59,124 nucleotides of DNA, taken from IMG/VR virus record IMGVR_UViG_3300020306_000005, positions 1 through 59,124 of that record. One strand, 5' to 3'. Within the stretch, counting starts at the first letter, position 1; the number at the start of each line of letters is the position of its first letter. The stretch is from a virus (taxonomy: Duplodnaviria > Caudoviricetes). Under the pieces are notes generated by a model, which saw only the letters and a program-made list of their open reading frames with translations, had not been told where the DNA came from and ran no database searches. Shown piece by piece: positions 1 to 59,124 of the stretch. Both the position numbers and the translations under genes were made by a program.

Positions 1-57
1 CCTACATTAAAAGATGGGGTGTTAGGTAATGTTACCTTTCCAACTAAGCCGAGCTAA
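1..57 (+). CDS. C-terminal fragment of probable tail fibre assembly protein
   Basis: Frame 1 reads PTLKDGVLGNVTFPTKPS*; the FPTKPS ending is typical of tail-fibre assembly chaperones. Confidence 0.55.
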   Translation, partial: PTLKDGVLGNVTFPTKPS

Positions 58-59
58 AA

Positions 60-1163
60 ATGTCTAAAGCAAGAGAAATTGCAAAATTAGGCGAAGTAAT
101 GACCAATGGACAGATTGGTGGGCGAAGGAATATTATAATTAATGGTGCAATGAATGTGGCACAAAGAGCAACAGGTGCTACTGGATTAGGTGCAAGCACT
201 GGTTATTTCACTGTGGATAGAGTTCAATCTGGACATAGTGGGAATAGTGCAGGTAGATATACTATGACACAAGAACCAATCACAAACTTAGATGGTTTTA
301 ATAATGCTTTAAAATTAGATTGTACTACTGCCGACACATCTATTGCATCTAATGAGTGGGAGTATCTAGCATACAATATTGAAGCAAAAGATTTACAAGC
401 ATTAAAATTTGGAACTTCAAACGCAGAAAAGTTTACTCTTTCATTTTTTGTTAAAGGCAATGCTTCAGCAACTTATACTTTAGGAGCATATTTACCAGAC
501 TCAAATAGATGGATGGCACAAACATTTTCTGTAACAACAAGTTTCACAAGAGTTTCATTGACATGGGAAGCTGATACAACTGGGACAATAAATGATGATA
601 ATGGTCCAGGTTTAATATTTTACATAACACTTCAAGTTGGTAGTGATAGAACAAGTGGTTCAATACCATCTACTTGGGAGACTTTGGCTACAGCAGATAT
701 TGCCGATTCAAGTCAAACACAATTTTTTGATAGCACATCAAGAACACTTTTTATTACTGGCTTACAGATGGAAGTAGGCTCTGTTGCCACACCTTTTGAG
801 TATAGGTCATATGGGGATGAACTTTATTTATGTCAACGATACTTTGAAGTTAGTGGCACAGGTTCAGATAATCCAGCAGGTTGGAATTTTGGTGGTATGT
901 CTACGGAAGTTTCTCATAATACTGGTTACCTACCTGGACAACAATTTGCAGTTGAAAAAAGAGCAAATCCAACAGTTGTTATATATAGTAGAAATGGTAA
1001 CTCTGGTAAAGTATCTGCTTTCAATACTGGTTCAGATGAGGGAAATGGTCATGCAATAAATGCAGTAAAAAAAACTGGCTTTCATGCAGTTCAGAGAGAT
1101 GGTGGGTCGTATACTACAGGACAAGGTTATGAGTATGGATATACAGCAGATGCAGAATTATAG
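60..1163 (+). CDS. tail fibre protein with carbohydrate-binding-like domain
   Basis: RNIIINGAMNVAQR start and GLQMEVGSVATPFEYRSYGDELYLCQRYF motif, common in marine phage fibre proteins. Confidence 0.75.
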   Translation: MSKAREIAKLGEVMTNGQIGGRRNIIINGAMNVAQRATGATGLGASTGYFTVDRVQSGHSGNSAGRYTMTQEPITNLDGFNNALKLDCTTADTSIASNEWEYLAYNIEAKDLQALKFGTSNAEKFTLSFFVKGNASATYTLGAYLPDSNRWMAQTFSVTTSFTRVSLTWEADTTGTINDDNGPGLIFYITLQVGSDRTSGSIPSTWETLATADIADSSQTQFFDSTSRTLFITGLQMEVGSVATPFEYRSYGDELYLCQRYFEVSGTGSDNPAGWNFGGMSTEVSHNTGYLPGQQFAVEKRANPTVVIYSRNGNSGKVSAFNTGSDEGNGHAINAVKKTGFHAVQRDGGSYTTGQGYEYGYTADAEL

Positions 1164-1171
1164 AGGTTAGT

Positions 1172-1342
1172 ATGGTAATAGAAAATGCAAAATATCTAGC
1201 AGTTGATGGTGAAAATACTACTATAGTGGCACTTATAGATGGAGTTTATTCATCTGTCCCATTGGACCCTTTAAACAGACACTACGCAGAAATTCTGAAA
1301 CAAGTTGCAGATGGAACGCTAACCATCAAGGATGCTGAGTAA
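1172..1342 (+). CDS. small tail-fibre-associated chaperone (56 aa, not in ORF track)
   Basis: GAGG RBS; MVIENAKY...VPLDPLNRHYAEILKQVADGTLTIKDAE; stop overlaps the next ATG. Confidence 0.75.
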   Translation: MVIENAKYLAVDGENTTIVALIDGVYSSVPLDPLNRHYAEILKQVADGTLTIKDAE

Positions 1343-1818
1343 TGTTAGCTTTCTCTGCATTTGCTGAATCTCCCTTTTCTTCATTAGGGGGAACTGTTAG
1401 ATTTGGTAGCACAACACAAGAAGCTATCTTTTCTAAAGTATCGGCAGGTGTAGGAGAGTTTAGTGGAGAAGCTGACTTATCTGCTAACTTTGTTGTAAGT
1501 TCGTTAGCTTTTGTATTACAGTCAAATGGTGCAACTTTCAACTTTGCATTTACACAATCCGCAGATGGTGTTAAACTAAAGCCAGGAGTTTCGTCGCAAG
1601 ATATAAACTTTACACAAACATCAACTGCTATTAAAAAAGCAAGTGGTGTAGGAACAGCAAGTGTAGAATTTACACAGTCGGCAAATGGAGACCTTTTATA
1701 TGAAGAAATCTTACCAGCAGATAATGAAGTGTATAGTACAATTACACCATCGAATAATGAGAGTTGGACAAAGATTACACCTTCTGGCTCTGAAACTTGG
1801 ACAGAAATAGACGCATGA
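1342..1818 (+). CDS. virion structural protein
   Basis: MLAFSAFAESPFSSLG N-terminus and WT-repeat C-terminus; tail region context. Confidence 0.6.
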   Translation: MLAFSAFAESPFSSLGGTVRFGSTTQEAIFSKVSAGVGEFSGEADLSANFVVSSLAFVLQSNGATFNFAFTQSADGVKLKPGVSSQDINFTQTSTAIKKASGVGTASVEFTQSANGDLLYEEILPADNEVYSTITPSNNESWTKITPSGSETWTEIDA

Positions 1819-1825
1819 GGTTATA

Positions 1826-2449
1826 ATGGCATCAACATATACTGGAAATACTGGAATAGAAAAAATAGGTTCTGGAGAACAAGCTGGAACTTGGGGTACA
1901 ACGACTAATACAAACTTTGATATTATCGATAGAGCATTAAATGGAGTTGTAACCTTAACGATAAGTGGTAATACAACACTAACTACTAACGATGGATCTT
2001 TATCTAATGGACATTATAAAGTTTTAATATTAAGTGGATCTCCTAGTGGTGCATTCGATTTACTTTTTGACCCTAACGATCAACAAAAATGGTTTTTTGT
2101 AAAAAATAGCACTGGTCAAACAGCTACTATAAAACAAGGTGGTGGCTCTGGATCTACTGTTACTGTACCAAATGGCACATCAACTATTGTTTTTGCAGAT
2201 GGCACTGGTGCGAATGCTAATGTAAATTCTATTCCAACAGATTTACTTTCTGATACAACTCCTCAGTTAGGAGGTAACTTAGATACAAACGGAAATGCTA
2301 TATTGTTTGGTTCTAGTAAATGGTCGATTGAATTAGATACTGGAGATAATGACTTACTTTTTAAATATAATGGAACAGCAGTATTTAAATTAGCTTCTAA
2401 TGGGGCTGTAACATCAGCAAATAACATTACAGCTTTTGGAACTGTTTAA
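1826..2449 (+). CDS. tail/virion structural protein
   Basis: MASTYT...GEQAGTWGTTTNTN motif and DTTPQLGGNLDTNG fibre motif. Confidence 0.7.
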   Translation: MASTYTGNTGIEKIGSGEQAGTWGTTTNTNFDIIDRALNGVVTLTISGNTTLTTNDGSLSNGHYKVLILSGSPSGAFDLLFDPNDQQKWFFVKNSTGQTATIKQGGGSGSTVTVPNGTSTIVFADGTGANANVNSIPTDLLSDTTPQLGGNLDTNGNAILFGSSKWSIELDTGDNDLLFKYNGTAVFKLASNGAVTSANNITAFGTV

Positions 2450-3852
2450 TGGCAGCATTACAATCATCTGGAGCAATATCCTTTCAAGATATTGAATCTC
2501 AGTATAATCCAGGCACTAACTTTCCTAGTAGAGCCTTGACTGAGTTTTATCTAGGTGGGTCTTTAGTTCGTGCAAACGCAGGCAATAATAGTTCTACAAA
2601 CTTATCAGCTGGTGTACCAACTTCTGGTGCAATATCTCTCAATGATTTTTATGGTAAAGAAAGAGCTTTTAAAAAAACTTATTCATCAACTGCAACTAAC
2701 CAAACTGGTGTAGGAGTATTTGGTGATGACTTTGCTGTTGACTATCCGAAACAGATTGTTGTAAATTCATCTATAACTGTAGGTGCAACAAGTACTGCTA
2801 ATCCAGCACTTAAAATAGATAGCACTGGAGCAGGCACTATAACAATTACAAACGAAGGAAGTATAGAAGGTGCTGGTGGTGCAGCAGGTCAGGCAGGAGG
2901 TAATGCTTTACAAGTTGATGGAAGTGTTGCTGTAACTTTAGTTAATAATGGAACAATAAAAGCTGGAGGTGGAGGTGGAGGTACTGGGGGTACTGGAGGC
3001 AAAGGTGTCTATACAGGCTCTGCTACTTTTTCTAGTTTAGTTGATGAAGGAGGGGGTGGCTCTTCTACTCCTCAAAATAATAAACCTACTTGGTTAAATT
3101 CTATTTATACAGGTGCAGGTAACTTAGATGGTGTTGGTGTTGTGAGTGACAGATTATGGGGTGGTATTAATGCACAGTTTAATCGTGGTATTAATCCAGC
3201 AGAGTTTGATATAAACCATTCTGGTAGTGCAGGTGCTGGTTTTTCTGGAAATTGTGCAAATAGAGGTCCAATTTATATTTCTGCACAAACTAATTTAACA
3301 GGTGTATATTCTGTTAGTGCTAATATTAGCACATCATACGGAAGTGGTTATGGAACGCCTACAATAAATGTAAGTACAAGTAATGTTACTTCTGGTACAT
3401 CAATAAGTAATGGTGGCACTGTTAATATAGCATCAGGTACAACTTATTATTTTACTGCTTATGGTACAACTTCAAATAATCAAAATTATTATTATAATAG
3501 TTTAAGTATGTCTGTTTCTGGAACTCCGTTAGTGACACAAAATGGTGGCACTGGTGGAGCAGGTGGCGTGGGTCAAGGTTATGATCAATCTGCTGGGTCT
3601 GGGGCTTCTGGTGGTGCTGGTTCAAATAACGCAGGTGCAGGTGGGACTGGTGGAGATGGTGGTGCTTTTGGAGCAGCAGGATCAGATGGTGGAACTGGAG
3701 GTAATGGTTCTGGTACAAGCGTAAGTTATCCAGCTACAGCACCAACAAATGGCACAAGTGGAGCTTCTGGTGGTGCAAGTGGTAAATCTATTCAAGGCGT
3801 TAGTAATGTAACATCAAGTGGCAGTGGTAGTTTAACTGGAGCAACAGCATGA
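2449..3852 (+). CDS. glycine-rich tail fibre adhesin-like protein
   Basis: MAALQSSGAISF and VPTSGAISLNDFYG motifs; long Gly-rich tracts resembling T-even gp38-type adhesins. Confidence 0.7.
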   Translation: MAALQSSGAISFQDIESQYNPGTNFPSRALTEFYLGGSLVRANAGNNSSTNLSAGVPTSGAISLNDFYGKERAFKKTYSSTATNQTGVGVFGDDFAVDYPKQIVVNSSITVGATSTANPALKIDSTGAGTITITNEGSIEGAGGAAGQAGGNALQVDGSVAVTLVNNGTIKAGGGGGGTGGTGGKGVYTGSATFSSLVDEGGGGSSTPQNNKPTWLNSIYTGAGNLDGVGVVSDRLWGGINAQFNRGINPAEFDINHSGSAGAGFSGNCANRGPIYISAQTNLTGVYSVSANISTSYGSGYGTPTINVSTSNVTSGTSISNGGTVNIASGTTYYFTAYGTTSNNQNYYYNSLSMSVSGTPLVTQNGGTGGAGGVGQGYDQSAGSGASGGAGSNNAGAGGTGGDGGAFGAAGSDGGTGGNGSGTSVSYPATAPTNGTSGASGGASGKSIQGVSNVTSSGSGSLTGATA

Positions 3853-6125
3853 TAAAAGCGTTAAAATTTAGAGCAGGAATTAATAGAGAGGTAACATCTT
3901 ATTCTAATGAGGGTGGTTATTTTGATGGTGATAAAATACGTTTTCGTATGGGGTTTCCAGAAAAACTTGGTGGTTGGGAAAAGTATTCTCCTAATCAATA
4001 CTTAGGTAGTGCTAGAAGATTACACAACTGGATAGGATTAGATAGTTCTAATTTTCTTGGTATTGGCACACATCTTAAATATTATATTGAAGAGGGTACA
4101 ATCTTTAATGACATAACGCCTATTAGAAAGGTCTCTACAAATAGTATAACATTTTCTGCATCTACCTCAGCAAATGATACAAGTGCTGGAACAACAACTG
4201 TTACTGTTACAGACACGAGTCATGGAGCAGTTGAAAATGATTTTGTTACGTTCTCAGGAGTTCATGCTGATGGACTAGGTTCTGGAGGAAATATAACACA
4301 AGCAATTTTAGAAAAAGAACATCAAATTATTAATATATTAGATGCTAATAGATATACAATCGTTTTAAATGTTTTAGCAACTGCTTCTGATAGTAGTAAT
4401 GGTGGCTCTGGTGTAGATGGTGATTATCAAGTTAACGTAGGATTAGATCAAGTTATTGGAGGTACTGGTTTTGGTGCTGGTACATGGAATGGTATTACTA
4501 ATGGTGCTTTACAAACAACAATTAACGAGGGTGGTACATTTAGTAACTCTGATACAACTTTAACTGTTGCAAGTGGTACTGGCATAGCTACTAATGACGT
4601 TATACTTGTAGATAATGAACTAATGTTAGTTACTAATGTCGCTACTAATGATTTAACTGTGGTTAGAGCTTATGCAGGAACTGGAGCAAGTAGTAATGTA
4701 AATACTGCTGCACATGGTGGTTCAAATGATACTTTAACACAAGCCGATGGTACAACTATAACAGTAAATGCAGTTACATCTAATGTGGTAACTGATGCTG
4801 CTACTCATGCAAATGGAGCTACTGTATTTTTAGTTTTTGGTAATGCTAATTCAGATAATGATTATGTAGGTTGGGGCAATGCAGCAACAGTTACAGTTAC
4901 AACTCAAATACGTCTTTGGTCACATGATAACTTTGGTGAAGATCTTATAATTAATATAAAAGATGGTGGGTTATTTTATTGGGACAAGAGTTTAGGATTA
5001 TCTAGTCGAGGTGTTGAATTAAGTGCTACTAACACATTTAGTGGAGAAAAAAGTGTTCCTACTGTAGCTAAACAAGTATTAGTATCTGATATAGATCGTC
5101 ATGTAATAGCTTTTGGGTGTGATGGTATTGGTGGAAGTTCATCTGCACCACAAGGCGATGGAACTCAAGATCCATTACTTATTAGATTTAGTAGCCAAGA
5201 AAATCCAGTAGATTGGTTTCCGACTGCAACGAATACTGCTGGAGATTTAAGACTGGGTGCAGGATCTACTTTTGTACAAGCTGTAGAAACAAAAAGAGAG
5301 ATATTAGTTTTTACAGATAAATCATTACATTCTATGCGATTTATAGGAGCTCCATTTACTTTTGGTATATCACAGTTAGCATCTAATATTACAATAATGT
5401 CTTCTGCTTCAGCTATTGCTACAGAAGATGTTGTATATTGGATGGGAATAGATAACTTTTATGTTCATGCTGGACAAACTGCACAATTACCTTGTACAGT
5501 AAAAGATAAAGTCTTTTTAGATTTTAATCTAGCCCAACGAGACAAAGTTGTATCTGGTATTAATTCAGAGTTTGGAGAAGTTTGGTGGTTTTACCCATCT
5601 GCTGATTCTAGTGAATGTAATAAATATGTTGTATGGAACTATAATGAAAAAGTTTGGTATTACGGAACTTTAACAAGAACAGCGTGGCTAGATAGAGGTA
5701 TTAGAAATTTTCCACTCGCTGCAGGAGGTGGATATGTCTTTAATCATGAACTTGGTTTCGACGATGATGGAAGTGCTATGACCTCTTTTATCGAAACATC
5801 ACCTATGGATATGGGAGATGGAGAAAAGTTTGCTTTTATAAAAAGAGTTATACCAGATTTAAGTTTTACAGGTTCTGTTACAGGTAGTTCTCCAAACGCT
5901 ACATTTACAGTTAAAGCAAGAGATTTTCCTGGAGAAGACTTTTCCCAAACAGGTACTGGTACAACAACAAGAACAGCAACAAGTCCAGTTGAACAATTTA
6001 CAAATAAACTCGATTACAGAATTAGAGGAAGATCTTTTGCAATAAGACTTGATTCTAATGCATTAGGTTGTAAGTTTAAAATGGGAACACCAAGAGTTGA
6101 TATAAGGGAAGATGGGAGAAGATAA
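3849..6125 (+). CDS. tail tubular/DNA-stabilisation protein (P22 gp10-like nozzle)
   Basis: 758 aa, beta-propeller-like; RFRMGFPEKLGGW, LIRFSSQE and WYYGTLTRTAWLD motifs; podovirus position before ejection proteins. Confidence 0.7.
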   Translation: MIKALKFRAGINREVTSYSNEGGYFDGDKIRFRMGFPEKLGGWEKYSPNQYLGSARRLHNWIGLDSSNFLGIGTHLKYYIEEGTIFNDITPIRKVSTNSITFSASTSANDTSAGTTTVTVTDTSHGAVENDFVTFSGVHADGLGSGGNITQAILEKEHQIINILDANRYTIVLNVLATASDSSNGGSGVDGDYQVNVGLDQVIGGTGFGAGTWNGITNGALQTTINEGGTFSNSDTTLTVASGTGIATNDVILVDNELMLVTNVATNDLTVVRAYAGTGASSNVNTAAHGGSNDTLTQADGTTITVNAVTSNVVTDAATHANGATVFLVFGNANSDNDYVGWGNAATVTVTTQIRLWSHDNFGEDLIINIKDGGLFYWDKSLGLSSRGVELSATNTFSGEKSVPTVAKQVLVSDIDRHVIAFGCDGIGGSSSAPQGDGTQDPLLIRFSSQENPVDWFPTATNTAGDLRLGAGSTFVQAVETKREILVFTDKSLHSMRFIGAPFTFGISQLASNITIMSSASAIATEDVVYWMGIDNFYVHAGQTAQLPCTVKDKVFLDFNLAQRDKVVSGINSEFGEVWWFYPSADSSECNKYVVWNYNEKVWYYGTLTRTAWLDRGIRNFPLAAGGGYVFNHELGFDDDGSAMTSFIETSPMDMGDGEKFAFIKRVIPDLSFTGSVTGSSPNATFTVKARDFPGEDFSQTGTGTTTRTATSPVEQFTNKLDYRIRGRSFAIRLDSNALGCKFKMGTPRVDIREDGRR

Positions 6126-6355
6126 TGGCATTAGTTGGCATACCAGCACCAAGATTACCAGAACCTCCAGAACAGATAACAAGAGAATATGTAGAAGATT
6201 TAGTTCGTACTTTAGAAATATTTATAACACAAGAAAGAAATCCAGGAGAACTAAGAGCAACGAAAATTACATTAACCGATTTACCAACAAGTGCTACTGG
6301 CTTAGAATCAGGGGCATTATATAATGATAGTGGAACAATAAAGATTGTTACTTAA
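6125..6355 (+). CDS. small virion protein
   Basis: LPTSATGLESGALYNDSGTIKIV C-terminal motif; coupled to upstream gene. Confidence 0.65.
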   Translation: MALVGIPAPRLPEPPEQITREYVEDLVRTLEIFITQERNPGELRATKITLTDLPTSATGLESGALYNDSGTIKIVT

Positions 6356-6358
6356 TGA

Positions 6359-6387
6359 TTGTAAGAAAATAAAAAATAGGGTATGTT
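6359..6387 (+). promoter_or_regulatory. sigma70-like promoter TTGTAA-17-TATGTT
   Basis: 17-nt spacing directly ahead of ATGATGATG at 6391. Confidence 0.45.
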
Positions 6388-6390
6388 GAT

Positions 6391-7476
6391 ATGATGATGG
6401 CACCACTTGAAAATGTAGCTACTGGATTAGCAAGTTTAGGTCGCTTCGAAGATAATTATATTGTTCACGCTTCAGAGGGTGAAACAGTAATACCAAAAGA
6501 AGTTTTAGATGCCAATCCAAAGCTAAAAAGTAATTTATTTAAACAAATGAAAGCTGTGGGTATAGAAAACCCAGAAAGCTATATTGTTGGTAATGAACTA
6601 AATTCTAAAAACCCTGTTACAGGACAGCCAGAATTTTTCTTTAAAAGCATAAAAAAGTTCTTACCTACTATTGGTGCAATCGTTGGTAATATTATTGCTC
6701 CAGGAATCGGAGGTGCAATAGGCTCTGGTCTTGGATCATTAGCAGCAGGTCAACCTGTTGATAAAGCATTAGTAAATGCAGGTGTTGCCTATGTTGGAGG
6801 AAAATATGTTGCTCCAGAGATAGACAAAGCAGTAGCAGGGTTTAGTGGAGGAAGTGTACCCACTGTAGGATCTACTCTTGGTTCAGGAGCAAAATTCGCT
6901 GTAACTGGTCCACCAGTAGCATCTCAAGGTATAGCAAGTGCTTTATCAGGTGCAGGTGCAACAATACCACAAGTTATAACTGCAGGACTATCACCTATAG
7001 TAGGACAAGAGATAGCAAAACTTGCTGAACCTCCTGAAGTAAAAACAGAAGGCTTATCTAAACAACAAATAGTCGACAATTATTATGCTGCATTAGCAAG
7101 AGGAGAAAACCCAGAAAGACCACCTGAGTTAGCTTTACCTCCTCAAGATCAGTTGATTGGTTTAGAAAAACAAAGACCATCAACTGATCCTCAGAAATTA
7201 TTGGCTGATGTTGATTATGAAGCTTTATTAAATAATATTTTAAATCGTAATATGTTTTTAAGGGCAAGTTATGGTGGATATATTACTGGTCCAGGAGGTC
7301 CAAGAGACGATAAGATACCAACACTACTTTCTAATACAGAATTTGTTCAAACAGGAAAAGCAGTAGCAGGTGCTGATCCTACAGGAGGTAATAATCCTGA
7401 TCGAGGAGCAAAAGTTATGGAAGGAATAATGAGAGCTTTTGAAAAAAGAGCTGATCAAAATGCGAGGATGGCGTAA
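6391..7476 (+). CDS. internal virion/ejection protein
   Basis: Gly/Ala-rich segments; NPVTGQPEFF and GPGGPRDDKIPTLLSNTEFV motifs. Confidence 0.6.
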   Translation: MMMAPLENVATGLASLGRFEDNYIVHASEGETVIPKEVLDANPKLKSNLFKQMKAVGIENPESYIVGNELNSKNPVTGQPEFFFKSIKKFLPTIGAIVGNIIAPGIGGAIGSGLGSLAAGQPVDKALVNAGVAYVGGKYVAPEIDKAVAGFSGGSVPTVGSTLGSGAKFAVTGPPVASQGIASALSGAGATIPQVITAGLSPIVGQEIAKLAEPPEVKTEGLSKQQIVDNYYAALARGENPERPPELALPPQDQLIGLEKQRPSTDPQKLLADVDYEALLNNILNRNMFLRASYGGYITGPGGPRDDKIPTLLSNTEFVQTGKAVAGADPTGGNNPDRGAKVMEGIMRAFEKRADQNARMA

Positions 7477-8405
7477 TGGCAACAACAGAACAAACCGTAA
7501 TAAATAGACAAGCACCTTTTTTAGAGGATTATGCTCGTAAGTTATTAGAGTCAGCATATCAAAAATCAGGACAAGAAATAGACATACCTGATATACAAAT
7601 AGCTGGATTTACCCCTGAACAACAAAAAGCTGTAACGATGACTAAAGAGGGCATAGGTGGGTTTCAACCTTTTTTAACAGGTGCAGAAAAAGAACTTGAT
7701 GCAATAAGAGATCAGCCTTCTGTAACTGAGGCTTATAGTCCAGAGGGTATCGCTAGATTTATGAATCCTTTTACAGACGAAGTCATAAAAGCCACAGAGC
7801 AAGATTTATTAAGACAAGGAGCCATGGCTCAAAACCAACTTGCAGGAAACGTAGTTGGTTCAGGTGCTTTCGGTGGTTCAAGATCAGGTATTGCAAGTGC
7901 TTTATTAGCAGGTGATACTTTAGATAGAATAGGTCAACAGTCTGGTCAGTTGAGGGCAGCAGGGTTTGAGTCAGCTTTACAACAAGCTCGTAATTTAGCT
8001 GATGCTCAAATAAGAGAAAGAAGTTTAGCTGGAGCGTTAGCAGGACAAAGAGCAGGATTGGGTGAATTACAACAAAGGTTAGGTCAACAAGATATAGCTA
8101 ACTTATTAGGTATTGGTTCTTTACAACAAGGACAAGCACAGGCATTGCTTGATGCACAGAGACAATCTGATTTACAGCAAGCTTATGAACCTTTCCAAAG
8201 ATTAGGGTTCTTTAGTGATATATTAAGAGGTGTACCAAGTGCTTCTCAAACAGTTACTGCAACAACTGCACCTACACCATCTTTACTTTCTCAGATAGGT
8301 GGTGTTGCTGCAACTGGGTTAGGTCTTGCTGGTCAATTAGGGTATAGACCTTTCGCAGACAGTAATAAGAGTGGAAACACAGGAATATTTAAACCATTGG
8401 CATAA
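7476..8405 (+). CDS. DNA ejection/pilot protein
   Basis: Q/G/A-rich; FMNPF and GAFGGSRSG motifs. Confidence 0.65.
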   Translation: MATTEQTVINRQAPFLEDYARKLLESAYQKSGQEIDIPDIQIAGFTPEQQKAVTMTKEGIGGFQPFLTGAEKELDAIRDQPSVTEAYSPEGIARFMNPFTDEVIKATEQDLLRQGAMAQNQLAGNVVGSGAFGGSRSGIASALLAGDTLDRIGQQSGQLRAAGFESALQQARNLADAQIRERSLAGALAGQRAGLGELQQRLGQQDIANLLGIGSLQQGQAQALLDAQRQSDLQQAYEPFQRLGFFSDILRGVPSASQTVTATTAPTPSLLSQIGGVAATGLGLAGQLGYRPFADSNKSGNTGIFKPLA

Positions 8406-8408
8406 AAC

Positions 8409-10931
8409 ATGAGTGATATTTTAAAACAAATTAATAATCCTTTATTTCGAACACCTGGATCACGATTCATGAGTCAAGGTGGGGGTATTACAGGTATACC
8501 TAACAATATGAGTGTGCGACCTGATAATATGAATATGAGTATAAATCCTAATTTAAATTTATCATTAGGTCAATCTTCTTTAAATGATATAAAGGAAGAG
8601 GATGCTAAAAAAGTTGGATTATCTATTCTTTCACAAGATAATATAAATGCCACAAAAGATAAAATAGATGATTTATCAAAAGATAAAGATGTTGATATTC
8701 AAAAAGATTTTTCGACTGACATAGAAAGAATAATGGCAGGACTGACTAAAATAACAAATGCTTCTCCAACTAAAGTACAAAAACTTTATGAAGAACAATT
8801 AGAAAATAAACCTACCCCTGAAAAGTCTTTAAAAAAAGTAAACACTTTTTTTGGTGTAGATGCTAATAAACAAACTCCTGCATGGGCTGATGCTGCACTT
8901 GCAATAGGTGCGTCTTTATTAAAACAACCAAAAGCAGGAGAGACAGCTTTACAACAAGTTGGAACTGCTCTTGCTGCAGGAGGTGTTGCTGCAAAAGCAA
9001 AAAAAGCAGAAGTTGCAAAAAAAGATTTAGCTATTAAACAACTTGGGTATCAACAGTTTGTAAGAGACCAAGCAGATTATGATAAAAAAGCTATCGCCTT
9101 TGAAAATTATTTAGAAAAAACAGAAAAAAGTAAAAAAGAGGGTGTAAAAAATTTAGTAGATATATTTTTTAAAGGTAAAAAATTTGGTTTAGATCAAAAA
9201 AAGTTTTTATTAGAAAAGAAAGGTTATTCTTTAGACGAAAAGAAGTTTAATTTACAGTTTAAAGAAGATATAGCTGATGCTTTTTCAGCTGGAGTTAAAG
9301 TTCTTCCTGAAAAATTAAGAGGAAAAGCATTAGGAATTATTTTTGATACTAAAAATAAAAAATTTATAGAAGGAATAAATTCTCCTGAACAAGTATTGCC
9401 TACTATTTATTCTCTTTTAGCGAAAGAAAATGAGTTTAAATTTGAGATTCCTGATGACGGAAAAAATATGGTATCTAGGACTTTTAAAATAACAGATCCT
9501 CAAACATATGCAGTATATAAAGAAAAATTTCCAGAGCAATTTAGTCAACCATATGACCCTGCAAAAACATATACCATTCATGGTTTTGTAGATAAAACTG
9601 CTACAGGTGCACTTATAAATAATATTAGTCAGCCCACTGTTTCTTTTACAAATACTATTAAACCTTCGAATATTGCAGCATTAGAAAGCGAAATTAAAGG
9701 ACTTGAAAAACGGATTCTTGCTGGTGGTATAACTGCAGAAGAAACAGACACTTTAAATGAACAAATAAAAAGTAGAAAAAATGCAATAAACAAGTTTGGT
9801 GAATCTCAAACTCAGGTAATGTTCCTAGATGAAGATGGTAATTTTAAGTATGCTAGTGGTTCAGCTAAAGATATAGCAGGTGGTCTTGATACTCAAAAAA
9901 ATAAAGATAACATAGAAAAATATAATTCAGGAAAAAATAACTTTTTAAGATTAATTGCTTTATCTGATATAATTTTAAGTAAAGCAGCAGATCCAAACTT
10001 TGCAAAAGCAACAGGTTTTTATAGTAGGTTTGGAGATTTTCTTTTAGGTGCACAAAACCAGTTTAAAGCTTTTACCACTGATGTTGCTTATGCTGGTGAA
10101 GAATATCAAAGATATAAAAGTGGGATAGTTGATGCAATTATAGCTAATCCAAATGGCGAAAATGCTCAAGAAAATAAATTTATACGAAATGTATTTACTA
10201 ATTTTAAAGAAGCAACTAAAGGTAATCAAGTTGTACAGTCAGCTATCATGGATATAGCTTATGCATTAGCAGGTAGTCGTGAAACAGGAAAATTAACTGA
10301 TAAAGATATTGCTATGTCTTTAGAAACAATAGGTGGTCGAAGTTTTGCAGAAAAAGATTTATTTACAAATCCAGAAAGATTAAAACAAGGTATTCGTAAC
10401 GCTGTAAAACAAGCAAATATAGACTTTGGACTACGAGCGTCTACTTATTATAAAGCATCTAGAGATTACGAAAAAAGACAAGGTAATGAAGATTATGAAC
10501 TAATAAAGTATGATCCAATACGTTTAGTAAAAGGAACTTTAGAGGATATTTATCCAGGAATAAGTGAACGAGTATTAATAAACAAAAAACCTGGAGGTGG
10601 GTTAGAATTTGTTCCTGATGCATGGTATAAAGAAAATGTATATAATATAAAAACGCAAAATTATAATGATGATTCTAATAATTTAAAAGAAGGGTTTAAA
10701 CTTGGAGAGAACACTTTTAAAGATGTTTCTACTTTAGCTAATTTTGTTTTAAGAGCATCAACTAATACAGGTGAATTTGCAAACTCTCCTTATACATTCC
10801 AAACTGAAGATGGTGCTGTAGGAGGAGAAGACGCTATAAAATTGTTAATAACAAGAATAACAAAAAATTTAAACGAAGAGCAAACTGAGCAATTTTTAAA
10901 ACAAATAGGATATCAACCAAAGAATCAATAA
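8409..10931 (+). CDS. large internal virion protein
   Basis: 840 aa helical ORF in the ejection-protein cluster. Confidence 0.5.
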   Translation: MSDILKQINNPLFRTPGSRFMSQGGGITGIPNNMSVRPDNMNMSINPNLNLSLGQSSLNDIKEEDAKKVGLSILSQDNINATKDKIDDLSKDKDVDIQKDFSTDIERIMAGLTKITNASPTKVQKLYEEQLENKPTPEKSLKKVNTFFGVDANKQTPAWADAALAIGASLLKQPKAGETALQQVGTALAAGGVAAKAKKAEVAKKDLAIKQLGYQQFVRDQADYDKKAIAFENYLEKTEKSKKEGVKNLVDIFFKGKKFGLDQKKFLLEKKGYSLDEKKFNLQFKEDIADAFSAGVKVLPEKLRGKALGIIFDTKNKKFIEGINSPEQVLPTIYSLLAKENEFKFEIPDDGKNMVSRTFKITDPQTYAVYKEKFPEQFSQPYDPAKTYTIHGFVDKTATGALINNISQPTVSFTNTIKPSNIAALESEIKGLEKRILAGGITAEETDTLNEQIKSRKNAINKFGESQTQVMFLDEDGNFKYASGSAKDIAGGLDTQKNKDNIEKYNSGKNNFLRLIALSDIILSKAADPNFAKATGFYSRFGDFLLGAQNQFKAFTTDVAYAGEEYQRYKSGIVDAIIANPNGENAQENKFIRNVFTNFKEATKGNQVVQSAIMDIAYALAGSRETGKLTDKDIAMSLETIGGRSFAEKDLFTNPERLKQGIRNAVKQANIDFGLRASTYYKASRDYEKRQGNEDYELIKYDPIRLVKGTLEDIYPGISERVLINKKPGGGLEFVPDAWYKENVYNIKTQNYNDDSNNLKEGFKLGENTFKDVSTLANFVLRASTNTGEFANSPYTFQTEDGAVGGEDAIKLLITRITKNLNEEQTEQFLKQIGYQPKNQ

Positions 10932-13867
10932 TGGATTTAAATAGAATTATAGACCAAGTACTGTCAGAAAAGTTGATACAAAGCTCACAACAAAGTAAGC
11001 TCAGTAACGCTGTTCCTCAAATTATTCCTCCTTCTATAGATATGAAAGAAGTTGTTGGAGACTCATCTTCAGATCCAGCCCTTACAGGAGGTTTTGCAAA
11101 AGGGACAGAAAAACTACTAGCTGATCAATCTCTACCTTTACAAGATCCAAGATTAACAGCTATGAAAAATTTAAATGTTTTAAACATAGGTGCACCAAAA
11201 TCTGTACGAGCATTTATAAGTTTAGGACAGATGTCAGATCCTGAGTTACAAAAGAAAAATATAAATACTCAGCTAATGTCTCATTACAAAGAAAAAGGAT
11301 TAGTTTCTGATGACTATGATTTTGGATTAAGAATCGGACCAGCAAGTAAACAATTTGAATTCAAAGATCCTAATTTTGGTGGTCAATATAATATTATTGA
11401 TCCTATTGGTTTAGAAGGTGGTGACTTTGCTGATTTAGCAGGAGATATACCTACTTTAGTTAGTGAGGCATTTGCTGGATATTATGGCTCAAGAAAAGGT
11501 AGTTTTGTAAAAGGGTTAACATATTCTGCAGCAGCAGCATATATAACAGAAATGCTTCGTTTAAAAGGTATGCAACTTGCAGGTAAGTTACCAGAAAATT
11601 TAAATCTTGACGATTTTCACAGCACAGCATTAGATACAGCCCAGTGGAGTGCTTTAGGGGGAGCAGGTGGACAAATTGCTTATAAAGTAATGAGACCATT
11701 ACTTAGTACTGTTGGGCTTCTTCCACCAAAACTTCGTATGGATATGGATGAAGATACTTTTATAAAAGCATGGAATAGTTATAAAGACTCACCAGAAGCT
11801 ATGCTTGCAAAAGAACTTGATGTTCAACCAACCTCTGCTCAAGTAGCACAAATAGGTGCAATGAAAGCACCAGCAAGCGAAAAAGCGAAGTTTGAAGATG
11901 TTGCTTCTTTATTAGCTTTAGAAGAAAAGAAAGTAATGACTTCTCCTTCTGTAAAAACAGGAGCAGAGGTTCGTATTCCAACAATCGAAGCAAAAGCAAA
12001 AGCAACAGATATTTTAAAAACAAAAGCAGGAGAAGGTGTAGAGACATCTCGAATACCAAATATAGACGAAAAGTCGTATTTAGAAGTAGGTCAATTTGTT
12101 AAAGAGGCATCTAAAAATAATTATGAACAAGCAGTAAATGTATTAAATAAAAACGTAGACGATCAAATCGTTGATTTAGAAACACAACTTGGTAATATTG
12201 TAGATCTACCTGACAATGTTGTAACTCCAGGAAAAGTTGGAGAAGTATTAAAAGAAACTCTTGACCAATCTTATGTAAAAATAAAAAAGGGGTTTGATAG
12301 AAGTTATGAAAATATTTATAAAACATGGGAAGACGCAACAGGAATTACTAGAGATACCATTTTAAAAGAAGGACAAGTAATTAAACCTGCAGAATTATTA
12401 AATGAAGTAGAAACTATTAAAAAGACTTTTGCTAATAGAGCTTTTGTAGATAAAGAAGAAAAAGAATTAATTAATAATATTTATAATACATTTACAGTAT
12501 TAAATCCAAATACAAATAGGCGAAAGCTTGTTCCTGTTTCGTTAAAAACAATAACAGAAAATTTGAGAGATTTAAAAAGATTAGAGAGACAAGCTTATAA
12601 AAAAAGACTATCAGGAGCAGATGCACCTTATGCAGATACATTATCAAATTTAGTCGAAAAATTAGAAAAAACTCGAAGTAGAGTATTATCAAGAAAAGGA
12701 GTTCCAGAGGGGTTATCTGATTCGTTAAAAGCTTTAGATGATAGTTTTGCATCTTTTGCTACAAAATTTAGAAGCACTCAAACTTCAGCTATCGCTAAGA
12801 TAAGAAAGAGGACAACAACACCAGAGGACGCATTTAATATTTTATTTAAAAAAGATAGTAAAGGTCAATCTCAAGTATCAGAGCTTACTGACGAATTAAA
12901 AAAAGCAGAAAATTTAGAGCTTAATGAATATGTAAGCGATAGTATACGAAATAAATGGTTAAATACAGTTGTTACTAGAGATCGAAGAACGAACGCTATA
13001 ACCAGTATTAATTTAAAAGCCCATGAAAATTTTATAAATGAATATGGTACTCTATTTAATAATTTTTTAAGTAATGCAGAAAGAAGAGCTCTTAGTACAG
13101 GTACAGTAAAAGAGTTTGGCGAAGAGTTAGTAAAGACACAAGTAAATAAAGCTCAAAAACTAAATGAGTTAAAAACACTATTAAAATTAGAAGGTGGTGA
13201 ATTACTTAAACCAGAAACTTTATTTAAAGAGGTATGGCAACAAAAAGAAATTAGTAAGTTTAGTAGAGCTTTACCTTTAATAAAACAGAACGATGAAATT
13301 TTTGACTCTTTTAAAGCATTGATTTATAAAGATATGTTTGATCCTCAAAATAAAATGACTTTAAAGCAAGGTAATCTTATTGTTCCTAATTTAGATAATT
13401 TTATTCCATATATTCAAAATAATAAAGCAAAGTTACAAGATGTTTTTGGTTCAGAATATGTTACAAATTTAGAAAAAGTAGTAGATGCAATAAGACCAGC
13501 ATTAACAGATGTTGTTCCTCGTTCTGTAAAAGAGGACAATAATATTGTTACCACTGCCTTAAGAAGTTTTGTTGGCGTATTTACTCGACCAGGAAGAATT
13601 TTAACAGCGATAAATAAAGCAAGAGGAAGATTAAGAGAAGATGCTCTAGTCCAAGGATTAATCAATCCTGAAAAACTTGCACTCATGGCAAAAGCAACTA
13701 AATTTTCTCCTGAACATTCTCAAGCTGTAACAACTCTTGGTCGAATATTTTTTGGTGACGATAGAGCATATGCTACAGAGGATGAAATGTTAAATGTTGA
13801 TAGACCAGAAACAGCAAAAGCATTAATACTTGAATTAGAAAGAAACAGAAGAAACAGTAACAGGTAA
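10931..13867 (+). CDS. large internal virion protein
   Basis: 978 aa helical ORF coupled to the upstream gene. Confidence 0.5.
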   Translation: MDLNRIIDQVLSEKLIQSSQQSKLSNAVPQIIPPSIDMKEVVGDSSSDPALTGGFAKGTEKLLADQSLPLQDPRLTAMKNLNVLNIGAPKSVRAFISLGQMSDPELQKKNINTQLMSHYKEKGLVSDDYDFGLRIGPASKQFEFKDPNFGGQYNIIDPIGLEGGDFADLAGDIPTLVSEAFAGYYGSRKGSFVKGLTYSAAAAYITEMLRLKGMQLAGKLPENLNLDDFHSTALDTAQWSALGGAGGQIAYKVMRPLLSTVGLLPPKLRMDMDEDTFIKAWNSYKDSPEAMLAKELDVQPTSAQVAQIGAMKAPASEKAKFEDVASLLALEEKKVMTSPSVKTGAEVRIPTIEAKAKATDILKTKAGEGVETSRIPNIDEKSYLEVGQFVKEASKNNYEQAVNVLNKNVDDQIVDLETQLGNIVDLPDNVVTPGKVGEVLKETLDQSYVKIKKGFDRSYENIYKTWEDATGITRDTILKEGQVIKPAELLNEVETIKKTFANRAFVDKEEKELINNIYNTFTVLNPNTNRRKLVPVSLKTITENLRDLKRLERQAYKKRLSGADAPYADTLSNLVEKLEKTRSRVLSRKGVPEGLSDSLKALDDSFASFATKFRSTQTSAIAKIRKRTTTPEDAFNILFKKDSKGQSQVSELTDELKKAENLELNEYVSDSIRNKWLNTVVTRDRRTNAITSINLKAHENFINEYGTLFNNFLSNAERRALSTGTVKEFGEELVKTQVNKAQKLNELKTLLKLEGGELLKPETLFKEVWQQKEISKFSRALPLIKQNDEIFDSFKALIYKDMFDPQNKMTLKQGNLIVPNLDNFIPYIQNNKAKLQDVFGSEYVTNLEKVVDAIRPALTDVVPRSVKEDNNIVTTALRSFVGVFTRPGRILTAINKARGRLREDALVQGLINPEKLALMAKATKFSPEHSQAVTTLGRIFFGDDRAYATEDEMLNVDRPETAKALILELERNRRNSNR

Positions 13868-13872
13868 CTTAA

Positions 13873-14352
13873 ATGGATCCAGCAAGTATTGGATTAGCAA
13901 TCACAGCAGCTTCTAAAGCATTTACAGCAATTAAAAATGGTTTCGCAGTAGGTAGAGATATTGAATCTATGGGAAAAGATTTAGGTCGCTGGATGGGAGC
14001 ATTAAGCGATATTGATAATGCTGAAAAGTCTGCTAAGAATGCATCACCACTTCGTAAATTATTTAAAGGTAAAGAAATAGAAGCAAGTGCTATCGAAGCA
14101 TTTACTGCAAAAAAGAAATTAGAAGCACAGCGACAAGAATTAAAATCATTTATAAACTTTCACTATGGTGCTAATTCATGGAATGAAATACTGCACATGG
14201 AAGCTGAGATAAGAAAGAAAAGAAAAGAAGAAATATATGAAAGACAAGAAATGATAAGAAAAATATGGGAATATATTGGTTGGACTTTTTTATTTTGTAG
14301 TGTGATTGGTTTTATTATTTTTCTTGCTTGGTTATATAAGGAGAGTCGATGA
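13873..14352 (+). CDS. hypothetical membrane-anchored coiled-coil protein
   Basis: MDPASI N-terminus, C-terminal hydrophobic helix. Confidence 0.6.
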   Translation: MDPASIGLAITAASKAFTAIKNGFAVGRDIESMGKDLGRWMGALSDIDNAEKSAKNASPLRKLFKGKEIEASAIEAFTAKKKLEAQRQELKSFINFHYGANSWNEILHMEAEIRKKRKEEIYERQEMIRKIWEYIGWTFLFCSVIGFIIFLAWLYKESR

Positions 14353-14429
14353 TGAACGATAATAGTTTTATATATTTAACATTAGGTATTTGGTCTCTTG
14401 CGTTTATTTTAGGGTTTACAATAGGATGA
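14349..14429 (+). CDS. 26-aa membrane peptide (not in ORF track)
   Basis: MMNDNSFIYLTLGIWSLAFILGFTIG; AGGAG RBS and ATGA overlaps at both ends. Confidence 0.5.
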   Translation: MMNDNSFIYLTLGIWSLAFILGFTIG

Positions 14430-14746
14430 CACAAAAGAAACTACAAAAACAATCTATTTATGCTGAGTACGATGAAGACGGTGATGGCATTGTATCAGAC
14501 GAAGAACTTTCTCATGTTGCAGAAATAAAAAAGCTAGAGCATGATCTTAGGAAGCAAAGGGCTCAAAGGCGTATGGCTACTGCAAGTTTGGTTGCTATGG
14601 GTAGTTTTACTCTTGCTATGTTTTTTGTCGATCTCGAAAGAGTTAAAGCACTTGCCGATATTAGCAATCTTTTCTATATCACTGGTGGTGGCATTGTTGC
14701 TGCATACATGGGTGCATCAGCCATAATGAATAGGAACGGTAAATGA
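14426..14746 (+). CDS. membrane protein with EF-hand-like loop (possible holin-like)
   Basis: Likely start MTQKKL; DEDGDGIVSDEE loop plus two TM helices. Confidence 0.55.
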   Translation: MTQKKLQKQSIYAEYDEDGDGIVSDEELSHVAEIKKLEHDLRKQRAQRRMATASLVAMGSFTLAMFFVDLERVKALADISNLFYITGGGIVAAYMGASAIMNRNGK

Positions 14747-14937
14747 AACCAGCTTTTGTATTATTATGTTATCTAGCAGGACAACCAGCAGGAATGTTAC
14801 ATTTTTCAAGTGTAAATAATTGTGATTATTTTAAAAAGTATTTAAATGATCAAACTATAGTCATAGGAGAAGAACAAAAAGACTATCGTTGTTATTGTAA
14901 ATTAGTTAAAGTAAATGAAAAAATGAGAATATATTGA
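14743..14937 (+). CDS. hypothetical Cys-containing small protein
   Basis: ATGA-coupled ORF. Confidence 0.55.
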   Translation: MKPAFVLLCYLAGQPAGMLHFSSVNNCDYFKKYLNDQTIVIGEEQKDYRCYCKLVKVNEKMRIY

Positions 14938-14980
14938 AGTAAAAGTGCAAGACTTATTTAGACACTTAAGGTTATATACT

Positions 14981-15283
14981 ATGACAAATAAAAAGAAAAA
15001 AGATCCAAAAGTTGGAACAGGAAAAAAGCCAAAGGGTTCTGGCAGACGCTTATACACGGATGAAAATCCTAGAGATACGGTTAGTATCAAATTTGCTACA
15101 GAAGCAGACGCCAGAGCAACGGTTGCAAAGGTTAAAAAAATTAATAAACCGTATGCGAGAAAAATACAAATCCTTACGGTTGGAGAACAAAGAGCAAAAG
15201 TAATGAAGAAAACAAAAGTAGCTAGTATTTTTAAAAGAGGTAAAGAGCAAATAAGAAAAGCACATAAGAAGACCTCTGCATAA
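14981..15283 (+). CDS. basic hypothetical protein
   Basis: DPKVGTGKKPKGSGRRLYTDENP motif; probable ATG at 14981. Confidence 0.65.
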   Translation: MTNKKKKDPKVGTGKKPKGSGRRLYTDENPRDTVSIKFATEADARATVAKVKKINKPYARKIQILTVGEQRAKVMKKTKVASIFKRGKEQIRKAHKKTSA

Positions 15284-15954
15284 TGGGTGCTTTAATTTGT
15301 AATCTTCCAGCTCAACATGTATGGGTACGAAAAGAGTATCTCATGGATCATGAATCAGGGCATGGAGAGTATGTAAAAGGTATTTGGATAAGTGCTAAAT
15401 CTATTCCTGGACGTGCTTTTTATTTTGAAACATATCTTCCAGATTATGGTGCTATGTTTGATAAACTACCAATAAGTGCTTTTTTATCAGAGCCTAAAAA
15501 GCCTGAGCCTGACATGTCTTTACCTAATTTACAATTTTGGAATTGTATGGATTATGATGTTACTTGTATTTACAAACAATTTATAGGCTCTATGGATTTT
15601 GAGGCGTTTACTAGAGATCATGGGTTTCAAGCTGGAACTTACATTTGTACTTTAGATAATTATCATAGGGATCCAGACACAATAGACTATAGTACAAGTG
15701 AACAACCAGATGAACATAAATCTTTTAACTTATTAGAATTAAATAATGGACAATATTGTTTATATCCAAACAATAGAATGAGAGTTTATGACAATAGCTT
15801 AACTCCAGAAAAACCCTTTACACCAGATTTTAAAGTAAGCACAATATATTATCAAGTAGAAAATGGTAACAACACTAGATTAGGAGATACAGATGAATAC
15901 TACTGGAAAACAAAAGAAGAAAAAGACAAAGACCACAAAAAAGCTATCAAGTAA
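15283..15954 (+). CDS. conserved phage hypothetical protein
   Basis: 223 aa; LQFWNC and NGQYCLYPNNR motifs. Confidence 0.65.
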   Translation: MGALICNLPAQHVWVRKEYLMDHESGHGEYVKGIWISAKSIPGRAFYFETYLPDYGAMFDKLPISAFLSEPKKPEPDMSLPNLQFWNCMDYDVTCIYKQFIGSMDFEAFTRDHGFQAGTYICTLDNYHRDPDTIDYSTSEQPDEHKSFNLLELNNGQYCLYPNNRMRVYDNSLTPEKPFTPDFKVSTIYYQVENGNNTRLGDTDEYYWKTKEEKDKDHKKAIK

Positions 15955-16045
15955 ACAAATGAAAATAGCAAGTCTTGCACCTCCAAGAAATAAAATCACA
16001 GGTGCTGATTTTAAAAAATTAAGAAAAGCAAAAAAGCGAGGATAA
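15893..16045 (+). CDS. small basic protein (50 aa, not in ORF track)
   Basis: TAGGAG RBS; MNTTGKQKKKK...APPRNKITGADFKKLRKAKKRG. Confidence 0.5.
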   Translation: MNTTGKQKKKKTKTTKKLSSKQMKIASLAPPRNKITGADFKKLRKAKKRG

Positions 16046-16046
16046 T

Positions 16047-16442
16047 ATGTTACAAGCATTGATTGGACCTGCTACAAAATTACTTGGGAAGTTTATCGAG
16101 GACAAAGATACTAAAAATAAACTTGCTCATGAGATTGCAACAATGGCTGAGCGTCATGCTCAAGAATTAGCAAAGGGTCAACTCGAAATAAATAAAGCAG
16201 AAGCATCTCATCGTAATATCTTTGTTGCAGGGTGGCGACCTTTCGTGGGGTGGACTTGTGGAGTCGCTCTAGCATGGCACTTCGTACTTGCACCTTTTAT
16301 AATATTTTTCTCAGCTTACTTTGGTGTACAACTTCCAGAACTACCTACTTTTGATATGGAATCACTTATGACAGTTTTACTTGGTATGTTGGGACTCGGT
16401 GGATTAAGATCTTTTGAAAAATATAAAAAATTAACTAAATAA
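16047..16442 (+). CDS. 3TM holin (GTA-holin/DUF3154-like)
   Basis: FVAGWRPFVGW and LLGMLGLGGLRSFEK motifs. Confidence 0.8.
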   Translation: MLQALIGPATKLLGKFIEDKDTKNKLAHEIATMAERHAQELAKGQLEINKAEASHRNIFVAGWRPFVGWTCGVALAWHFVLAPFIIFFSAYFGVQLPELPTFDMESLMTVLLGMLGLGGLRSFEKYKKLTK

Positions 16443-16468
16443 GTAATGAGTTCAAAAAAAAGTCTTTA

Positions 16469-16548
16469 TATAAGCGTCGTATAGAGGGTGCAAAGGGTAC
16501 GTCTGGTATAATTATACCTAAAAATATCTTCAACTATATACGCTTATA
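16469..16548. repeat. nested inverted repeat between convergent genes
   Basis: TATAAGCGTCGTATAG ... CTATATACGCTTATA enclosing the perfect palindrome GGTATAATTATACC (16505-16518). Confidence 0.7.
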
Positions 16549-16561
16549 AAAAGGGGCTATA

Positions 16562-16792
16562 TTAAATTGATGCCTTATATCTAGTCATATAAGGACTGAT
16601 TTGTCTAACTTTTAGCTCGTTTTTTAACTTACCTATGAAATCAACCATATGTCTTCTTTCTTTCGCAACTTCAGAGTTGTAAGGATAATAATCTAAATTA
16701 TTTTCAGCATCAAATTTTTCTAATAAAAGTGTAGTACTTTTAATACAAAGATTAATTTCCTTTTGCGATAATTTCATATGAGATTGAGCCAT
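16562..16792 (-). CDS. hypothetical protein
   Basis: Coupled to the lysozyme gene. Confidence 0.55.
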   Translation of the reverse strand: MAQSHMKLSQKEINLCIKSTTLLLEKFDAENNLDYYPYNSEVAKERRHMVDFIGKLKNELKVRQISPYMTRYKASI

Positions 16793-17238
16793 TATGTATT
16801 AATACTCTTCATTCTGTTTACTAAACGGTTTGCTCTATTTGGTACTTGTTTATACCATCTTGAATCTATCATTTGGTTTGCAGCTTCTTTCCAATCACGA
16901 TTATCAACTGCTTGTTTCATTTTATGAAATCTAGAGAGACGAGGTCTGCCCATATTAAACATCATGTTAGCAATAATATATTGTGCTTCTTCAGGAAGAT
17001 CATCAAAATCATTATAAATAAGCTTACACTCATCAATCGTTACTTTTATATCTGTTTCAAATAATTCATTAACTCTTTCTTCGTCAATCTTAGTGCCTAC
17101 TTCTAGCCCATGTTCAGGATCATCTTCTTTTATTAAGTGTCCAATCCCACAAGTGGGTAAGCCTAAATGATCTAAATAGACTTCGTATTTACAGCCCTCA
17201 TCATTTTCTATCTCTACTCTTAATCTATTTATATCCAT
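16792..17238 (-). CDS. endolysin, GH24/T4-type lysozyme
   Basis: DEG...YLDHLGLPTCGIGHL catalytic E/D/T pattern; NMMFNMG; SRWYKQVPNRA. Confidence 0.9.
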   Translation of the reverse strand: MDINRLRVEIENDEGCKYEVYLDHLGLPTCGIGHLIKEDDPEHGLEVGTKIDEERVNELFETDIKVTIDECKLIYNDFDDLPEEAQYIIANMMFNMGRPRLSRFHKMKQAVDNRDWKEAANQMIDSRWYKQVPNRANRLVNRMKSINT

Positions 17239-17239
17239 A

Positions 17240-17455
17240 TTATCCTACTCTTTCTAAAGGTTCGATACTAAGTTTATATCCCATATTATTTAATACTTTT
17301 TCAAAGTTTTCTACAGTGGGCTGTCTTTTTCCAGCTTCCCAAGTCCATACGGTTATCTCACTTACACCTGTGTTACTAGAAACTTGCCTTTGTGACATAT
17401 GTTTCTTTTCTCGTAGTTCTTTAAACTCATGAATTAAATTAGCCATTTTTTCCAA
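17240..17455 (-). CDS. XRE-family HTH regulator
   Basis: LREKKHMSQRQVS...TVWTWEAGKRQP HTH_3 pattern. Confidence 0.85.
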   Translation of the reverse strand: MEKMANLIHEFKELREKKHMSQRQVSSNTGVSEITVWTWEAGKRQPTVENFEKVLNNMGYKLSIEPLERVG

Positions 17456-18891
17456 TCTTCTCCTAATACCTGAGTCGCAAGATTAATTTTTTGTCTTAAA
17501 GCTTTTACAATTACTTCATCGACAGTTTTTTCTGCAACTAAGTCTATGTAAGTAACTTTAGAAGTCTGACTTATTCTATGCACTCTATCTTCTGATTGTA
17601 ACCTTACTTCAAGATCATAGGAATTACTATAATAAATTACTGTATTGGCAGCAGTCAGTGTAAGACCATAACCTCCAGTTCTTGGCTGTCCTATAAAAAA
17701 TCTTAAAGTTTTATCCTTTTGGAATCTTTCTACTATTTCTTGTCTTTTTTCTCCAGGAGTATCCCCATAGTAACTTTCTACTACTTCTTCCCCATACTTT
17801 TCTTTTAATATAGATTCTAATGCTTTTATATTATGTCTATAGTTAGCCCATATAATAGCTTTTCCATTTACTTCTTCTAATATTTCTAAAAGTTCAGTAA
17901 GTCGATTACTTTTTAATTCAACTATCGATCCAGAATCTGTTCCTACGAAACCACAACTTATCTGATGTAGTCTTAATATTTGTGTTATAACTGCATTAGC
18001 AGTAACTTGTTCCATATCGTCAAGTAAAGATACTGCATTCTTTTTCATATCTTGATAAATTTTCTTTTGTTCAGGAGTTAATTCTATTGTTCTTTTTATA
18101 TACGTCTTTTGTGGTAAATCCAAACATTGCTCCTTTGTAACTCTATATGAATGAGGTTTTATTGAAGTAGTTAGTTCGTCTAAATTACGAAAACCAATAA
18201 TATGGTTATATTGATGAGAACCTGCTGATCTTCTTATCATGTCTGCAAATCGACTACAAAAAGAATAATAAGATCGAAAACCTAGTAGTTCTTCGCTAAG
18301 AAAAGCAAACTGTGAATATAAGTCTAAAGGTGATTTAGTTATTGGTGAACCTGTTAGTATTCTTTTATACTTTGCCATCTTACCTAATTGAATAGCGTTC
18401 TTAGTTCTTAATGCTCTATGGTTTTTTATTACAGTTGATTCGTCTATCGCTAACAATGTTCCTTCGTTATGTAATCCATTTTTATGGTTAAAGATAAATC
18501 GCTTGGCTATATCTAAACCTTTTTTAGTCGATAAAGCTTCAATGTTCATTACAAATATTTGTAAATCAAAAGTGCCTACCCATATTGCTTCTATTTCTTT
18601 TTTAATTTTTTCTGTAAGAGGAGAACTCCAATAAGCTATCTTATATTCGATATGGTCTGGTAAATGTGTAGGTATTTCTTGCCCTACCCAGTTTTTGTAA
18701 ACACCTTTAGGGGCAAGTATAAAAGCTGAATTAATTTTACCAGCATCATATAAATAAGCAATAGTATCTATTAATACTTTCGATTTTCCAGTTCCCATAT
18801 CCATTAACAATGCATATTCATCTTTTTCGCAAGATGTTTTTAATGCATCGAGTTGATGTTTATAGGGTTTCGTTTTAAACCTAAATTCCAA
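17434..18891 (-). CDS. SNF2-family helicase (TTG start)
   Basis: MDMGTGKS, DES, LTGSP, GLTLT and QSEDRVHRI SF2 motifs. Confidence 0.9.
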   Translation of the reverse strand: MEFRFKTKPYKHQLDALKTSCEKDEYALLMDMGTGKSKVLIDTIAYLYDAGKINSAFILAPKGVYKNWVGQEIPTHLPDHIEYKIAYWSSPLTEKIKKEIEAIWVGTFDLQIFVMNIEALSTKKGLDIAKRFIFNHKNGLHNEGTLLAIDESTVIKNHRALRTKNAIQLGKMAKYKRILTGSPITKSPLDLYSQFAFLSEELLGFRSYYSFCSRFADMIRRSAGSHQYNHIIGFRNLDELTTSIKPHSYRVTKEQCLDLPQKTYIKRTIELTPEQKKIYQDMKKNAVSLLDDMEQVTANAVITQILRLHQISCGFVGTDSGSIVELKSNRLTELLEILEEVNGKAIIWANYRHNIKALESILKEKYGEEVVESYYGDTPGEKRQEIVERFQKDKTLRFFIGQPRTGGYGLTLTAANTVIYYSNSYDLEVRLQSEDRVHRISQTSKVTYIDLVAEKTVDEVIVKALRQKINLATQVLGEDWKKWLI

Positions 18892-19045
18892 TATATCCTT
18901 CTACTTTCTTTCGGATAACTCTAGCAGAGCAAATCATGCTAGAGCTAGTCCACCTAATCCCAAATCTACAATTCAATTAAGGAGAACTAAAGTCTACTAT
19001 ATAATATTAGAACAGTATATAAGAAATTTATGATAAAAAGTGCTT

Positions 19046-19148
19046 CACGACCCTTTATCTATGATAACTTAAAAATAAAAGTCATACTATTGTTATATAA
19101 TTAAAACAAAGAGTTAAGTACACTATTATGAGATTATGAGATTATGAC
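19046..19148 (-). repeat. copy A of a dispersed inverted element (17-mer plus 3x8-bp iterons)
   Basis: CACGACCCTTTATCTAT (19046-19062) and ATTATGAG-ATTATGAG-ATTATGAC (19125-19148); reverse-complement counterpart at 37795-37907. Confidence 0.85.
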
Positions 19149-19262
19149 GAGACTTTTAAAACTTGTAATATTAAAAACGATTTAGAATCACAATGTTGCA
19201 TAAAATAATAGTTTATTAATATATAAATAAGGTATAAACTAATTTAGTTAGGAGAAAGTAGA

Positions 19263-19610
19263 ATGGATAAAAAACAACCTACAGTTTATGTAGTACAAGA
19301 TTTTGGTACCAAGAATATCTCTGGTGCTAGAAGATTTGGTGAAATAAAAGTTTTACTACCACCTAATAGACAAATCGTTTTAAGTTCTGCCCCAACCGTT
19401 TCAAGGTTGAGGGAAGGCTTAAATGGTTTTTCAGACGATGACTATTTACTGTTAATGGGAGATCCTGCTGCAATCGGTATAGCTTGTAGTATCGCATCAA
19501 ACATTAATGGTGGAAAGTTTAAAATGTTAAAGTGGGATAGACAAGAAGCTTTATATCTTCCCATTAATATCAACCTTAAATACTTTGGAGAGTATGATGA
19601 ACAATCTTGA
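19263..19610 (+). CDS. conserved hypothetical protein
   Basis: Strong RBS; DDYLLLMGDP and LKWDRQ motifs. Confidence 0.7.
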   Translation: MDKKQPTVYVVQDFGTKNISGARRFGEIKVLLPPNRQIVLSSAPTVSRLREGLNGFSDDDYLLLMGDPAAIGIACSIASNINGGKFKMLKWDRQEALYLPININLKYFGEYDEQS

Positions 19611-20157
19611 CGATATCCTCAGTGGTGAGGCGTTAAATACCATAAATGTCAAGGCGACACCTGATGAGTTAAACAGGTTAAGCAGATTGGCAAACGAACT
19701 TATCCATAAACAAAACGAAGTAAAAGAATTAGAAGATTCTATTAAGGCGTTTAAAGATAGGATAAGACAAATCTCCGAACAAGAAATACCTGACTTTTTA
19801 GCAGAAGTTGGGTTATCGAGTTTCGAGTTAGATAATGGCACTAAGATTAAGGTTGAGCCTTTCGTTAGGGCTCACATATCTAAAGACCGATCAAAAGAAG
19901 CACACGCTTGGTTAGAGGATAATGGTTTTGGTGACATTATTAAAAGAGAAGTGAACTGTAAGTTTAATAAAGGCGATAATAAATATGTCGAACTAAAAGA
20001 TAAGCTTGACGATTTAGGACAGTCTTATACGACTAAAGAATCAGTTCACCATGCAACTTTAAATTCATTTGCTAAAGAACAGATGGAAAAAGGAACAGAT
20101 ATTCCTATGCAACTATTTGGTCTTTACAGTGGATTCATAACTAAAATAACTAAATAA
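19594..20157 (+). CDS. conserved replication-region protein
   Basis: WLEDNGFGDIIK and VHHATL motifs; GGAG RBS before ATG 19594. Confidence 0.65.
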   Translation: MMNNLDDILSGEALNTINVKATPDELNRLSRLANELIHKQNEVKELEDSIKAFKDRIRQISEQEIPDFLAEVGLSSFELDNGTKIKVEPFVRAHISKDRSKEAHAWLEDNGFGDIIKREVNCKFNKGDNKYVELKDKLDDLGQSYTTKESVHHATLNSFAKEQMEKGTDIPMQLFGLYSGFITKITK

Positions 20158-20167
20158 GGAGGATATT

Positions 20168-20962
20168 ATGGCTGAAAAAGCAGTTGCAACAAAAGAAGAT
20201 ACATCTATTGTTACTATAAATGATGATCTTTTATTAAATGGAACAGGATTAGAGGATACAACATCAGAAGATTTTGCTATTCCTTTTATTCGTATTATAC
20301 AATCTGGTAGTCCACAGACTAAAAAAGCTGATGGTAAATATGTAAAAGGTGCTGAAGAAGGCGATATCATAAATACTGTTAGTAACCAAATTACTGGGGG
20401 TGAGTCAGGAATATATGTTGTTCCAGTCTATTACCAAAAGAAGTACATCGAATGGAAGCCAAGAGAGTCTGGTGGTGGGTTAGTTAATGCTGACCATGAA
20501 AGGACTATACTTAATCAATGTACACGAAACGAAAAAAATAAATTCGTTTTAGAAAACGGTAATTACATTGACGAAACAGCACAGTTCTATGTGATGGTAA
20601 CTAATGCAGAGGAAACTGAGTGGCAACAAGCAGTTATTAGTATGTCATCTACACAGCTTGGTAAAGCTAGAAAATGGTTAAGCCAGATGAAACAAAGACG
20701 TGTAAAGAATAGTAAGGGTGATTTAGTTGAAGCCCCAATGTTTATGTTTCGTTACTTAGCTAAAACTATGTCAGAGTCTAATGATTTAGGCAGTTGGTAT
20801 GGTTGGTCTATAGGTTTAGATAAACCTGTAAAAGATCAAAACTTTTTAATGGAAGCGAGTAGTTTTCTAAAAAGTGTACGTGCTGGTGAAGTAAAAGTTA
20901 AGCAAGAAGATTCTAACGAGGACTCTGCTAACTCTAAAGATACAGACGAAGTACCGTTCTAA
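20168..20962 (+). CDS. putative ssDNA-binding protein
   Basis: IPFIRIIQSGSPQ motif; acidic tail ending DEVPF. Confidence 0.65.
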   Translation: MAEKAVATKEDTSIVTINDDLLLNGTGLEDTTSEDFAIPFIRIIQSGSPQTKKADGKYVKGAEEGDIINTVSNQITGGESGIYVVPVYYQKKYIEWKPRESGGGLVNADHERTILNQCTRNEKNKFVLENGNYIDETAQFYVMVTNAEETEWQQAVISMSSTQLGKARKWLSQMKQRRVKNSKGDLVEAPMFMFRYLAKTMSESNDLGSWYGWSIGLDKPVKDQNFLMEASSFLKSVRAGEVKVKQEDSNEDSANSKDTDEVPF

Positions 20963-20966
20963 GGTC

Positions 20967-20990
20967 AGGGGGCAAAAGCCCCCTTTCTTT
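20967..20990 (+). terminator. Rho-independent terminator
   Basis: AGGGGGC-AAAA-GCCCCCT followed by TTCTTT. Confidence 0.7.
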
Positions 20991-21012
20991 ATCAGGAGGA
21001 TATAAAGGTAGA

Positions 21013-22548
21013 ATGACAAAAAAGATAGAGGAAGAATTTGCTGATTTATTCGCTGGATTAAAAAAGGCATATGGTAGTTACTCACCAGAAGAGGGTAACG
21101 GAGTTGGAAAAGAAAAAGGTAGATATAGAATTATATCAGAAGATATAGACGAAGATCGTTTATATGAATTATGGAAAGAACATCTCGCAGGAAAAAATTC
21201 ATTAGGTATTATACCAATACAAGAAGATAATACTTGCACTTGGGGTGCAATAGATATTGATCAATATCCACTTAATCATGGGGAACTTGTAACTCGACTT
21301 ATACAAACAAATGAATTACCTGTAGTTATCGCAAGATCAAAGTCAGGTGGTGCACATATTTACTTTTTCTTAAAAGAACGAGTAAGCTGTGCAATCGTAC
21401 AAAATAAATTAAAAGAAATAGCTTCTGTACTTGGCTATGCAACAGCTGAGATATTTCCTAAACAAACTAAATTACTTTTAGAAAAAGGTGATAGAGGTAG
21501 TGTATTAAATATGCCTTATTATGGGGGTAGTCGAACGACTAGATATGCTCATAATAAACAAGGTGAAGCTATAACAGATTTAGAAGAATTTATTACTTAT
21601 GCAAAAAGTCAAGCTATAAGTAAAGCAGAACTTGAAAGTTTAAAAATAAAATCCCAAGAACTTAATGATAAAGATTTAGATGGCTGTCCACCTTGTATAA
21701 AAGTATTATGTACTATGGGGTTTCCACAAGGCACACGAAACAATGGACTATTTAATATTGGCGTGTTTCTTCGAAAGAAGTTTGCAGACGATTGGGAAAA
21801 GAGAGTCGAACAAAAGAACTTTGAATATATGAAGCCACCACTCGGTGCATCAGAAGTTTTAACAGTAATAAAAGCATTAAATAATAAAGACTACCAATAT
21901 AAATGTAATGATCAACCTATCGCTTCACATTGTAATGCAGCAGTTTGTAGAACTTGTGAATATGGCGTAGGGTCATCTGGTGGATTACCACAGTTTAGTA
22001 ACCTACAAAAACAAGATTCTACACCACCGATATGGTTTTTAGATGTTGAGGGACACCGAATAGAATTAACTACAGATGAACTTCAAAACCAAACTAAGTT
22101 TCAAAGAAGATGTATGGATGAATTAAACTTTATGCCTTTAACTATGCGACAACAAAACTGGAGGACAGTCGTTCAACAATTACTTGATAGTGTTTCTATA
22201 ATAGAAGTTCCAGCAGATGTATCGTTACAAGGGCAGTTTAAAGAACTACTTGAATCGTTTTGTACAGAACGAGCCCAAGCTTTATCAAAGGATGAAATAT
22301 TATTAGGAAAGTCTTGGACAGAGGAAGGAAAGACTTACTTTCGATTAAAAGATCTGATAGACTATTTTAATCGACAACAGTTTCGAGACTATGGAAGAAA
22401 TCATATTGCTGCACGCTTGAGAGATTTAGGGGGTGGGGATCATTTCTTTCATATAAAAGGTAAAGGCGTAACAGTTTGGTATGTCCCTGAGTTTGGTAGT
22501 CAACAAGAGGGTTATGAAATACCAGATATGAAAGGGGATCCATTTTGA
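21013..22548 (+). CDS. archaeo-eukaryotic-type primase with PriCT-like domain
   Basis: AIDID and RSKSGGAHIYF AEP motifs; PPC...GTRNNGLF; Cys cluster. Confidence 0.8.
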   Translation: MTKKIEEEFADLFAGLKKAYGSYSPEEGNGVGKEKGRYRIISEDIDEDRLYELWKEHLAGKNSLGIIPIQEDNTCTWGAIDIDQYPLNHGELVTRLIQTNELPVVIARSKSGGAHIYFFLKERVSCAIVQNKLKEIASVLGYATAEIFPKQTKLLLEKGDRGSVLNMPYYGGSRTTRYAHNKQGEAITDLEEFITYAKSQAISKAELESLKIKSQELNDKDLDGCPPCIKVLCTMGFPQGTRNNGLFNIGVFLRKKFADDWEKRVEQKNFEYMKPPLGASEVLTVIKALNNKDYQYKCNDQPIASHCNAAVCRTCEYGVGSSGGLPQFSNLQKQDSTPPIWFLDVEGHRIELTTDELQNQTKFQRRCMDELNFMPLTMRQQNWRTVVQQLLDSVSIIEVPADVSLQGQFKELLESFCTERAQALSKDEILLGKSWTEEGKTYFRLKDLIDYFNRQQFRDYGRNHIAARLRDLGGGDHFFHIKGKGVTVWYVPEFGSQQEGYEIPDMKGDPF

Positions 22549-24047
22549 GCGAGGATACAAGTTCATGGTCTATTATACTTGGTCCACCAGGAACAGGTAA
22601 GACAACGACTATCTTAAACCTTATCGAAATGGAAATGGAAAAAGGTACACCTCCTGATAAAATAGGATATTTTGCTTTTACTAAGAAAGCCTCGGAAGAG
22701 GGTAAAGAAAGAACAATGTCACGTTTCGGACTTGCAGGAAAAGATATACCTAATTTTAGAACACTTCATTCTTTATGTTATCGTATGTTAGGCTTATCGA
22801 GAGAATCTGTTATGGGACGTTCTAACTATAGAGAGTTTAACGATATAATGGGAATGCGATTAACAGGAGAGATGACACTTGAAGAGGGTGCTATTTCTAT
22901 GTTATCAAAAGACGATAAACTAAAATTTGTTGAAGGACTATCACGTCTTCGATGTGTAGGACTACGACAAGAATGGCAAAATCATCATGATGAAGATATT
23001 GATTGGCATATGTTAGAAAGGTTTTCATTAGGGCTACAGAAGTTTAAAAAGGCACGTGGTCTATATGATTTTACAGATATGCTAGACTTATGTGTAACAA
23101 AACAATTATCTCCAAAATTAGATGTAATGTTTGTAGACGAAGCTCAAGATTTAAGTCCTTTACAATGGCAGTTAATAAGAGTCCTTGCAAAGAATTCTAA
23201 GAGAGTCTATATTGCTGGTGATGATGACCAAGCTATTTTTAGATGGGCAGGGGCAGATGTAAATTTCTTGATTGATATATCCCAAGGGGCTCGTGTCTTG
23301 GAAAAGAGTTATAGAATTCCTAAAAGGATTTTCAATATCGCTAATCAAGTAATAAGGCGTGTTAAGACAAGAACAGATAAAATTTGGCAACCAAGGGAGG
23401 ACTTGGGTGATGTCGTTACCGAAACACATTTCGAGCATGTTGATATAACCTCTGGCGAATGGTTAATTCTATCACGTTCTAATTATTTTTTAAATGAAGT
23501 AGAAGCACATTGTAGAGGATTAGGTGTTTACTTCGATAGAAAGAATAATCCTTCTATATCACAGAAAAAAGTCGATGCAGTAAAAAACTGGGAGAAGTTA
23601 AGAAAAGGTGAGTTTGTTTTCCCTGATCAAGCTAGTGATATTGTTCAGTATATAAAGGGGGCTAAACGAAAAGTATTTGATGACTTAGAGTCATCGTTAA
23701 AGTTAACTCTTAAAGAAGTAACAGTAAAAGCAGAACTACCTGAAGCAAAAATATGGCATGATATGTTTACAGGGTTAAGCCCTCACGAAAGAAGTTATAT
23801 CTTAGCCATGCTACGAAAAGGTGAGAAGATAACTAAAAAGCCTAGAATAACTTTATCAACTATACATTCAGCTAAAGGAGGAGAAGCTGATAATGTAATT
23901 CTTTTTACAGATATACCTCATAGAACTTGGAAAGCGTATGAAAAAGAACCTGATGATGATACTCGTGTATTTTATGTAGGGTTAACAAGAGCAAAACAAA
24001 AACTTCATATTATACAACCGACAACGAATAAATATTTTATGGTATGA
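22545..24047 (+). CDS. UvrD/Rep-like SF1 helicase (TTG start)
   Basis: GPPGTGKT, VDEAQD, GDDDQAIF, TIHSAKGGEAD and YVGLTRA motifs. Confidence 0.92.
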   Translation: MSEDTSSWSIILGPPGTGKTTTILNLIEMEMEKGTPPDKIGYFAFTKKASEEGKERTMSRFGLAGKDIPNFRTLHSLCYRMLGLSRESVMGRSNYREFNDIMGMRLTGEMTLEEGAISMLSKDDKLKFVEGLSRLRCVGLRQEWQNHHDEDIDWHMLERFSLGLQKFKKARGLYDFTDMLDLCVTKQLSPKLDVMFVDEAQDLSPLQWQLIRVLAKNSKRVYIAGDDDQAIFRWAGADVNFLIDISQGARVLEKSYRIPKRIFNIANQVIRRVKTRTDKIWQPREDLGDVVTETHFEHVDITSGEWLILSRSNYFLNEVEAHCRGLGVYFDRKNNPSISQKKVDAVKNWEKLRKGEFVFPDQASDIVQYIKGAKRKVFDDLESSLKLTLKEVTVKAELPEAKIWHDMFTGLSPHERSYILAMLRKGEKITKKPRITLSTIHSAKGGEADNVILFTDIPHRTWKAYEKEPDDDTRVFYVGLTRAKQKLHIIQPTTNKYFMV

Positions 24048-24058
24048 TAAAAAATAAC

Positions 24059-24087
24059 TTTATTGATTTTAAAAAAACGTATATCTT
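24059..24087 (+). promoter_or_regulatory. putative promoter TTTATT-17-TATCTT for the modification/PolA operon
   Basis: AT-rich gap followed by AGAAAGGA RBS. Confidence 0.45.
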
Positions 24088-24124
24088 AATATAGTAAATT
24101 TTTATTTAAAGAAAGGATGAATTT

Positions 24125-24409
24125 ATGTCAGAAGATACTAAAAATTTTGGTATAGAAATAGAAGATGATATTCCTGTGCCTCCAGGATCTGATCGTAGGT
24201 CTGTTGAAAGAAAATATCCATTAGCAGAATTAAAAGTAGGTCAGTCTTTTTTCTTACCTTTAGAAGAGGGAGATGATTTAAAACGTATGGGTAATCGTTT
24301 AAGCCAAGCTAGACAAGGCTATCAAAAAAGAAACGAAGGTGTTCGTTTTACACAGCGTATGTGGGAAAAAGACGGTGAAGTTGGAATAAGAGTCTGGCGA
24401 ATAGAATAG
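24125..24409 (+). CDS. small putative DNA-binding protein
   Basis: IEDDIPVP...KYPLAELKVGQSFF...GIRVWRIE pattern. Confidence 0.65.
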   Translation: MSEDTKNFGIEIEDDIPVPPGSDRRSVERKYPLAELKVGQSFFLPLEEGDDLKRMGNRLSQARQGYQKRNEGVRFTQRMWEKDGEVGIRVWRIE

Positions 24410-24418
24410 GAGGAAAAC

Positions 24419-25267
24419 ATGGCATCTATAAGAAGAAAATTAGTAGAAAATGCAAACAATTCTAAGAATACTAGAATGGATATTGCAGGTGCAGGAGTTA
24501 TGGCTAACTGGAGACCAGACGAACTTGCTCATATAAGTCGGTTCTGTAAGATAGGACAGATAATTATGGATGAAGCAAAACGTCTTGGTAGACCAGTCGA
24601 GTGTTTAGAAGCTGGGTGTGGAGAATTATGGGTTCTTCGATATCTATATAAAGCCTTTGTTTCTAAAAAAGAAAAGATAATTAAGCAGTATGTAGGAGTC
24701 GATATCGATCCAGCTTGTTTAGAAGACTGGTGGGTAAACGATAGTGAGTCTGTAGTAAAACATCAATGGTTTAAAACGATGACAGGTAACAACCCTTTTA
24801 GTCGTATTGATATTCAAGATTTAACTACTAATCCAGAGTTCGATGTTCCTAACGAAACCATAGATGTGTTTTGGTCTACAGAAGTTATTGAACATATGAA
24901 ACCAGATGCAATAGATTATTGGTTGCGTAGTGCATATAAAAAGATGCGAATGGGTGCAGTAGCTTATATATCAACACCTAATCATGATGGATCTAATGAT
25001 AAATTACCTAAAGACCATTTTTATGAGTGGGGGTTTGAAGAATTAAAAGAGTTGTTAAGTCGTTACTTTACAATAAAAGATGTAAAGGGTGTATTTACTC
25101 AGATGAATAACTTTAAGAAAAACCATCGTGCTAATATGAGATGGTCACAAAACGTGATTGACGATATAGAGGCTAGGTTTGATAAGCATTGGGCTAGAGT
25201 TATCTTAGCAACAGCTTATCCTGAGACAGCAAACAACTGTGCTTGGATATTAAGAAAGGAAGTATAA
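24419..25267 (+). CDS. class I SAM-dependent methyltransferase (non-DNA-MTase type)
   Basis: LEAGCG motif I, VGVDID, TEVIEHM and ISTPN; no DPPY/NPPY or PC motif. Confidence 0.85.
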   Translation: MASIRRKLVENANNSKNTRMDIAGAGVMANWRPDELAHISRFCKIGQIIMDEAKRLGRPVECLEAGCGELWVLRYLYKAFVSKKEKIIKQYVGVDIDPACLEDWWVNDSESVVKHQWFKTMTGNNPFSRIDIQDLTTNPEFDVPNETIDVFWSTEVIEHMKPDAIDYWLRSAYKKMRMGAVAYISTPNHDGSNDKLPKDHFYEWGFEELKELLSRYFTIKDVKGVFTQMNNFKKNHRANMRWSQNVIDDIEARFDKHWARVILATAYPETANNCAWILRKEV

Positions 25268-25461
25268 TGGCAAAATATAAAAGTGATGATCTAGATAATG
25301 TGTGTAGAGAGATGCTTGGTCATACAAACTGGGGGTATATAGAACCGTACTCAGGTAAACAGTTTGAAAAATTAAAGAAGGATCATGACATCGACTGTAT
25401 TGTTGTCTTTTTTAAAGATCCTGATCCAGAGGATGCACCAGATCAAGCTTATGATTGGTAG
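25267..25461 (+). CDS. hypothetical protein (64 aa)
   Basis: AAGGAAG RBS; start overlaps the MTase stop codon. Confidence 0.6.
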   Translation: MAKYKSDDLDNVCREMLGHTNWGYIEPYSGKQFEKLKKDHDIDCIVVFFKDPDPEDAPDQAYDW

Positions 25462-26297
25462 TAAAAATGATACCTGAAAGACGCTTCTTTTGGTGGATAG
25501 AGGAACGACATGAAATTTTTAAGAAAAAAGAACAAGGTCTTCCTCGTCCATGGACAACAGATATAATATTAGATACTTATCGTTTTACTAATCCTTTTCG
25601 TGAAAACGATAAGACAACAGTTTGGTTTCGTGAAAATATGAGAAAGCCACTTCATAATAGAGAAGAAGTATTTATGGCTACAATAATTTTTAGATGGTTT
25701 AACTTAATTCAAACTGGAGAAACATTACTAAAACATAATCTTCATATAGATTGGGATCCTGAACTTGCTAGAGAAGAAATAAAAAAGCAAGATAAATATG
25801 TTACTGGAGGATATATAATCAAAACACCAGATGGTATGGATAAAGTCGATGGTGTTATTTGGTGCATAGAAAAAGTATGGAATAAACGAGACCGAACTAT
25901 GGTAGAACTGCTTCATGAAACAAATACATTAAAAAGGGCTCATCTTCTTTTACAGCAGTTTCCTTATCTAGGGCATTTCATGGCTTATGAAGTTGTGTGT
26001 GATTTAAGGTATACTTTTTATTTAGATAAATCCTTTGACATTGTTCATTGGGCTAATGCTGGTCCAGGAGCCATGCGAGGATTAAATAGAATCCATGCAA
26101 GAGATTTAAACTATACAAGTAAAAAGCACGACTGGAACGCAGAGATGAAAGCCTTATACAAATTAAGATACGACTATCTTCCTTATGAGATTGCTCATAA
26201 AATGGAGATGCGAGAAATAGAACATAGCTTATGCGAGTTTGATAAATATGAACGAGTTCGTAATGGCGAGGGTAAACCGAGAGGATTATACAGATGA
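25455..26297 (+). CDS. aGPT-Pplase1 / 5-hmdU DNA kinase helical-domain family protein
   Basis: ERHEIF, PWTTDIILDTYRFTNPFRENDKTT, FRWFN, GHFMAYEVVCDL, GPGAMRGL and IEHSLCEFDKY motifs. Confidence 0.8.
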   Translation: MVVKMIPERRFFWWIEERHEIFKKKEQGLPRPWTTDIILDTYRFTNPFRENDKTTVWFRENMRKPLHNREEVFMATIIFRWFNLIQTGETLLKHNLHIDWDPELAREEIKKQDKYVTGGYIIKTPDGMDKVDGVIWCIEKVWNKRDRTMVELLHETNTLKRAHLLLQQFPYLGHFMAYEVVCDLRYTFYLDKSFDIVHWANAGPGAMRGLNRIHARDLNYTSKKHDWNAEMKALYKLRYDYLPYEIAHKMEMREIEHSLCEFDKYERVRNGEGKPRGLYR

Positions 26298-27340
26298 AAA
26301 CATTTTTAGGTAATAACGTAGAAGAAGTTTTTCAAATTGCTCTTATGTCTCTAAGAGAAAAGAACGAAACAGTAAGAGTAAAAAGTCGAAATGGAGATGT
26401 ACTTATGTTTCCTGACCCAGTTTGTTCGACTTATAAATATCCTAATCAAAGAGTTTTATTTATGGCAGAAAGGAACTGTAATCCTTTCTTTCATTTTATA
26501 GAAGGACTTTGGATGTTAGCAGGTCGTAGAGATGTAAAACCTCTAGCAAGATTTGTTAAACGCATGGAAGAATATTCTGATGATGGACATTCGTTATATG
26601 GGGCGTATGGTTATCGTTGGCGAAATCAATTTGCTAATGATCAACTACACGCTATTATAAGAAAATTACAAGAAAATCCATATGATAGACGTATTGTTCT
26701 TTCTATGTGGGATCCTATTAAAGATTTATATTATGATGGTAAAGATGTACCATGTAATACACAGATTTATTTTAAAACTAGACCAGATGATATTCTTGAT
26801 ATGACTGTGATGTGTAGGTCTAACGATTTAATCTGGGGTGCTTATGGTGCAAACGCTGTGCATTTTAGTATGCTACATGAATACGTTGCTTCAATGTCTG
26901 GTCTACACTTAGGTCGATATCATCAAGTAAGTAACAATGCTCATGTATATATAAATATATGGGAAAGGTTAGAAAAGAAATTACCGATAGGTATAGCCCC
27001 AAGTCAATATAACGATGAAATAAAATCATTACCTTTAGTACAAGATGGTTCTAAATTTGATCAAGATGTAAAATGGTTTTTTAATTTAATTGCTGATAAA
27101 GAAAATAATGAGCAGTTAGGTGGTATGTGGATAACACCTGATCACTTTGCAAATACAAATACATTTGCACATACTGCTTTACCTATGGTAGAGGCTTGGA
27201 ACTTCTATAAAAACAAAGAGTTCGAGCATGCAATCGCCCAAGCCTCTACGATCCAAGCACCTGATTGGAGAAGAGCATGCATAGAATGGCTAGAAAGGAG
27301 AAAACAAAGCTATGACAAAAAGGGAAAAAATAAACGATGA
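26294..27340 (+). CDS. thymidylate-synthase-family enzyme, probable dUMP hydroxymethylase
   Basis: GAYGYRWR, RRIVLSMWDP, catalytic PCN, RSNDLIWGAYGAN (Asn indicates dU specificity), HVY. Confidence 0.85.
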   Translation: MKTFLGNNVEEVFQIALMSLREKNETVRVKSRNGDVLMFPDPVCSTYKYPNQRVLFMAERNCNPFFHFIEGLWMLAGRRDVKPLARFVKRMEEYSDDGHSLYGAYGYRWRNQFANDQLHAIIRKLQENPYDRRIVLSMWDPIKDLYYDGKDVPCNTQIYFKTRPDDILDMTVMCRSNDLIWGAYGANAVHFSMLHEYVASMSGLHLGRYHQVSNNAHVYINIWERLEKKLPIGIAPSQYNDEIKSLPLVQDGSKFDQDVKWFFNLIADKENNEQLGGMWITPDHFANTNTFAHTALPMVEAWNFYKNKEFEHAIAQASTIQAPDWRRACIEWLERRKQSYDKKGKNKR

Positions 27341-27683
27341 AGAGTATGAAAAGCTACAAGAAGAAAATGAACTTCATGGCGAAGACTATAGTCGTATAAT
27401 TAACCAAGTTCATAATACTGCAATAGATGATGTCGAAGGCTTACACTTAGCTGAACAAGACTATGGTGATAGTTGGAAAAAGCGAGGGGGTATCGGTGCT
27501 TTTATGATGTTAGCAAGGAAGTGGGATCGTATAGAAAAACAAGCTGAAGATTATACTTACGATGTCTTCTTAGCTTTAAAAGAGGATAATAGAGAAGAGG
27601 GGCTTATAGACGATATACGAGACTTAAGGCGTTATCTACTCTTAGTTGAAGCCGAAATGACTTTACAAAAGAATGGTAAATGA
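27312..27683 (+). CDS. Nmad1/DUF1599-like putative dNTP pyrophosphatase
   Basis: DYGDSWKKRG...RKWDR...DDIRDLRRY, MazG-like helical pattern next to the TS gene. Confidence 0.65.
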   Translation: MTKREKINDEEYEKLQEENELHGEDYSRIINQVHNTAIDDVEGLHLAEQDYGDSWKKRGGIGAFMMLARKWDRIEKQAEDYTYDVFLALKEDNREEGLIDDIRDLRRYLLLVEAEMTLQKNGK

Positions 27684-29673
27684 GGTAAAATCTTCCCTAG
27701 AGAAAGGGAAGAAAGACATGCCAAAATATAAAAACCCTCTTCAACAACCTTTGTTTACACCTGATAGTTCTTGGATGATACCAGAAGTCTTACCTGACTT
27801 ATCAAAAGCTAAAGAAATATGTATAGACTTAGAAACATGGGATCCAAACTTAAAAGAAAAAGGTTCAGGTTGGGCGAGAAAAGATGGTCACATTGTTGGT
27901 ATTGCTTTAGCTACTGAGGGTTGGCAAGGTTACTTTCCTGTTCGACATAGGTCTGGTGGCAACTTGGATGAGAAGTTAGTCTTTAATTGGCTAAAAGAAA
28001 TGTTATCTACTAACTCAGATAAAATATGTCACAATGCTTCTTATGATATAGGGTGGTTAAAAGCAGAGGGTATTGAAGCTAAAGGTCGTATAATTGATAC
28101 GATGGTTGCTGCACCACTTATTGATGAGAATCGTTTTAGTTATTCGTTAAATGCTTTAGGTAGGCATTACTTACAAGAAAGTAAGAACGAAGAATTATTA
28201 AACGATGCTGCAGAAGCATGGAACGTAGATTCAAAGTCAGGACTTTCTGAACTACCACCCATGTATGTTGGTCCATATGCAGAGCAAGATGCTGCATTGA
28301 CTTTACGTTTATGGAAACATTTTAAAACAGAATTATCTAAACAAGATCTGTGGTCTATATTTAATTTAGAATCTTCCATTACTCCTTTGCTTATCGAAAT
28401 GAGAATGAGAGGTGTTCGTATTGATTTAGAACGAGCAGAAGAAATGTCTAAGAAGTTTCATGCAAAAGAAATGGAAGCCCTACATAAAATAAAACAGCTT
28501 GTAGGTTCAGAGGTAGAAATATGGGCTAATGCATCTATAGAAAAAGCATTTAAGAAACTTAACCTACCATATAACTTTACAGAAAAAGGATCGCCTTCTT
28601 TTCAACAGATATGGCTCGAGGAGCATAAACATGAGTTTCCTCAACTTATTGTAAAAGCAAGGAAGATGAATAAAGCAAGGACTACCTTTATTGACGGTAT
28701 GCTTATGAGTAACCAACAATCAGGTCGTATACACGCTGAACTTCATCCTTTACGTTCCGATGATGGTGGAACTGTTACAGGTCGTTTTAGTTATAGTAAT
28801 CCAAACTTACAACAAGTACCAGCAAGAGACCCTGAGATAGGAACAGCAATCAGATCCCTCTTCATCCCAGAAAGTAAATGTGAGTGGGGTGCTTTTGATT
28901 ATTCTCAACAAGAGCCAAGGCTCGTGGTTCACTACGCTGAGATGATGGAACTTCGAGGAGCCAAAGATGCAGGAGATGCATTCCGTTCAGGAGATGCAGA
29001 CTTCCATCAAGTCGTTGCAGATATGGCAGGTATACCAAGAAAACAAGCTAAGAATATTAATCTTGGTTTATTTTACTCTATGGGTGTTCAAAAGCTATCT
29101 GATAGTTTAGGGCTTACATTAGACGAGGGTAAAGAATTATTTGGTCGTTACCATGAACGAGTTCCTTTCGTAAAAGCGTTAAGCGAAAGAGCAGTACGAC
29201 GTGCTGGAGATCAAGGTAATATAAGAACATTACTTGGCAGACGTTGTCGTTTCGATAAATGGGAACCAATGCAGTTCGGTACAAGAAAAATTATGGATCA
29301 TAAAACTGCCTACGCTGAATATGGTAATGCTATTAAAAGGGCGTTTACACATAAAGCTATGAATAGATTAATACAAGGTAGTGCAGCAGATATGACTAAA
29401 AAAGCAATGCAACTTTTATACGAAGAAGGAATTATACCTCACGTTCAAGTACACGATGAATTAGACTTTTCAATCGAGTCTCCTGAACAAGCACTAAAGA
29501 TAAAAGATATAATGGAATCTTGTGTTGAGTTAAAGGTGCCAATAAAGGTTGATGTAGAACTTGGTCCAAATTGGGGCGAAGCAAAGGATGCAGAAAAAGT
29601 GATAGAACATGCTGAATCTGTACGAGGGTGGACTAGAGGGTCTGAGTCTGAATATACAAAGCAAGCGATATAA
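27673..29673 (+). CDS. polA: family A DNA polymerase with 3'-5' exonuclease
   Basis: DLET, HNASYD, YAEQDA; TGRFS, NLQQVP, DYSQQEPR, KNINLGLFY, QGSAAD and VHDEL motifs. Confidence 0.95.
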   Translation: MVNEVKSSLEKGKKDMPKYKNPLQQPLFTPDSSWMIPEVLPDLSKAKEICIDLETWDPNLKEKGSGWARKDGHIVGIALATEGWQGYFPVRHRSGGNLDEKLVFNWLKEMLSTNSDKICHNASYDIGWLKAEGIEAKGRIIDTMVAAPLIDENRFSYSLNALGRHYLQESKNEELLNDAAEAWNVDSKSGLSELPPMYVGPYAEQDAALTLRLWKHFKTELSKQDLWSIFNLESSITPLLIEMRMRGVRIDLERAEEMSKKFHAKEMEALHKIKQLVGSEVEIWANASIEKAFKKLNLPYNFTEKGSPSFQQIWLEEHKHEFPQLIVKARKMNKARTTFIDGMLMSNQQSGRIHAELHPLRSDDGGTVTGRFSYSNPNLQQVPARDPEIGTAIRSLFIPESKCEWGAFDYSQQEPRLVVHYAEMMELRGAKDAGDAFRSGDADFHQVVADMAGIPRKQAKNINLGLFYSMGVQKLSDSLGLTLDEGKELFGRYHERVPFVKALSERAVRRAGDQGNIRTLLGRRCRFDKWEPMQFGTRKIMDHKTAYAEYGNAIKRAFTHKAMNRLIQGSAADMTKKAMQLLYEEGIIPHVQVHDELDFSIESPEQALKIKDIMESCVELKVPIKVDVELGPNWGEAKDAEKVIEHAESVRGWTRGSESEYTKQAI

Positions 29674-29739
29674 TGCCAGTATTTTCTTATTTTATTCTTT
29701 TTAGTCTTAGTTTAAAATAAAATAAAAAGGCGTAAAATA

Positions 29740-29958
29740 ATGAAAGAAGACACTACTATAAAGATACCTATAACGATGGCATTAGTTATATGGAAAGCAC
29801 TAAATAATGTAAATGCTAAAGAAGCAGACTTAATTGCTGCATCACTAATTGGACAGGGTGTTGAGTTCCTTGGTACTCCAGAAGAGACTATCGATTTTTA
29901 TCGAGAGTATCTAATTACCGAAGGCGTAATCGAAATGGAACCAGAAACAAAACACTAA
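29740..29958 (+). CDS. hypothetical protein
   Basis: ORF after AT-rich gap. Confidence 0.55.
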   Translation: MKEDTTIKIPITMALVIWKALNNVNAKEADLIAASLIGQGVEFLGTPEETIDFYREYLITEGVIEMEPETKH

Positions 29959-29987
29959 ACTTTAAAACTAGAAAGGAGAGAAAGTAT

Positions 29988-30170
29988 ATGTCTAAAGAAG
30001 AAATGTTAGAACGTCGTGTATGGCTTGATCCTGATAAAAGGTGGGGTAAAACAGTTACCATAACTCTTAAATTTGATCATGCAGATACAAGTCGTGAAGA
30101 AATAAAACTACACTTAAAAGATTTAATTGAAGCTGATGTTATAACTTATAAGGAGGAAATACATGGGTAA
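29988..30170 (+). CDS. hypothetical protein
   Basis: AGAAAGGAG RBS. Confidence 0.6.
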   Translation: MSKEEMLERRVWLDPDKRWGKTVTITLKFDHADTSREEIKLHLKDLIEADVITYKEEIHG

Positions 30171-30348
30171 AGTAAAAGCATTATGGCAAGAAAAAATGGA
30201 TAATATTTGTATCGAATTCGAAGAAGGATTTATTCAAGAAAAAGAAGCGTTTGAAAAGTTATGTAAATTAACTTCTCCTGAACACGCTCAAGAAATGCTA
30301 GATGTATGTATACCAGGAGTAAGGGATAATTCGGATGACTCGGCATGA
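30163..30348 (+). CDS. hypothetical protein
   Basis: AGGAGG RBS; MGKVKA start. Confidence 0.6.
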   Translation: MGKVKALWQEKMDNICIEFEEGFIQEKEAFEKLCKLTSPEHAQEMLDVCIPGVRDNSDDSA

Positions 30349-30919
30349 TGTAGATGATATATTAAGAGAGTTAGCTGAAATACATGGGTTAAGAAAGGAA
30401 GAAGTTCAAATAGAGTCTCTTCCTTCTATGCGTACTGTTAACCTACCACCTTTAAAATACCGAGCAAAACATCTAATAGATAATGGTCGTAATCATGGGG
30501 CTAGACTTAAAAAGAATAAGAAAAAATATAAAAAGACAAAATACAAATATATTCGATCATCTCGTCTTCAAGAAAGAGCAATGACAAAAAACCAAGCTAT
30601 AACTCATGCAGTAAATTATGGGTATCATTTAGATTGTTTTGCTCATATCGAGGGGTTGGCTGAAGCACCACGATGTTTAATGTGCGACTTACCTCCTCGA
30701 ACGATTGGAGATTATATTTATTCTTGTTTTACACCATATTATAAATGTGAAGTTTGTTTTTCAATCAGACCATATTCTACAAATAAAGATACTAATCCGA
30801 ATACTTGGATATTTAATGATGAATATGCACGTAAAAGAAGACAATATAACGTATGGAATTTGAGGTATTTTAAGCATAGGATCAACAAGATTCTTAAAGA
30901 AGATACAAGATGGTTATAA
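30335..30919 (+). CDS. hypothetical protein with CxxC...CxxC zinc ribbon
   Basis: CLMC and CEVC pairs plus a basic stretch. Confidence 0.55.
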   Translation: MTRHDVDDILRELAEIHGLRKEEVQIESLPSMRTVNLPPLKYRAKHLIDNGRNHGARLKKNKKKYKKTKYKYIRSSRLQERAMTKNQAITHAVNYGYHLDCFAHIEGLAEAPRCLMCDLPPRTIGDYIYSCFTPYYKCEVCFSIRPYSTNKDTNPNTWIFNDEYARKRRQYNVWNLRYFKHRINKILKEDTRWL

Positions 30920-30929
30920 AGGAGAGTAT

Positions 30930-31127
30930 ATGTTCAAAGCAGTAGCTGTAATATGTTCAGCTTGGATAGCAAACGGTGAAGCAAAACAAGCCTGTTTTAC
31001 TCACATGTTTGATTGGAAGTTTGAAACGAGAAAAGAATGTCAAATAAGACTGATTTATTATCGTGCTAAAGAATTACCACCATACCATAATGTAGCATTA
31101 GGTGACTGCATTAAGATAGACGAGTAA
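30930..31127 (+). CDS. small Cys-rich hypothetical protein
   Basis: AAGGAG RBS; MFKAVAVIC start. Confidence 0.6.
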   Translation: MFKAVAVICSAWIANGEAKQACFTHMFDWKFETRKECQIRLIYYRAKELPPYHNVALGDCIKIDE

Positions 31128-31246
31128 TACATAAAAAAGATAATAATCTTATTTTATTGTATATAAATTTACTATATTATAATAGAGATAATAATAACAT
31201 ACTATCTATTTAAGATTCGTGTTAACTATTATCTTGTAAAGATGAA

Positions 31247-31399
31247 ACGGTTGTGTGTTCCTTTAAGTGCAATGTTGAAAGACAGCCTAACAATGGAGGA
31301 GCACATAGCTGTAACGTCGAGTCCACTTGCGGACTTTAAAATTGCCAGTCGAGGTTTTTCGGGGTGGGGGTTACAAGACTTTAAACGAAACTCCCCCAC
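31247..31399 (+). ncRNA. candidate structured non-coding or leader RNA
   Basis: 16-bp stem 31247-31262/31297-31312 whose four non-Watson-Crick pairs are all G-U; inner UGUU-GAAA-GACA hairpin; two further hairpins; upstream promoter-like tract. Confidence 0.55.
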
Positions 31400-31422
31400 A
31401 ATTTAGTTAGAAAGGAAGAGTA

Positions 31423-31716
31423 ATGGAAGAAACTAAAGTACATAATAGCAAATTTGGTTACACTACTGTGCCAAAAAAAGCAGATGAACTTGAAGTTGCT
31501 TATACAGTCTATTCGAGATGGGAACTAAACGAACCTATTGAGAAAGCCTATTCTTGGTGGATTAAGTATGATAAACTTCATGTTGTATGGCGACAAGGTG
31601 AGGGGTATGTTGAATACTTACCTGTATCAGAAGCACGCCATAGAGATTTTAAACACCCTGACGAAAATGGGATATTTCTAAATGGCGAACCAGTGGAGGA
31701 AAAACTTGAAGAATAA
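31423..31716 (+). CDS. hypothetical protein
   Basis: AGAAAGGAAGA RBS. Confidence 0.6.
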   Translation: MEETKVHNSKFGYTTVPKKADELEVAYTVYSRWELNEPIEKAYSWWIKYDKLHVVWRQGEGYVEYLPVSEARHRDFKHPDENGIFLNGEPVEEKLEE

Positions 31717-32029
31717 TTTCCCTGATCCATATAAGTCTTCTAATCTTTTAGAGTTTATTGTATCGAACGATTGGAGACAAGTAACTAAATCAGATTTACT
31801 TTCACATGCTGGCATAGAAAACACTAAGTCTGCACGCATATGTGAGTTATCAGATAGGCAGTTTATTATCGATGGTAACATACTATACGAGTACCACGAT
31901 GAAAATCATTATTCCCATAACCAATGGGAACTAACCTCAGTGCTTAATTTAAGAAAGGAATTTACAAATGAACAGGATACAAATGAAAGAAAAAGAATTA
32001 CTAGGTTATTTGAACAAAATGGATATTAA
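31682..32029 (+). CDS. hypothetical protein (start uncertain)
   Basis: ORF in tightly packed early cluster. Confidence 0.5.
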   Translation: MANQWRKNLKNNFPDPYKSSNLLEFIVSNDWRQVTKSDLLSHAGIENTKSARICELSDRQFIIDGNILYEYHDENHYSHNQWELTSVLNLRKEFTNEQDTNERKRITRLFEQNGY

Positions 32030-32378
32030 AGAATATGGTAGAGTATTTTTCGATGCTCATACCATATTCAAACCCTCAGACTTTTATGATCTAGGACTAC
32101 CGAAAGATTATGTAGATCAGTTTATTTATAATTATCAAACCGATCATACTGACTTAACAGGTAAGGGAGTTATAACTGATCATGATGGAGAAATAATTAA
32201 TGACTTAGAAGGCGTTATGGCAATACGAATAGCAGAGAATATGGCATCTACTCTTGGTTTAAGAAAAGCAATGTCTGAAGCTAATTCAAAGTTCGGTAGA
32301 GGTGCTACGCTAAGAGTATTATCAGGAGCCATATGGCAAGAAGCAGAAAGGAAGAAAAATGAAATACACAAAAGCTGA
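31968..32378 (+). CDS. hypothetical protein
   Basis: AGAAAGGA RBS. Confidence 0.6.
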   Translation: MNRIQMKEKELLGYLNKMDIKEYGRVFFDAHTIFKPSDFYDLGLPKDYVDQFIYNYQTDHTDLTGKGVITDHDGEIINDLEGVMAIRIAENMASTLGLRKAMSEANSKFGRGATLRVLSGAIWQEAERKKNEIHKS

Positions 32379-32574
32379 GATTAAAATTGTAGCCGACTTT
32401 GAAAAGTTAATTAAGAAAAAAGGATGGCAACCTATGGAGACAAAGGGAGTAGGGGGTGCTTGGTTTGGTGGTAAATCACATTACAAACTGGCTGACTATG
32501 TGCCTAGTAAAGTTTTTGATCAAGTTAACCTTGAAGATATAGATTTTTTAGTACTTGGATGGAGGACAGATTAA
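32359..32574 (+). CDS. hypothetical protein
   Basis: AGAAAGGAAGA RBS. Confidence 0.6.
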   Translation: MKYTKAEIKIVADFEKLIKKKGWQPMETKGVGGAWFGGKSHYKLADYVPSKVFDQVNLEDIDFLVLGWRTD

Positions 32575-32751
32575 ATGAGTTGTGACCAAAACGATCACGC
32601 AATAGGTGATATTTTAACAGAGATTAGTTCTATGACTATAAATGACTTTCAAAACAAGATAGAAGAATATAGAATAAAAGAAGTTAACAGCGTTATTGAT
32701 TTAGCAGTTGCTGATCTAGCTGAAAAGCTTTTTGAAGAAAGGGGGCGTTAA
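32575..32751 (+). CDS. hypothetical protein (58 aa, not in ORF track)
   Basis: GGAGG RBS; MSCDQNDH...KLFEERGR fills the gap exactly. Confidence 0.6.
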   Translation: MSCDQNDHAIGDILTEISSMTINDFQNKIEEYRIKEVNSVIDLAVADLAEKLFEERGR

Positions 32752-32984
32752 TGATTTTAACAACTAAAGGTTATTATCGAATCAGACTGAAAACAAAAGG
32801 TCAGTCTGGTTCATCATATATTGGTTCATATAAGACAAGGGAAGAAGCTGAAGCTAGGATAAGATCATTGTCCTCATATCTTCGCAACCAAAACTTTTAC
32901 TCAATAGAGATAGAAGAAATGAATAATGCATTACGCTTCGAGTGCCACGATAAAAAACATAATAATCCTATATTTTCTCTTTAA
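32751..32984 (+). CDS. hypothetical protein, AP2-like fragment
   Basis: YIGSYKTREEAEA motif. Confidence 0.5.
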   Translation: MILTTKGYYRIRLKTKGQSGSSYIGSYKTREEAEARIRSLSSYLRNQNFYSIEIEEMNNALRFECHDKKHNNPIFSL

Positions 32985-33031
32985 ATCTTACTTTATACTT
33001 AAAGTATAAATAATAAAAGTAGAAAGGTAGA
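32948..33031 (+). promoter_or_regulatory. early promoter cassette (CGATAAAA...TATACT...AGAAAGGTAGA)
   Basis: CGAT motif starts 46 nt before TATACT (32994). Confidence 0.6.
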
Positions 33032-33033
33032 TT

Positions 33034-33228
33034 ATGAAATATTGTAAAGTTTGTAACGAGCAGTTGATACCACCTGCTCGTTTTATTCTTGGCTATCGTA
33101 CTTGTTTACCATGTGGCGAAGCTGAGGCAAAGAAAAGAGTACACACTGTTGTACCATTACATAAGTCTAATTACATCGTTGTAAGTAACCGAGCCGATCT
33201 TGTCGGTATAAATACGAAAGGAGCATAA
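33034..33228 (+). CDS. DksA/TraR-like C4 zinc finger protein
   Basis: CKVCNEQLIPPARFILGYRTCLPC. Confidence 0.55.
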   Translation: MKYCKVCNEQLIPPARFILGYRTCLPCGEAEAKKRVHTVVPLHKSNYIVVSNRADLVGINTKGA

Positions 33229-33437
33229 TGATGGATAAGTTTATTAACCATTATAATTGGCATATTCGTTACCCAGATGGGGATGATGAATATTGGTATT
33301 TAACAGTTGCTGATGCTATTGCTGATTTTGGTAGACTACAAGTAATACATAATGGCAAGTGTACAATTGATCTTATTGAGTTAAGTGCCATACGTGCAGC
33401 ACGAGAAAAATCTGCAAAGCAAGAGGTATCTAAATGA
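33228..33437 (+). CDS. hypothetical protein
   Basis: AAGGAG RBS, translationally coupled. Confidence 0.55.
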   Translation: MMDKFINHYNWHIRYPDGDDEYWYLTVADAIADFGRLQVIHNGKCTIDLIELSAIRAAREKSAKQEVSK

Positions 33438-33691
33438 TGGATAGAACTAAAATTATGGTTTGTTGCATTTGCCAAGAATCAATTAAGCCAAAGTATCTTG
33501 GGAAAGATAAGGATGGTGAGGACTACTATTGGTATGAGGGCGAAAACCCTGAGCCTATAGCACCTTATAAAGACGAAAATAATCAAAGAAATGCTTGTTG
33601 TACCGACTGCAATAGTAAAGTTGTTTTACCAGCAAGGATGACCGAGATAACTTTATCACAATTAAAAAAGAAAGGAAAAGAAAATGAATGA
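33434..33691 (+). CDS. Zn-binding hypothetical protein
   Basis: CCIC...NPEP...CCTDCN...VLPAR. Confidence 0.6.
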   Translation: MMDRTKIMVCCICQESIKPKYLGKDKDGEDYYWYEGENPEPIAPYKDENNQRNACCTDCNSKVVLPARMTEITLSQLKKKGKENE

Positions 33692-33899
33692 TCCCATTTC
33701 AAATATGGGCGATATCGTCAATAAAGTTTATGACGATAAGATGTCCGAAGTTGTTCGTGACGCAGGAAAAGAACTTGCTGAACTAAAACAAAAAGTTAAG
33801 GAAGCACGAGAAGAAAATATTAGGTTGAAAGCTACGATCAAAGCACAAAATAATATAATTGAACTTATTGATCGATTACAAAAGGCTCGTGAAAAATGA
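33684..33899 (+). CDS. coiled-coil hypothetical protein
   Basis: AGAAAGGA RBS. Confidence 0.55.
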   Translation: MNDPISNMGDIVNKVYDDKMSEVVRDAGKELAELKQKVKEAREENIRLKATIKAQNNIIELIDRLQKAREK

Positions 33900-34063
33900 A
33901 GAAAAACGCAATTATTAGACAAGTCAAAAAGGGCTTGTCTAGTGATGCCATTGTTGGAATGTTTTTAAATAAAGAATGTTCGAACAAAGACGAGATTTTA
34001 AGCATCATTAAAAAACATAAGTGGGAACAATTTAAAAAAGGCTCAGTCTGGAGGAGAGACTGA
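33896..34063 (+). CDS. hypothetical protein (55 aa, not in ORF track)
   Basis: ATGA overlap; MKKNAIIRQV...SVWRRD. Confidence 0.5.
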   Translation: MKKNAIIRQVKKGLSSDAIVGMFLNKECSNKDEILSIIKKHKWEQFKKGSVWRRD

Positions 34064-34111
34064 GCCCTATAGTTTGGATTACGTTCAATCAATGATAGCT
34101 TAAACAAAAAA

Positions 34112-34205
34112 CGATTAAAAGCATTATTTTGTAATAGTAATCGTTTTTATTCTGGTTTACTATAATAAATATAGTAAATTAATTTGATTTGCAGAAAGGA
34201 GAAAG
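34112..34205 (+). promoter_or_regulatory. early promoter cassette
   Basis: CGATTAAAA, TACTATAAT at +46, AGAAAGGAGAAAG RBS. Confidence 0.6.
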
Positions 34206-34208
34206 ACT

Positions 34209-35210
34209 ATGGCACATCAAATCGAAACGATGGCTTATGCTAACGAAGTTCCTTGGCATAAGCTAGGCACTCAAGTCAGCGATGACTTGACACCTGCAGA
34301 AATGCAGAAAGCTGCAAAGCTTGATTGGACAGTAAGTAAGCGACCAGCTTATACTATTACTGATCCAGAGTATCACGAAAAGACTGGAGTGATGCACTGC
34401 GAGGGGCATCACTTTATTGTTCGTGATAACGATTCAAGAGTTTTATCGCATTGTGGTGATAATTATATCCCAATACAAAACGACGAGATTTTTGATTTCT
34501 TCGTTAAGTTTACTAAAGCAGGTCACATGAAAATGGAGACTGCAGGTTCACTTAAAGATGGTGGTGAGATTTGGGGTTTAGCCAAACTTGCAGATGACTT
34601 CAAGTTAGTTGGTGGTGACGAAGTAAAAGGTTATCTTTTGATTAATCAGCCACACACTGCAGGTAAAGCTATGACGATTAAGTTTACACCGATACGAGTT
34701 GTATGTAATAATACACTTACAATGGCGTTACAAGGTAATGGGACAGCACTTCGTATGCCCCATGTAAAACAGTTCGATGAAGACGTAAGGAAATCTGCAG
34801 AAGAAGCACTTGGTCTTAGTAGCCAAGCAATTAAAGACTTTAAAGATAAGTCCGAGTTTCTTGCATCGAGGCAGTATAAAGAAGAACCACTTCTCAATTA
34901 TCTTGCTGAACTTTATCAACCACAGTTGCTTATCGACAAAGCGAAAACACCTGATACTGAGTTTATTGTACGAGAGAATATCAATAAGACTATCGAGCAA
35001 GTCCTTCAAAATATTGATGCTTCTCCAGGAGCAACAATGAAATCAGCTAAAGGAACATGGTGGGGTGCATTGAACGGAGTTACCTATAAAGAAGATCATC
35101 AACGTTCTTCAAAAGGTGAGGGTAATGCACTACACTCAGCATGGTTTGGAGTTGGAGCGAACCGTAAGGCGAAAGCCCTAGATTTGGCTATTCAATATGC
35201 AGACGCTTAA
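34209..35210 (+). CDS. DUF932/TIGR03299-family protein
   Basis: MAHQIETMAY, PWHKLG, ETAGSL, TPIRVVCNNTL and GTWWGALNGVT motifs. Confidence 0.85.
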   Translation: MAHQIETMAYANEVPWHKLGTQVSDDLTPAEMQKAAKLDWTVSKRPAYTITDPEYHEKTGVMHCEGHHFIVRDNDSRVLSHCGDNYIPIQNDEIFDFFVKFTKAGHMKMETAGSLKDGGEIWGLAKLADDFKLVGGDEVKGYLLINQPHTAGKAMTIKFTPIRVVCNNTLTMALQGNGTALRMPHVKQFDEDVRKSAEEALGLSSQAIKDFKDKSEFLASRQYKEEPLLNYLAELYQPQLLIDKAKTPDTEFIVRENINKTIEQVLQNIDASPGATMKSAKGTWWGALNGVTYKEDHQRSSKGEGNALHSAWFGVGANRKAKALDLAIQYADA

Positions 35211-35288
35211 CTTCATGGACTATGTCCAGTTCGTCATGGACATAGTCATACTCGTCACAATGTAATGATTGTGACACTTTCTACCTTT

Positions 35289-35318
35289 ACCCCACAGTTT
35301 AACGACTGTGGGGTTTTT
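35289..35318 (+). terminator. Rho-independent terminator
   Basis: ACCCCACAGT/ACTGTGGGGT stem plus T tract. Confidence 0.8.
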
Positions 35319-35319
35319 A

Positions 35320-35406
35320 CGATTAAAACGAATACTTTCGTTTTTAATTCGTTTTAATCTTAAGCTATACTATATATAAATAAAAAATAATTTTTAGAAA
35401 GGAAGA
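35320..35406 (+). promoter_or_regulatory. early promoter cassette
   Basis: CGATTAAAA; TTTAAT-17-TATACT (35366, +46); AGAAAGGAAGA. Confidence 0.65.
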
Positions 35407-35411
35407 ACGAT

Positions 35412-35693
35412 ATGTGGAAACATTTAGGTAATGAAGATGGTAATGGTTTCGGATATTGCGAATATTGGCATTTCGAAGATCCTGCTCACCCAGAGCATCC
35501 AAGCGAGATCCCTGAGACAATGAATCATGGACAAAATGGTTTACATTTTGTTGGACAGTGTAAGTCAGATGATCGAACGGTTAAGTACGATATCTATCAA
35601 TATACTGACCAAAACTATTTATATATTATTCATGTTCACGATGAAACATGGAATTATTTTAGATACGAGTTAGAGAGGGGAGCAGTCGAATGA
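35412..35693 (+). CDS. hypothetical protein
   Basis: Own promoter and RBS. Confidence 0.6.
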   Translation: MWKHLGNEDGNGFGYCEYWHFEDPAHPEHPSEIPETMNHGQNGLHFVGQCKSDDRTVKYDIYQYTDQNYLYIIHVHDETWNYFRYELERGAVE

Positions 35694-36301
35694 CAAAAAC
35701 AAAAGACTCGACTGATCTAACAGTCAGAACGAATTGGATGGATCTGAAAGGTCGGCTAATTCAACTCTTCGATGATACTCAATTGGAAAAAACTAATGAG
35801 TTTTGTCTTTGTTATGATAATGGTTCTAGTTTAACTTTTGTAGTTGATGAGACTACTGAACTTCATGTTACTCATTCTTACTACTCTGTTATTGCTTTAG
35901 TTATTTATATTGATGGTCATGGTTATCGCCATGTTCAGCAGGAATGGTTTGGTAATCACTGTATGGAGTTAACTAGTACATCTTATGAAACTGAGGCTCA
36001 TGAATTTATTAAGTCTATTCAAAAGATATTTGAACGCTACTATATTTATCAAATTGGTTGGGAGATTCCTGATCGTATTGGTAAAAAAATGGGATATTGT
36101 GAAGATGGTTTTACTAAAGATGTTTGTCTTCTTACGATCCAAGATTTCGGTGAGTTTCGTAATCTTGATCTTCCTGCTTCAAATGATGGCGTAAAATATT
36201 TTTTACGTCGTGTTCGTTTTGTCCACGGAAAAGTTCAACCATGGACTACTAAGAAGCCTACACATAACCGAGAACTGACTGTAACATTAACTGCTAAATG
36301 A
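35690..36301 (+). CDS. hypothetical protein
   Basis: GGGAG RBS, ATGA overlap. Confidence 0.6.
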   Translation: MTKTKDSTDLTVRTNWMDLKGRLIQLFDDTQLEKTNEFCLCYDNGSSLTFVVDETTELHVTHSYYSVIALVIYIDGHGYRHVQQEWFGNHCMELTSTSYETEAHEFIKSIQKIFERYYIYQIGWEIPDRIGKKMGYCEDGFTKDVCLLTIQDFGEFRNLDLPASNDGVKYFLRRVRFVHGKVQPWTTKKPTHNRELTVTLTAK

Positions 36302-36314
36302 AGGAGGCATCATA

Positions 36315-36497
36315 ATGAATACTACAGGTGATTTCATAAAAACACAGAAGAATCGAAATCTTGTTCAATTATCAAACGCTGAGACGATCAAAGAGTTAAA
36401 AGAGATCCAAGAGATGTTATACAATAATCAGGGTATTCAACTCAGTCTTCAAAAAGTTGTCGATCATCTGATTCATCATTATTTGAAAGAAAGATAA
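36315..36497 (+). CDS. hypothetical protein
   Basis: AAGGAGG RBS. Confidence 0.6.
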   Translation: MNTTGDFIKTQKNRNLVQLSNAETIKELKEIQEMLYNNQGIQLSLQKVVDHLIHHYLKER

Positions 36498-36616
36498 TGG
36501 GAGAATACGAGTGTATTGACTGTAATGAAATCTTTTGGGCAGAGGAGCCTCCTCACCCAAAAGATCTTTGTGATAAATGCATAAAAGAAAGGAGAGTAAC
36601 CGATAAAAAAGATTAG
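36497..36616 (+). CDS. 39-aa zinc-finger peptide (not in ORF track)
   Basis: MGEYECIDCNE...LCDKC, coupled to the upstream stop. Confidence 0.55.
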   Translation: MGEYECIDCNEIFWAEEPPHPKDLCDKCIKERRVTDKKD

Positions 36617-36689
36617 AAAGCCCTTTACTATAGTAAGGTTTTCAAGTATCATAATGGTATAACTTAAATATTTATAGAAAGGAAGAAAG
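36601..36689 (+). promoter_or_regulatory. early promoter cassette
   Basis: CGATAAAA; TTTACT-17-TATCAT (36647, +46); AGAAAGGAAGAAAG. Confidence 0.7.
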
Positions 36690-36691
36690 TT

Positions 36692-37015
36692 ATGACTAAA
36701 GCAAAAAAAGTTGCGAAAACAACAGAAACTAAGAATAGCCCAGTTGGTAATTCAGGGATCCCTGCACCATCTAAAAATGGGTTCAATAACAGAAAAGTAA
36801 AGTTATTGACTAAGTCTATTGAGAACAGAAAGATTGCTGACCAAGCGATGGTTGTTCTTAATACTCTCGAAGCATTGGGAGGTGAAGCCACACAGGGTGC
36901 AGTTGTAGATGCTATGGTAGAGAACGGTTTAAAATCTGTTCAAACACCGAAAAGGATTTATGACTTTTACAGAAAAATGTTAACTGAAGCTGGTTACATT
37001 AAACTGGACGCTTAA
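36692..37015 (+). CDS. small basic winged-helix-like protein (paralog of 39193)
   Basis: QAMVVLNTLEALGGEAT...QTPKRIYDFY. Confidence 0.6.
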   Translation: MTKAKKVAKTTETKNSPVGNSGIPAPSKNGFNNRKVKLLTKSIENRKIADQAMVVLNTLEALGGEATQGAVVDAMVENGLKSVQTPKRIYDFYRKMLTEAGYIKLDA

Positions 37016-37023
37016 TAATAAAG

Positions 37024-37047
37024 AGGGGCTTACAGCCCCTTTTTTTT
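37024..37047 (+). terminator. Rho-independent terminator
   Basis: AGGGGCT-TAC-AGCCCCT plus T tract. Confidence 0.8.
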
Positions 37048-37048
37048 A

Positions 37049-37134
37049 CGATTAAAAAGAAAGGTTTCGGTTTTATTTCTATTTAATCTTTTTGTATACT
37101 ATTTATATATTAAAAATTTAGTTAGAAAGGTAGA
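37049..37134 (+). promoter_or_regulatory. early promoter cassette
   Basis: CGATTAAAA; TTTATT-17-TATACT (37095, +46); AGAAAGGTAGA. Confidence 0.7.
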
Positions 37135-37138
37135 AAAA

Positions 37139-37378
37139 ATGACTAATACATTAGTAGAAAATTTGATAAAAGCGACTGAGCCAAAGACAACATATCGACT
37201 AGGTTGTCATCATTTGAGGTACTTTCGCAGAGACGCATACCCAACCTCCATTGAAAGAGTATTTAGTACAATTTATACTTCTTTTGATAAAGCTGGTCGT
37301 GCATTAGTTGATATGGAAAAGTTAGTCGATAGAGAACAGCCTAACGATGTTTATACTTTTTTCATCAGAGAGCAGTAG
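37139..37378 (+). CDS. hypothetical protein
   Basis: Own promoter and RBS. Confidence 0.6.
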   Translation: MTNTLVENLIKATEPKTTYRLGCHHLRYFRRDAYPTSIERVFSTIYTSFDKAGRALVDMEKLVDREQPNDVYTFFIREQ

Positions 37379-37379
37379 A

Positions 37380-37727
37380 ATGGGACACGCTTATTTTACT
37401 GATGAACAAAGGGAGTTCATAGCTTCGACTTTGTATTATTATCATAGCCGATATTTCATGAGTCCAAGAGACAAAGTATTATATAACAAAGTACTGAGTA
37501 ACTTAGGATCACCAAAGAGTACTGGCAGTCCATGGAATGGTTATTATCCATACATTTATGGGGATCTTGAAAAAGATCTCCACAAAGGTAAATTTGGGAG
37601 TTTAGAAGATTATAACAAAGCTGTCGAAAAAGGTACAAGCAAACATGGTGTCAAAATGGCTAAATACTGTTGGTTTGTAGAAACAGAGATCCCACCTTAC
37701 CACGAAAAAAGAGTACTCGCACGATAA
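37380..37727 (+). CDS. hypothetical protein
   Basis: Probable start MGHAY right after the upstream stop. Confidence 0.55.
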   Translation: MGHAYFTDEQREFIASTLYYYHSRYFMSPRDKVLYNKVLSNLGSPKSTGSPWNGYYPYIYGDLEKDLHKGKFGSLEDYNKAVEKGTSKHGVKMAKYCWFVETEIPPYHEKRVLAR

Positions 37728-37794
37728 AGACAGGGGCAGAAATGCCCCAATGTCTCATCTAAACACTTTTCACATTTTAAATACATAAAACTCC

Positions 37795-37907
37795 ATCATA
37801 ATGTCATAATGTCATAGAATTGCTTGTAATGCACTGTGAGCCTTGAATCATGGGTATGATATTTCGATTTCAAATATGATATATCAAGTTATAGATAAAG
37901 GGTCGTG
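37795..37907 (+). repeat. copy B of the dispersed inverted element
   Basis: ATCATAAT-GTCATAAT-GTCATAGA and ATAGATAAAGGGTCGTG (37891-37907), the exact reverse complement of 19046-19062. Confidence 0.85.
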
Positions 37908-38008
37908 GGAAAGATTTTATGATATGATTACATAAATTCATTTTAAAATTACATTGTATTTGGTAAGATTTGTGATATCATACATCTTGAAAGTATGAAT
38001 AGGACAAA

Positions 38009-38587
38009 TTGATGAGAGACCTCGAGTATACTCCAGTTTTGCCATCAGAGTGTGGGAACTACTGGATCGCCCCAGATGGTAAGAGACACAGACCCTTATT
38101 ACCAAAGCATAAAAAGTTCTGTAGACTTTACGTTGAAGGAATGTCTGCTGCAAAAGCAGCAAGAAAATCAGGCTTTACCAAAGACATGATTGGCTCAAAA
38201 GTTCAAGGTTCTGCGATGCTTCGCAAAAACCCATTAATTGCAAATTTCATTATCGAACTTTTGAATAAACAAAATCAAAGGGCAGAAGTAAGTGTTGATT
38301 CACATCTAACAGAACTTTCCCATTTGCGTGACGAAGCGAAGGATTCAGGGCAAATTGCTGCGGCGATCTCGGCAGAGGTGTCAAGGGGTAAGGTCGCAGG
38401 ACTTTATATTGATCGTAAGGAAGTAATGGTATCAAAGATGGAGACTATGTCATCGGAGGATCTTATATCAAGGATAAAGCAAATTGTTGATGGGAGCAAC
38501 ATAAAAACAATCAATCATGAAGACGGAGAAAGCATTATACCAAGCATTGAAAACCAACCTGCCGAAAGTTCACTGGCAAAGGATTGA
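38009..38587 (+). CDS. terS: terminase small subunit (TTG start)
   Basis: KKFCRLYVEGMSAAKAARKSGF HTH and AAISAEVSRGKVAGLY motif. Confidence 0.75.
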   Translation: MMRDLEYTPVLPSECGNYWIAPDGKRHRPLLPKHKKFCRLYVEGMSAAKAARKSGFTKDMIGSKVQGSAMLRKNPLIANFIIELLNKQNQRAEVSVDSHLTELSHLRDEAKDSGQIAAAISAEVSRGKVAGLYIDRKEVMVSKMETMSSEDLISRIKQIVDGSNIKTINHEDGESIIPSIENQPAESSLAKD

Positions 38588-38909
38588 GATTGGTTCATTA
38601 GGGACAGGGGTTCCTGATGTTAATGCGTGTTGGCAAGGCAAAGAAGTTTGGATTGAACTTAAACTCGGTTCGCTTCAGTCAATCAATCTTTCGCCTCAGC
38701 AATGCGCATGGCACATGCGTAGAGCAAACGCAGGTGGTGTTTCATGGATTCTTTCATACGATCATTCAAAACGAGAGTTATGGTTGATTCCAGGAATCGA
38801 GTCAATCAATCTAAGAGAACGTACTCTTTCATCATCAGATCTTATTCATCATCAAAGCTCGCCATTTGACTGGAAAGTATTGATAAAGAAAATTTGTATG
38901 ATTGACTGA
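38517..38909 (+). CDS. PD-(D/E)xK nuclease (VRR-NUC/Holliday resolvase-like)
   Basis: RIE...GVPDV...WIELK...LSPQQCAW motif. Confidence 0.8.
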   Translation: MKTEKALYQALKTNLPKVHWQRIEIGSLGTGVPDVNACWQGKEVWIELKLGSLQSINLSPQQCAWHMRRANAGGVSWILSYDHSKRELWLIPGIESINLRERTLSSSDLIHHQSSPFDWKVLIKKICMID

Positions 38910-38916
38910 CTGCCGT

Positions 38917-39097
38917 CTTTCATCATCACCTTTCATCATCACCTTTCATCAACAAAAGATAATATAACGAGTACATATATACATACATACAAAGAAGCAA
39001 TGATAGATAGACCGATAGACCGACCGATAGACAGACCGATAGACAGACCGACCGATTATTTCCTAAAAAGAAATAGACATTTTCCTAGAAAGAAATA
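38917..39097. repeat. short tandem repeat cluster (probable genome end/packaging region)
   Basis: CTTTCATCATCAC x2.7; GATA/GACC/GACA tetramer array 39002-39057; TTTCCTA(A/G)AAAGAAATA x2. Confidence 0.85.
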
Positions 39098-39192
39098 ATA
39101 AACGCTTTACTTTAGTAAATATTAGTATACTATAATAGGTAAGGGGCTAGGTGGTCTAGCCCCTATAACTAGTCAAGAAAGGTAGAAATATT

Positions 39193-39579
39193 ATGACTAA
39201 TACTAATAAGGTGGTTACTAACCAAAATAAGTTTAACTTAAATACCCTAGTGGCTGTACCCCCTAAAGCAGGTGGTAAGATTAATGCCAATACTTTTAAG
39301 TTAGTTGATAACATTGAAGAAGTGTTAAAGGCTAACCCTTTAGGTGGGCAAGCTAGGGTATTAGTATTAACCCTTGCTAAGTTAGGTGGTAAGGCTACTA
39401 AAAGCCAGTTACAAGCTGAACTACTAAAGAATAATAAATCAGGGGTTGAACACTATGATTTAAAATCTACCCCTACTAACGTTGATAAAGTGTTAGGGCA
39501 CTATGTTAAACAGTTAGGTAGTCTTGGTAAGTGGTCTAGTGGTACTAACCCAGCCCCTAAATACTGGGAAGTTAGCTAA
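39193..39579 (+). CDS. stand-alone small basic protein (paralog of 36692)
   Basis: Own promoter (TTTACT...TATACTATAAT), RBS and terminator; QARVLVLTLAKLGGKAT. Confidence 0.7.
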   Translation: MTNTNKVVTNQNKFNLNTLVAVPPKAGGKINANTFKLVDNIEEVLKANPLGGQARVLVLTLAKLGGKATKSQLQAELLKNNKSGVEHYDLKSTPTNVDKVLGHYVKQLGSLGKWSSGTNPAPKYWEVS

Positions 39580-39587
39580 CTAACTAT

Positions 39588-39616
39588 AAAAGGGGCTAAT
39601 TACTAGCCCCTTTTTT
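39588..39616 (+). terminator. bidirectional-type terminator
   Basis: AAAAGGGGCTA-ATTAC-TAGCCCCTTTTTT. Confidence 0.8.
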
Positions 39617-39629
39617 ATTACCTACTAAA

Positions 39630-39650
39630 TGATAATGATAATCATTATCA
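39630..39650. promoter_or_regulatory. perfect consensus Fur box
   Basis: TGATAATGATAATCATTATCA contains the canonical 19-bp GATAATGATAATCATTATC with no mismatch. Confidence 0.7.
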
Positions 39651-39824
39651 AGCTACCACCACCCTATTATTAAACGCTATATATAAGGGGCTACCCCCTT
39701 AACTACAGATAACATCTTTATTTAAGCACTAAAGTGCAAGGCTCTCAGCCGATATCTCAAAAATTTTGGGATAGGAACCTTCTAAAGGCTTTTATTTTTT
39801 CAAAAAATAGTTTATATGTAAAAT

Positions 39825-40361
39825 ATGGTTAATGACTCTAACAGAGACGACCCATCATTTGATATAGGTTTTCAGGGACTAGCAAGTCTAGGCGATCCTG
39901 GAATTGGTCCAGTTGATATGGGTAGTGTTCCAAATACATTTGGAAGCATGCCAGGAAATACTCCAACAACTATGGGTTTAACACAAGCAGCGATTCAAGG
40001 TTTAGGAGCCTCACCAAATGTTCAAATAAGTGGGTTAGGAGGAGTCCCAAGACCAGGAGTTTCTGATAGGAAGCCTATGGCTCAAGGTATGTCTTTTCAA
40101 GATTTTTTACAAAACCAGTTTCAAGAACCAAAAGACTTTGTTAAATTTGGTACAGGTATTTTATCTTTTCTTCCTTCTCCTGTACAACCTTTTGCTCAAA
40201 TTATATCAAAAGGATTAACTTTAAGTGATATAAGCGACGCTGTACAAGGCAAAGGTACAGGAATCATGCAAACTGCAGCAGACACACTTAGTAGTTTCGA
40301 TTTAGGAGCAATTACGAAAAAACTTGCAGATATAGCAACACAAAATGAACCATCTCAATAA
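39825..40361 (+). CDS. hypothetical Gly/Pro-rich protein
   Basis: 178 aa ORF overlapping the terL start. Confidence 0.55.
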   Translation: MVNDSNRDDPSFDIGFQGLASLGDPGIGPVDMGSVPNTFGSMPGNTPTTMGLTQAAIQGLGASPNVQISGLGGVPRPGVSDRKPMAQGMSFQDFLQNQFQEPKDFVKFGTGILSFLPSPVQPFAQIISKGLTLSDISDAVQGKGTGIMQTAADTLSSFDLGAITKKLADIATQNEPSQ

Positions 40362-41859
40362 TTTAACAGACGTAGAAAAATTTATATCTACAACAGATTT
40401 AACAACTTTAAAACGTGATGAATTATTAGAATTAAATTTAATAACGGATGAATTAAAACGAAGAAAGCTTCAAGGAGAATGCCGAGAAAATTTTTTAACC
40501 TTTGTTAGAACAATGTGGAGTTCGTTTATCGAAGGAGCACATCACCGAATTATGTGCGAACAATTTAATAAAATCGCAAAAGGTGAATTAAAACGAGTAA
40601 TTATTAATATGGCACCACGACATTCGAAGTCAGAAATGTCTTCTTATATGCTTCCATCGTGGCTTTTAGGTATTCGACCTGATTTAAAAATAATCCAAGC
40701 AACACATACAGGTGAACTTGCTGTACGTTTTGGTAGAAAAGTTAGAGATTTAGTTGATACGAGAGAATATAAAGAAATTTTTCCTAATGTTTCGTTACGT
40801 GCTGACTCAAAAGCAGCAGGTCGATGGGAAACAACCGAAGGTGGCGAATATTTTGCGTCTGGTGTAGGGGGTGCGATTACTGGTAGAGGTGCAGATATCT
40901 TAATAATTGACGATCCACACTCGGAACAAGACGCTTTAAGCGAAACAGCAATGGAAATGGCATACGAATGGTACACTTCTGGACCACGACAAAGACTACA
41001 ACCTGGAGGAGTTATCATTTTAGTGATGACAAGGTGGTCAAAAAAGGACTTAACAGGTCAATTATTAAAGGCACAGATGTCAGATTTAAAAGCAGATAAG
41101 TGGGAATTGATAGAATTTCCTGCAATTATGCCATCTGGTAAGCCAGTTTGGGAAGAATTTTGGAAAATTGAAGAATTAGAAGGAATACGAGCCTCATTAC
41201 CTCATTCGAAGTGGTCTGCTCAATGGATGCAAGAGCCAACAGGAGGTGATGGAGCTATAATTAAGAAAGAATGGATCCAAATTTGGGAAAAATCGAGCCC
41301 TCCAGCAGTTAGTTTTATAATACAGAGCTACGATACAGCATTTTTGAAGTCAGAAAGGGCTGATTATAGTGCGATTACGACTTGGGGCGTATTTTATGTA
41401 AACGAAGGCGATGAACCTAATATAGTTTTACTTGATTCTATCCGAGATAGGTACACTTTTCCTGAATTAAAACAAGTTGCTCACGAAAGTTATTTACATT
41501 GGGAGCCAGATTCAGTTATCATCGAATCTAAGGCGTCAGGAATGCCATTAACACAAGAATTACGAGCTATGGGTATTCCTGTACAAAATTATTCGCCTAA
41601 TAGGGGGCAAGATAAAATTGCTAGGACTAACGCAGTGGCACCACTTTTCGAATCAGGAATGGTTTGGGTGCCAGAAACAAGATGGGCAGAAGAACTTGTT
41701 GAAGAACTTACAGAATTTCCTAATGGAGACCACGATGATTTGGTCGATTCGACTACACAAGCCCTTTTACGGTTTCGTCAAGGAGGATTCGTGAGACATC
41801 CATCCGATTATGAAGACGAAACTTTAGAAAACAATGTAAAAGAATTTGTTTATTATTGA
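40345..41859 (+). CDS. terL: terminase large subunit
   Basis: APRHSKS Walker A, LIIDDP Walker B, SYDTA, IESKASG and HDDLVDS motifs. Confidence 0.95.
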   Translation: MNHLNNLTDVEKFISTTDLTTLKRDELLELNLITDELKRRKLQGECRENFLTFVRTMWSSFIEGAHHRIMCEQFNKIAKGELKRVIINMAPRHSKSEMSSYMLPSWLLGIRPDLKIIQATHTGELAVRFGRKVRDLVDTREYKEIFPNVSLRADSKAAGRWETTEGGEYFASGVGGAITGRGADILIIDDPHSEQDALSETAMEMAYEWYTSGPRQRLQPGGVIILVMTRWSKKDLTGQLLKAQMSDLKADKWELIEFPAIMPSGKPVWEEFWKIEELEGIRASLPHSKWSAQWMQEPTGGDGAIIKKEWIQIWEKSSPPAVSFIIQSYDTAFLKSERADYSAITTWGVFYVNEGDEPNIVLLDSIRDRYTFPELKQVAHESYLHWEPDSVIIESKASGMPLTQELRAMGIPVQNYSPNRGQDKIARTNAVAPLFESGMVWVPETRWAEELVEELTEFPNGDHDDLVDSTTQALLRFRQGGFVRHPSDYEDETLENNVKEFVYY

Positions 41860-41866
41860 GGTATAA

Positions 41867-44227
41867 ATGGCTATAGAAAAGAAAAAACCTATTGAACTTG
41901 TAACAGACGAAGAAGATATCGAAATAGAAGTCGATGATCAAGAGTCAGAAGAAATTGCTTTTGACCCTGAAAATACTGTATTACTAGAAGATGGTAGTGC
42001 AGTAGTTAATTATGAAGAAACATCTACACAAGGAGGACAAGATGATTTTTACAAAAATCTCGCAGATGATATTGACGATAGCTCACTCAATGAAATCGCT
42101 AGTGATCTTATTGAATCCTATAAAGAAGACCTCGAATCAAGACAAGACTGGCTCGACAGCTACACAGAAGGACTGGATCTCTTGGGAACGTCTACAGACG
42201 ATAGGAGCGAACCTTTCAGAGGAGCGTCAGGAGTCTACCACCCACTCCTCGCAGAAAGTGCAACCCAGTTCCAAAGCCAAGCGTACAAAGAACTCCTCCC
42301 CCCAGGAGGTCCAGTCCAAACGAGGATCGTCGGTGAAACGTCGAAAGAAGTCGAAGACCAAGCAGAAAGGGTAAGAGGTTTTATGAACTACATGATACTT
42401 GATGTCATGGAAGAGTTCGACCCTGAATTAGATCAAATGTTATATTACCTACCTTTAACAGGGTCAGCGTTTAAAAAGACATATTATGATCAAACATTAA
42501 AAAGACCAGTTAGTAAATTTGTACCTGCTGATGATTTAGTTGTTTCGTATACAGAAAGTAATTTACAAACTTGTCCTCGTTTTACCCATGTTGTAACAAT
42601 GCCTTATAACGATTTAAGAAAGTTACAAGTTTCTGGGTTTTATAAAGATGTAGAAATATTAGAGGATGAAGAACAAGAAACAAATGAATCTAAAGAAAAG
42701 ATACAAGAAATAACAGGATTCAGACGTTCCTCCCAAGCGTCTGATATGGTCACTTTGCTTGAAATGCATGTTGACCTAGACTTAGAAGGATATGAAGATG
42801 CTGATGAACAAGAGACACCTACTGGCATAGCAATTCCTTACATTGTTACAGTTCACGAAGATTCAATGGAAGTCTTAGCTATACGAAGAAACTATAGGAG
42901 TGAGGATCCCTCCAAACAACGTATAAAATATTTTACGCATTATAAGTTTACTCCTGGACTTGGTTTCTATGGTTTTGGCTTAATCCATATGATTGGTGGT
43001 TTAACTAAATCAGCAACTTCTATCCTTCGACAGTTGATTGATGCAGGAACATTAGCTAATTTACCAGCAGGATTTAAATCAAGAGGATTAAGAGTACGAG
43101 ACGATGATCAGCCCCTACAACCAGGAGAATTTAGAGATGTCGATGCTCCAGGATCCTCGATTCGTGAAGCAATTATGCCTCTACCTTATAAAGAACCATC
43201 AGCAACATTATTACAAATGTTAGGTGTTTTAATTGATAGTGGTAGAAGATTTGCATCTGTAGCAGATATAAATGTAGGTGATTCTAATCAAGCTATGCCT
43301 GTAGGAACAACTGTAGCTTTATTAGAACAAGGTACAAAAATTTTATCAGCTATACATAAACGATTACATTATGCACAAAGACAAGAATTAAAAATATTAG
43401 CAGAAGTAATGAAAGAAGGCTTATTACCTGAGTACCCATACAAAGTTCCAGGAGCAAAATCAACAATAAAAGTAGACGACTTTGACGATAGAGTAGATGT
43501 TATTCCAACAAGTGATCCAGCTATGTTTAGTATGAGTCAAAGAATATCTATGGCACAAACTCAACTTCAACTAGCACAGGCAGCACCACAAATCCATGAC
43601 TTACAAGAAGCATATAGAAGAATGTATTCAGCGTTGGGCGTCCAAAATATTGACTCCATCTTACCACCTAAAGCTGAGATGGTACCAAAAGATCCAGCAA
43701 CTGAAAATGGCGAAGCTCTTATGGCAAAGCCACTTAAAGCGTTTCCACAACAGAATCACGATGCACACGTTGCTACCCATTCGGCTTTCTTACAAGATCC
43801 AAATATGCAAAAAAATCAAATCGTTATGCAAACGCTTATGGCACATATGCAAGAACATTTGGCGTTAAAGTATAGACAGCAAGTTGAACAAATAATAGGT
43901 CAACCTTTACCAGCAGAAGGACAAGTATTACCTCCAGAACAAGAAGCTATGTTATCACAAGCTACTGCACAAGCAACACAGGAGATTAGTCAAATGGCAC
44001 AACAAATCGCAGGAACAGGACAGTTTGATCCTATAGTAAAATTAAAAGAACAAGAACTTCAGATTGAAGCAGCAGAAGTACAAAGAAAAGCAAGTGCAGA
44101 TATTGCAAGACAAGAACTTGCTGCAGCAAAATTACAGCAAGAGGGTCAAATAAAACGACAGCAAATACAATCCGATGAGGATATTGCTGCATTAAAAGCA
44201 GAAACATCAATAGCAAATAGGAGATAA
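41867..44227 (+). CDS. portal protein
   Basis: Follows terL; HPLLAES, GSAFKKTYYD and GFYGFGLIH motifs; Q-rich barrel. Confidence 0.88.
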   Translation: MAIEKKKPIELVTDEEDIEIEVDDQESEEIAFDPENTVLLEDGSAVVNYEETSTQGGQDDFYKNLADDIDDSSLNEIASDLIESYKEDLESRQDWLDSYTEGLDLLGTSTDDRSEPFRGASGVYHPLLAESATQFQSQAYKELLPPGGPVQTRIVGETSKEVEDQAERVRGFMNYMILDVMEEFDPELDQMLYYLPLTGSAFKKTYYDQTLKRPVSKFVPADDLVVSYTESNLQTCPRFTHVVTMPYNDLRKLQVSGFYKDVEILEDEEQETNESKEKIQEITGFRRSSQASDMVTLLEMHVDLDLEGYEDADEQETPTGIAIPYIVTVHEDSMEVLAIRRNYRSEDPSKQRIKYFTHYKFTPGLGFYGFGLIHMIGGLTKSATSILRQLIDAGTLANLPAGFKSRGLRVRDDDQPLQPGEFRDVDAPGSSIREAIMPLPYKEPSATLLQMLGVLIDSGRRFASVADINVGDSNQAMPVGTTVALLEQGTKILSAIHKRLHYAQRQELKILAEVMKEGLLPEYPYKVPGAKSTIKVDDFDDRVDVIPTSDPAMFSMSQRISMAQTQLQLAQAAPQIHDLQEAYRRMYSALGVQNIDSILPPKAEMVPKDPATENGEALMAKPLKAFPQQNHDAHVATHSAFLQDPNMQKNQIVMQTLMAHMQEHLALKYRQQVEQIIGQPLPAEGQVLPPEQEAMLSQATAQATQEISQMAQQIAGTGQFDPIVKLKEQELQIEAAEVQRKASADIARQELAAAKLQQEGQIKRQQIQSDEDIAALKAETSIANRR

Positions 44228-44229
44228 AA

Positions 44230-44484
44230 ATGGGTAAAAAAGAAGCTCAAAAATATATTCAAATGAAAGAGGATGAAACAGATCCTGATAAAATTCAAAT
44301 ATTAGAATTAGATATTCAAAGAGAATTAGGTCTTGATCCAAAAGATTTAAAAGATGATGTTGTTAAAAAAATGGGTGGTGGCTATATGGGTGGAATGTTT
44401 TCTGGTGATGAAGTTCTAGCTGCTGGTAATTCAAAAGGTGGAAGAAAAGCACTTAAAGGAATAAAGTTTAAAGGCGTATTATAA
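44230..44484 (+). CDS. hypothetical protein
   Basis: ALKGIKFKGV C-terminal motif. Confidence 0.6.
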   Translation: MGKKEAQKYIQMKEDETDPDKIQILELDIQRELGLDPKDLKDDVVKKMGGGYMGGMFSGDEVLAAGNSKGGRKALKGIKFKGVL

Positions 44485-44675
44485 TGGATTTCGAATATCT
44501 TTTAAAAAAGATAGTCGGAGAACGACGAGCAGAATTAAGCGAAATGCTTATGTCGAATGGTATTGCTAATATGGAACAATACCAAAATGTTATGGGTCAA
44601 CTTTCTGCATTGACTCATGTAGAAGAAACTTTAAAGTCAATAATAAATAAAAGGGAGAGTACCGAAGATGACTAA
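44484..44675 (+). CDS. hypothetical protein
   Basis: Conserved position between portal and GroES-like gene. Confidence 0.65.
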   Translation: MDFEYLLKKIVGERRAELSEMLMSNGIANMEQYQNVMGQLSALTHVEETLKSIINKRESTEDD

Positions 44676-45123
44676 AACACTATTCGTTCCTGACCATGTT
44701 AAGGAACGCTTGGCTGTTAAGAAAGAAGAACAGTCAAATCCTTTTGATCCTAGAGTTTTGGGATTACCAGAGGATACAGAAAATTTGAGTGCATTAGAAA
44801 GAATGCCGAAACCTACAGGTTGGAGAATATTAATCCTTCCTTATACTATTCCAAAAAAGAAAAATGGAATTCATTACGCAGATGAAACAGTCGAAAGAAC
44901 ACAATTAGCAACTAATGTTGGTTATGTTGTTGAACTTGGACCTGATGCTTATAGAGATGAAAATAAATTTCCTGATGGTGCTTGGTGTAAAAAAGGCGAT
45001 TGGGTTTTATTTGGAAGATATGCAGGATCAAGGTTTAAAATCGATGGTGCAGAGCCTAGATTATTAAACGATGATGAAATTTTAGCAGTGATTCACGATC
45101 CTCGTGATGTACAAGTAGTATAA
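44668..45123 (+). CDS. GroES/Cpn10-like co-chaperonin
   Basis: PTGWRILILP, VVELGPDAY, GDWVLFGRYAG and LLNDDEILAV motifs. Confidence 0.85.
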   Translation: MTKTLFVPDHVKERLAVKKEEQSNPFDPRVLGLPEDTENLSALERMPKPTGWRILILPYTIPKKKNGIHYADETVERTQLATNVGYVVELGPDAYRDENKFPDGAWCKKGDWVLFGRYAGSRFKIDGAEPRLLNDDEILAVIHDPRDVQVV

Positions 45124-45132
45124 GGAGAAATT

Positions 45133-46044
45133 ATGGAAAATACACAATTACAAGAAAAGCCACAAGATGAGCAATTAAAACTAAATATCGAAGTGGAAGA
45201 AGATGAAAAAGACGAGGGTGTTGAAGTAAAAACAGAAGAAGCATCTGAAGAGCCTAAAGAAGAAAATAATAAAAAAGACCAAGAACTAAATGAATATTCT
45301 GGTGATGTAAAAAAGAGAATAGATACTTTAACTTGGAAGATGAGAGAAGCAGAACGAAGAGAAAAAGCTGCACTTGATTTTGCTACTAAAGTTAAAAAAG
45401 AAAATGACGAACTCTCTAGTAAAATGTCTACTACTGAAAAAAGTCTCAATGAGCAATACAGTGGTAAAATTGAAAGTCAACTTAATGAAGCAAAAAGAGC
45501 ATATAAATTAGCTTATGCTGAGGGAGATACTGACGCAATGGCTGATGCATCTGCTTTAATTGCAAAATTAAGCGTAGAAGAAGAAAACGCTAAAAAAGAA
45601 AAAGCTAAGTTAGACAGTGTAAAAGAAGTTGAAGTAGAAGATCCTCAAAAAGTTGTAAATAAAGCAGTAGAAAAAGCTCCACCACCAGACGCAAAGTCTA
45701 TAGAGTGGGCTTCTAAAAATCCTTGGTTTGGAAAAAAGAAAGGAATGACCTTTACAGCATACGAATTTCACCGTACACTGACTGAAGAAGAAGGATATGA
45801 TGCTACATCAGATGAATACTATGCAGAAATCGATAGAAGAATGAGAGAAGAATTTCCAGCAAGTATGTTTGAAGAATCGAATTCAGGAACAACTCGTCCA
45901 AACGCCCAGACAGTTGCTCCTGCTACTCGCAATAAAAAAAGTGGGCGAAATACTGTTCGCTTGACTAAAAGTCAAGTGGCTATTGCTAAAAAACTTGGAG
46001 TACCACTCGAAGAATATGCAAAACATGTGAAGGAGCCAAATTAA
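45133..46044 (+). CDS. putative scaffolding protein
   Basis: Acidic coiled coil; WASKNPWF; IAKKLGVPLEEYAK C-terminus. Confidence 0.7.
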   Translation: MENTQLQEKPQDEQLKLNIEVEEDEKDEGVEVKTEEASEEPKEENNKKDQELNEYSGDVKKRIDTLTWKMREAERREKAALDFATKVKKENDELSSKMSTTEKSLNEQYSGKIESQLNEAKRAYKLAYAEGDTDAMADASALIAKLSVEEENAKKEKAKLDSVKEVEVEDPQKVVNKAVEKAPPPDAKSIEWASKNPWFGKKKGMTFTAYEFHRTLTEEEGYDATSDEYYAEIDRRMREEFPASMFEESNSGTTRPNAQTVAPATRNKKSGRNTVRLTKSQVAIAKKLGVPLEEYAKHVKEPN

Positions 46045-46520
46045 TGACTGAAAAACAACAATCACAACAGAACAGATCCTCTCGTGCAAGTGAAACTCGT
46101 TCAACTCAAGAACGCAAAAAACTTTGGAGACCAGCATCATCGCTTGATGCACCACAGCCCCCTGAAGGCTATAAATACAGGTGGATAAGAACAGAAGTAA
46201 GAGGCTTTCAAGATCAGAAAAATGTTTCTGCCCGATTAAGAGAAGGATACGAGCCTGTTCGCTCTGATGACCATCCAGATTTTCCTGCACCTACTATCGA
46301 AGATGGTAAACACGCAGGAACTATTGGTGTCGGTGGGTTAATGTTGGCAAAAGTGCCTGAGGAAGTTGTAGAGGCAAGAACTGAATACTTTCAGGATCAA
46401 ACTGAAGATCAGATGACTGCAGTCGATAACGACCTCTTGAAAGAGGAACATCCGTCTATGCCTATAAGCAAAGATAGAGGTTCCAAAGTAACTTTTGGTG
46501 GTCCAAGAACGAAAGTTTGA
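46044..46520 (+). CDS. conserved head-region protein
   Basis: PEGYKYRWIR, REGYEPV and VGGLMLAK motifs. Confidence 0.65.
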   Translation: MTEKQQSQQNRSSRASETRSTQERKKLWRPASSLDAPQPPEGYKYRWIRTEVRGFQDQKNVSARLREGYEPVRSDDHPDFPAPTIEDGKHAGTIGVGGLMLAKVPEEVVEARTEYFQDQTEDQMTAVDNDLLKEEHPSMPISKDRGSKVTFGGPRTKV

Positions 46521-46554
46521 GGATTGATTTTAACTATTAAACTAGGAGCGTAAA

Positions 46555-47199
46555 ATGGCAAATATTAATGTCGCTTTTGGCTTGAGACCAGTTTCTAAAC
46601 TTGGTCAAAATGTCAACAGTACTGGTAATTCAGGATATACTTTTTACGAAATAGCTTCTGATAACTCTAATAAAATCTATCAAGGTTCTCCAGTAATTCC
46701 ATTAAGCACAGGCTTTATTGATAAAGTTGGTGCTGCAGCAGGAGGAACTGTAGGTCTATTAGGTGTTTTTGGTGGCTGTGAATTTGTATCATCAACAACT
46801 GGAAAACCAGTATTTTCTAATGCTTGGCTAGGAAGTGGTGCAGACACTAACTTTCCTATAAAAGCATACGTCTATGATGATCCTATGCAATTATATGCTA
46901 TAGCATCTGATGCATCGTTAACAAGTGAGGCTACTCTACGTGGTCACGTTTTTGCGAATGCAAATTTTTCAGATGGTGCAGCAGGATCAGATACTACAGG
47001 TATTTCTTCAGCAAAGTTAGCAGTAAGCACTATTAATACTACTGCAAACTTAAATCTTCGTATTATGGGTTGGCAAGAAGACGCTAACAATGAAGATTTT
47101 ACTGCAGCAGGTATTCCTGTAGTTGTAAGACTTAACAACCACTTCAATTCACCAAATGGTGGAATTGCTGCTGGTACCCCATCAACCCTTGGCGTATAG
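46555..47199 (+). CDS. capsid decoration/stabilising protein
   Basis: MANINVAFGLRPV start; directly before the MCP gene. Confidence 0.65.
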   Translation: MANINVAFGLRPVSKLGQNVNSTGNSGYTFYEIASDNSNKIYQGSPVIPLSTGFIDKVGAAAGGTVGLLGVFGGCEFVSSTTGKPVFSNAWLGSGADTNFPIKAYVYDDPMQLYAIASDASLTSEATLRGHVFANANFSDGAAGSDTTGISSAKLAVSTINTTANLNLRIMGWQEDANNEDFTAAGIPVVVRLNNHFNSPNGGIAAGTPSTLGV

Positions 47200-47208
47200 G
47201 AGAGAGTA

Positions 47209-48120
47209 ATGGCTATTTCAAGAGCACAATTAGCAAAAGAGCTAGAACCTGGACTGAACGCCCTCTTTGGTATGGAGTTTAGTCGATATGAAAACGAACA
47301 TGCAGAAATCTTTGATACTGAAACTTCAGATAGAGCATTTGAAGAAGAGGTAATGTTATCAGGTTTCGGAACTGCACCTACAAAGTCAGAAGGAACAGCA
47401 GTAAATTTTGATACTGCAAATGAGTCCTTCACTGCTAGGTACACACACGAAACAGTGGCATTAGCCTTCTCAATAACTGAAGAAGCTATCGAAGACAATC
47501 TATATGATCGTCTTGGTGCAAGGTATACAAGAGCCCTTGCAAGATCAATGGCACACACAAAGCAAGTGAAAGCAGCATCCATTTTAAACAATGCGTTTAC
47601 TGCTGGAGCCTTTGCTGGTGGAGACGGTGTAGCATTATGTGATGCATCTCACCCATTAGTAAGTGGTGGAACATTTGCTAACGAGCCATCAACTGCTGCA
47701 GATTTAAATGAAACATCTTTAGAAGATGCTTTAATTTCTATCGCAGGATTTGTAGATGAAAGAGGATTAAAGATTGCCTTAAGAGGTATGAAATTAATCA
47801 TTCCTTCTCAGTTACAGTTCGTAGCAGAGAGACTTATGCAGTCTGCACAGCGTGTAGCAACTGCAGATAACGATATCAATGCTTTAAGAAATATGGGAAT
47901 GATCCCACAAGGTTATGTAATTAACCATTTCTTAACAGACACTGATGCGTTTTTTATTAAAACCGATGCTCCAAACGGATTTAAGCATTTCGAAAGAGCA
48001 CCGATTAAAACTCAAATGGAAGGTGATTTCGACACTGGAAATATGAGATTTAAAGCAAGGGAAAGATATTCTTTTGGATTTTCTGACCCTCGTTGTGTTT
48101 TTGGTTCTCCAGGAGCATAA
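47209..48120 (+). CDS. major capsid protein
   Basis: MAISRAQLAKELEPGLNALFG start; FDTGNMRFKARERYSFG; followed by terminator. Confidence 0.9.
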   Translation: MAISRAQLAKELEPGLNALFGMEFSRYENEHAEIFDTETSDRAFEEEVMLSGFGTAPTKSEGTAVNFDTANESFTARYTHETVALAFSITEEAIEDNLYDRLGARYTRALARSMAHTKQVKAASILNNAFTAGAFAGGDGVALCDASHPLVSGGTFANEPSTAADLNETSLEDALISIAGFVDERGLKIALRGMKLIIPSQLQFVAERLMQSAQRVATADNDINALRNMGMIPQGYVINHFLTDTDAFFIKTDAPNGFKHFERAPIKTQMEGDFDTGNMRFKARERYSFGFSDPRCVFGSPGA

Positions 48121-48127
48121 AAAAATT

Positions 48128-48157
48128 AAAAGGGTGACTAGTCAGTCACCCTTTTTT
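48128..48157 (+). terminator. terminator after MCP
   Basis: AGGGTGACT-AGTC-AGTCACCCT plus T tract. Confidence 0.85.
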
Positions 48158-48175
48158 AATATATACTGAAACAAA

Positions 48176-48220
48176 CCTTGACAACTACATGATGTAGTTG
48201 ACAGTTGCCAAGACAAGGAG
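48176..48220 (+). promoter_or_regulatory. structured 5' leader occluding the RBS
   Basis: CCTTG/CAAGG closing stem, CAACTACA/TGTAGTTG hairpin, TATACT at 48162. Confidence 0.5.
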
Positions 48221-48226
48221 TGTAAC

Positions 48227-48712
48227 ATGGCTAATACAACTTTTAACGGTCCAGTCCGTTCGGAAAATGGATTTAAATCAATTATAAAAAATTCTACAAC
48301 AGGTGGTCTCACTAATGAGATGACTTTATCAACTTATTCTACAAGCATAACTATTGCTGCATCAGGAACTGCTTTTAAAGAATCTTCTATAGGAATACCA
48401 AGTAATTTTATACCTATGGGTGTAGCTATTACTGTAACTGCAGCAACAACAAATAATGTAAATATTAACGACATAGGAACTGATGCAGATACTGATGGTT
48501 ATGTTGATGGTATTTCAGCAGGATTAAATAGCACAGGCTTTAAAGGATTCTTCCCATGTAACGGTGTTTTAGGAATGTCTGGTGGTGCTACAACTGCAGC
48601 AACAGAAACTGCAGACGAAGTTGAAATGGTAATCTCTGGAGCAGCAGGTGGTTCTGGTGGAACAGTTGCATTGAAATTTTTCGGAATTAGTTCTGATTCA
48701 CCAACAGCATAA
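48227..48712 (+). CDS. virion structural protein
   Basis: MANTTFNGPVRSENGF start. Confidence 0.7.
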   Translation: MANTTFNGPVRSENGFKSIIKNSTTGGLTNEMTLSTYSTSITIAASGTAFKESSIGIPSNFIPMGVAITVTAATTNNVNINDIGTDADTDGYVDGISAGLNSTGFKGFFPCNGVLGMSGGATTAATETADEVEMVISGAAGGSGGTVALKFFGISSDSPTA

Positions 48713-48724
48713 CAGGAGGTTATC

Positions 48725-49012
48725 GTGCCAGGAACAAGGTCTGATGTAAAAGCCTTTAATGTTAATCAGGGAGCCTCTGCTGCAGTAATTGGACCAGCGA
48801 GATCAAGAATAAGACAAATAGTTATTTTTGCAGATGCCGCAGGTGCAATCACTATTACAAATGGTAATGGTGGCGATACTTTAATAGCACAGAGTTTTCC
48901 AACTGGTTTACATACGCTTAATATTCCTGATAATGGAATATTAGCAGAAAATGGGGCATACTTATCTGCATTTAGTGGCAGTAGTAATAAGTTAACAATC
49001 TTCTTGTCATAA
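48725..49012 (+). CDS. virion structural protein (GTG start)
   Basis: AGGAGG RBS; IPDNGIL motif. Confidence 0.65.
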   Translation: MPGTRSDVKAFNVNQGASAAVIGPARSRIRQIVIFADAAGAITITNGNGGDTLIAQSFPTGLHTLNIPDNGILAENGAYLSAFSGSSNKLTIFLS

Positions 49013-49018
49013 AGTGTT

Positions 49019-49309
49019 ATGGCAAGAAGAAAAGAAAAGCCAATAAAGACTTCAGTAAAGTCTGGAAATTTTCGTCCTACAAAATCTGGTGCAGGAATGA
49101 CTAAGAAAGGCGTTGCTGCATATAGACGAGCAAATCCAGGAAGTAAACTTAAAACTGCTGTTACAGGTAAAGTAAAGCGTGGCAGTAAAGCAGCAAAAAG
49201 AAGAAAGTCTTTTTGTGCAAGATCTGCTGGTCAAATGAAGAAATTTCCAAAAGCAGCAAAAAATCCAAATAGTCGTTTAAGACAAGCAAGAAGAAGGTGG
49301 AAATGTTAA
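49019..49309 (+). CDS. highly basic protein
   Basis: RRKSFCARSAG...SRLRQARRRWKC. Confidence 0.7.
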   Translation: MARRKEKPIKTSVKSGNFRPTKSGAGMTKKGVAAYRRANPGSKLKTAVTGKVKRGSKAAKRRKSFCARSAGQMKKFPKAAKNPNSRLRQARRRWKC

Positions 49310-49479
49310 AGAAAAAACCAATACCTAGACCTAAAGAAGAAGATTTAACTCCTACTCAATTAAGAACAAAGTACAGAGTAATGATACAAAATAAATTAAA
49401 TAGTATGGATAAAAAAGATCGGTTATCCTTTTTAACAAAGGAATTAAAAAACTTAGGAACATTTAAAATAGAAGATTAA
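49297..49479 (+). CDS. hypothetical basic protein
   Basis: Short ORF within the operon. Confidence 0.5.
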   Translation: MEMLKKKPIPRPKEEDLTPTQLRTKYRVMIQNKLNSMDKKDRLSFLTKELKNLGTFKIED

Positions 49480-49480
49480 G

Positions 49481-49639
49481 ATGACAGCAAAAGAATTATT
49501 AAAAATGTTAGAAAAACACGAGCAAGTATGTAATGCACGTTTCGATGGAATCAATAATAAATTAAATAAGCTTGATACCAGACTCTGGGGTATTTATGGG
49601 GTTATTATTGGAGTAGCAGTTTTAGAGAAGTTTTTTTAA
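49481..49639 (+). CDS. small coiled-coil membrane protein (not in ORF track)
   Basis: HEQVCNARF...LWGIYGVIIGVAV. Confidence 0.6.
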   Translation: MTAKELLKMLEKHEQVCNARFDGINNKLNKLDTRLWGIYGVIIGVAVLEKFF

Positions 49640-49800
49640 TGGTAATGGGTAGAGCCCAAATGAGTAAACAGGTGACTAAGTCACCAGGAAAAAGGAAGTG
49701 GAGTGCTAAAAGGAAGAGGAAAATCAATTGTGCCAGACCTCGTGGATTTTCTGAAAAAGCACATTGTGCCTCTAAAAAAAGGAGAAGTCGTAAGAGGTGA
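49639..49800 (+). CDS. basic protein (53 aa, not in ORF track)
   Basis: MVMGRAQMSKQV...KWSAKRKRKINCARPRGFSEKAHC. Confidence 0.6.
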   Translation: MVMGRAQMSKQVTKSPGKRKWSAKRKRKINCARPRGFSEKAHCASKKRRSRKR

Positions 49801-49877
49801 ACCAATTAAAGTTTGTCATAAGTGTAAAAAACGAGAGTGGATGTGCACTTGTTGGAAGATAATGAAAGGAAAATATT

Positions 49878-50141
49878 ATGGGTAAAAAAGACGCATGTTA
49901 TCACAAAGTAAAAGCAAGATATAGAGTTTTTCCATCAGCTTATGCTTCAGGTGCTATTGCAAAATGCAGAAAAGTAGGTGCTGCAAATTATGGTACTGGT
50001 GGTAAAAAGAAAAAGTCTACTGTAAAAAAAGCTAGTAACGGTGGTTATATGAAAGCAAAACGACCAACTAAAGTTAAAAATATAGCTAGAGGTTGTGGTG
50101 CTATAATGTCTAATAGAAGAAAGAAAACAAGAAAAGCATAA
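49878..50141 (+). CDS. highly basic protein
   Basis: KDACYHKVKARYRVFPSAYASGAIAKCRK. Confidence 0.7.
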   Translation: MGKKDACYHKVKARYRVFPSAYASGAIAKCRKVGAANYGTGGKKKKSTVKKASNGGYMKAKRPTKVKNIARGCGAIMSNRRKKTRKA

Positions 50142-50428
50142 TGGCTGTTCGAAAAACAAAAGCAGGCTTAGCACTTAAGCGTTGGTTTAAAGAAGATTGG
50201 AAAGATGTTAGGACTGGCAAAAAGTGTGGTAGAAAAAAAGGTGAAAAAAGAGGTACGCCTTATTGTAGACCAAGTAAGCGTATTTCTTCTAAAACACCAA
50301 AAACAACAAAAGAGATGACATCTGCAGAAAAAAGAAGTAGAATAAGACAAAAGGTAAAATTAGGACAACCAAGTAAGGGTAAACCAAGAAACGTAAAAGC
50401 ACTAAGAAGAAAAAGGAGAAAAGCATGA
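50141..50428 (+). CDS. highly basic protein
   Basis: LKRWFKEDWKDV...PYCRPSKR. Confidence 0.7.
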   Translation: MAVRKTKAGLALKRWFKEDWKDVRTGKKCGRKKGEKRGTPYCRPSKRISSKTPKTTKEMTSAEKRSRIRQKVKLGQPSKGKPRNVKALRRKRRKA

Positions 50429-50802
50429 GTAAAGAAAAGAAATCTGAAGATAACCCTACATTAAGAGATCTGTCAAAGCGATCTAAATTAGCTGATCTAA
50501 GAGACCCTTCAAAACGAAAATCAAACAAAGACATGCAAGTCAATGCTAAAAAAGGTGGTGGTCTTGCAAGTGCAATAAACAGAGTAAAAAGACAGCAAGG
50601 TGTACAGGGCATGAGTAGAGGTGGCTTATCAGGAGGTAATCCAAGTGGAGCCCCTAAAAGAATGGTTCCAGACCCAGCAATAAGTGTAGTAAATCCAGGA
50701 AAAAATGTTGATGTAACACTTATGGCAAAAGGTGGTTATATGGATGAAGAAGTCGAAAAGATGATGATGGGTGGCTACATGGCGTATAAGGATGATAAGT
50801 AA
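50425..50802 (+). CDS. hypothetical protein
   Basis: AGGAG RBS; xGG repeats. Confidence 0.55.
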   Translation: MSKEKKSEDNPTLRDLSKRSKLADLRDPSKRKSNKDMQVNAKKGGGLASAINRVKRQQGVQGMSRGGLSGGNPSGAPKRMVPDPAISVVNPGKNVDVTLMAKGGYMDEEVEKMMMGGYMAYKDDK

Positions 50803-51473
50803 TGGCTACTTCTGGTTCTACAGATTTCGAACTTGCTGTTGATGACTATATCGAGGAAGCTTTTGAACGCTGTGGTTTAGAAGTTAGAACAGGGTATGAT
50901 TTTAGAACTGCTAAAAGATCGTTAAATCTTTTATTTGCAGATTGGGCGAATCGTGGTTTAAATCGATGGACAATAGTACAATCTACAGTTACACTTTCAC
51001 AAGGAACTGTTGAGTATACCCTAGCAGCAGATACAATAGATATTCTTTCTGCAGTTATAAGAGAAAATGCTGGGGCTACTAATCAACAAGACACTACTGT
51101 AAATCGTATAGGACGTGATACATATTTAAATCTATCTAGTAAATTATCACAATCTAAACCTACACAATATTATATTGATAGACAGATTACACCTAAAATA
51201 AGAGTATTTCCTTCTCCTAATACTACTTATACACTTGTAATTGATAGGCTTACTCGTATAGAAGATGCAGATAGTGCTTCTAATACTGTAGACGTTCCTT
51301 TTCGTTTTTACCCATGTCTTGCTGCAGGATTAGCTTATTATATTTCTATAAAAAAAGCACCAGATAGAATACAAATATTAAAAAGTATTTATGAAGAAGA
51401 GTTTGATAGAGCTGCATCAGAAGATAGAGATAGAACAAGTTTAAAAATTTTACCTTATGAAAGATATCTCTAA
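50802..51473 (+). CDS. head-tail adaptor/tail tubular protein
   Basis: IEEAFERCG, SLNLLFADWANRG and RFYPCLAAGLAYY motifs. Confidence 0.7.
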   Translation: MATSGSTDFELAVDDYIEEAFERCGLEVRTGYDFRTAKRSLNLLFADWANRGLNRWTIVQSTVTLSQGTVEYTLAADTIDILSAVIRENAGATNQQDTTVNRIGRDTYLNLSSKLSQSKPTQYYIDRQITPKIRVFPSPNTTYTLVIDRLTRIEDADSASNTVDVPFRFYPCLAAGLAYYISIKKAPDRIQILKSIYEEEFDRAASEDRDRTSLKILPYERYL

Positions 51474-51976
51474 TGAGTTTTGCAAGAGGAAAATTTGCAT
51501 TTTTTATATCAGATCGAAGTGGTATGAAGTTTCCTTATAGAGAAAGAATAAAGGAATGGAATGGCTCTATTGTACATAAATCAGAATATGAAGAAAAGCA
51601 CCCACAACTTGATCCTCATCGTTCAGTAGTCGATGCTGAAGCTTTACGAGATGCACGACCTGATACTAAAGTTATTAATCCAGTAGAAAATTTATTAGGT
51701 TTAAATTCTTTTATTACATCTTCAAGTGGTTCTGCAGTGCTAACGGTTATTGAACCTAATCACGGAAGGTCTACAAGTGATACTGTTCGATTTAGAAAAG
51801 TATTAGGGTTTGATGGTTTTTCTACTAATATCTTGACACAAGCATCAGGATATACTATAACCAAAGTTGATGATAATTCTTATACATTTACTGCGAGTAG
51901 TGGAACTGCTACGATAGGAAATGTAAGAGGGGGTGGTAGTGATTCTACTGCTGGACCTGTAACGCTAGGGGCATAG
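51473..51976 (+). CDS. virion-associated protein
   Basis: ISDRSG...EKHPQL motif plus FCCH-like beta domain. Confidence 0.6.
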   Translation: MSFARGKFAFFISDRSGMKFPYRERIKEWNGSIVHKSEYEEKHPQLDPHRSVVDAEALRDARPDTKVINPVENLLGLNSFITSSSGSAVLTVIEPNHGRSTSDTVRFRKVLGFDGFSTNILTQASGYTITKVDDNSYTFTASSGTATIGNVRGGGSDSTAGPVTLGA

Positions 51977-52621
51977 ATGAGTTTTACATATACACAACTA
52001 AAAACAGCGATACAAGATTACACAGATAATACTGAAACAACTTTTGTAAATAACCTCGATAATTTTATCAAAGCGTGTGAAGAAAAAATATTAAAGTCTG
52101 TAGATTTAGAATTTTTTAGAAAAAATGTAACTTCGACACTAACAAGTAGTGATAAATTTTTAAGTGTACCAGACGATTATTTAGCTTCATTTTCTTTACA
52201 AATTACTACAGCTAGTTCTGAAACATTCTTATTACAAAAAGATGTTAATTTTATACAAGAAGCATATCCTCCTTCTGCATCGACTGGTGTACCAAAATAC
52301 TATGCAATTTTTGACATAGATAATTTTATTTTAGCCCCTACACCAAATAGTGCATATACAGTTGAATTACATTATTTTTATAGACCTACGTCAATAACAG
52401 CTTCTGGAGATGGAACTTCTTGGTTAGGAACGAATGCACCTTTTGCTTTGCTTTACGGATCACTTATAGAAGCTTATAGTTTTATGAAAGGTGAAACAGA
52501 TGTTTTATCTAATTATAACGGTTTATTTACACAGTATTTAGATAGACTAAAAGACTTAGGTGAAGCAAGAGAAAACACAGATGGTTATAGAGTTGGTCTA
52601 CCATCAAGACCGAGAACATAG
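51977..52621 (+). CDS. phage adaptor protein
   Basis: YTQLKTAIQDY, APTP and LLYGSLIEA motifs. Confidence 0.7.
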   Translation: MSFTYTQLKTAIQDYTDNTETTFVNNLDNFIKACEEKILKSVDLEFFRKNVTSTLTSSDKFLSVPDDYLASFSLQITTASSETFLLQKDVNFIQEAYPPSASTGVPKYYAIFDIDNFILAPTPNSAYTVELHYFYRPTSITASGDGTSWLGTNAPFALLYGSLIEAYSFMKGETDVLSNYNGLFTQYLDRLKDLGEARENTDGYRVGLPSRPRT

Positions 52622-52630
52622 GAGTAAAAG

Positions 52631-53080
52631 ATGGCAACAGCAAATGCAGCAACTAATTATCTAGAAAGAAGATTATTACATTTTTTGTTTAAAAATAATT
52701 CTTTATCTTTCGCAACACCAGGAAACAGTATTTATGTAGGATTGGCAACTGCTGTATCCGCAGCAGAAACTGGATCTGTAACAGAAGCTAACTTTACAAA
52801 TTATCAAAGAGTACAAGTTACACCAACTGCTGTAGGAAATACAGGTGGATGGACAATGATAGGATCTGATTCTACGGATACTCAAACAGCAACTAATCAA
52901 AATAATATAGAGTTTCCAGCCTCTGGTGGGACAAACAATACAATTACACATGTTATAATTGCAGATGCAGCAAGTAGTGGAAATATATTATTTGTAGGAG
53001 CATTAGACGTACAAAAGGTAATTGAAACTGGTGATATATTTAGAATTAACGCAGGAAACCTTACAATAGAGTTGAAGTAA
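52631..53080 (+). CDS. tail protein
   Basis: NYLE, YVGL, ITHVIIADAASSGNILF and GDIFRI motifs. Confidence 0.7.
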   Translation: MATANAATNYLERRLLHFLFKNNSLSFATPGNSIYVGLATAVSAAETGSVTEANFTNYQRVQVTPTAVGNTGGWTMIGSDSTDTQTATNQNNIEFPASGGTNNTITHVIIADAASSGNILFVGALDVQKVIETGDIFRINAGNLTIELK

Positions 53081-54735
53081 TGGCATTAGTAATATCAGAC
53101 AGAATTAAGGAAACTACAAATACAGTAGGTACACAGACTTATCAACTAGAAGGTGCAGTCACTGGGTTTGAAACTTTTGCTTCTAATCTATCTAATGGTG
53201 ACACCACTTATTATGCAGTTACAGATAACACAAACTTTGAAGTTGGTTTAGGTACAATAAATGAAGGCACTTCTCAAACTATAAACTACACAGTTACAGT
53301 AGCTAATGTAGGAGGAATAAATGTCTTTGTCTTAAATGGTGTAAACAATCCAGTTATTACGTTTGTAAAAGGTTTTACTTATGTATTTGATGTTAGTGAT
53401 AATACTAATGGATCACATCCATTAAGATTTAGAACATCTGCTGATGCTTCTTATACAGATGGCGTTTCAGTTAGTGGTACACAAGGACAAGCAGGTGCTA
53501 CAGTTACAATCGTTGTAGCAAGTGATGCACCATCTACATTAAAATACTATTGCACTATTCATGGTAATGCTATGGGTAATACTATCAATGTTATCTCTGC
53601 CGTAGCCACATTAGCAAGAACAACAATTTTAGCTAGTTCAAATAGTAATAATGCAGTTAGTTTTGGAACTGGAGCTAAGACTATATTTTGTACATTGCCT
53701 GCTGGTAAAGCAGTAATAAAAGATGCAAGTAATAATATCAATGGTACATTTGTAGGAAATATAACTGGTAATGTTACAGGTAACGCTTCTGGTACAGCCG
53801 CAACAGTAACAGGTGCAGCACAAACAAACATTACATCTGTAGGCACATTAACTGGATTAACAATAAATGGTGATGCAACATTAACAAAGTCAAGTGGCGA
53901 TACTAAGTTATTTCTTGAAGCAGATAGTGATAATGATACAGAAGGTGATAATGCTTTTATTATTTTTAAACAAGATGGTGGTGTAGAAACAAGTGCTGTT
54001 TGGACTGGCAATTTTGGTGGTTCAAATGATAACGCTTTAAATTTAACTAATTCTGGAGCATTTGGTGGAGGTATTCGTTTTGGAACAACAGCTACAAATG
54101 GTGGTTGGGAAACTGCAACAGAACGAATGAGGATTGATAGAATTGGTGATATTACTATCTTTGGTACAAATGGTGATATAAAATTTGATTACTCTGCTGA
54201 TACTTTAACTTTTGAAGATAATATAAAGGCAGTATTTGGTACTGGTGGTGATTTAGAAATATACCATGATGGTAGTAATTCTATAATTGAAGATATTGGA
54301 ACTGGAGGTTTACGTCTTAAGACTGGTAATGCAGGTAGAATACAATTTGAAAATGCAGAAGGTGATACTCTTGCAAAATTTGATGGTAATGGCAATAATG
54401 AATTATATCATAACAATGTTAAAAAGATTGAAACCACATCTGATGGTGCAACAGTTACTGGTGATTTAACAACAACTGCTGATATAGAATTAGGTCATGC
54501 AAGTGACACAACTATAGCAAGAGCAAGTGCTGGAGTTGTAACTATAGAGGGCAATACAGTATTAACAACAGGTAACTCAGATGCACCATCAACCACAACA
54601 TCAAGCAGTGATGCAGATTTTGTTTTAATAGATGATGGGGGTACTATGAAAAAGATTACACCATCTAATTTAGGAATAACTGCTGGTGCAGCTTCACTGG
54701 ATGATGCAACAGCATTAGCAATAGCGTTAGGATAA
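53080..54735 (+). CDS. tail fibre protein with cupredoxin-like insert
   Basis: MALVISDRIKET start; SHPLRF...YYCTIHGNAMG; GTGGDLEIYHDG; ALAIALG end. Confidence 0.75.
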   Translation: MALVISDRIKETTNTVGTQTYQLEGAVTGFETFASNLSNGDTTYYAVTDNTNFEVGLGTINEGTSQTINYTVTVANVGGINVFVLNGVNNPVITFVKGFTYVFDVSDNTNGSHPLRFRTSADASYTDGVSVSGTQGQAGATVTIVVASDAPSTLKYYCTIHGNAMGNTINVISAVATLARTTILASSNSNNAVSFGTGAKTIFCTLPAGKAVIKDASNNINGTFVGNITGNVTGNASGTAATVTGAAQTNITSVGTLTGLTINGDATLTKSSGDTKLFLEADSDNDTEGDNAFIIFKQDGGVETSAVWTGNFGGSNDNALNLTNSGAFGGGIRFGTTATNGGWETATERMRIDRIGDITIFGTNGDIKFDYSADTLTFEDNIKAVFGTGGDLEIYHDGSNSIIEDIGTGGLRLKTGNAGRIQFENAEGDTLAKFDGNGNNELYHNNVKKIETTSDGATVTGDLTTTADIELGHASDTTIARASAGVVTIEGNTVLTTGNSDAPSTTTSSSDADFVLIDDGGTMKKITPSNLGITAGAASLDDATALAIALG

Positions 54736-54738
54736 GAT

Positions 54739-55101
54739 ATGGCAAATACATTTAAAACAATAACTCACACAGCAATGGGAAATAACGCAGGAACACCAGA
54801 AACATTATATACAGTTCCAAACTCACCATCTACAACAACAGTAGTTATAGGTTTAACTTTATGCAATATTACAACTTCAAGTGTTTTAATTGATGTTCAT
54901 TTAGAGAGTGATACAACAAATACTGGTCAAGCACAAAATGCAAATATACATCTAGCTAAAGATGTTCCTATAGCAGTTGGTTCTAGTTTAGAATTATTAA
55001 CTGGTGGTAAATATGTTTTACAAGCCACAGATATTTTAAAAATAGATTCCAATGTAAATGGAGCAGTAGATGTGTCCTTAAATATAATGGAGATTACATA
55101 A
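54739..55101 (+). CDS. tail-associated structural protein
   Basis: MANTFK...IMEIT pattern. Confidence 0.7.
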   Translation: MANTFKTITHTAMGNNAGTPETLYTVPNSPSTTTVVIGLTLCNITTSSVLIDVHLESDTTNTGQAQNANIHLAKDVPIAVGSSLELLTGGKYVLQATDILKIDSNVNGAVDVSLNIMEIT

Positions 55102-55667
55102 TGTCATTAAGTACAATAGCTTCAAATCAAATTAAAAACGATACTATTGTTGATGCAGATATTAATTCAAGCAGTAATATTGCCACAACTAAACTTGCCA
55201 CTGGAGCTGTTATACAAACTGTAACATCTAGAAGTACAACGGAAACTAATGTACAAACCAGTGGCTCTTTTACTGATATAACTGCAAGTCAAATTTCTGT
55301 TACATCAAAACTTGCGAACAGTTCTTTTTTCTATCAAGCGTCATTATCCGCTGAAAGTGATGTAGGTGCTAGTTATCAAAATTATATTAGAATGGCATAT
55401 ACAGTAAATGGTGGAAGCACTGTTGTGCATGATGCTACAAAAGTTTTTAATAGCAATTCAATCAGAAATGAACAAGGAGGCATGGGCATAAGTATGACTT
55501 ATCTATTTGATGGTATAACTCATTCAGTAGGAACAGTTTTTGTTTTCTTTATTCAATACCAAAAAAGTAGTTCATCAAGCGTTCATTTTAATCAACAATC
55601 TTTGTCTGGACAGCCAACTAGCACATCAAATGCGTCGTCTATTTTAGTTCAGGAGATAGCAGTATGA
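55101..55667 (+). CDS. tail fibre/receptor-binding module
   Basis: GAVIQTV...ILVQEIA domain. Confidence 0.6.
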   Translation: MSLSTIASNQIKNDTIVDADINSSSNIATTKLATGAVIQTVTSRSTTETNVQTSGSFTDITASQISVTSKLANSSFFYQASLSAESDVGASYQNYIRMAYTVNGGSTVVHDATKVFNSNSIRNEQGGMGISMTYLFDGITHSVGTVFVFFIQYQKSSSSSVHFNQQSLSGQPTSTSNASSILVQEIAV

Positions 55668-56116
55668 GTTATATTGGAACAGCACCACCACAAACTTTTT
55701 CTACTGCTACAAGTCAGTCTTTTAGTGGGAATGGCAGTACAACTGTATTTACTTTAAATAGAGCAGTAAATAGAAATGAAGATTTAGAAGTGTTTGTTGA
55801 AAACGTACAACAAAAACCAGCAACAAGTTATACTGCATCTGGAACAACTTTGACTTTTCAAGCAGCACCAGGATCTGGAACAAATAATATTTATGTTATA
55901 TTTAGAAACTTTGCTATACCAAGTGCAGGTGGTCCAAGTTTAGCGAATAATAATTCTTTTGCTGGAGTTAACAATTTTGCACAACCTTTAGTAAACTCTG
56001 GTACAATAGCTAGTGATATAACAATAGCTAGTGGAGAAAGAGCAATGATGGCTGGAGATATATCTATAAACTCATCAACTACAGTTACAGTAAATGGAGT
56101 GTTAACAATCGTATGA
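55664..56116 (+). CDS. tail fibre connector module
   Basis: MSYIG start; FSGNGSTTVFTL. Confidence 0.6.
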   Translation: MSYIGTAPPQTFSTATSQSFSGNGSTTVFTLNRAVNRNEDLEVFVENVQQKPATSYTASGTTLTFQAAPGSGTNNIYVIFRNFAIPSAGGPSLANNNSFAGVNNFAQPLVNSGTIASDITIASGERAMMAGDISINSSTTVTVNGVLTIV

Positions 56117-56700
56117 GTCAGTTATTCGTAGATTCAATAGAGCCAAAGACCAGTGGTGAAGTAGTATCAATTAACAGAGGCAAAGGTCAAGTATTAGAGG
56201 TTTTGTCTAGTTTATGTGACGGAAGTACAGTCGAAGTTATAAGTGGATCGTATACATTTCAAAATGTAACAGCAGTTCAAAATGGAACAACAAGTTATGA
56301 AGATTTAACTGGAAGTACACTATCTTATAAGCCACCCACAGGAACGAAAAAAGTGATCTACGAGTTTATTTATCAAATTGCTTTAGCAGATAATCCTCCT
56401 TTGGGACATCATAAGTTCTTTATTGATAGCGTAGAAGTTACAAATGCAAGGTGGAATTCTGGAGCAAATGGACTTTATGGAATGATGCAAACATTTAAAT
56501 GGATTATAAACTGTAATGCCACTTCTAATGTTGCAGCTGACGGCTCTTTTACATCTTGGAATGCTTTAAAAGAATTAAAAATACAAGCTAGAGAATATGG
56601 GACTAGTAATGAATGCCAATGGCATGCAACCCATTATTGGGACGGAGTAACAAGTGAACAATTTCATAGACCAGTACTTACAATTACGGCAATAGGATAA
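56113..56700 (+). CDS. tail fibre module
   Basis: MSQLFVDSI start; GQVLEV. Confidence 0.55.
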   Translation: MSQLFVDSIEPKTSGEVVSINRGKGQVLEVLSSLCDGSTVEVISGSYTFQNVTAVQNGTTSYEDLTGSTLSYKPPTGTKKVIYEFIYQIALADNPPLGHHKFFIDSVEVTNARWNSGANGLYGMMQTFKWIINCNATSNVAADGSFTSWNALKELKIQAREYGTSNECQWHATHYWDGVTSEQFHRPVLTITAIG

Positions 56701-56703
56701 GTT

Positions 56704-57240
56704 ATGAGTGGAATCATAAAAGCAACAAACTTAGAAGTCGCTAATATAAAAGATAGTACTGGCACTAATACTGCTTTGACAATAAGTAATGCTGGTGTTG
56801 TTACACCAAAAACTACAAGTTATGTTTGGGTTTATCCACAAGGAACAAGTGGCTATACAACTGTTGCTGCCAATGCTTTTGTACCATTTAATACTATATA
56901 TCAGAGTGCTGGAAGTGGTAGTTCTGATTTTAATACTTCAACATATAAATATACTGCTCCAGTTAAAGGATTATATTATATAGAATTTCGCACTATATCA
57001 TCAAGTGCAAGTGATAATAAAGCATTTCGTTTAAATGTTGATGGAAATGTAATATCACAAACATTTTGGGCAAGAGATACTAGAGCATGTAGTGGTAGTC
57101 CAACAATTTTATTAAATGCAAATCAAGTTGTAGGAATAGATGCTCATGGTACTTCTTATTATTATAGAAACTCTAATACTATGCCACATGAAGATGTATA
57201 TACAAGAATGATTATAAATTTAATTCAGGAGCTTACATAG
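56704..57240 (+). CDS. C1q-like fibre module
   Basis: FNTSTYKYTAPVKGLYY. Confidence 0.6.
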   Translation: MSGIIKATNLEVANIKDSTGTNTALTISNAGVVTPKTTSYVWVYPQGTSGYTTVAANAFVPFNTIYQSAGSGSSDFNTSTYKYTAPVKGLYYIEFRTISSSASDNKAFRLNVDGNVISQTFWARDTRACSGSPTILLNANQVVGIDAHGTSYYYRNSNTMPHEDVYTRMIINLIQELT

Positions 57241-57249
57241 GATTAAGAT

Positions 57250-57756
57250 ATGACAAGTAAATTAAAAGTAGAACAGATAGCACATACTAACAATGTTTCT
57301 GCTATGACTATTAACAGTAGTGGTGTTGTAAATCGTTCTGTTATACCAGCTTGGAGAGTTAGCCTATCTTCACAAGAATCTAGATCAGCTACCACAGAAG
57401 CTGTTATACAATTTGATGAAACAAGTAATAATTTTTACTTTTTACAAGGAGGTTGCACTTTAGGAAGTGGAGCAATAACTGTTCCAGTAGCTGGAATCTA
57501 TCACGCTAGTGCTAATGTAAGAGTAGATAGTATAGGAAGTGGTTTTGTGGTTGTAAGAATAAGAGTAAATGGGACTAATGCTGGTTCAACTTATACAATT
57601 TATGGAACTGGAAGCACATTATATGATTCTTTTACTCCATCAGACACATTTAGCTTATCTGCCAATGATACATTAGAAGTTACAGCGTATGCAAGTGTAG
57701 ACACATCTTGGACAGTTCATGGAGTAAGCTCGTTTAGTGGACATTTAGTAGGATAA
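57250..57756 (+). CDS. C1q-like fibre module
   Basis: ITVPVAGIY...FSGHLVG. Confidence 0.6.
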   Translation: MTSKLKVEQIAHTNNVSAMTINSSGVVNRSVIPAWRVSLSSQESRSATTEAVIQFDETSNNFYFLQGGCTLGSGAITVPVAGIYHASANVRVDSIGSGFVVVRIRVNGTNAGSTYTIYGTGSTLYDSFTPSDTFSLSANDTLEVTAYASVDTSWTVHGVSSFSGHLVG

Positions 57757-57759
57757 ATT

Positions 57760-58281
57760 ATGACTATAAGTAAAATACAATCAGAATCAATAAATAGAAG
57801 TGATTTAACTGGAAGTATTTTACAAATAAAATCTTTTACTCTAACTTCAGCAACAAGCTCAACAGCAGATGGATTTGTTGACACTGGTTTACAATTAGCC
57901 ATTACTCCTTCTTCAGCATCAAGTAAAATATTAATAACTGGATTTATAAATGTTGGTGCTAGTTATTTTAAAACTTATATACGCTTACTAAGAGATAGTA
58001 CAGTTTTATCAGTAGGAGATTCTGCTAGTAATAGACCACAAGTTTATTCATCAAGTGCACCAGGAGGTTCAGATTGGGATGAATATAATGTAACATCACT
58101 TTCTTTAAATCTTTTAGATTCACCAAACACAACATCTTCAGTAACTTATAAGGTGCAATATAGACCCTATGATAATACAGCTACTACTGCATTTATTAAT
58201 AGAAGTTCTGCTGATAGAGATAATGCAGACTATGATGAAAGAAGCATATCAGTAATGACACTTCAGGAGATTGCAGGATGA
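57760..58281 (+). CDS. tail fibre module
   Basis: GSILQI, ITPSSASSKILI, DSPNTTSSVTYKVQ and LQEIAG motifs. Confidence 0.65.
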   Translation: MTISKIQSESINRSDLTGSILQIKSFTLTSATSSTADGFVDTGLQLAITPSSASSKILITGFINVGASYFKTYIRLLRDSTVLSVGDSASNRPQVYSSSAPGGSDWDEYNVTSLSLNLLDSPNTTSSVTYKVQYRPYDNTATTAFINRSSADRDNADYDERSISVMTLQEIAG

Positions 58282-58982
58282 GTTATATAGGTAACAACCC
58301 AAATCAAGGTTCATTTTTTATACAAAAGTTTACAGGTGACTCAACCACTACATCTTTTCCATTAAATCAAAATATAACAGATGGATCACAGTTATTAGTG
58401 ACTATAGGTAACGTAGTTCAAGAAGAAGGTTCTGGTTTTGCATATACTGCATCTGGTAATACTTTAGTATTCTCAGAAGCTCCAGCTAATGGAGATAAGA
58501 TAGTTGTAAGATTTTTAGGTGTATCACTTGCTACGCCAACAAGTTATACTAATGCAGTTAGATTTAGATATATTGCAACAAGTGGTCAAACTGTATTTAC
58601 AGGTGAAGATTCAAATGGTGCAACACTAGACTACACAATTAATAATATTGATGTATACTTAAATGGTGTAAGGCTAGATCAATCTGACTTTACACAAACA
58701 AATACAAGCACTATAACTTTAGCATCTGGTGCAGCAACAAGTGATGAATTAGTTATAGTTGTATTTAAAGTTATACAGATAGCAAGTGCAGGTGGTGGTA
58801 TGTATAAAGGCGATAGTGGAACAATAAATAGTGCTGGAGCAGCAGATATATTTAGAGTGCATCAAGCACAACTTGATACAAATACAACGATAGAATCAAC
58901 AGAAAATGCTATTGCAGCAGGTCCATTGACTATAGCTGCAAATAAAACATTAACGATACAAGGTAATTTGAGTATAGTATGA
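58278..58982 (+). CDS. tail fibre connector module
   Basis: MSYIG start; ATSGQTVF, DVYLNGVRL. Confidence 0.6.
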   Translation: MSYIGNNPNQGSFFIQKFTGDSTTTSFPLNQNITDGSQLLVTIGNVVQEEGSGFAYTASGNTLVFSEAPANGDKIVVRFLGVSLATPTSYTNAVRFRYIATSGQTVFTGEDSNGATLDYTINNIDVYLNGVRLDQSDFTQTNTSTITLASGAATSDELVIVVFKVIQIASAGGGMYKGDSGTINSAGAADIFRVHQAQLDTNTTIESTENAIAAGPLTIAANKTLTIQGNLSIV

Positions 58983-59124
58983 GCCAGATAAATGTAGATA
59001 CAATAGCACCTGCAACAACTGGTGGAATAGTTAATTTAAAACCATGTACTTTTGCAATGGCTCAAGGTTCAGCACAATCTTTAGCTAACAATACTCAAAC
59101 AACTCTTACATTTGATCGCACAAT
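58979..59124 (+). CDS. tail fibre module, partial
   Basis: MSQINVDTIAP..., runs off the window. Confidence 0.55.
   Translation, partial: MSQINVDTIAPATTGGIVNLKPCTFAMAQGSAQSLANNTQTTLTFDRT

Follow-up and report, generated by a model that had tools for sequence, protein, structure and literature searches.

A methyltransferase gene in a probable hydroxymethyluracil cassette of a pelagiphage-like podovirus

A four-gene cassette encoding a methyltransferase (MT), an aGPT-Pplase clade 1 protein (Ppl1), a thymidylate synthase (TS)-family enzyme and a conserved acidic protein (o123) sits between the helicase and polA genes of the window, by which we mean the whole 59,124-bp record analysed (Table 1). 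With a CheckV completeness of ~99%, which bears out its first description as near-complete, the window represents nearly all of the genome of a marine podovirus that is pelagiphage-like, of the HTVC023P type, and related to the abundant SAR11 viruses. Its polA product (DNA_pol_A, 2.8e-65; DNA_pol_A_exo1, 1.9e-13) is 50–57% identical to those of 023Pt_psg01, DSL-LC04, HTVC023P and HTVC027P, and the phage very probably belongs among the HTVC023P-type phages described in the main text of PMC9599517. ORF coordinates of all cluster members agreed with the gene positions given in the first-pass annotation, and the tightly overlapping run that it had seen ending at polA has measured overlaps of 1 nt (MT stop and the ATG of a 64-aa ORF), 4 nt (Ppl1 and TS), 29 nt (TS and o123) and 11 nt (o123 and polA). 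No terminator-like site with a G+C-rich stem (at least 4 G–C pairs) was seen on the plus strand from 21013 to 29673; two weaker terminator-like sites (21430 and 26467) have 3 G–C pairs apiece.

Table 1. Genes of the cassette and its borders in the window.
Feature	Position	Strand	Details
UvrD-type helicase	22545..24047	+	UvrD-helicase 4.5e-34; upstream border of the insertion site
DUF7303 ORF	24125-24409		Between UvrD helicase and MT
MT, class I SAM-dependent methyltransferase	24419..25267	+	282 aa; Methyltransf_23
64-aa ORF	25267..25461	+	ATG at 25267; 72 aa from TTG at 25243
Ppl1, PF18723 HMUDK_hel (formerly aGPT-Pplase clade 1)	25467..26297	+	Frame open from TTG at 25455
TS-family enzyme, dUMP hydroxymethylase type	26294..27340	+	PF00303, phrog_5131
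o123, conserved acidic 123-aa protein	27312..27683	+	Family not matched; conserved in complete cassette loci
polA, family A DNA polymerase with 3'-5' exonuclease	27673..29673	+	DNA_pol_A, DNA_pol_A_exo1; downstream border

The TS homolog matched PF00303 (3.2e-24) and phrog_5131 (4.5e-106). Both residues first noted in it, the PCN active-site Cys motif and the Asn at the dU/dC specificity position, were confirmed, and a Ser is present in the RS-x-D block; residue roles and the Asp/Asn specificity rule are those given for the TS family in PMC5175136. The Asn recurs in 77/78 pelagiphage-type TS sequences. Among GenBank phages the best matches were M6-like (44–45% identity), followed by PaMx11-like (39%) and then Ackermannviridae; the M6-like and PaMx11-like alignments (39–45%) span 99% of its length, compared with 23–30% identity over about 36–77% of its length for T4-type td. 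Of the relatives with solved structures, the CMP 5-hydroxymethylase MilA matched best (2.8e-18), ahead of the best true TS (4.3e-13). Judged by these nearest relatives and by MilA, the homolog looks like a hydroxymethylase, and the hypermodified bases of M6-like and PaMx11-like phages derive from 5hmdU, as reported in PMC8989533. That it is instead an ordinary thymidylate synthase, boosting dTMP supply with no modified base being made, appears highly improbable: the Asn and the catalytic Cys are also those of true TS, and searches of the window gave no enzyme that excludes dTTP, but the likeness to td is low and partial, the best solved relative is a hydroxymethylase, and the enzyme is always paired with Ppl1, whose family is found with 5hmdU-modifying phages (PMC9599517, main text).

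Ppl1 matched PF18723 HMUDK_hel at 1.9e-48 over 6–278 of 281 positions, as expected of the aGPT-Pplase1 first annotated here; alignments with relatives begin at the ATG at 25467, the likely start. It is 42–47% identical to PaMx11 gp50 and PhiJL001 gp19, the latter being the closest GenBank Ppl1 (46.8%). Its AF2 model (pLDDT 92.6) aligned with PaMx11 gp46/PUGT (8z2n; VIA Z 10.8, 220 aligned residues, rmsd 4.1) and with MjOgg (VIA Z 11.1), and as modelled Ppl1 is a helix-hairpin-helix, DNA-glycosylase-like protein with the HhH-glycosylase/AADT fold. An invariant C256 lies within an E-x-E-x-x-L-C-E-F-D-K-Y block, and the hairpin reads NAGPGAMRGLNR. The sole hhalign match to PaMx11 gp46 was the E-V-E-T-I-L-C block, and it was weak (E 0.2). 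A natural Ppl1–TS fusion was also seen (P0124).

The o123 gene was found in every complete cassette locus and, among the best 80 of 539 Ppl1 relatives, also in Ppl1–TS loci with kinase/amino-acid:DNA transferase (AADT) genes, with a glycosyltransferase (GT) gene or with no tailoring gene; o123 is a member of the TS–Ppl1 core and is not tied to MT. No relation of o123 to Pfam, PDB, PRA-PH or DUF3310 was found, and 12 family members gave no Pfam match at E<=10, which leaves its earlier label, Nmad1-like, without HMM support. A weak lead comes from an ESM-Atlas feature match to clusters with DUF1599 in 25% of members; a DUF1599 match is absent from the whole record. The 64-aa ORF, which matched no Pfam or PHROG family, had been counted as part of the cluster, but it is not conserved: it is a variable insert, at the cassette site only in the window and a 98%-identical relative (L004, L007 and L029), with a homolog placed elsewhere in L008 and L020. 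In the remaining loci Ppl1 directly abuts MT with no such ORF between them, and MT–Ppl1 spacing in most relatives is a 2-nt gap or a 4-nt overlap.

MT matched Methyltransf_23 (E 1e-11; 45.3 bits, cut-off 27), whereas no DNA-methylase family matched at E<=0.1 and no DNA-MTase motif was found, in line with its initial description as a small-molecule-type enzyme. The top Foldseek matches of its AF2 model (pLDDT 85.3) were small-molecule and sugar O-/N-MTases and CFA synthases, and the modelled fold is generic, with TM ~0.45–0.5 to many small-molecule MTases. Close relatives fall into 293 clusters of ~280 aa each from marine metagenomes, and the family is virus-specific. Acidic homologs (pI 5.0–6.5) make up 21/26 and, with no DNA-MTase family or motif detected, suggest that polymer DNA may not be the substrate of MT. 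A weak search found no fusion of MT to Ppl1 or TS. Fusion to a C5 DNA methylase does occur in one distant relative of MT, a hint of action at the DNA level.

Using the MT profile, we found MT-Ppl1-TS-o123 in 80/80 related marine IMG/VR loci (51–98% identity), with the order prim-hel-MT-Ppl1-TS-o123-polA as far as the contigs reach, and loci found with the Ppl1 protein had the same order, including MT, in 22/22 cases. The linkage of the methyltransferase to TS and aGPT genes, and the conservation of this neighbourhood across marine viral contigs, both named as checks in the first-pass annotation, held in relatives. In all four GenBank relatives with polA 50–57% identical to that of the window (HTVC023P included) the cassette is missing as a block from the helicase/polA site, the helicase being followed by 0–3 small ORFs and then polA; the cassette is present or absent block-wise. 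A module census of Ppl1–TS loci from many phages, taken over the best 80 of 539 Ppl1 relatives, counted MT in 38/80, HMUDK and/or AADT in 18/80, GT in 10/80 and no recognised tailoring gene in 14/80, with MT accompanying another tailoring module in 0/80. MT is mutually exclusive with the kinase/AADT and GT modules among these best 80 of 539, and the notion that it occupies the place of those modules of other phages is supported.

MT might, on the other hand, ride along with the replication module as a passenger and act elsewhere, for instance on RNA, on protein, on a metabolite or on a host factor, while the DNA carries plain 5hmdU or the product of TS and Ppl1. Its generic fold would allow this, as would the 14 census loci with no tailoring gene, where TS and Ppl1 may suffice alone; moreover, the MT-bearing Ppl1 loci all belong to one syntenic lineage, so that linkage inside this pelagiphage group could be inheritance alone. 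We nevertheless consider a passenger role unlikely, because MT is gained and lost with Ppl1, TS and o123 as a single block and never shares a census locus with the kinase/AADT or GT modules.

The first-pass annotation had reported no kinase, amino-acid:DNA transferase, PLP, radical-SAM (rSAM) or glycosyltransferase gene, and at the sensitivity used none was found. The record gave no match to ADDT (PF18724), HMUDK_HMUD1 (PF18748) or DUF3310 at E<=10; tblastn of PaMx11 gp45–56 matched for gp50, gp51 and gp55 only; Walker A motifs are confined to the UvrD helicase, one 71-aa ORF and an unannotated frame on the minus strand; and no CX3CX2C motif is present in the record. A Pfam scan of 65 further ORFs, which left out ~19 small ORFs (mostly <80 aa), found no PLP, rSAM, GT, kinase or acetyltransferase families. 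A methyl phosphoester is an unlikely product, because no kinase was found. Neither dUTPase, dTTPase, HD nucleotidase nor dCMP deaminase was seen in the window, so T replacement in this phage may be partial or absent.

MT matched 5 of 50,697 GenBank phage records, representing 4 phages, and the MT of ct3Et533 as query matched the same 5 records. The loci of ct3Et533, AXL3 and ctUtU524, whose MTs have N- and C-terminal motifs in common with that of the window, run MT - NTP-PPase - kinase-like - TS/HMase - dCMP deaminase; the gene table of the PW916 paper lists the same genes. On this distant MT branch (best 80 of 418 IMG/VR relatives), a TS-family match lies <=5 kb away in 64/80 loci; 10 of the other 16 end <1.7 kb downstream and, in the whole records of 5 of the last 6 (all but L150), TS is just beyond the flank in 3 and the contig ends earlier in 2. 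The TS genes near these distant relatives have Asp at the specificity position (cytosine type), at least three gene orders are represented, and Ppl1 was found in 0/80 of these loci. The MT family recurs beside TS-family genes in other phages. One Asp-type arrangement places MT ~5 kb from TS, between SSB and ribonucleotide reductase, where its link is to a nucleotide/replication module rather than strictly to TS, as a passenger role would have it; against that role stand the accompaniment of TS-family genes in other lineages with different gene orders and the few GenBank matches themselves, the loci of ct3Et533, AXL3 and ctUtU524 being HMase clusters and PW916 having the same genes per its table. 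In AXL3, a cultured phage of this branch, the DNA appears to be modified: it is reported in PMC7504290 to resist 35/37 restriction enzymes, being cut only by TasI and Tru1I. This pattern would also fit plain 5mC or 5hmC, and the Asp-type TS may be a dCMP methylase like that of Xp12.

Methylation could also precede replication, with MT acting on free 5hm-dUMP (5hm-dCMP in AXL3-type phages), phosphorylation and polymerisation following, and Ppl1 working separately on DNA. The small-molecule MTase fold and the acidity of most homologs are consistent with such a route, and the neighbours of Asp-type MT genes are all nucleotide-pool enzymes (PRA-PH NTP-PPase, thymidylate-kinase-like, TS-family, dCMP deaminase, dUTPase or RNR). 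The window, however, has no phage kinase or NTP-PPase for a methylated nucleotide, T4 and M6/ViI tailor the hydroxymethyl group after replication (as described in PMC8989533), and the C5 DNA methylase fusion points to the DNA level; we find this route rather doubtful.

Our best reading, held with moderate confidence, is a 5hmdU pathway tailored by methylation: the cassette probably puts hydroxymethyluracil into phage DNA, and MT may create a previously undescribed methylated DNA base. On homology and active-site residues, the TS homolog would be a dUMP hydroxymethylase producing 5hmdUMP, which, by analogy with M6, PaMx11 and SPO1, host kinases would phosphorylate for polymerisation of 5hmdU into DNA. 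Ppl1, a putative base-flipping protein of the helix-hairpin-helix type in which the Glu...Cys block of amino-acid:DNA transferases is retained, would act on the C5 substituent in DNA, within the core common to all TS–Ppl1 phages. MT would supply lineage-specific tailoring, using SAM to methylate the 5-hydroxymethylpyrimidine or the Ppl1 product, with 5-methoxymethyl-dU as the simplest outcome; that it acts on the modified base, at which site (DNA or dNMP) and on which atom, we infer. Ppl1 might even attach an amine or amino acid directly to unphosphorylated 5hmdU, with MT then N- or O-methylating the adduct; the Glu...Cys block and transferase fold of Ppl1, and the close spacing of MT and Ppl1, would permit this. 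Yet known transferases require the phosphate leaving group from 5-HMUDK, and clade 1 is dispensable for hypermodification in vitro (both from PMC8989533); Ppl1 also occurs with GT modules or no module, and is missing from the best 80 of 418 Asp-type MT loci, making a transferase role quite improbable.

The TS and aG/PT-PPlase1 pair of HTVC023P-type pelagiphages has been published (PMC9599517, main text), and this pairing, which the first-pass annotation had noted, is not new. The window resembles the 'partner AMGs' of HTVC023P-type clades V, VIII and IX (mSystems 2022, PMC9599517) in virus group, TS–Pplase1 pair and position near polA. The main text of that paper does not contain the word 'methyltransferase' and describes neither MT or o123 as part of the cassette, nor the exclusivity of the modules, nor a link to Asp-type HMase clusters; we found no paper on a link of MT to TS/Pplase1.

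[quoted passage not shown] The window shares with M6 and PaMx11 an orthologous TS (39–45%) and an orthologous clade-1 Pplase (42% to PaMx11 gp50), and with PaMx11 also a TS and a Ppl1 that are adjacent and precede a related polA (40%), ordered as in gp50-gp51...gp55. Unlike this group, it lacks P-loop 5-HMUDK, ADDT/clade 2, PLP, rSAM, FAD and acetyltransferase genes; a SAM methyltransferase stands there instead, and was never alongside those modules in the best 80 of 539.

The T4 5hmC gene set comprises dCTPase, dNMP kinase, dCMP hydroxymethylase, dCMP deaminase and glucosyltransferases. What the AXL3, ct3Et533 and ctUtU524 clusters share with T4 is the combination of NTP-PPase, kinase-like, Asp-type TS-family and dCMP deaminase genes, and they differ in having MT in the place of the glucosyltransferases; the window differs further, with an Asn (uracil)-type TS and without any pool enzymes. 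The PhiJL001-type cluster (Ppl1, glucosyltransferase, Nmad5, TS, HD nucleotidase, DUF3310 and polA) shares the Ppl1–TS core without a 5-HMUDK or AADT match, but its tailoring candidate is a glycosyltransferase, not MT, and its product is presumably a base-J-like glucosyl-5hmdU, by our own reasoning. For the chemistry alone, conversion of ho5U to mo5U in tRNA, in which the oxygen attached to C5 of a pyrimidine is methylated, is a precedent in RNA rather than DNA. Bacimethrin biosynthesis joins the TS-like CMP hydroxymethylase BcmA to a SAM methyltransferase and offers a precedent for pairing a hydroxymethylase of the TS family with a SAM MTase, differing from the cassette in being small-molecule antibiotic chemistry, not DNA. 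BcmA is described as a hydroxymethylase in PMC5175136.

The 59,124-bp record, for which CheckV estimates 99% completeness, carries between its UvrD-type helicase and family A DNA polymerase genes a cassette of a methyltransferase (MT), a PF18723 protein (Ppl1), a thymidylate synthase homolog (TS) and a 123-residue ORF (o123). As called in the window, these ORFs overlap or abut one another, as the first-pass annotation had described.

Features of the cassette and its borders in the window
Feature	Position	Description
UvrD-type helicase	22545-24047	upstream border of the cassette site
DUF7303 ORF		between helicase and MT
MT	24419-25267	282 aa, class I SAM methyltransferase; Methyltransf_23 at 1e-11
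Small acidic ORF	25243-25461	64/72 aa, between MT and Ppl1
Ppl1	25455/25467-26297	PF18723 HMUDK_hel at 1.9e-48
TS homolog	26294-27340	348 aa; PF00303 at 3.2e-24, phrog_5131 at 4.5e-106
o123	27312-27683	123 aa
Family A DNA polymerase (polA)	27673-29673	downstream border

MT is a class I SAM-dependent methyltransferase of the Rossmann type with a Gly-rich SAM motif: it scored 45.3 bits against Methyltransf_23 (cut-off 27), its E-x-G-C-G-E and D-I-D motifs were invariant across 26 sequences, and a Foldseek search with its AF2 model (pLDDT 85.3) returned at least 500 methyltransferase matches at E ≤ 0.001. No DNA-methyltransferase family (N6A, N4C or C5) was found for it at E ≤ 0.1, where only Methyltransf_23, _12, _11 and _25 matched, and neither a DPPY nor a PC/ENV catalytic motif was found in the protein, in which the motif IV region reads T-E-V-I-E-H-M. 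Structural neighbours at TM ~0.45–0.5 included CFA synthases, the sugar O-methyltransferases AtmM and RebM, phosphoethanolamine N-methyltransferases and cap N7 methyltransferases; the fold search singled out no substrate class. Homologs of MT are mostly acidic, its ESM-Atlas neighbours were all viral MT clusters, and the MT profile (A1) collected 34, 255 and 2229 representatives at 1e-30, 1e-10 and 1e-3, respectively. A complex prediction for MT with Ppl1 scored 0.00, which speaks neither for nor against binding. A weak search for longer proteins containing MT found none, and the longer distant relatives comprised one C5 DNA methylase fusion, one LAGLIDADG insertion and an uninformative remainder. 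The fusion, P0263 (878 aa; E 8.7e-14 to A1), has its C5 cytosine DNA methylase domain (PF00145) at residues 340–496.

The TS homolog scored 86 bits against PF00303 (cut-off 24.3) and is 39–45% identical to the TS proteins of M6-like and PaMx11-like phages. It carries PCN, and G-A-Y-G-A-N aligns to the P-F-N of TS; the homologs of the window, PaMx11 and PhiJL001 all have P-C-N with Asn at the base-specificity position, and Asn was found in 77 of 78 pelagiphage-type TS proteins. In the available part of PMC5175136, which treats MilA, BcmA, T4 CH, SPO1 dUH and E. coli TS, Asp at this position denotes cytosine substrates and Asn uracil, while deoxyribose goes with Ser/Arg. For the window TS and for that of phage AXL3 alike, the CMP hydroxymethylase MilA outranked true thymidylate synthases as the best solved relative. 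By homology, with nearest relatives in 5hmdU phages, the window TS is predicted to be a dUMP hydroxymethylase, and support for hydroxymethylase over methylase chemistry is indirect.

Ppl1 matches PF18723 (HMUDK_hel) at 165.7 bits (cut-off 25) over positions 6–278 of 281. Because PaMx11 gp50 also matches PF18723 and PaMx11 gp46 belongs to PF18724 (‘ADDT’), Ppl1 is, as judged from its sequence, the clade-1 aGPT-Pplase paralog and not the gp46-type transferase; the match of PaMx11 gp49 to the P-loop family PF18748 was weak (18.1 bits) and fell short of the cut-off of 27 bits. [quoted passage not shown] The invariant Cys of Ppl1, Cys256, sits in an E-x-E-x-x-L-C block, and hhalign of the Ppl1 profile against PaMx11 gp46 aligned only 18 columns (E 0.2) over E-V-E-T-I-L-C, which is suggestive, not significant. 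Glu, Thr and Cys at such spacing are metal ligands and nucleophile in clade-2 enzymes (PMC13458397, available part). What clade-1 Pplases do is not discussed in the parts available of PMC8989533, PMC13458397 and PMC11472151; the accessible text of PMC5889632 and PMC8989533 leaves clade 1 without an assigned function and also calls the route from 5hmdU to thymidine unknown.

Longer Ppl1 proteins comprised one fusion to TS and four with unexplained N-terminal extensions. In the fusion, P0124 (NCBI protein, 625 aa), HMUDK_hel at residues 2–267 precedes an Asn-type TS homolog, of which residues 300–508 match PF00303, and the domain order is the gene order in the window; with three member sequences, it may be a genuine Rosetta-stone fusion or the product of a frameshift in assembly. 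The other four (P0121, P0122, P0123 and P0125, ~500 aa) are extended at the N terminus by ~110 conserved residues (P-G-W-Y-W ... G-E-W-G-D-E-I) and contain long insertions of low complexity, with PF18723 as their sole Pfam match.

The first-pass annotation had labelled o123 ‘Nmad1-like’, for which HMM support was not found (no PF07659 match at E ≤ 10). The one lead comes from ESM-Atlas features, which point (score 0.94) towards clusters where DUF1599, which we take to be Nmad1, is present in 25% of members. Comparison of o123 with Pfam families and PDB sequences, and with the AXL3 NTP-PPase, PaMx11 gp53 (DUF3310) and PaMx11 gp54, revealed no relation. Since o123 homologs are also present in loci without MT (among the best 80 loci of 539 Ppl1 relatives), o123 belongs to the Ppl1-TS core. 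The 64-residue ORF occurs at the MT/Ppl1 junction only in the window and a 98%-identical contig, and homologs of it lie at quite different places (L008:8449-8631 and L020:14386-14568) in two related contigs; its behaviour is that of a small mobile gene.

Other tailoring genes were sought in the window. For a clade-2 aGPT-Pplase or amino-acid:DNA transferase, PF18724 (ADDT) had no match at E ≤ 10 and PaMx11 gp46 no tblastn match; for a P-loop 5-HMUDK, the same held for PF18748 (HMUDK_HMUD1) and PaMx11 gp49. The first-pass claim that kinase and transferase are missing is borne out at the sensitivity of these searches. DUF3310 was likewise without a match at E ≤ 10, and a CX3CX2C motif was not found in the window. 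When PaMx11 gp45-56 and PhiJL001 gp15-31 were searched by tblastn, matches were to gp50/gp19, gp51/gp24 and gp55/gp28, with one weak match for PhiJL001 gp31 (4.6e-04) far from the cassette. Walker A motifs were confined to the helicase, an ORF of 71 aa and a single unannotated frame on the minus strand, and the scan revealed no kinase-like ORF in the window. A Pfam scan of 65 further window ORFs, which left out ~19 small ones (mostly <80 aa), detected no families beyond those of structure, lysis and replication. As no kinase was found in the window, a methyl phosphoester looks unlikely as the product.

Elsewhere in the window, three consecutive ORFs at 19263-20962, directly upstream of an AEP-type primase, belong to Pam3 gp32-, gp33- and gp34-like families (PF23992, PF23984 and PF23977); the trio is kept in all related loci. 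Scanning the late/structural ORFs (38517-59124 and 60-13867; alignment A2 of window ORFs) gave a Cpn10 (GroES-like co-chaperonin) match in one (1.4e-08) and C1q domain matches in two. A promoter scan found 36 sites versus 35.8 in shuffled sequence, that is, no excess. Upstream of their replication module, some cassette-bearing relatives (L037, L038, L039, L041, L047 and L048) encode a PaMx11 gp52-like HD-domain 5'-deoxynucleotidase (positions 5-265). The window is without it, and therefore the means of dTTP exclusion may differ between close relatives.

The polymerase is 50–57% identical to those of phages 023Pt_psg01 and DSL-LC04 and Pelagibacter phages HTVC023P and HTVC027P, and each of these four carries, downstream of the helicase, 0–3 small ORFs and then polA. 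MT had no match in any of the four, and Ppl1 was not at the helicase/polA site in any of them. TS and aG/PT-PPlase1 were reported in 2022 as co-located partner genes in HTVC023P-type pelagiphage clades V, VIII and IX (PMC9599517, as far as available); a term search of the available main text of that report found no ‘methyltransferase’. A Ppl1 protein search returned 22 IMG/VR loci (66–98% identity), all ordered MT-Ppl1-TS-o123-polA as far as the sequence extends. Of 172 relatives retrieved by the MT profile, the best 80 (51–98% identity) all had the identical order, with helicase and primase identity down to ~50%; the MT stop and Ppl1 start were 2 nt apart or overlapped by 4 nt in most loci. 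Within the pelagiphage group, the MT linkage may be inherited.

A profile headed by PhiJL001 gp19 retrieved 539 Ppl1 relatives, of which the best 80 loci were classified with window, PaMx11, PhiJL001, AXL3 and ct3Et533 proteins as queries. Among these 80 Ppl1-TS loci, 38 carried MT, 18 an HMUDK and/or amino-acid:DNA transferase (with or without FAD and acetyltransferase genes), 10 a PhiJL001 gp22-like glycosyltransferase and 14 none of these; in none of the 80 was MT combined with another module. These counts cast the clade-1 Pplase in the role of a core hydroxymethylase partner, seen with MT, with kinase/transferase, with glycosyltransferase and with no module.

The MT family extends to other phages. 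Five of 50,697 GenBank phage records, representing four phages, matched MT at 24–28% identity, and the same five were found from the ct3Et533 MT; N- and C-terminal blocks outside the SAM-binding core are common to these proteins. In ct3Et533, AXL3 and ctUtU524 the clusters comprise MT, a PRA-PH NTP-PPase, a thymidylate-kinase-like protein, TS/‘pyrimidine HMase’ and dCMP deaminase, and the gene table in the PW916 paper lists the same genes. The TS homologs of ct3Et533, AXL3 and ctUtU524 have P-C-T with Asp at the base-specificity position. A profile with the ct3Et533 MT as its lead sequence retrieved 418 IMG/VR relatives; 64 of the best 80 had a TS-family match within 5 kb of MT, and Asp was identified by regular expression in 26 of these 64 Asp-type loci, the other 38 being P-Y-D or N-D as read by eye. 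Ten of the 16 loci without a TS match were cut <1.7 kb downstream; whole-record searches of five of the other six (all save L150) placed TS just past the flank in three, and two contigs ended earlier. Gene orders vary, with MT in one case between SSB and ribonucleotide reductase, ~5 kb from TS, and Ppl1 was found in none of the best 80 loci.

The ‘thymidylate kinase’ of this cluster (~300–327 aa; AXL3 gp29 at L112:7214-8197, and in ctUtU524, where the gene is unannotated, the gap at L113 ~7130-8050) has an N-terminal P-loop kinase-like part followed by a ~200-aa extension without a Pfam match, which by eye recalls a uracil-DNA-glycosylase-like domain.

According to the available part of PMC7504290, AXL3 DNA resisted 35 of 37 restriction enzymes, TasI and Tru1I being the only cutters; the sites of both hold A and T only. 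This pattern also fits other cytosine modifications. Restriction tests are not mentioned in the PW916 paper.

These findings favour a 5hmdU module of TS, Ppl1 and o123, with MT as the tailoring step in this lineage. The simplest chemistry would be O-methylation of the hydroxymethyl group to give 5-methoxymethyl-dU and, by extension, 5-methoxymethyl-dC in the Asp-type phages. That MT tailors a hydroxymethylpyrimidine pathway to yield a methylated base seems to us evenly poised; an O-methyl ether specifically is a more tentative proposal, possible rather than probable. It is similarly doubtful, on present evidence, that a virus-specific SAM enzyme family O-methylates 5-hydroxymethylpyrimidines, yielding 5-methoxymethyl-dU in the abundant marine phages of HTVC023P type and 5-methoxymethyl-dC in freshwater phages and those resembling AXL3. 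Our literature search found no paper naming methoxymethyluracil or methoxymethylcytosine and none joining methoxymethyl, bacteriophage and hydroxymethylase; O-methyltransferase with 5-hydroxymethyluracil and phage hypermodification matched only a T-dioxygenase paper and preprint.

More broadly, a single MT family is found alongside TS-family enzymes of both the uracil and the cytosine type in phages that are not related, a recurrence that gives a directly testable prediction in the cultured phages AXL3 and PW916. SAR11 are the most abundant marine bacteria, and HTVC023P-type phages infect them or resemble SAR11 phages. A distinct DNA chemistry in such phages would affect how restriction and defence are evaded in the ocean, genome recovery by sequencing and the catalogue of natural nucleobases. 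MT is also a candidate for methylating 5hmU or 5hmC DNA site-specifically. If the proposal is true, the products would be hitherto undescribed natural bases of DNA, and methylation would join glycosylation and phosphorylation/amination as a third way of tailoring hydroxymethylated DNA. The M6/ViI/PaMx11-type hypermodification system has a 5-HMUDK and a clade-2 transferase, whereas neither was found in the window; the dUMP hydroxymethylase of that system does, by homology, have its counterpart in the window.
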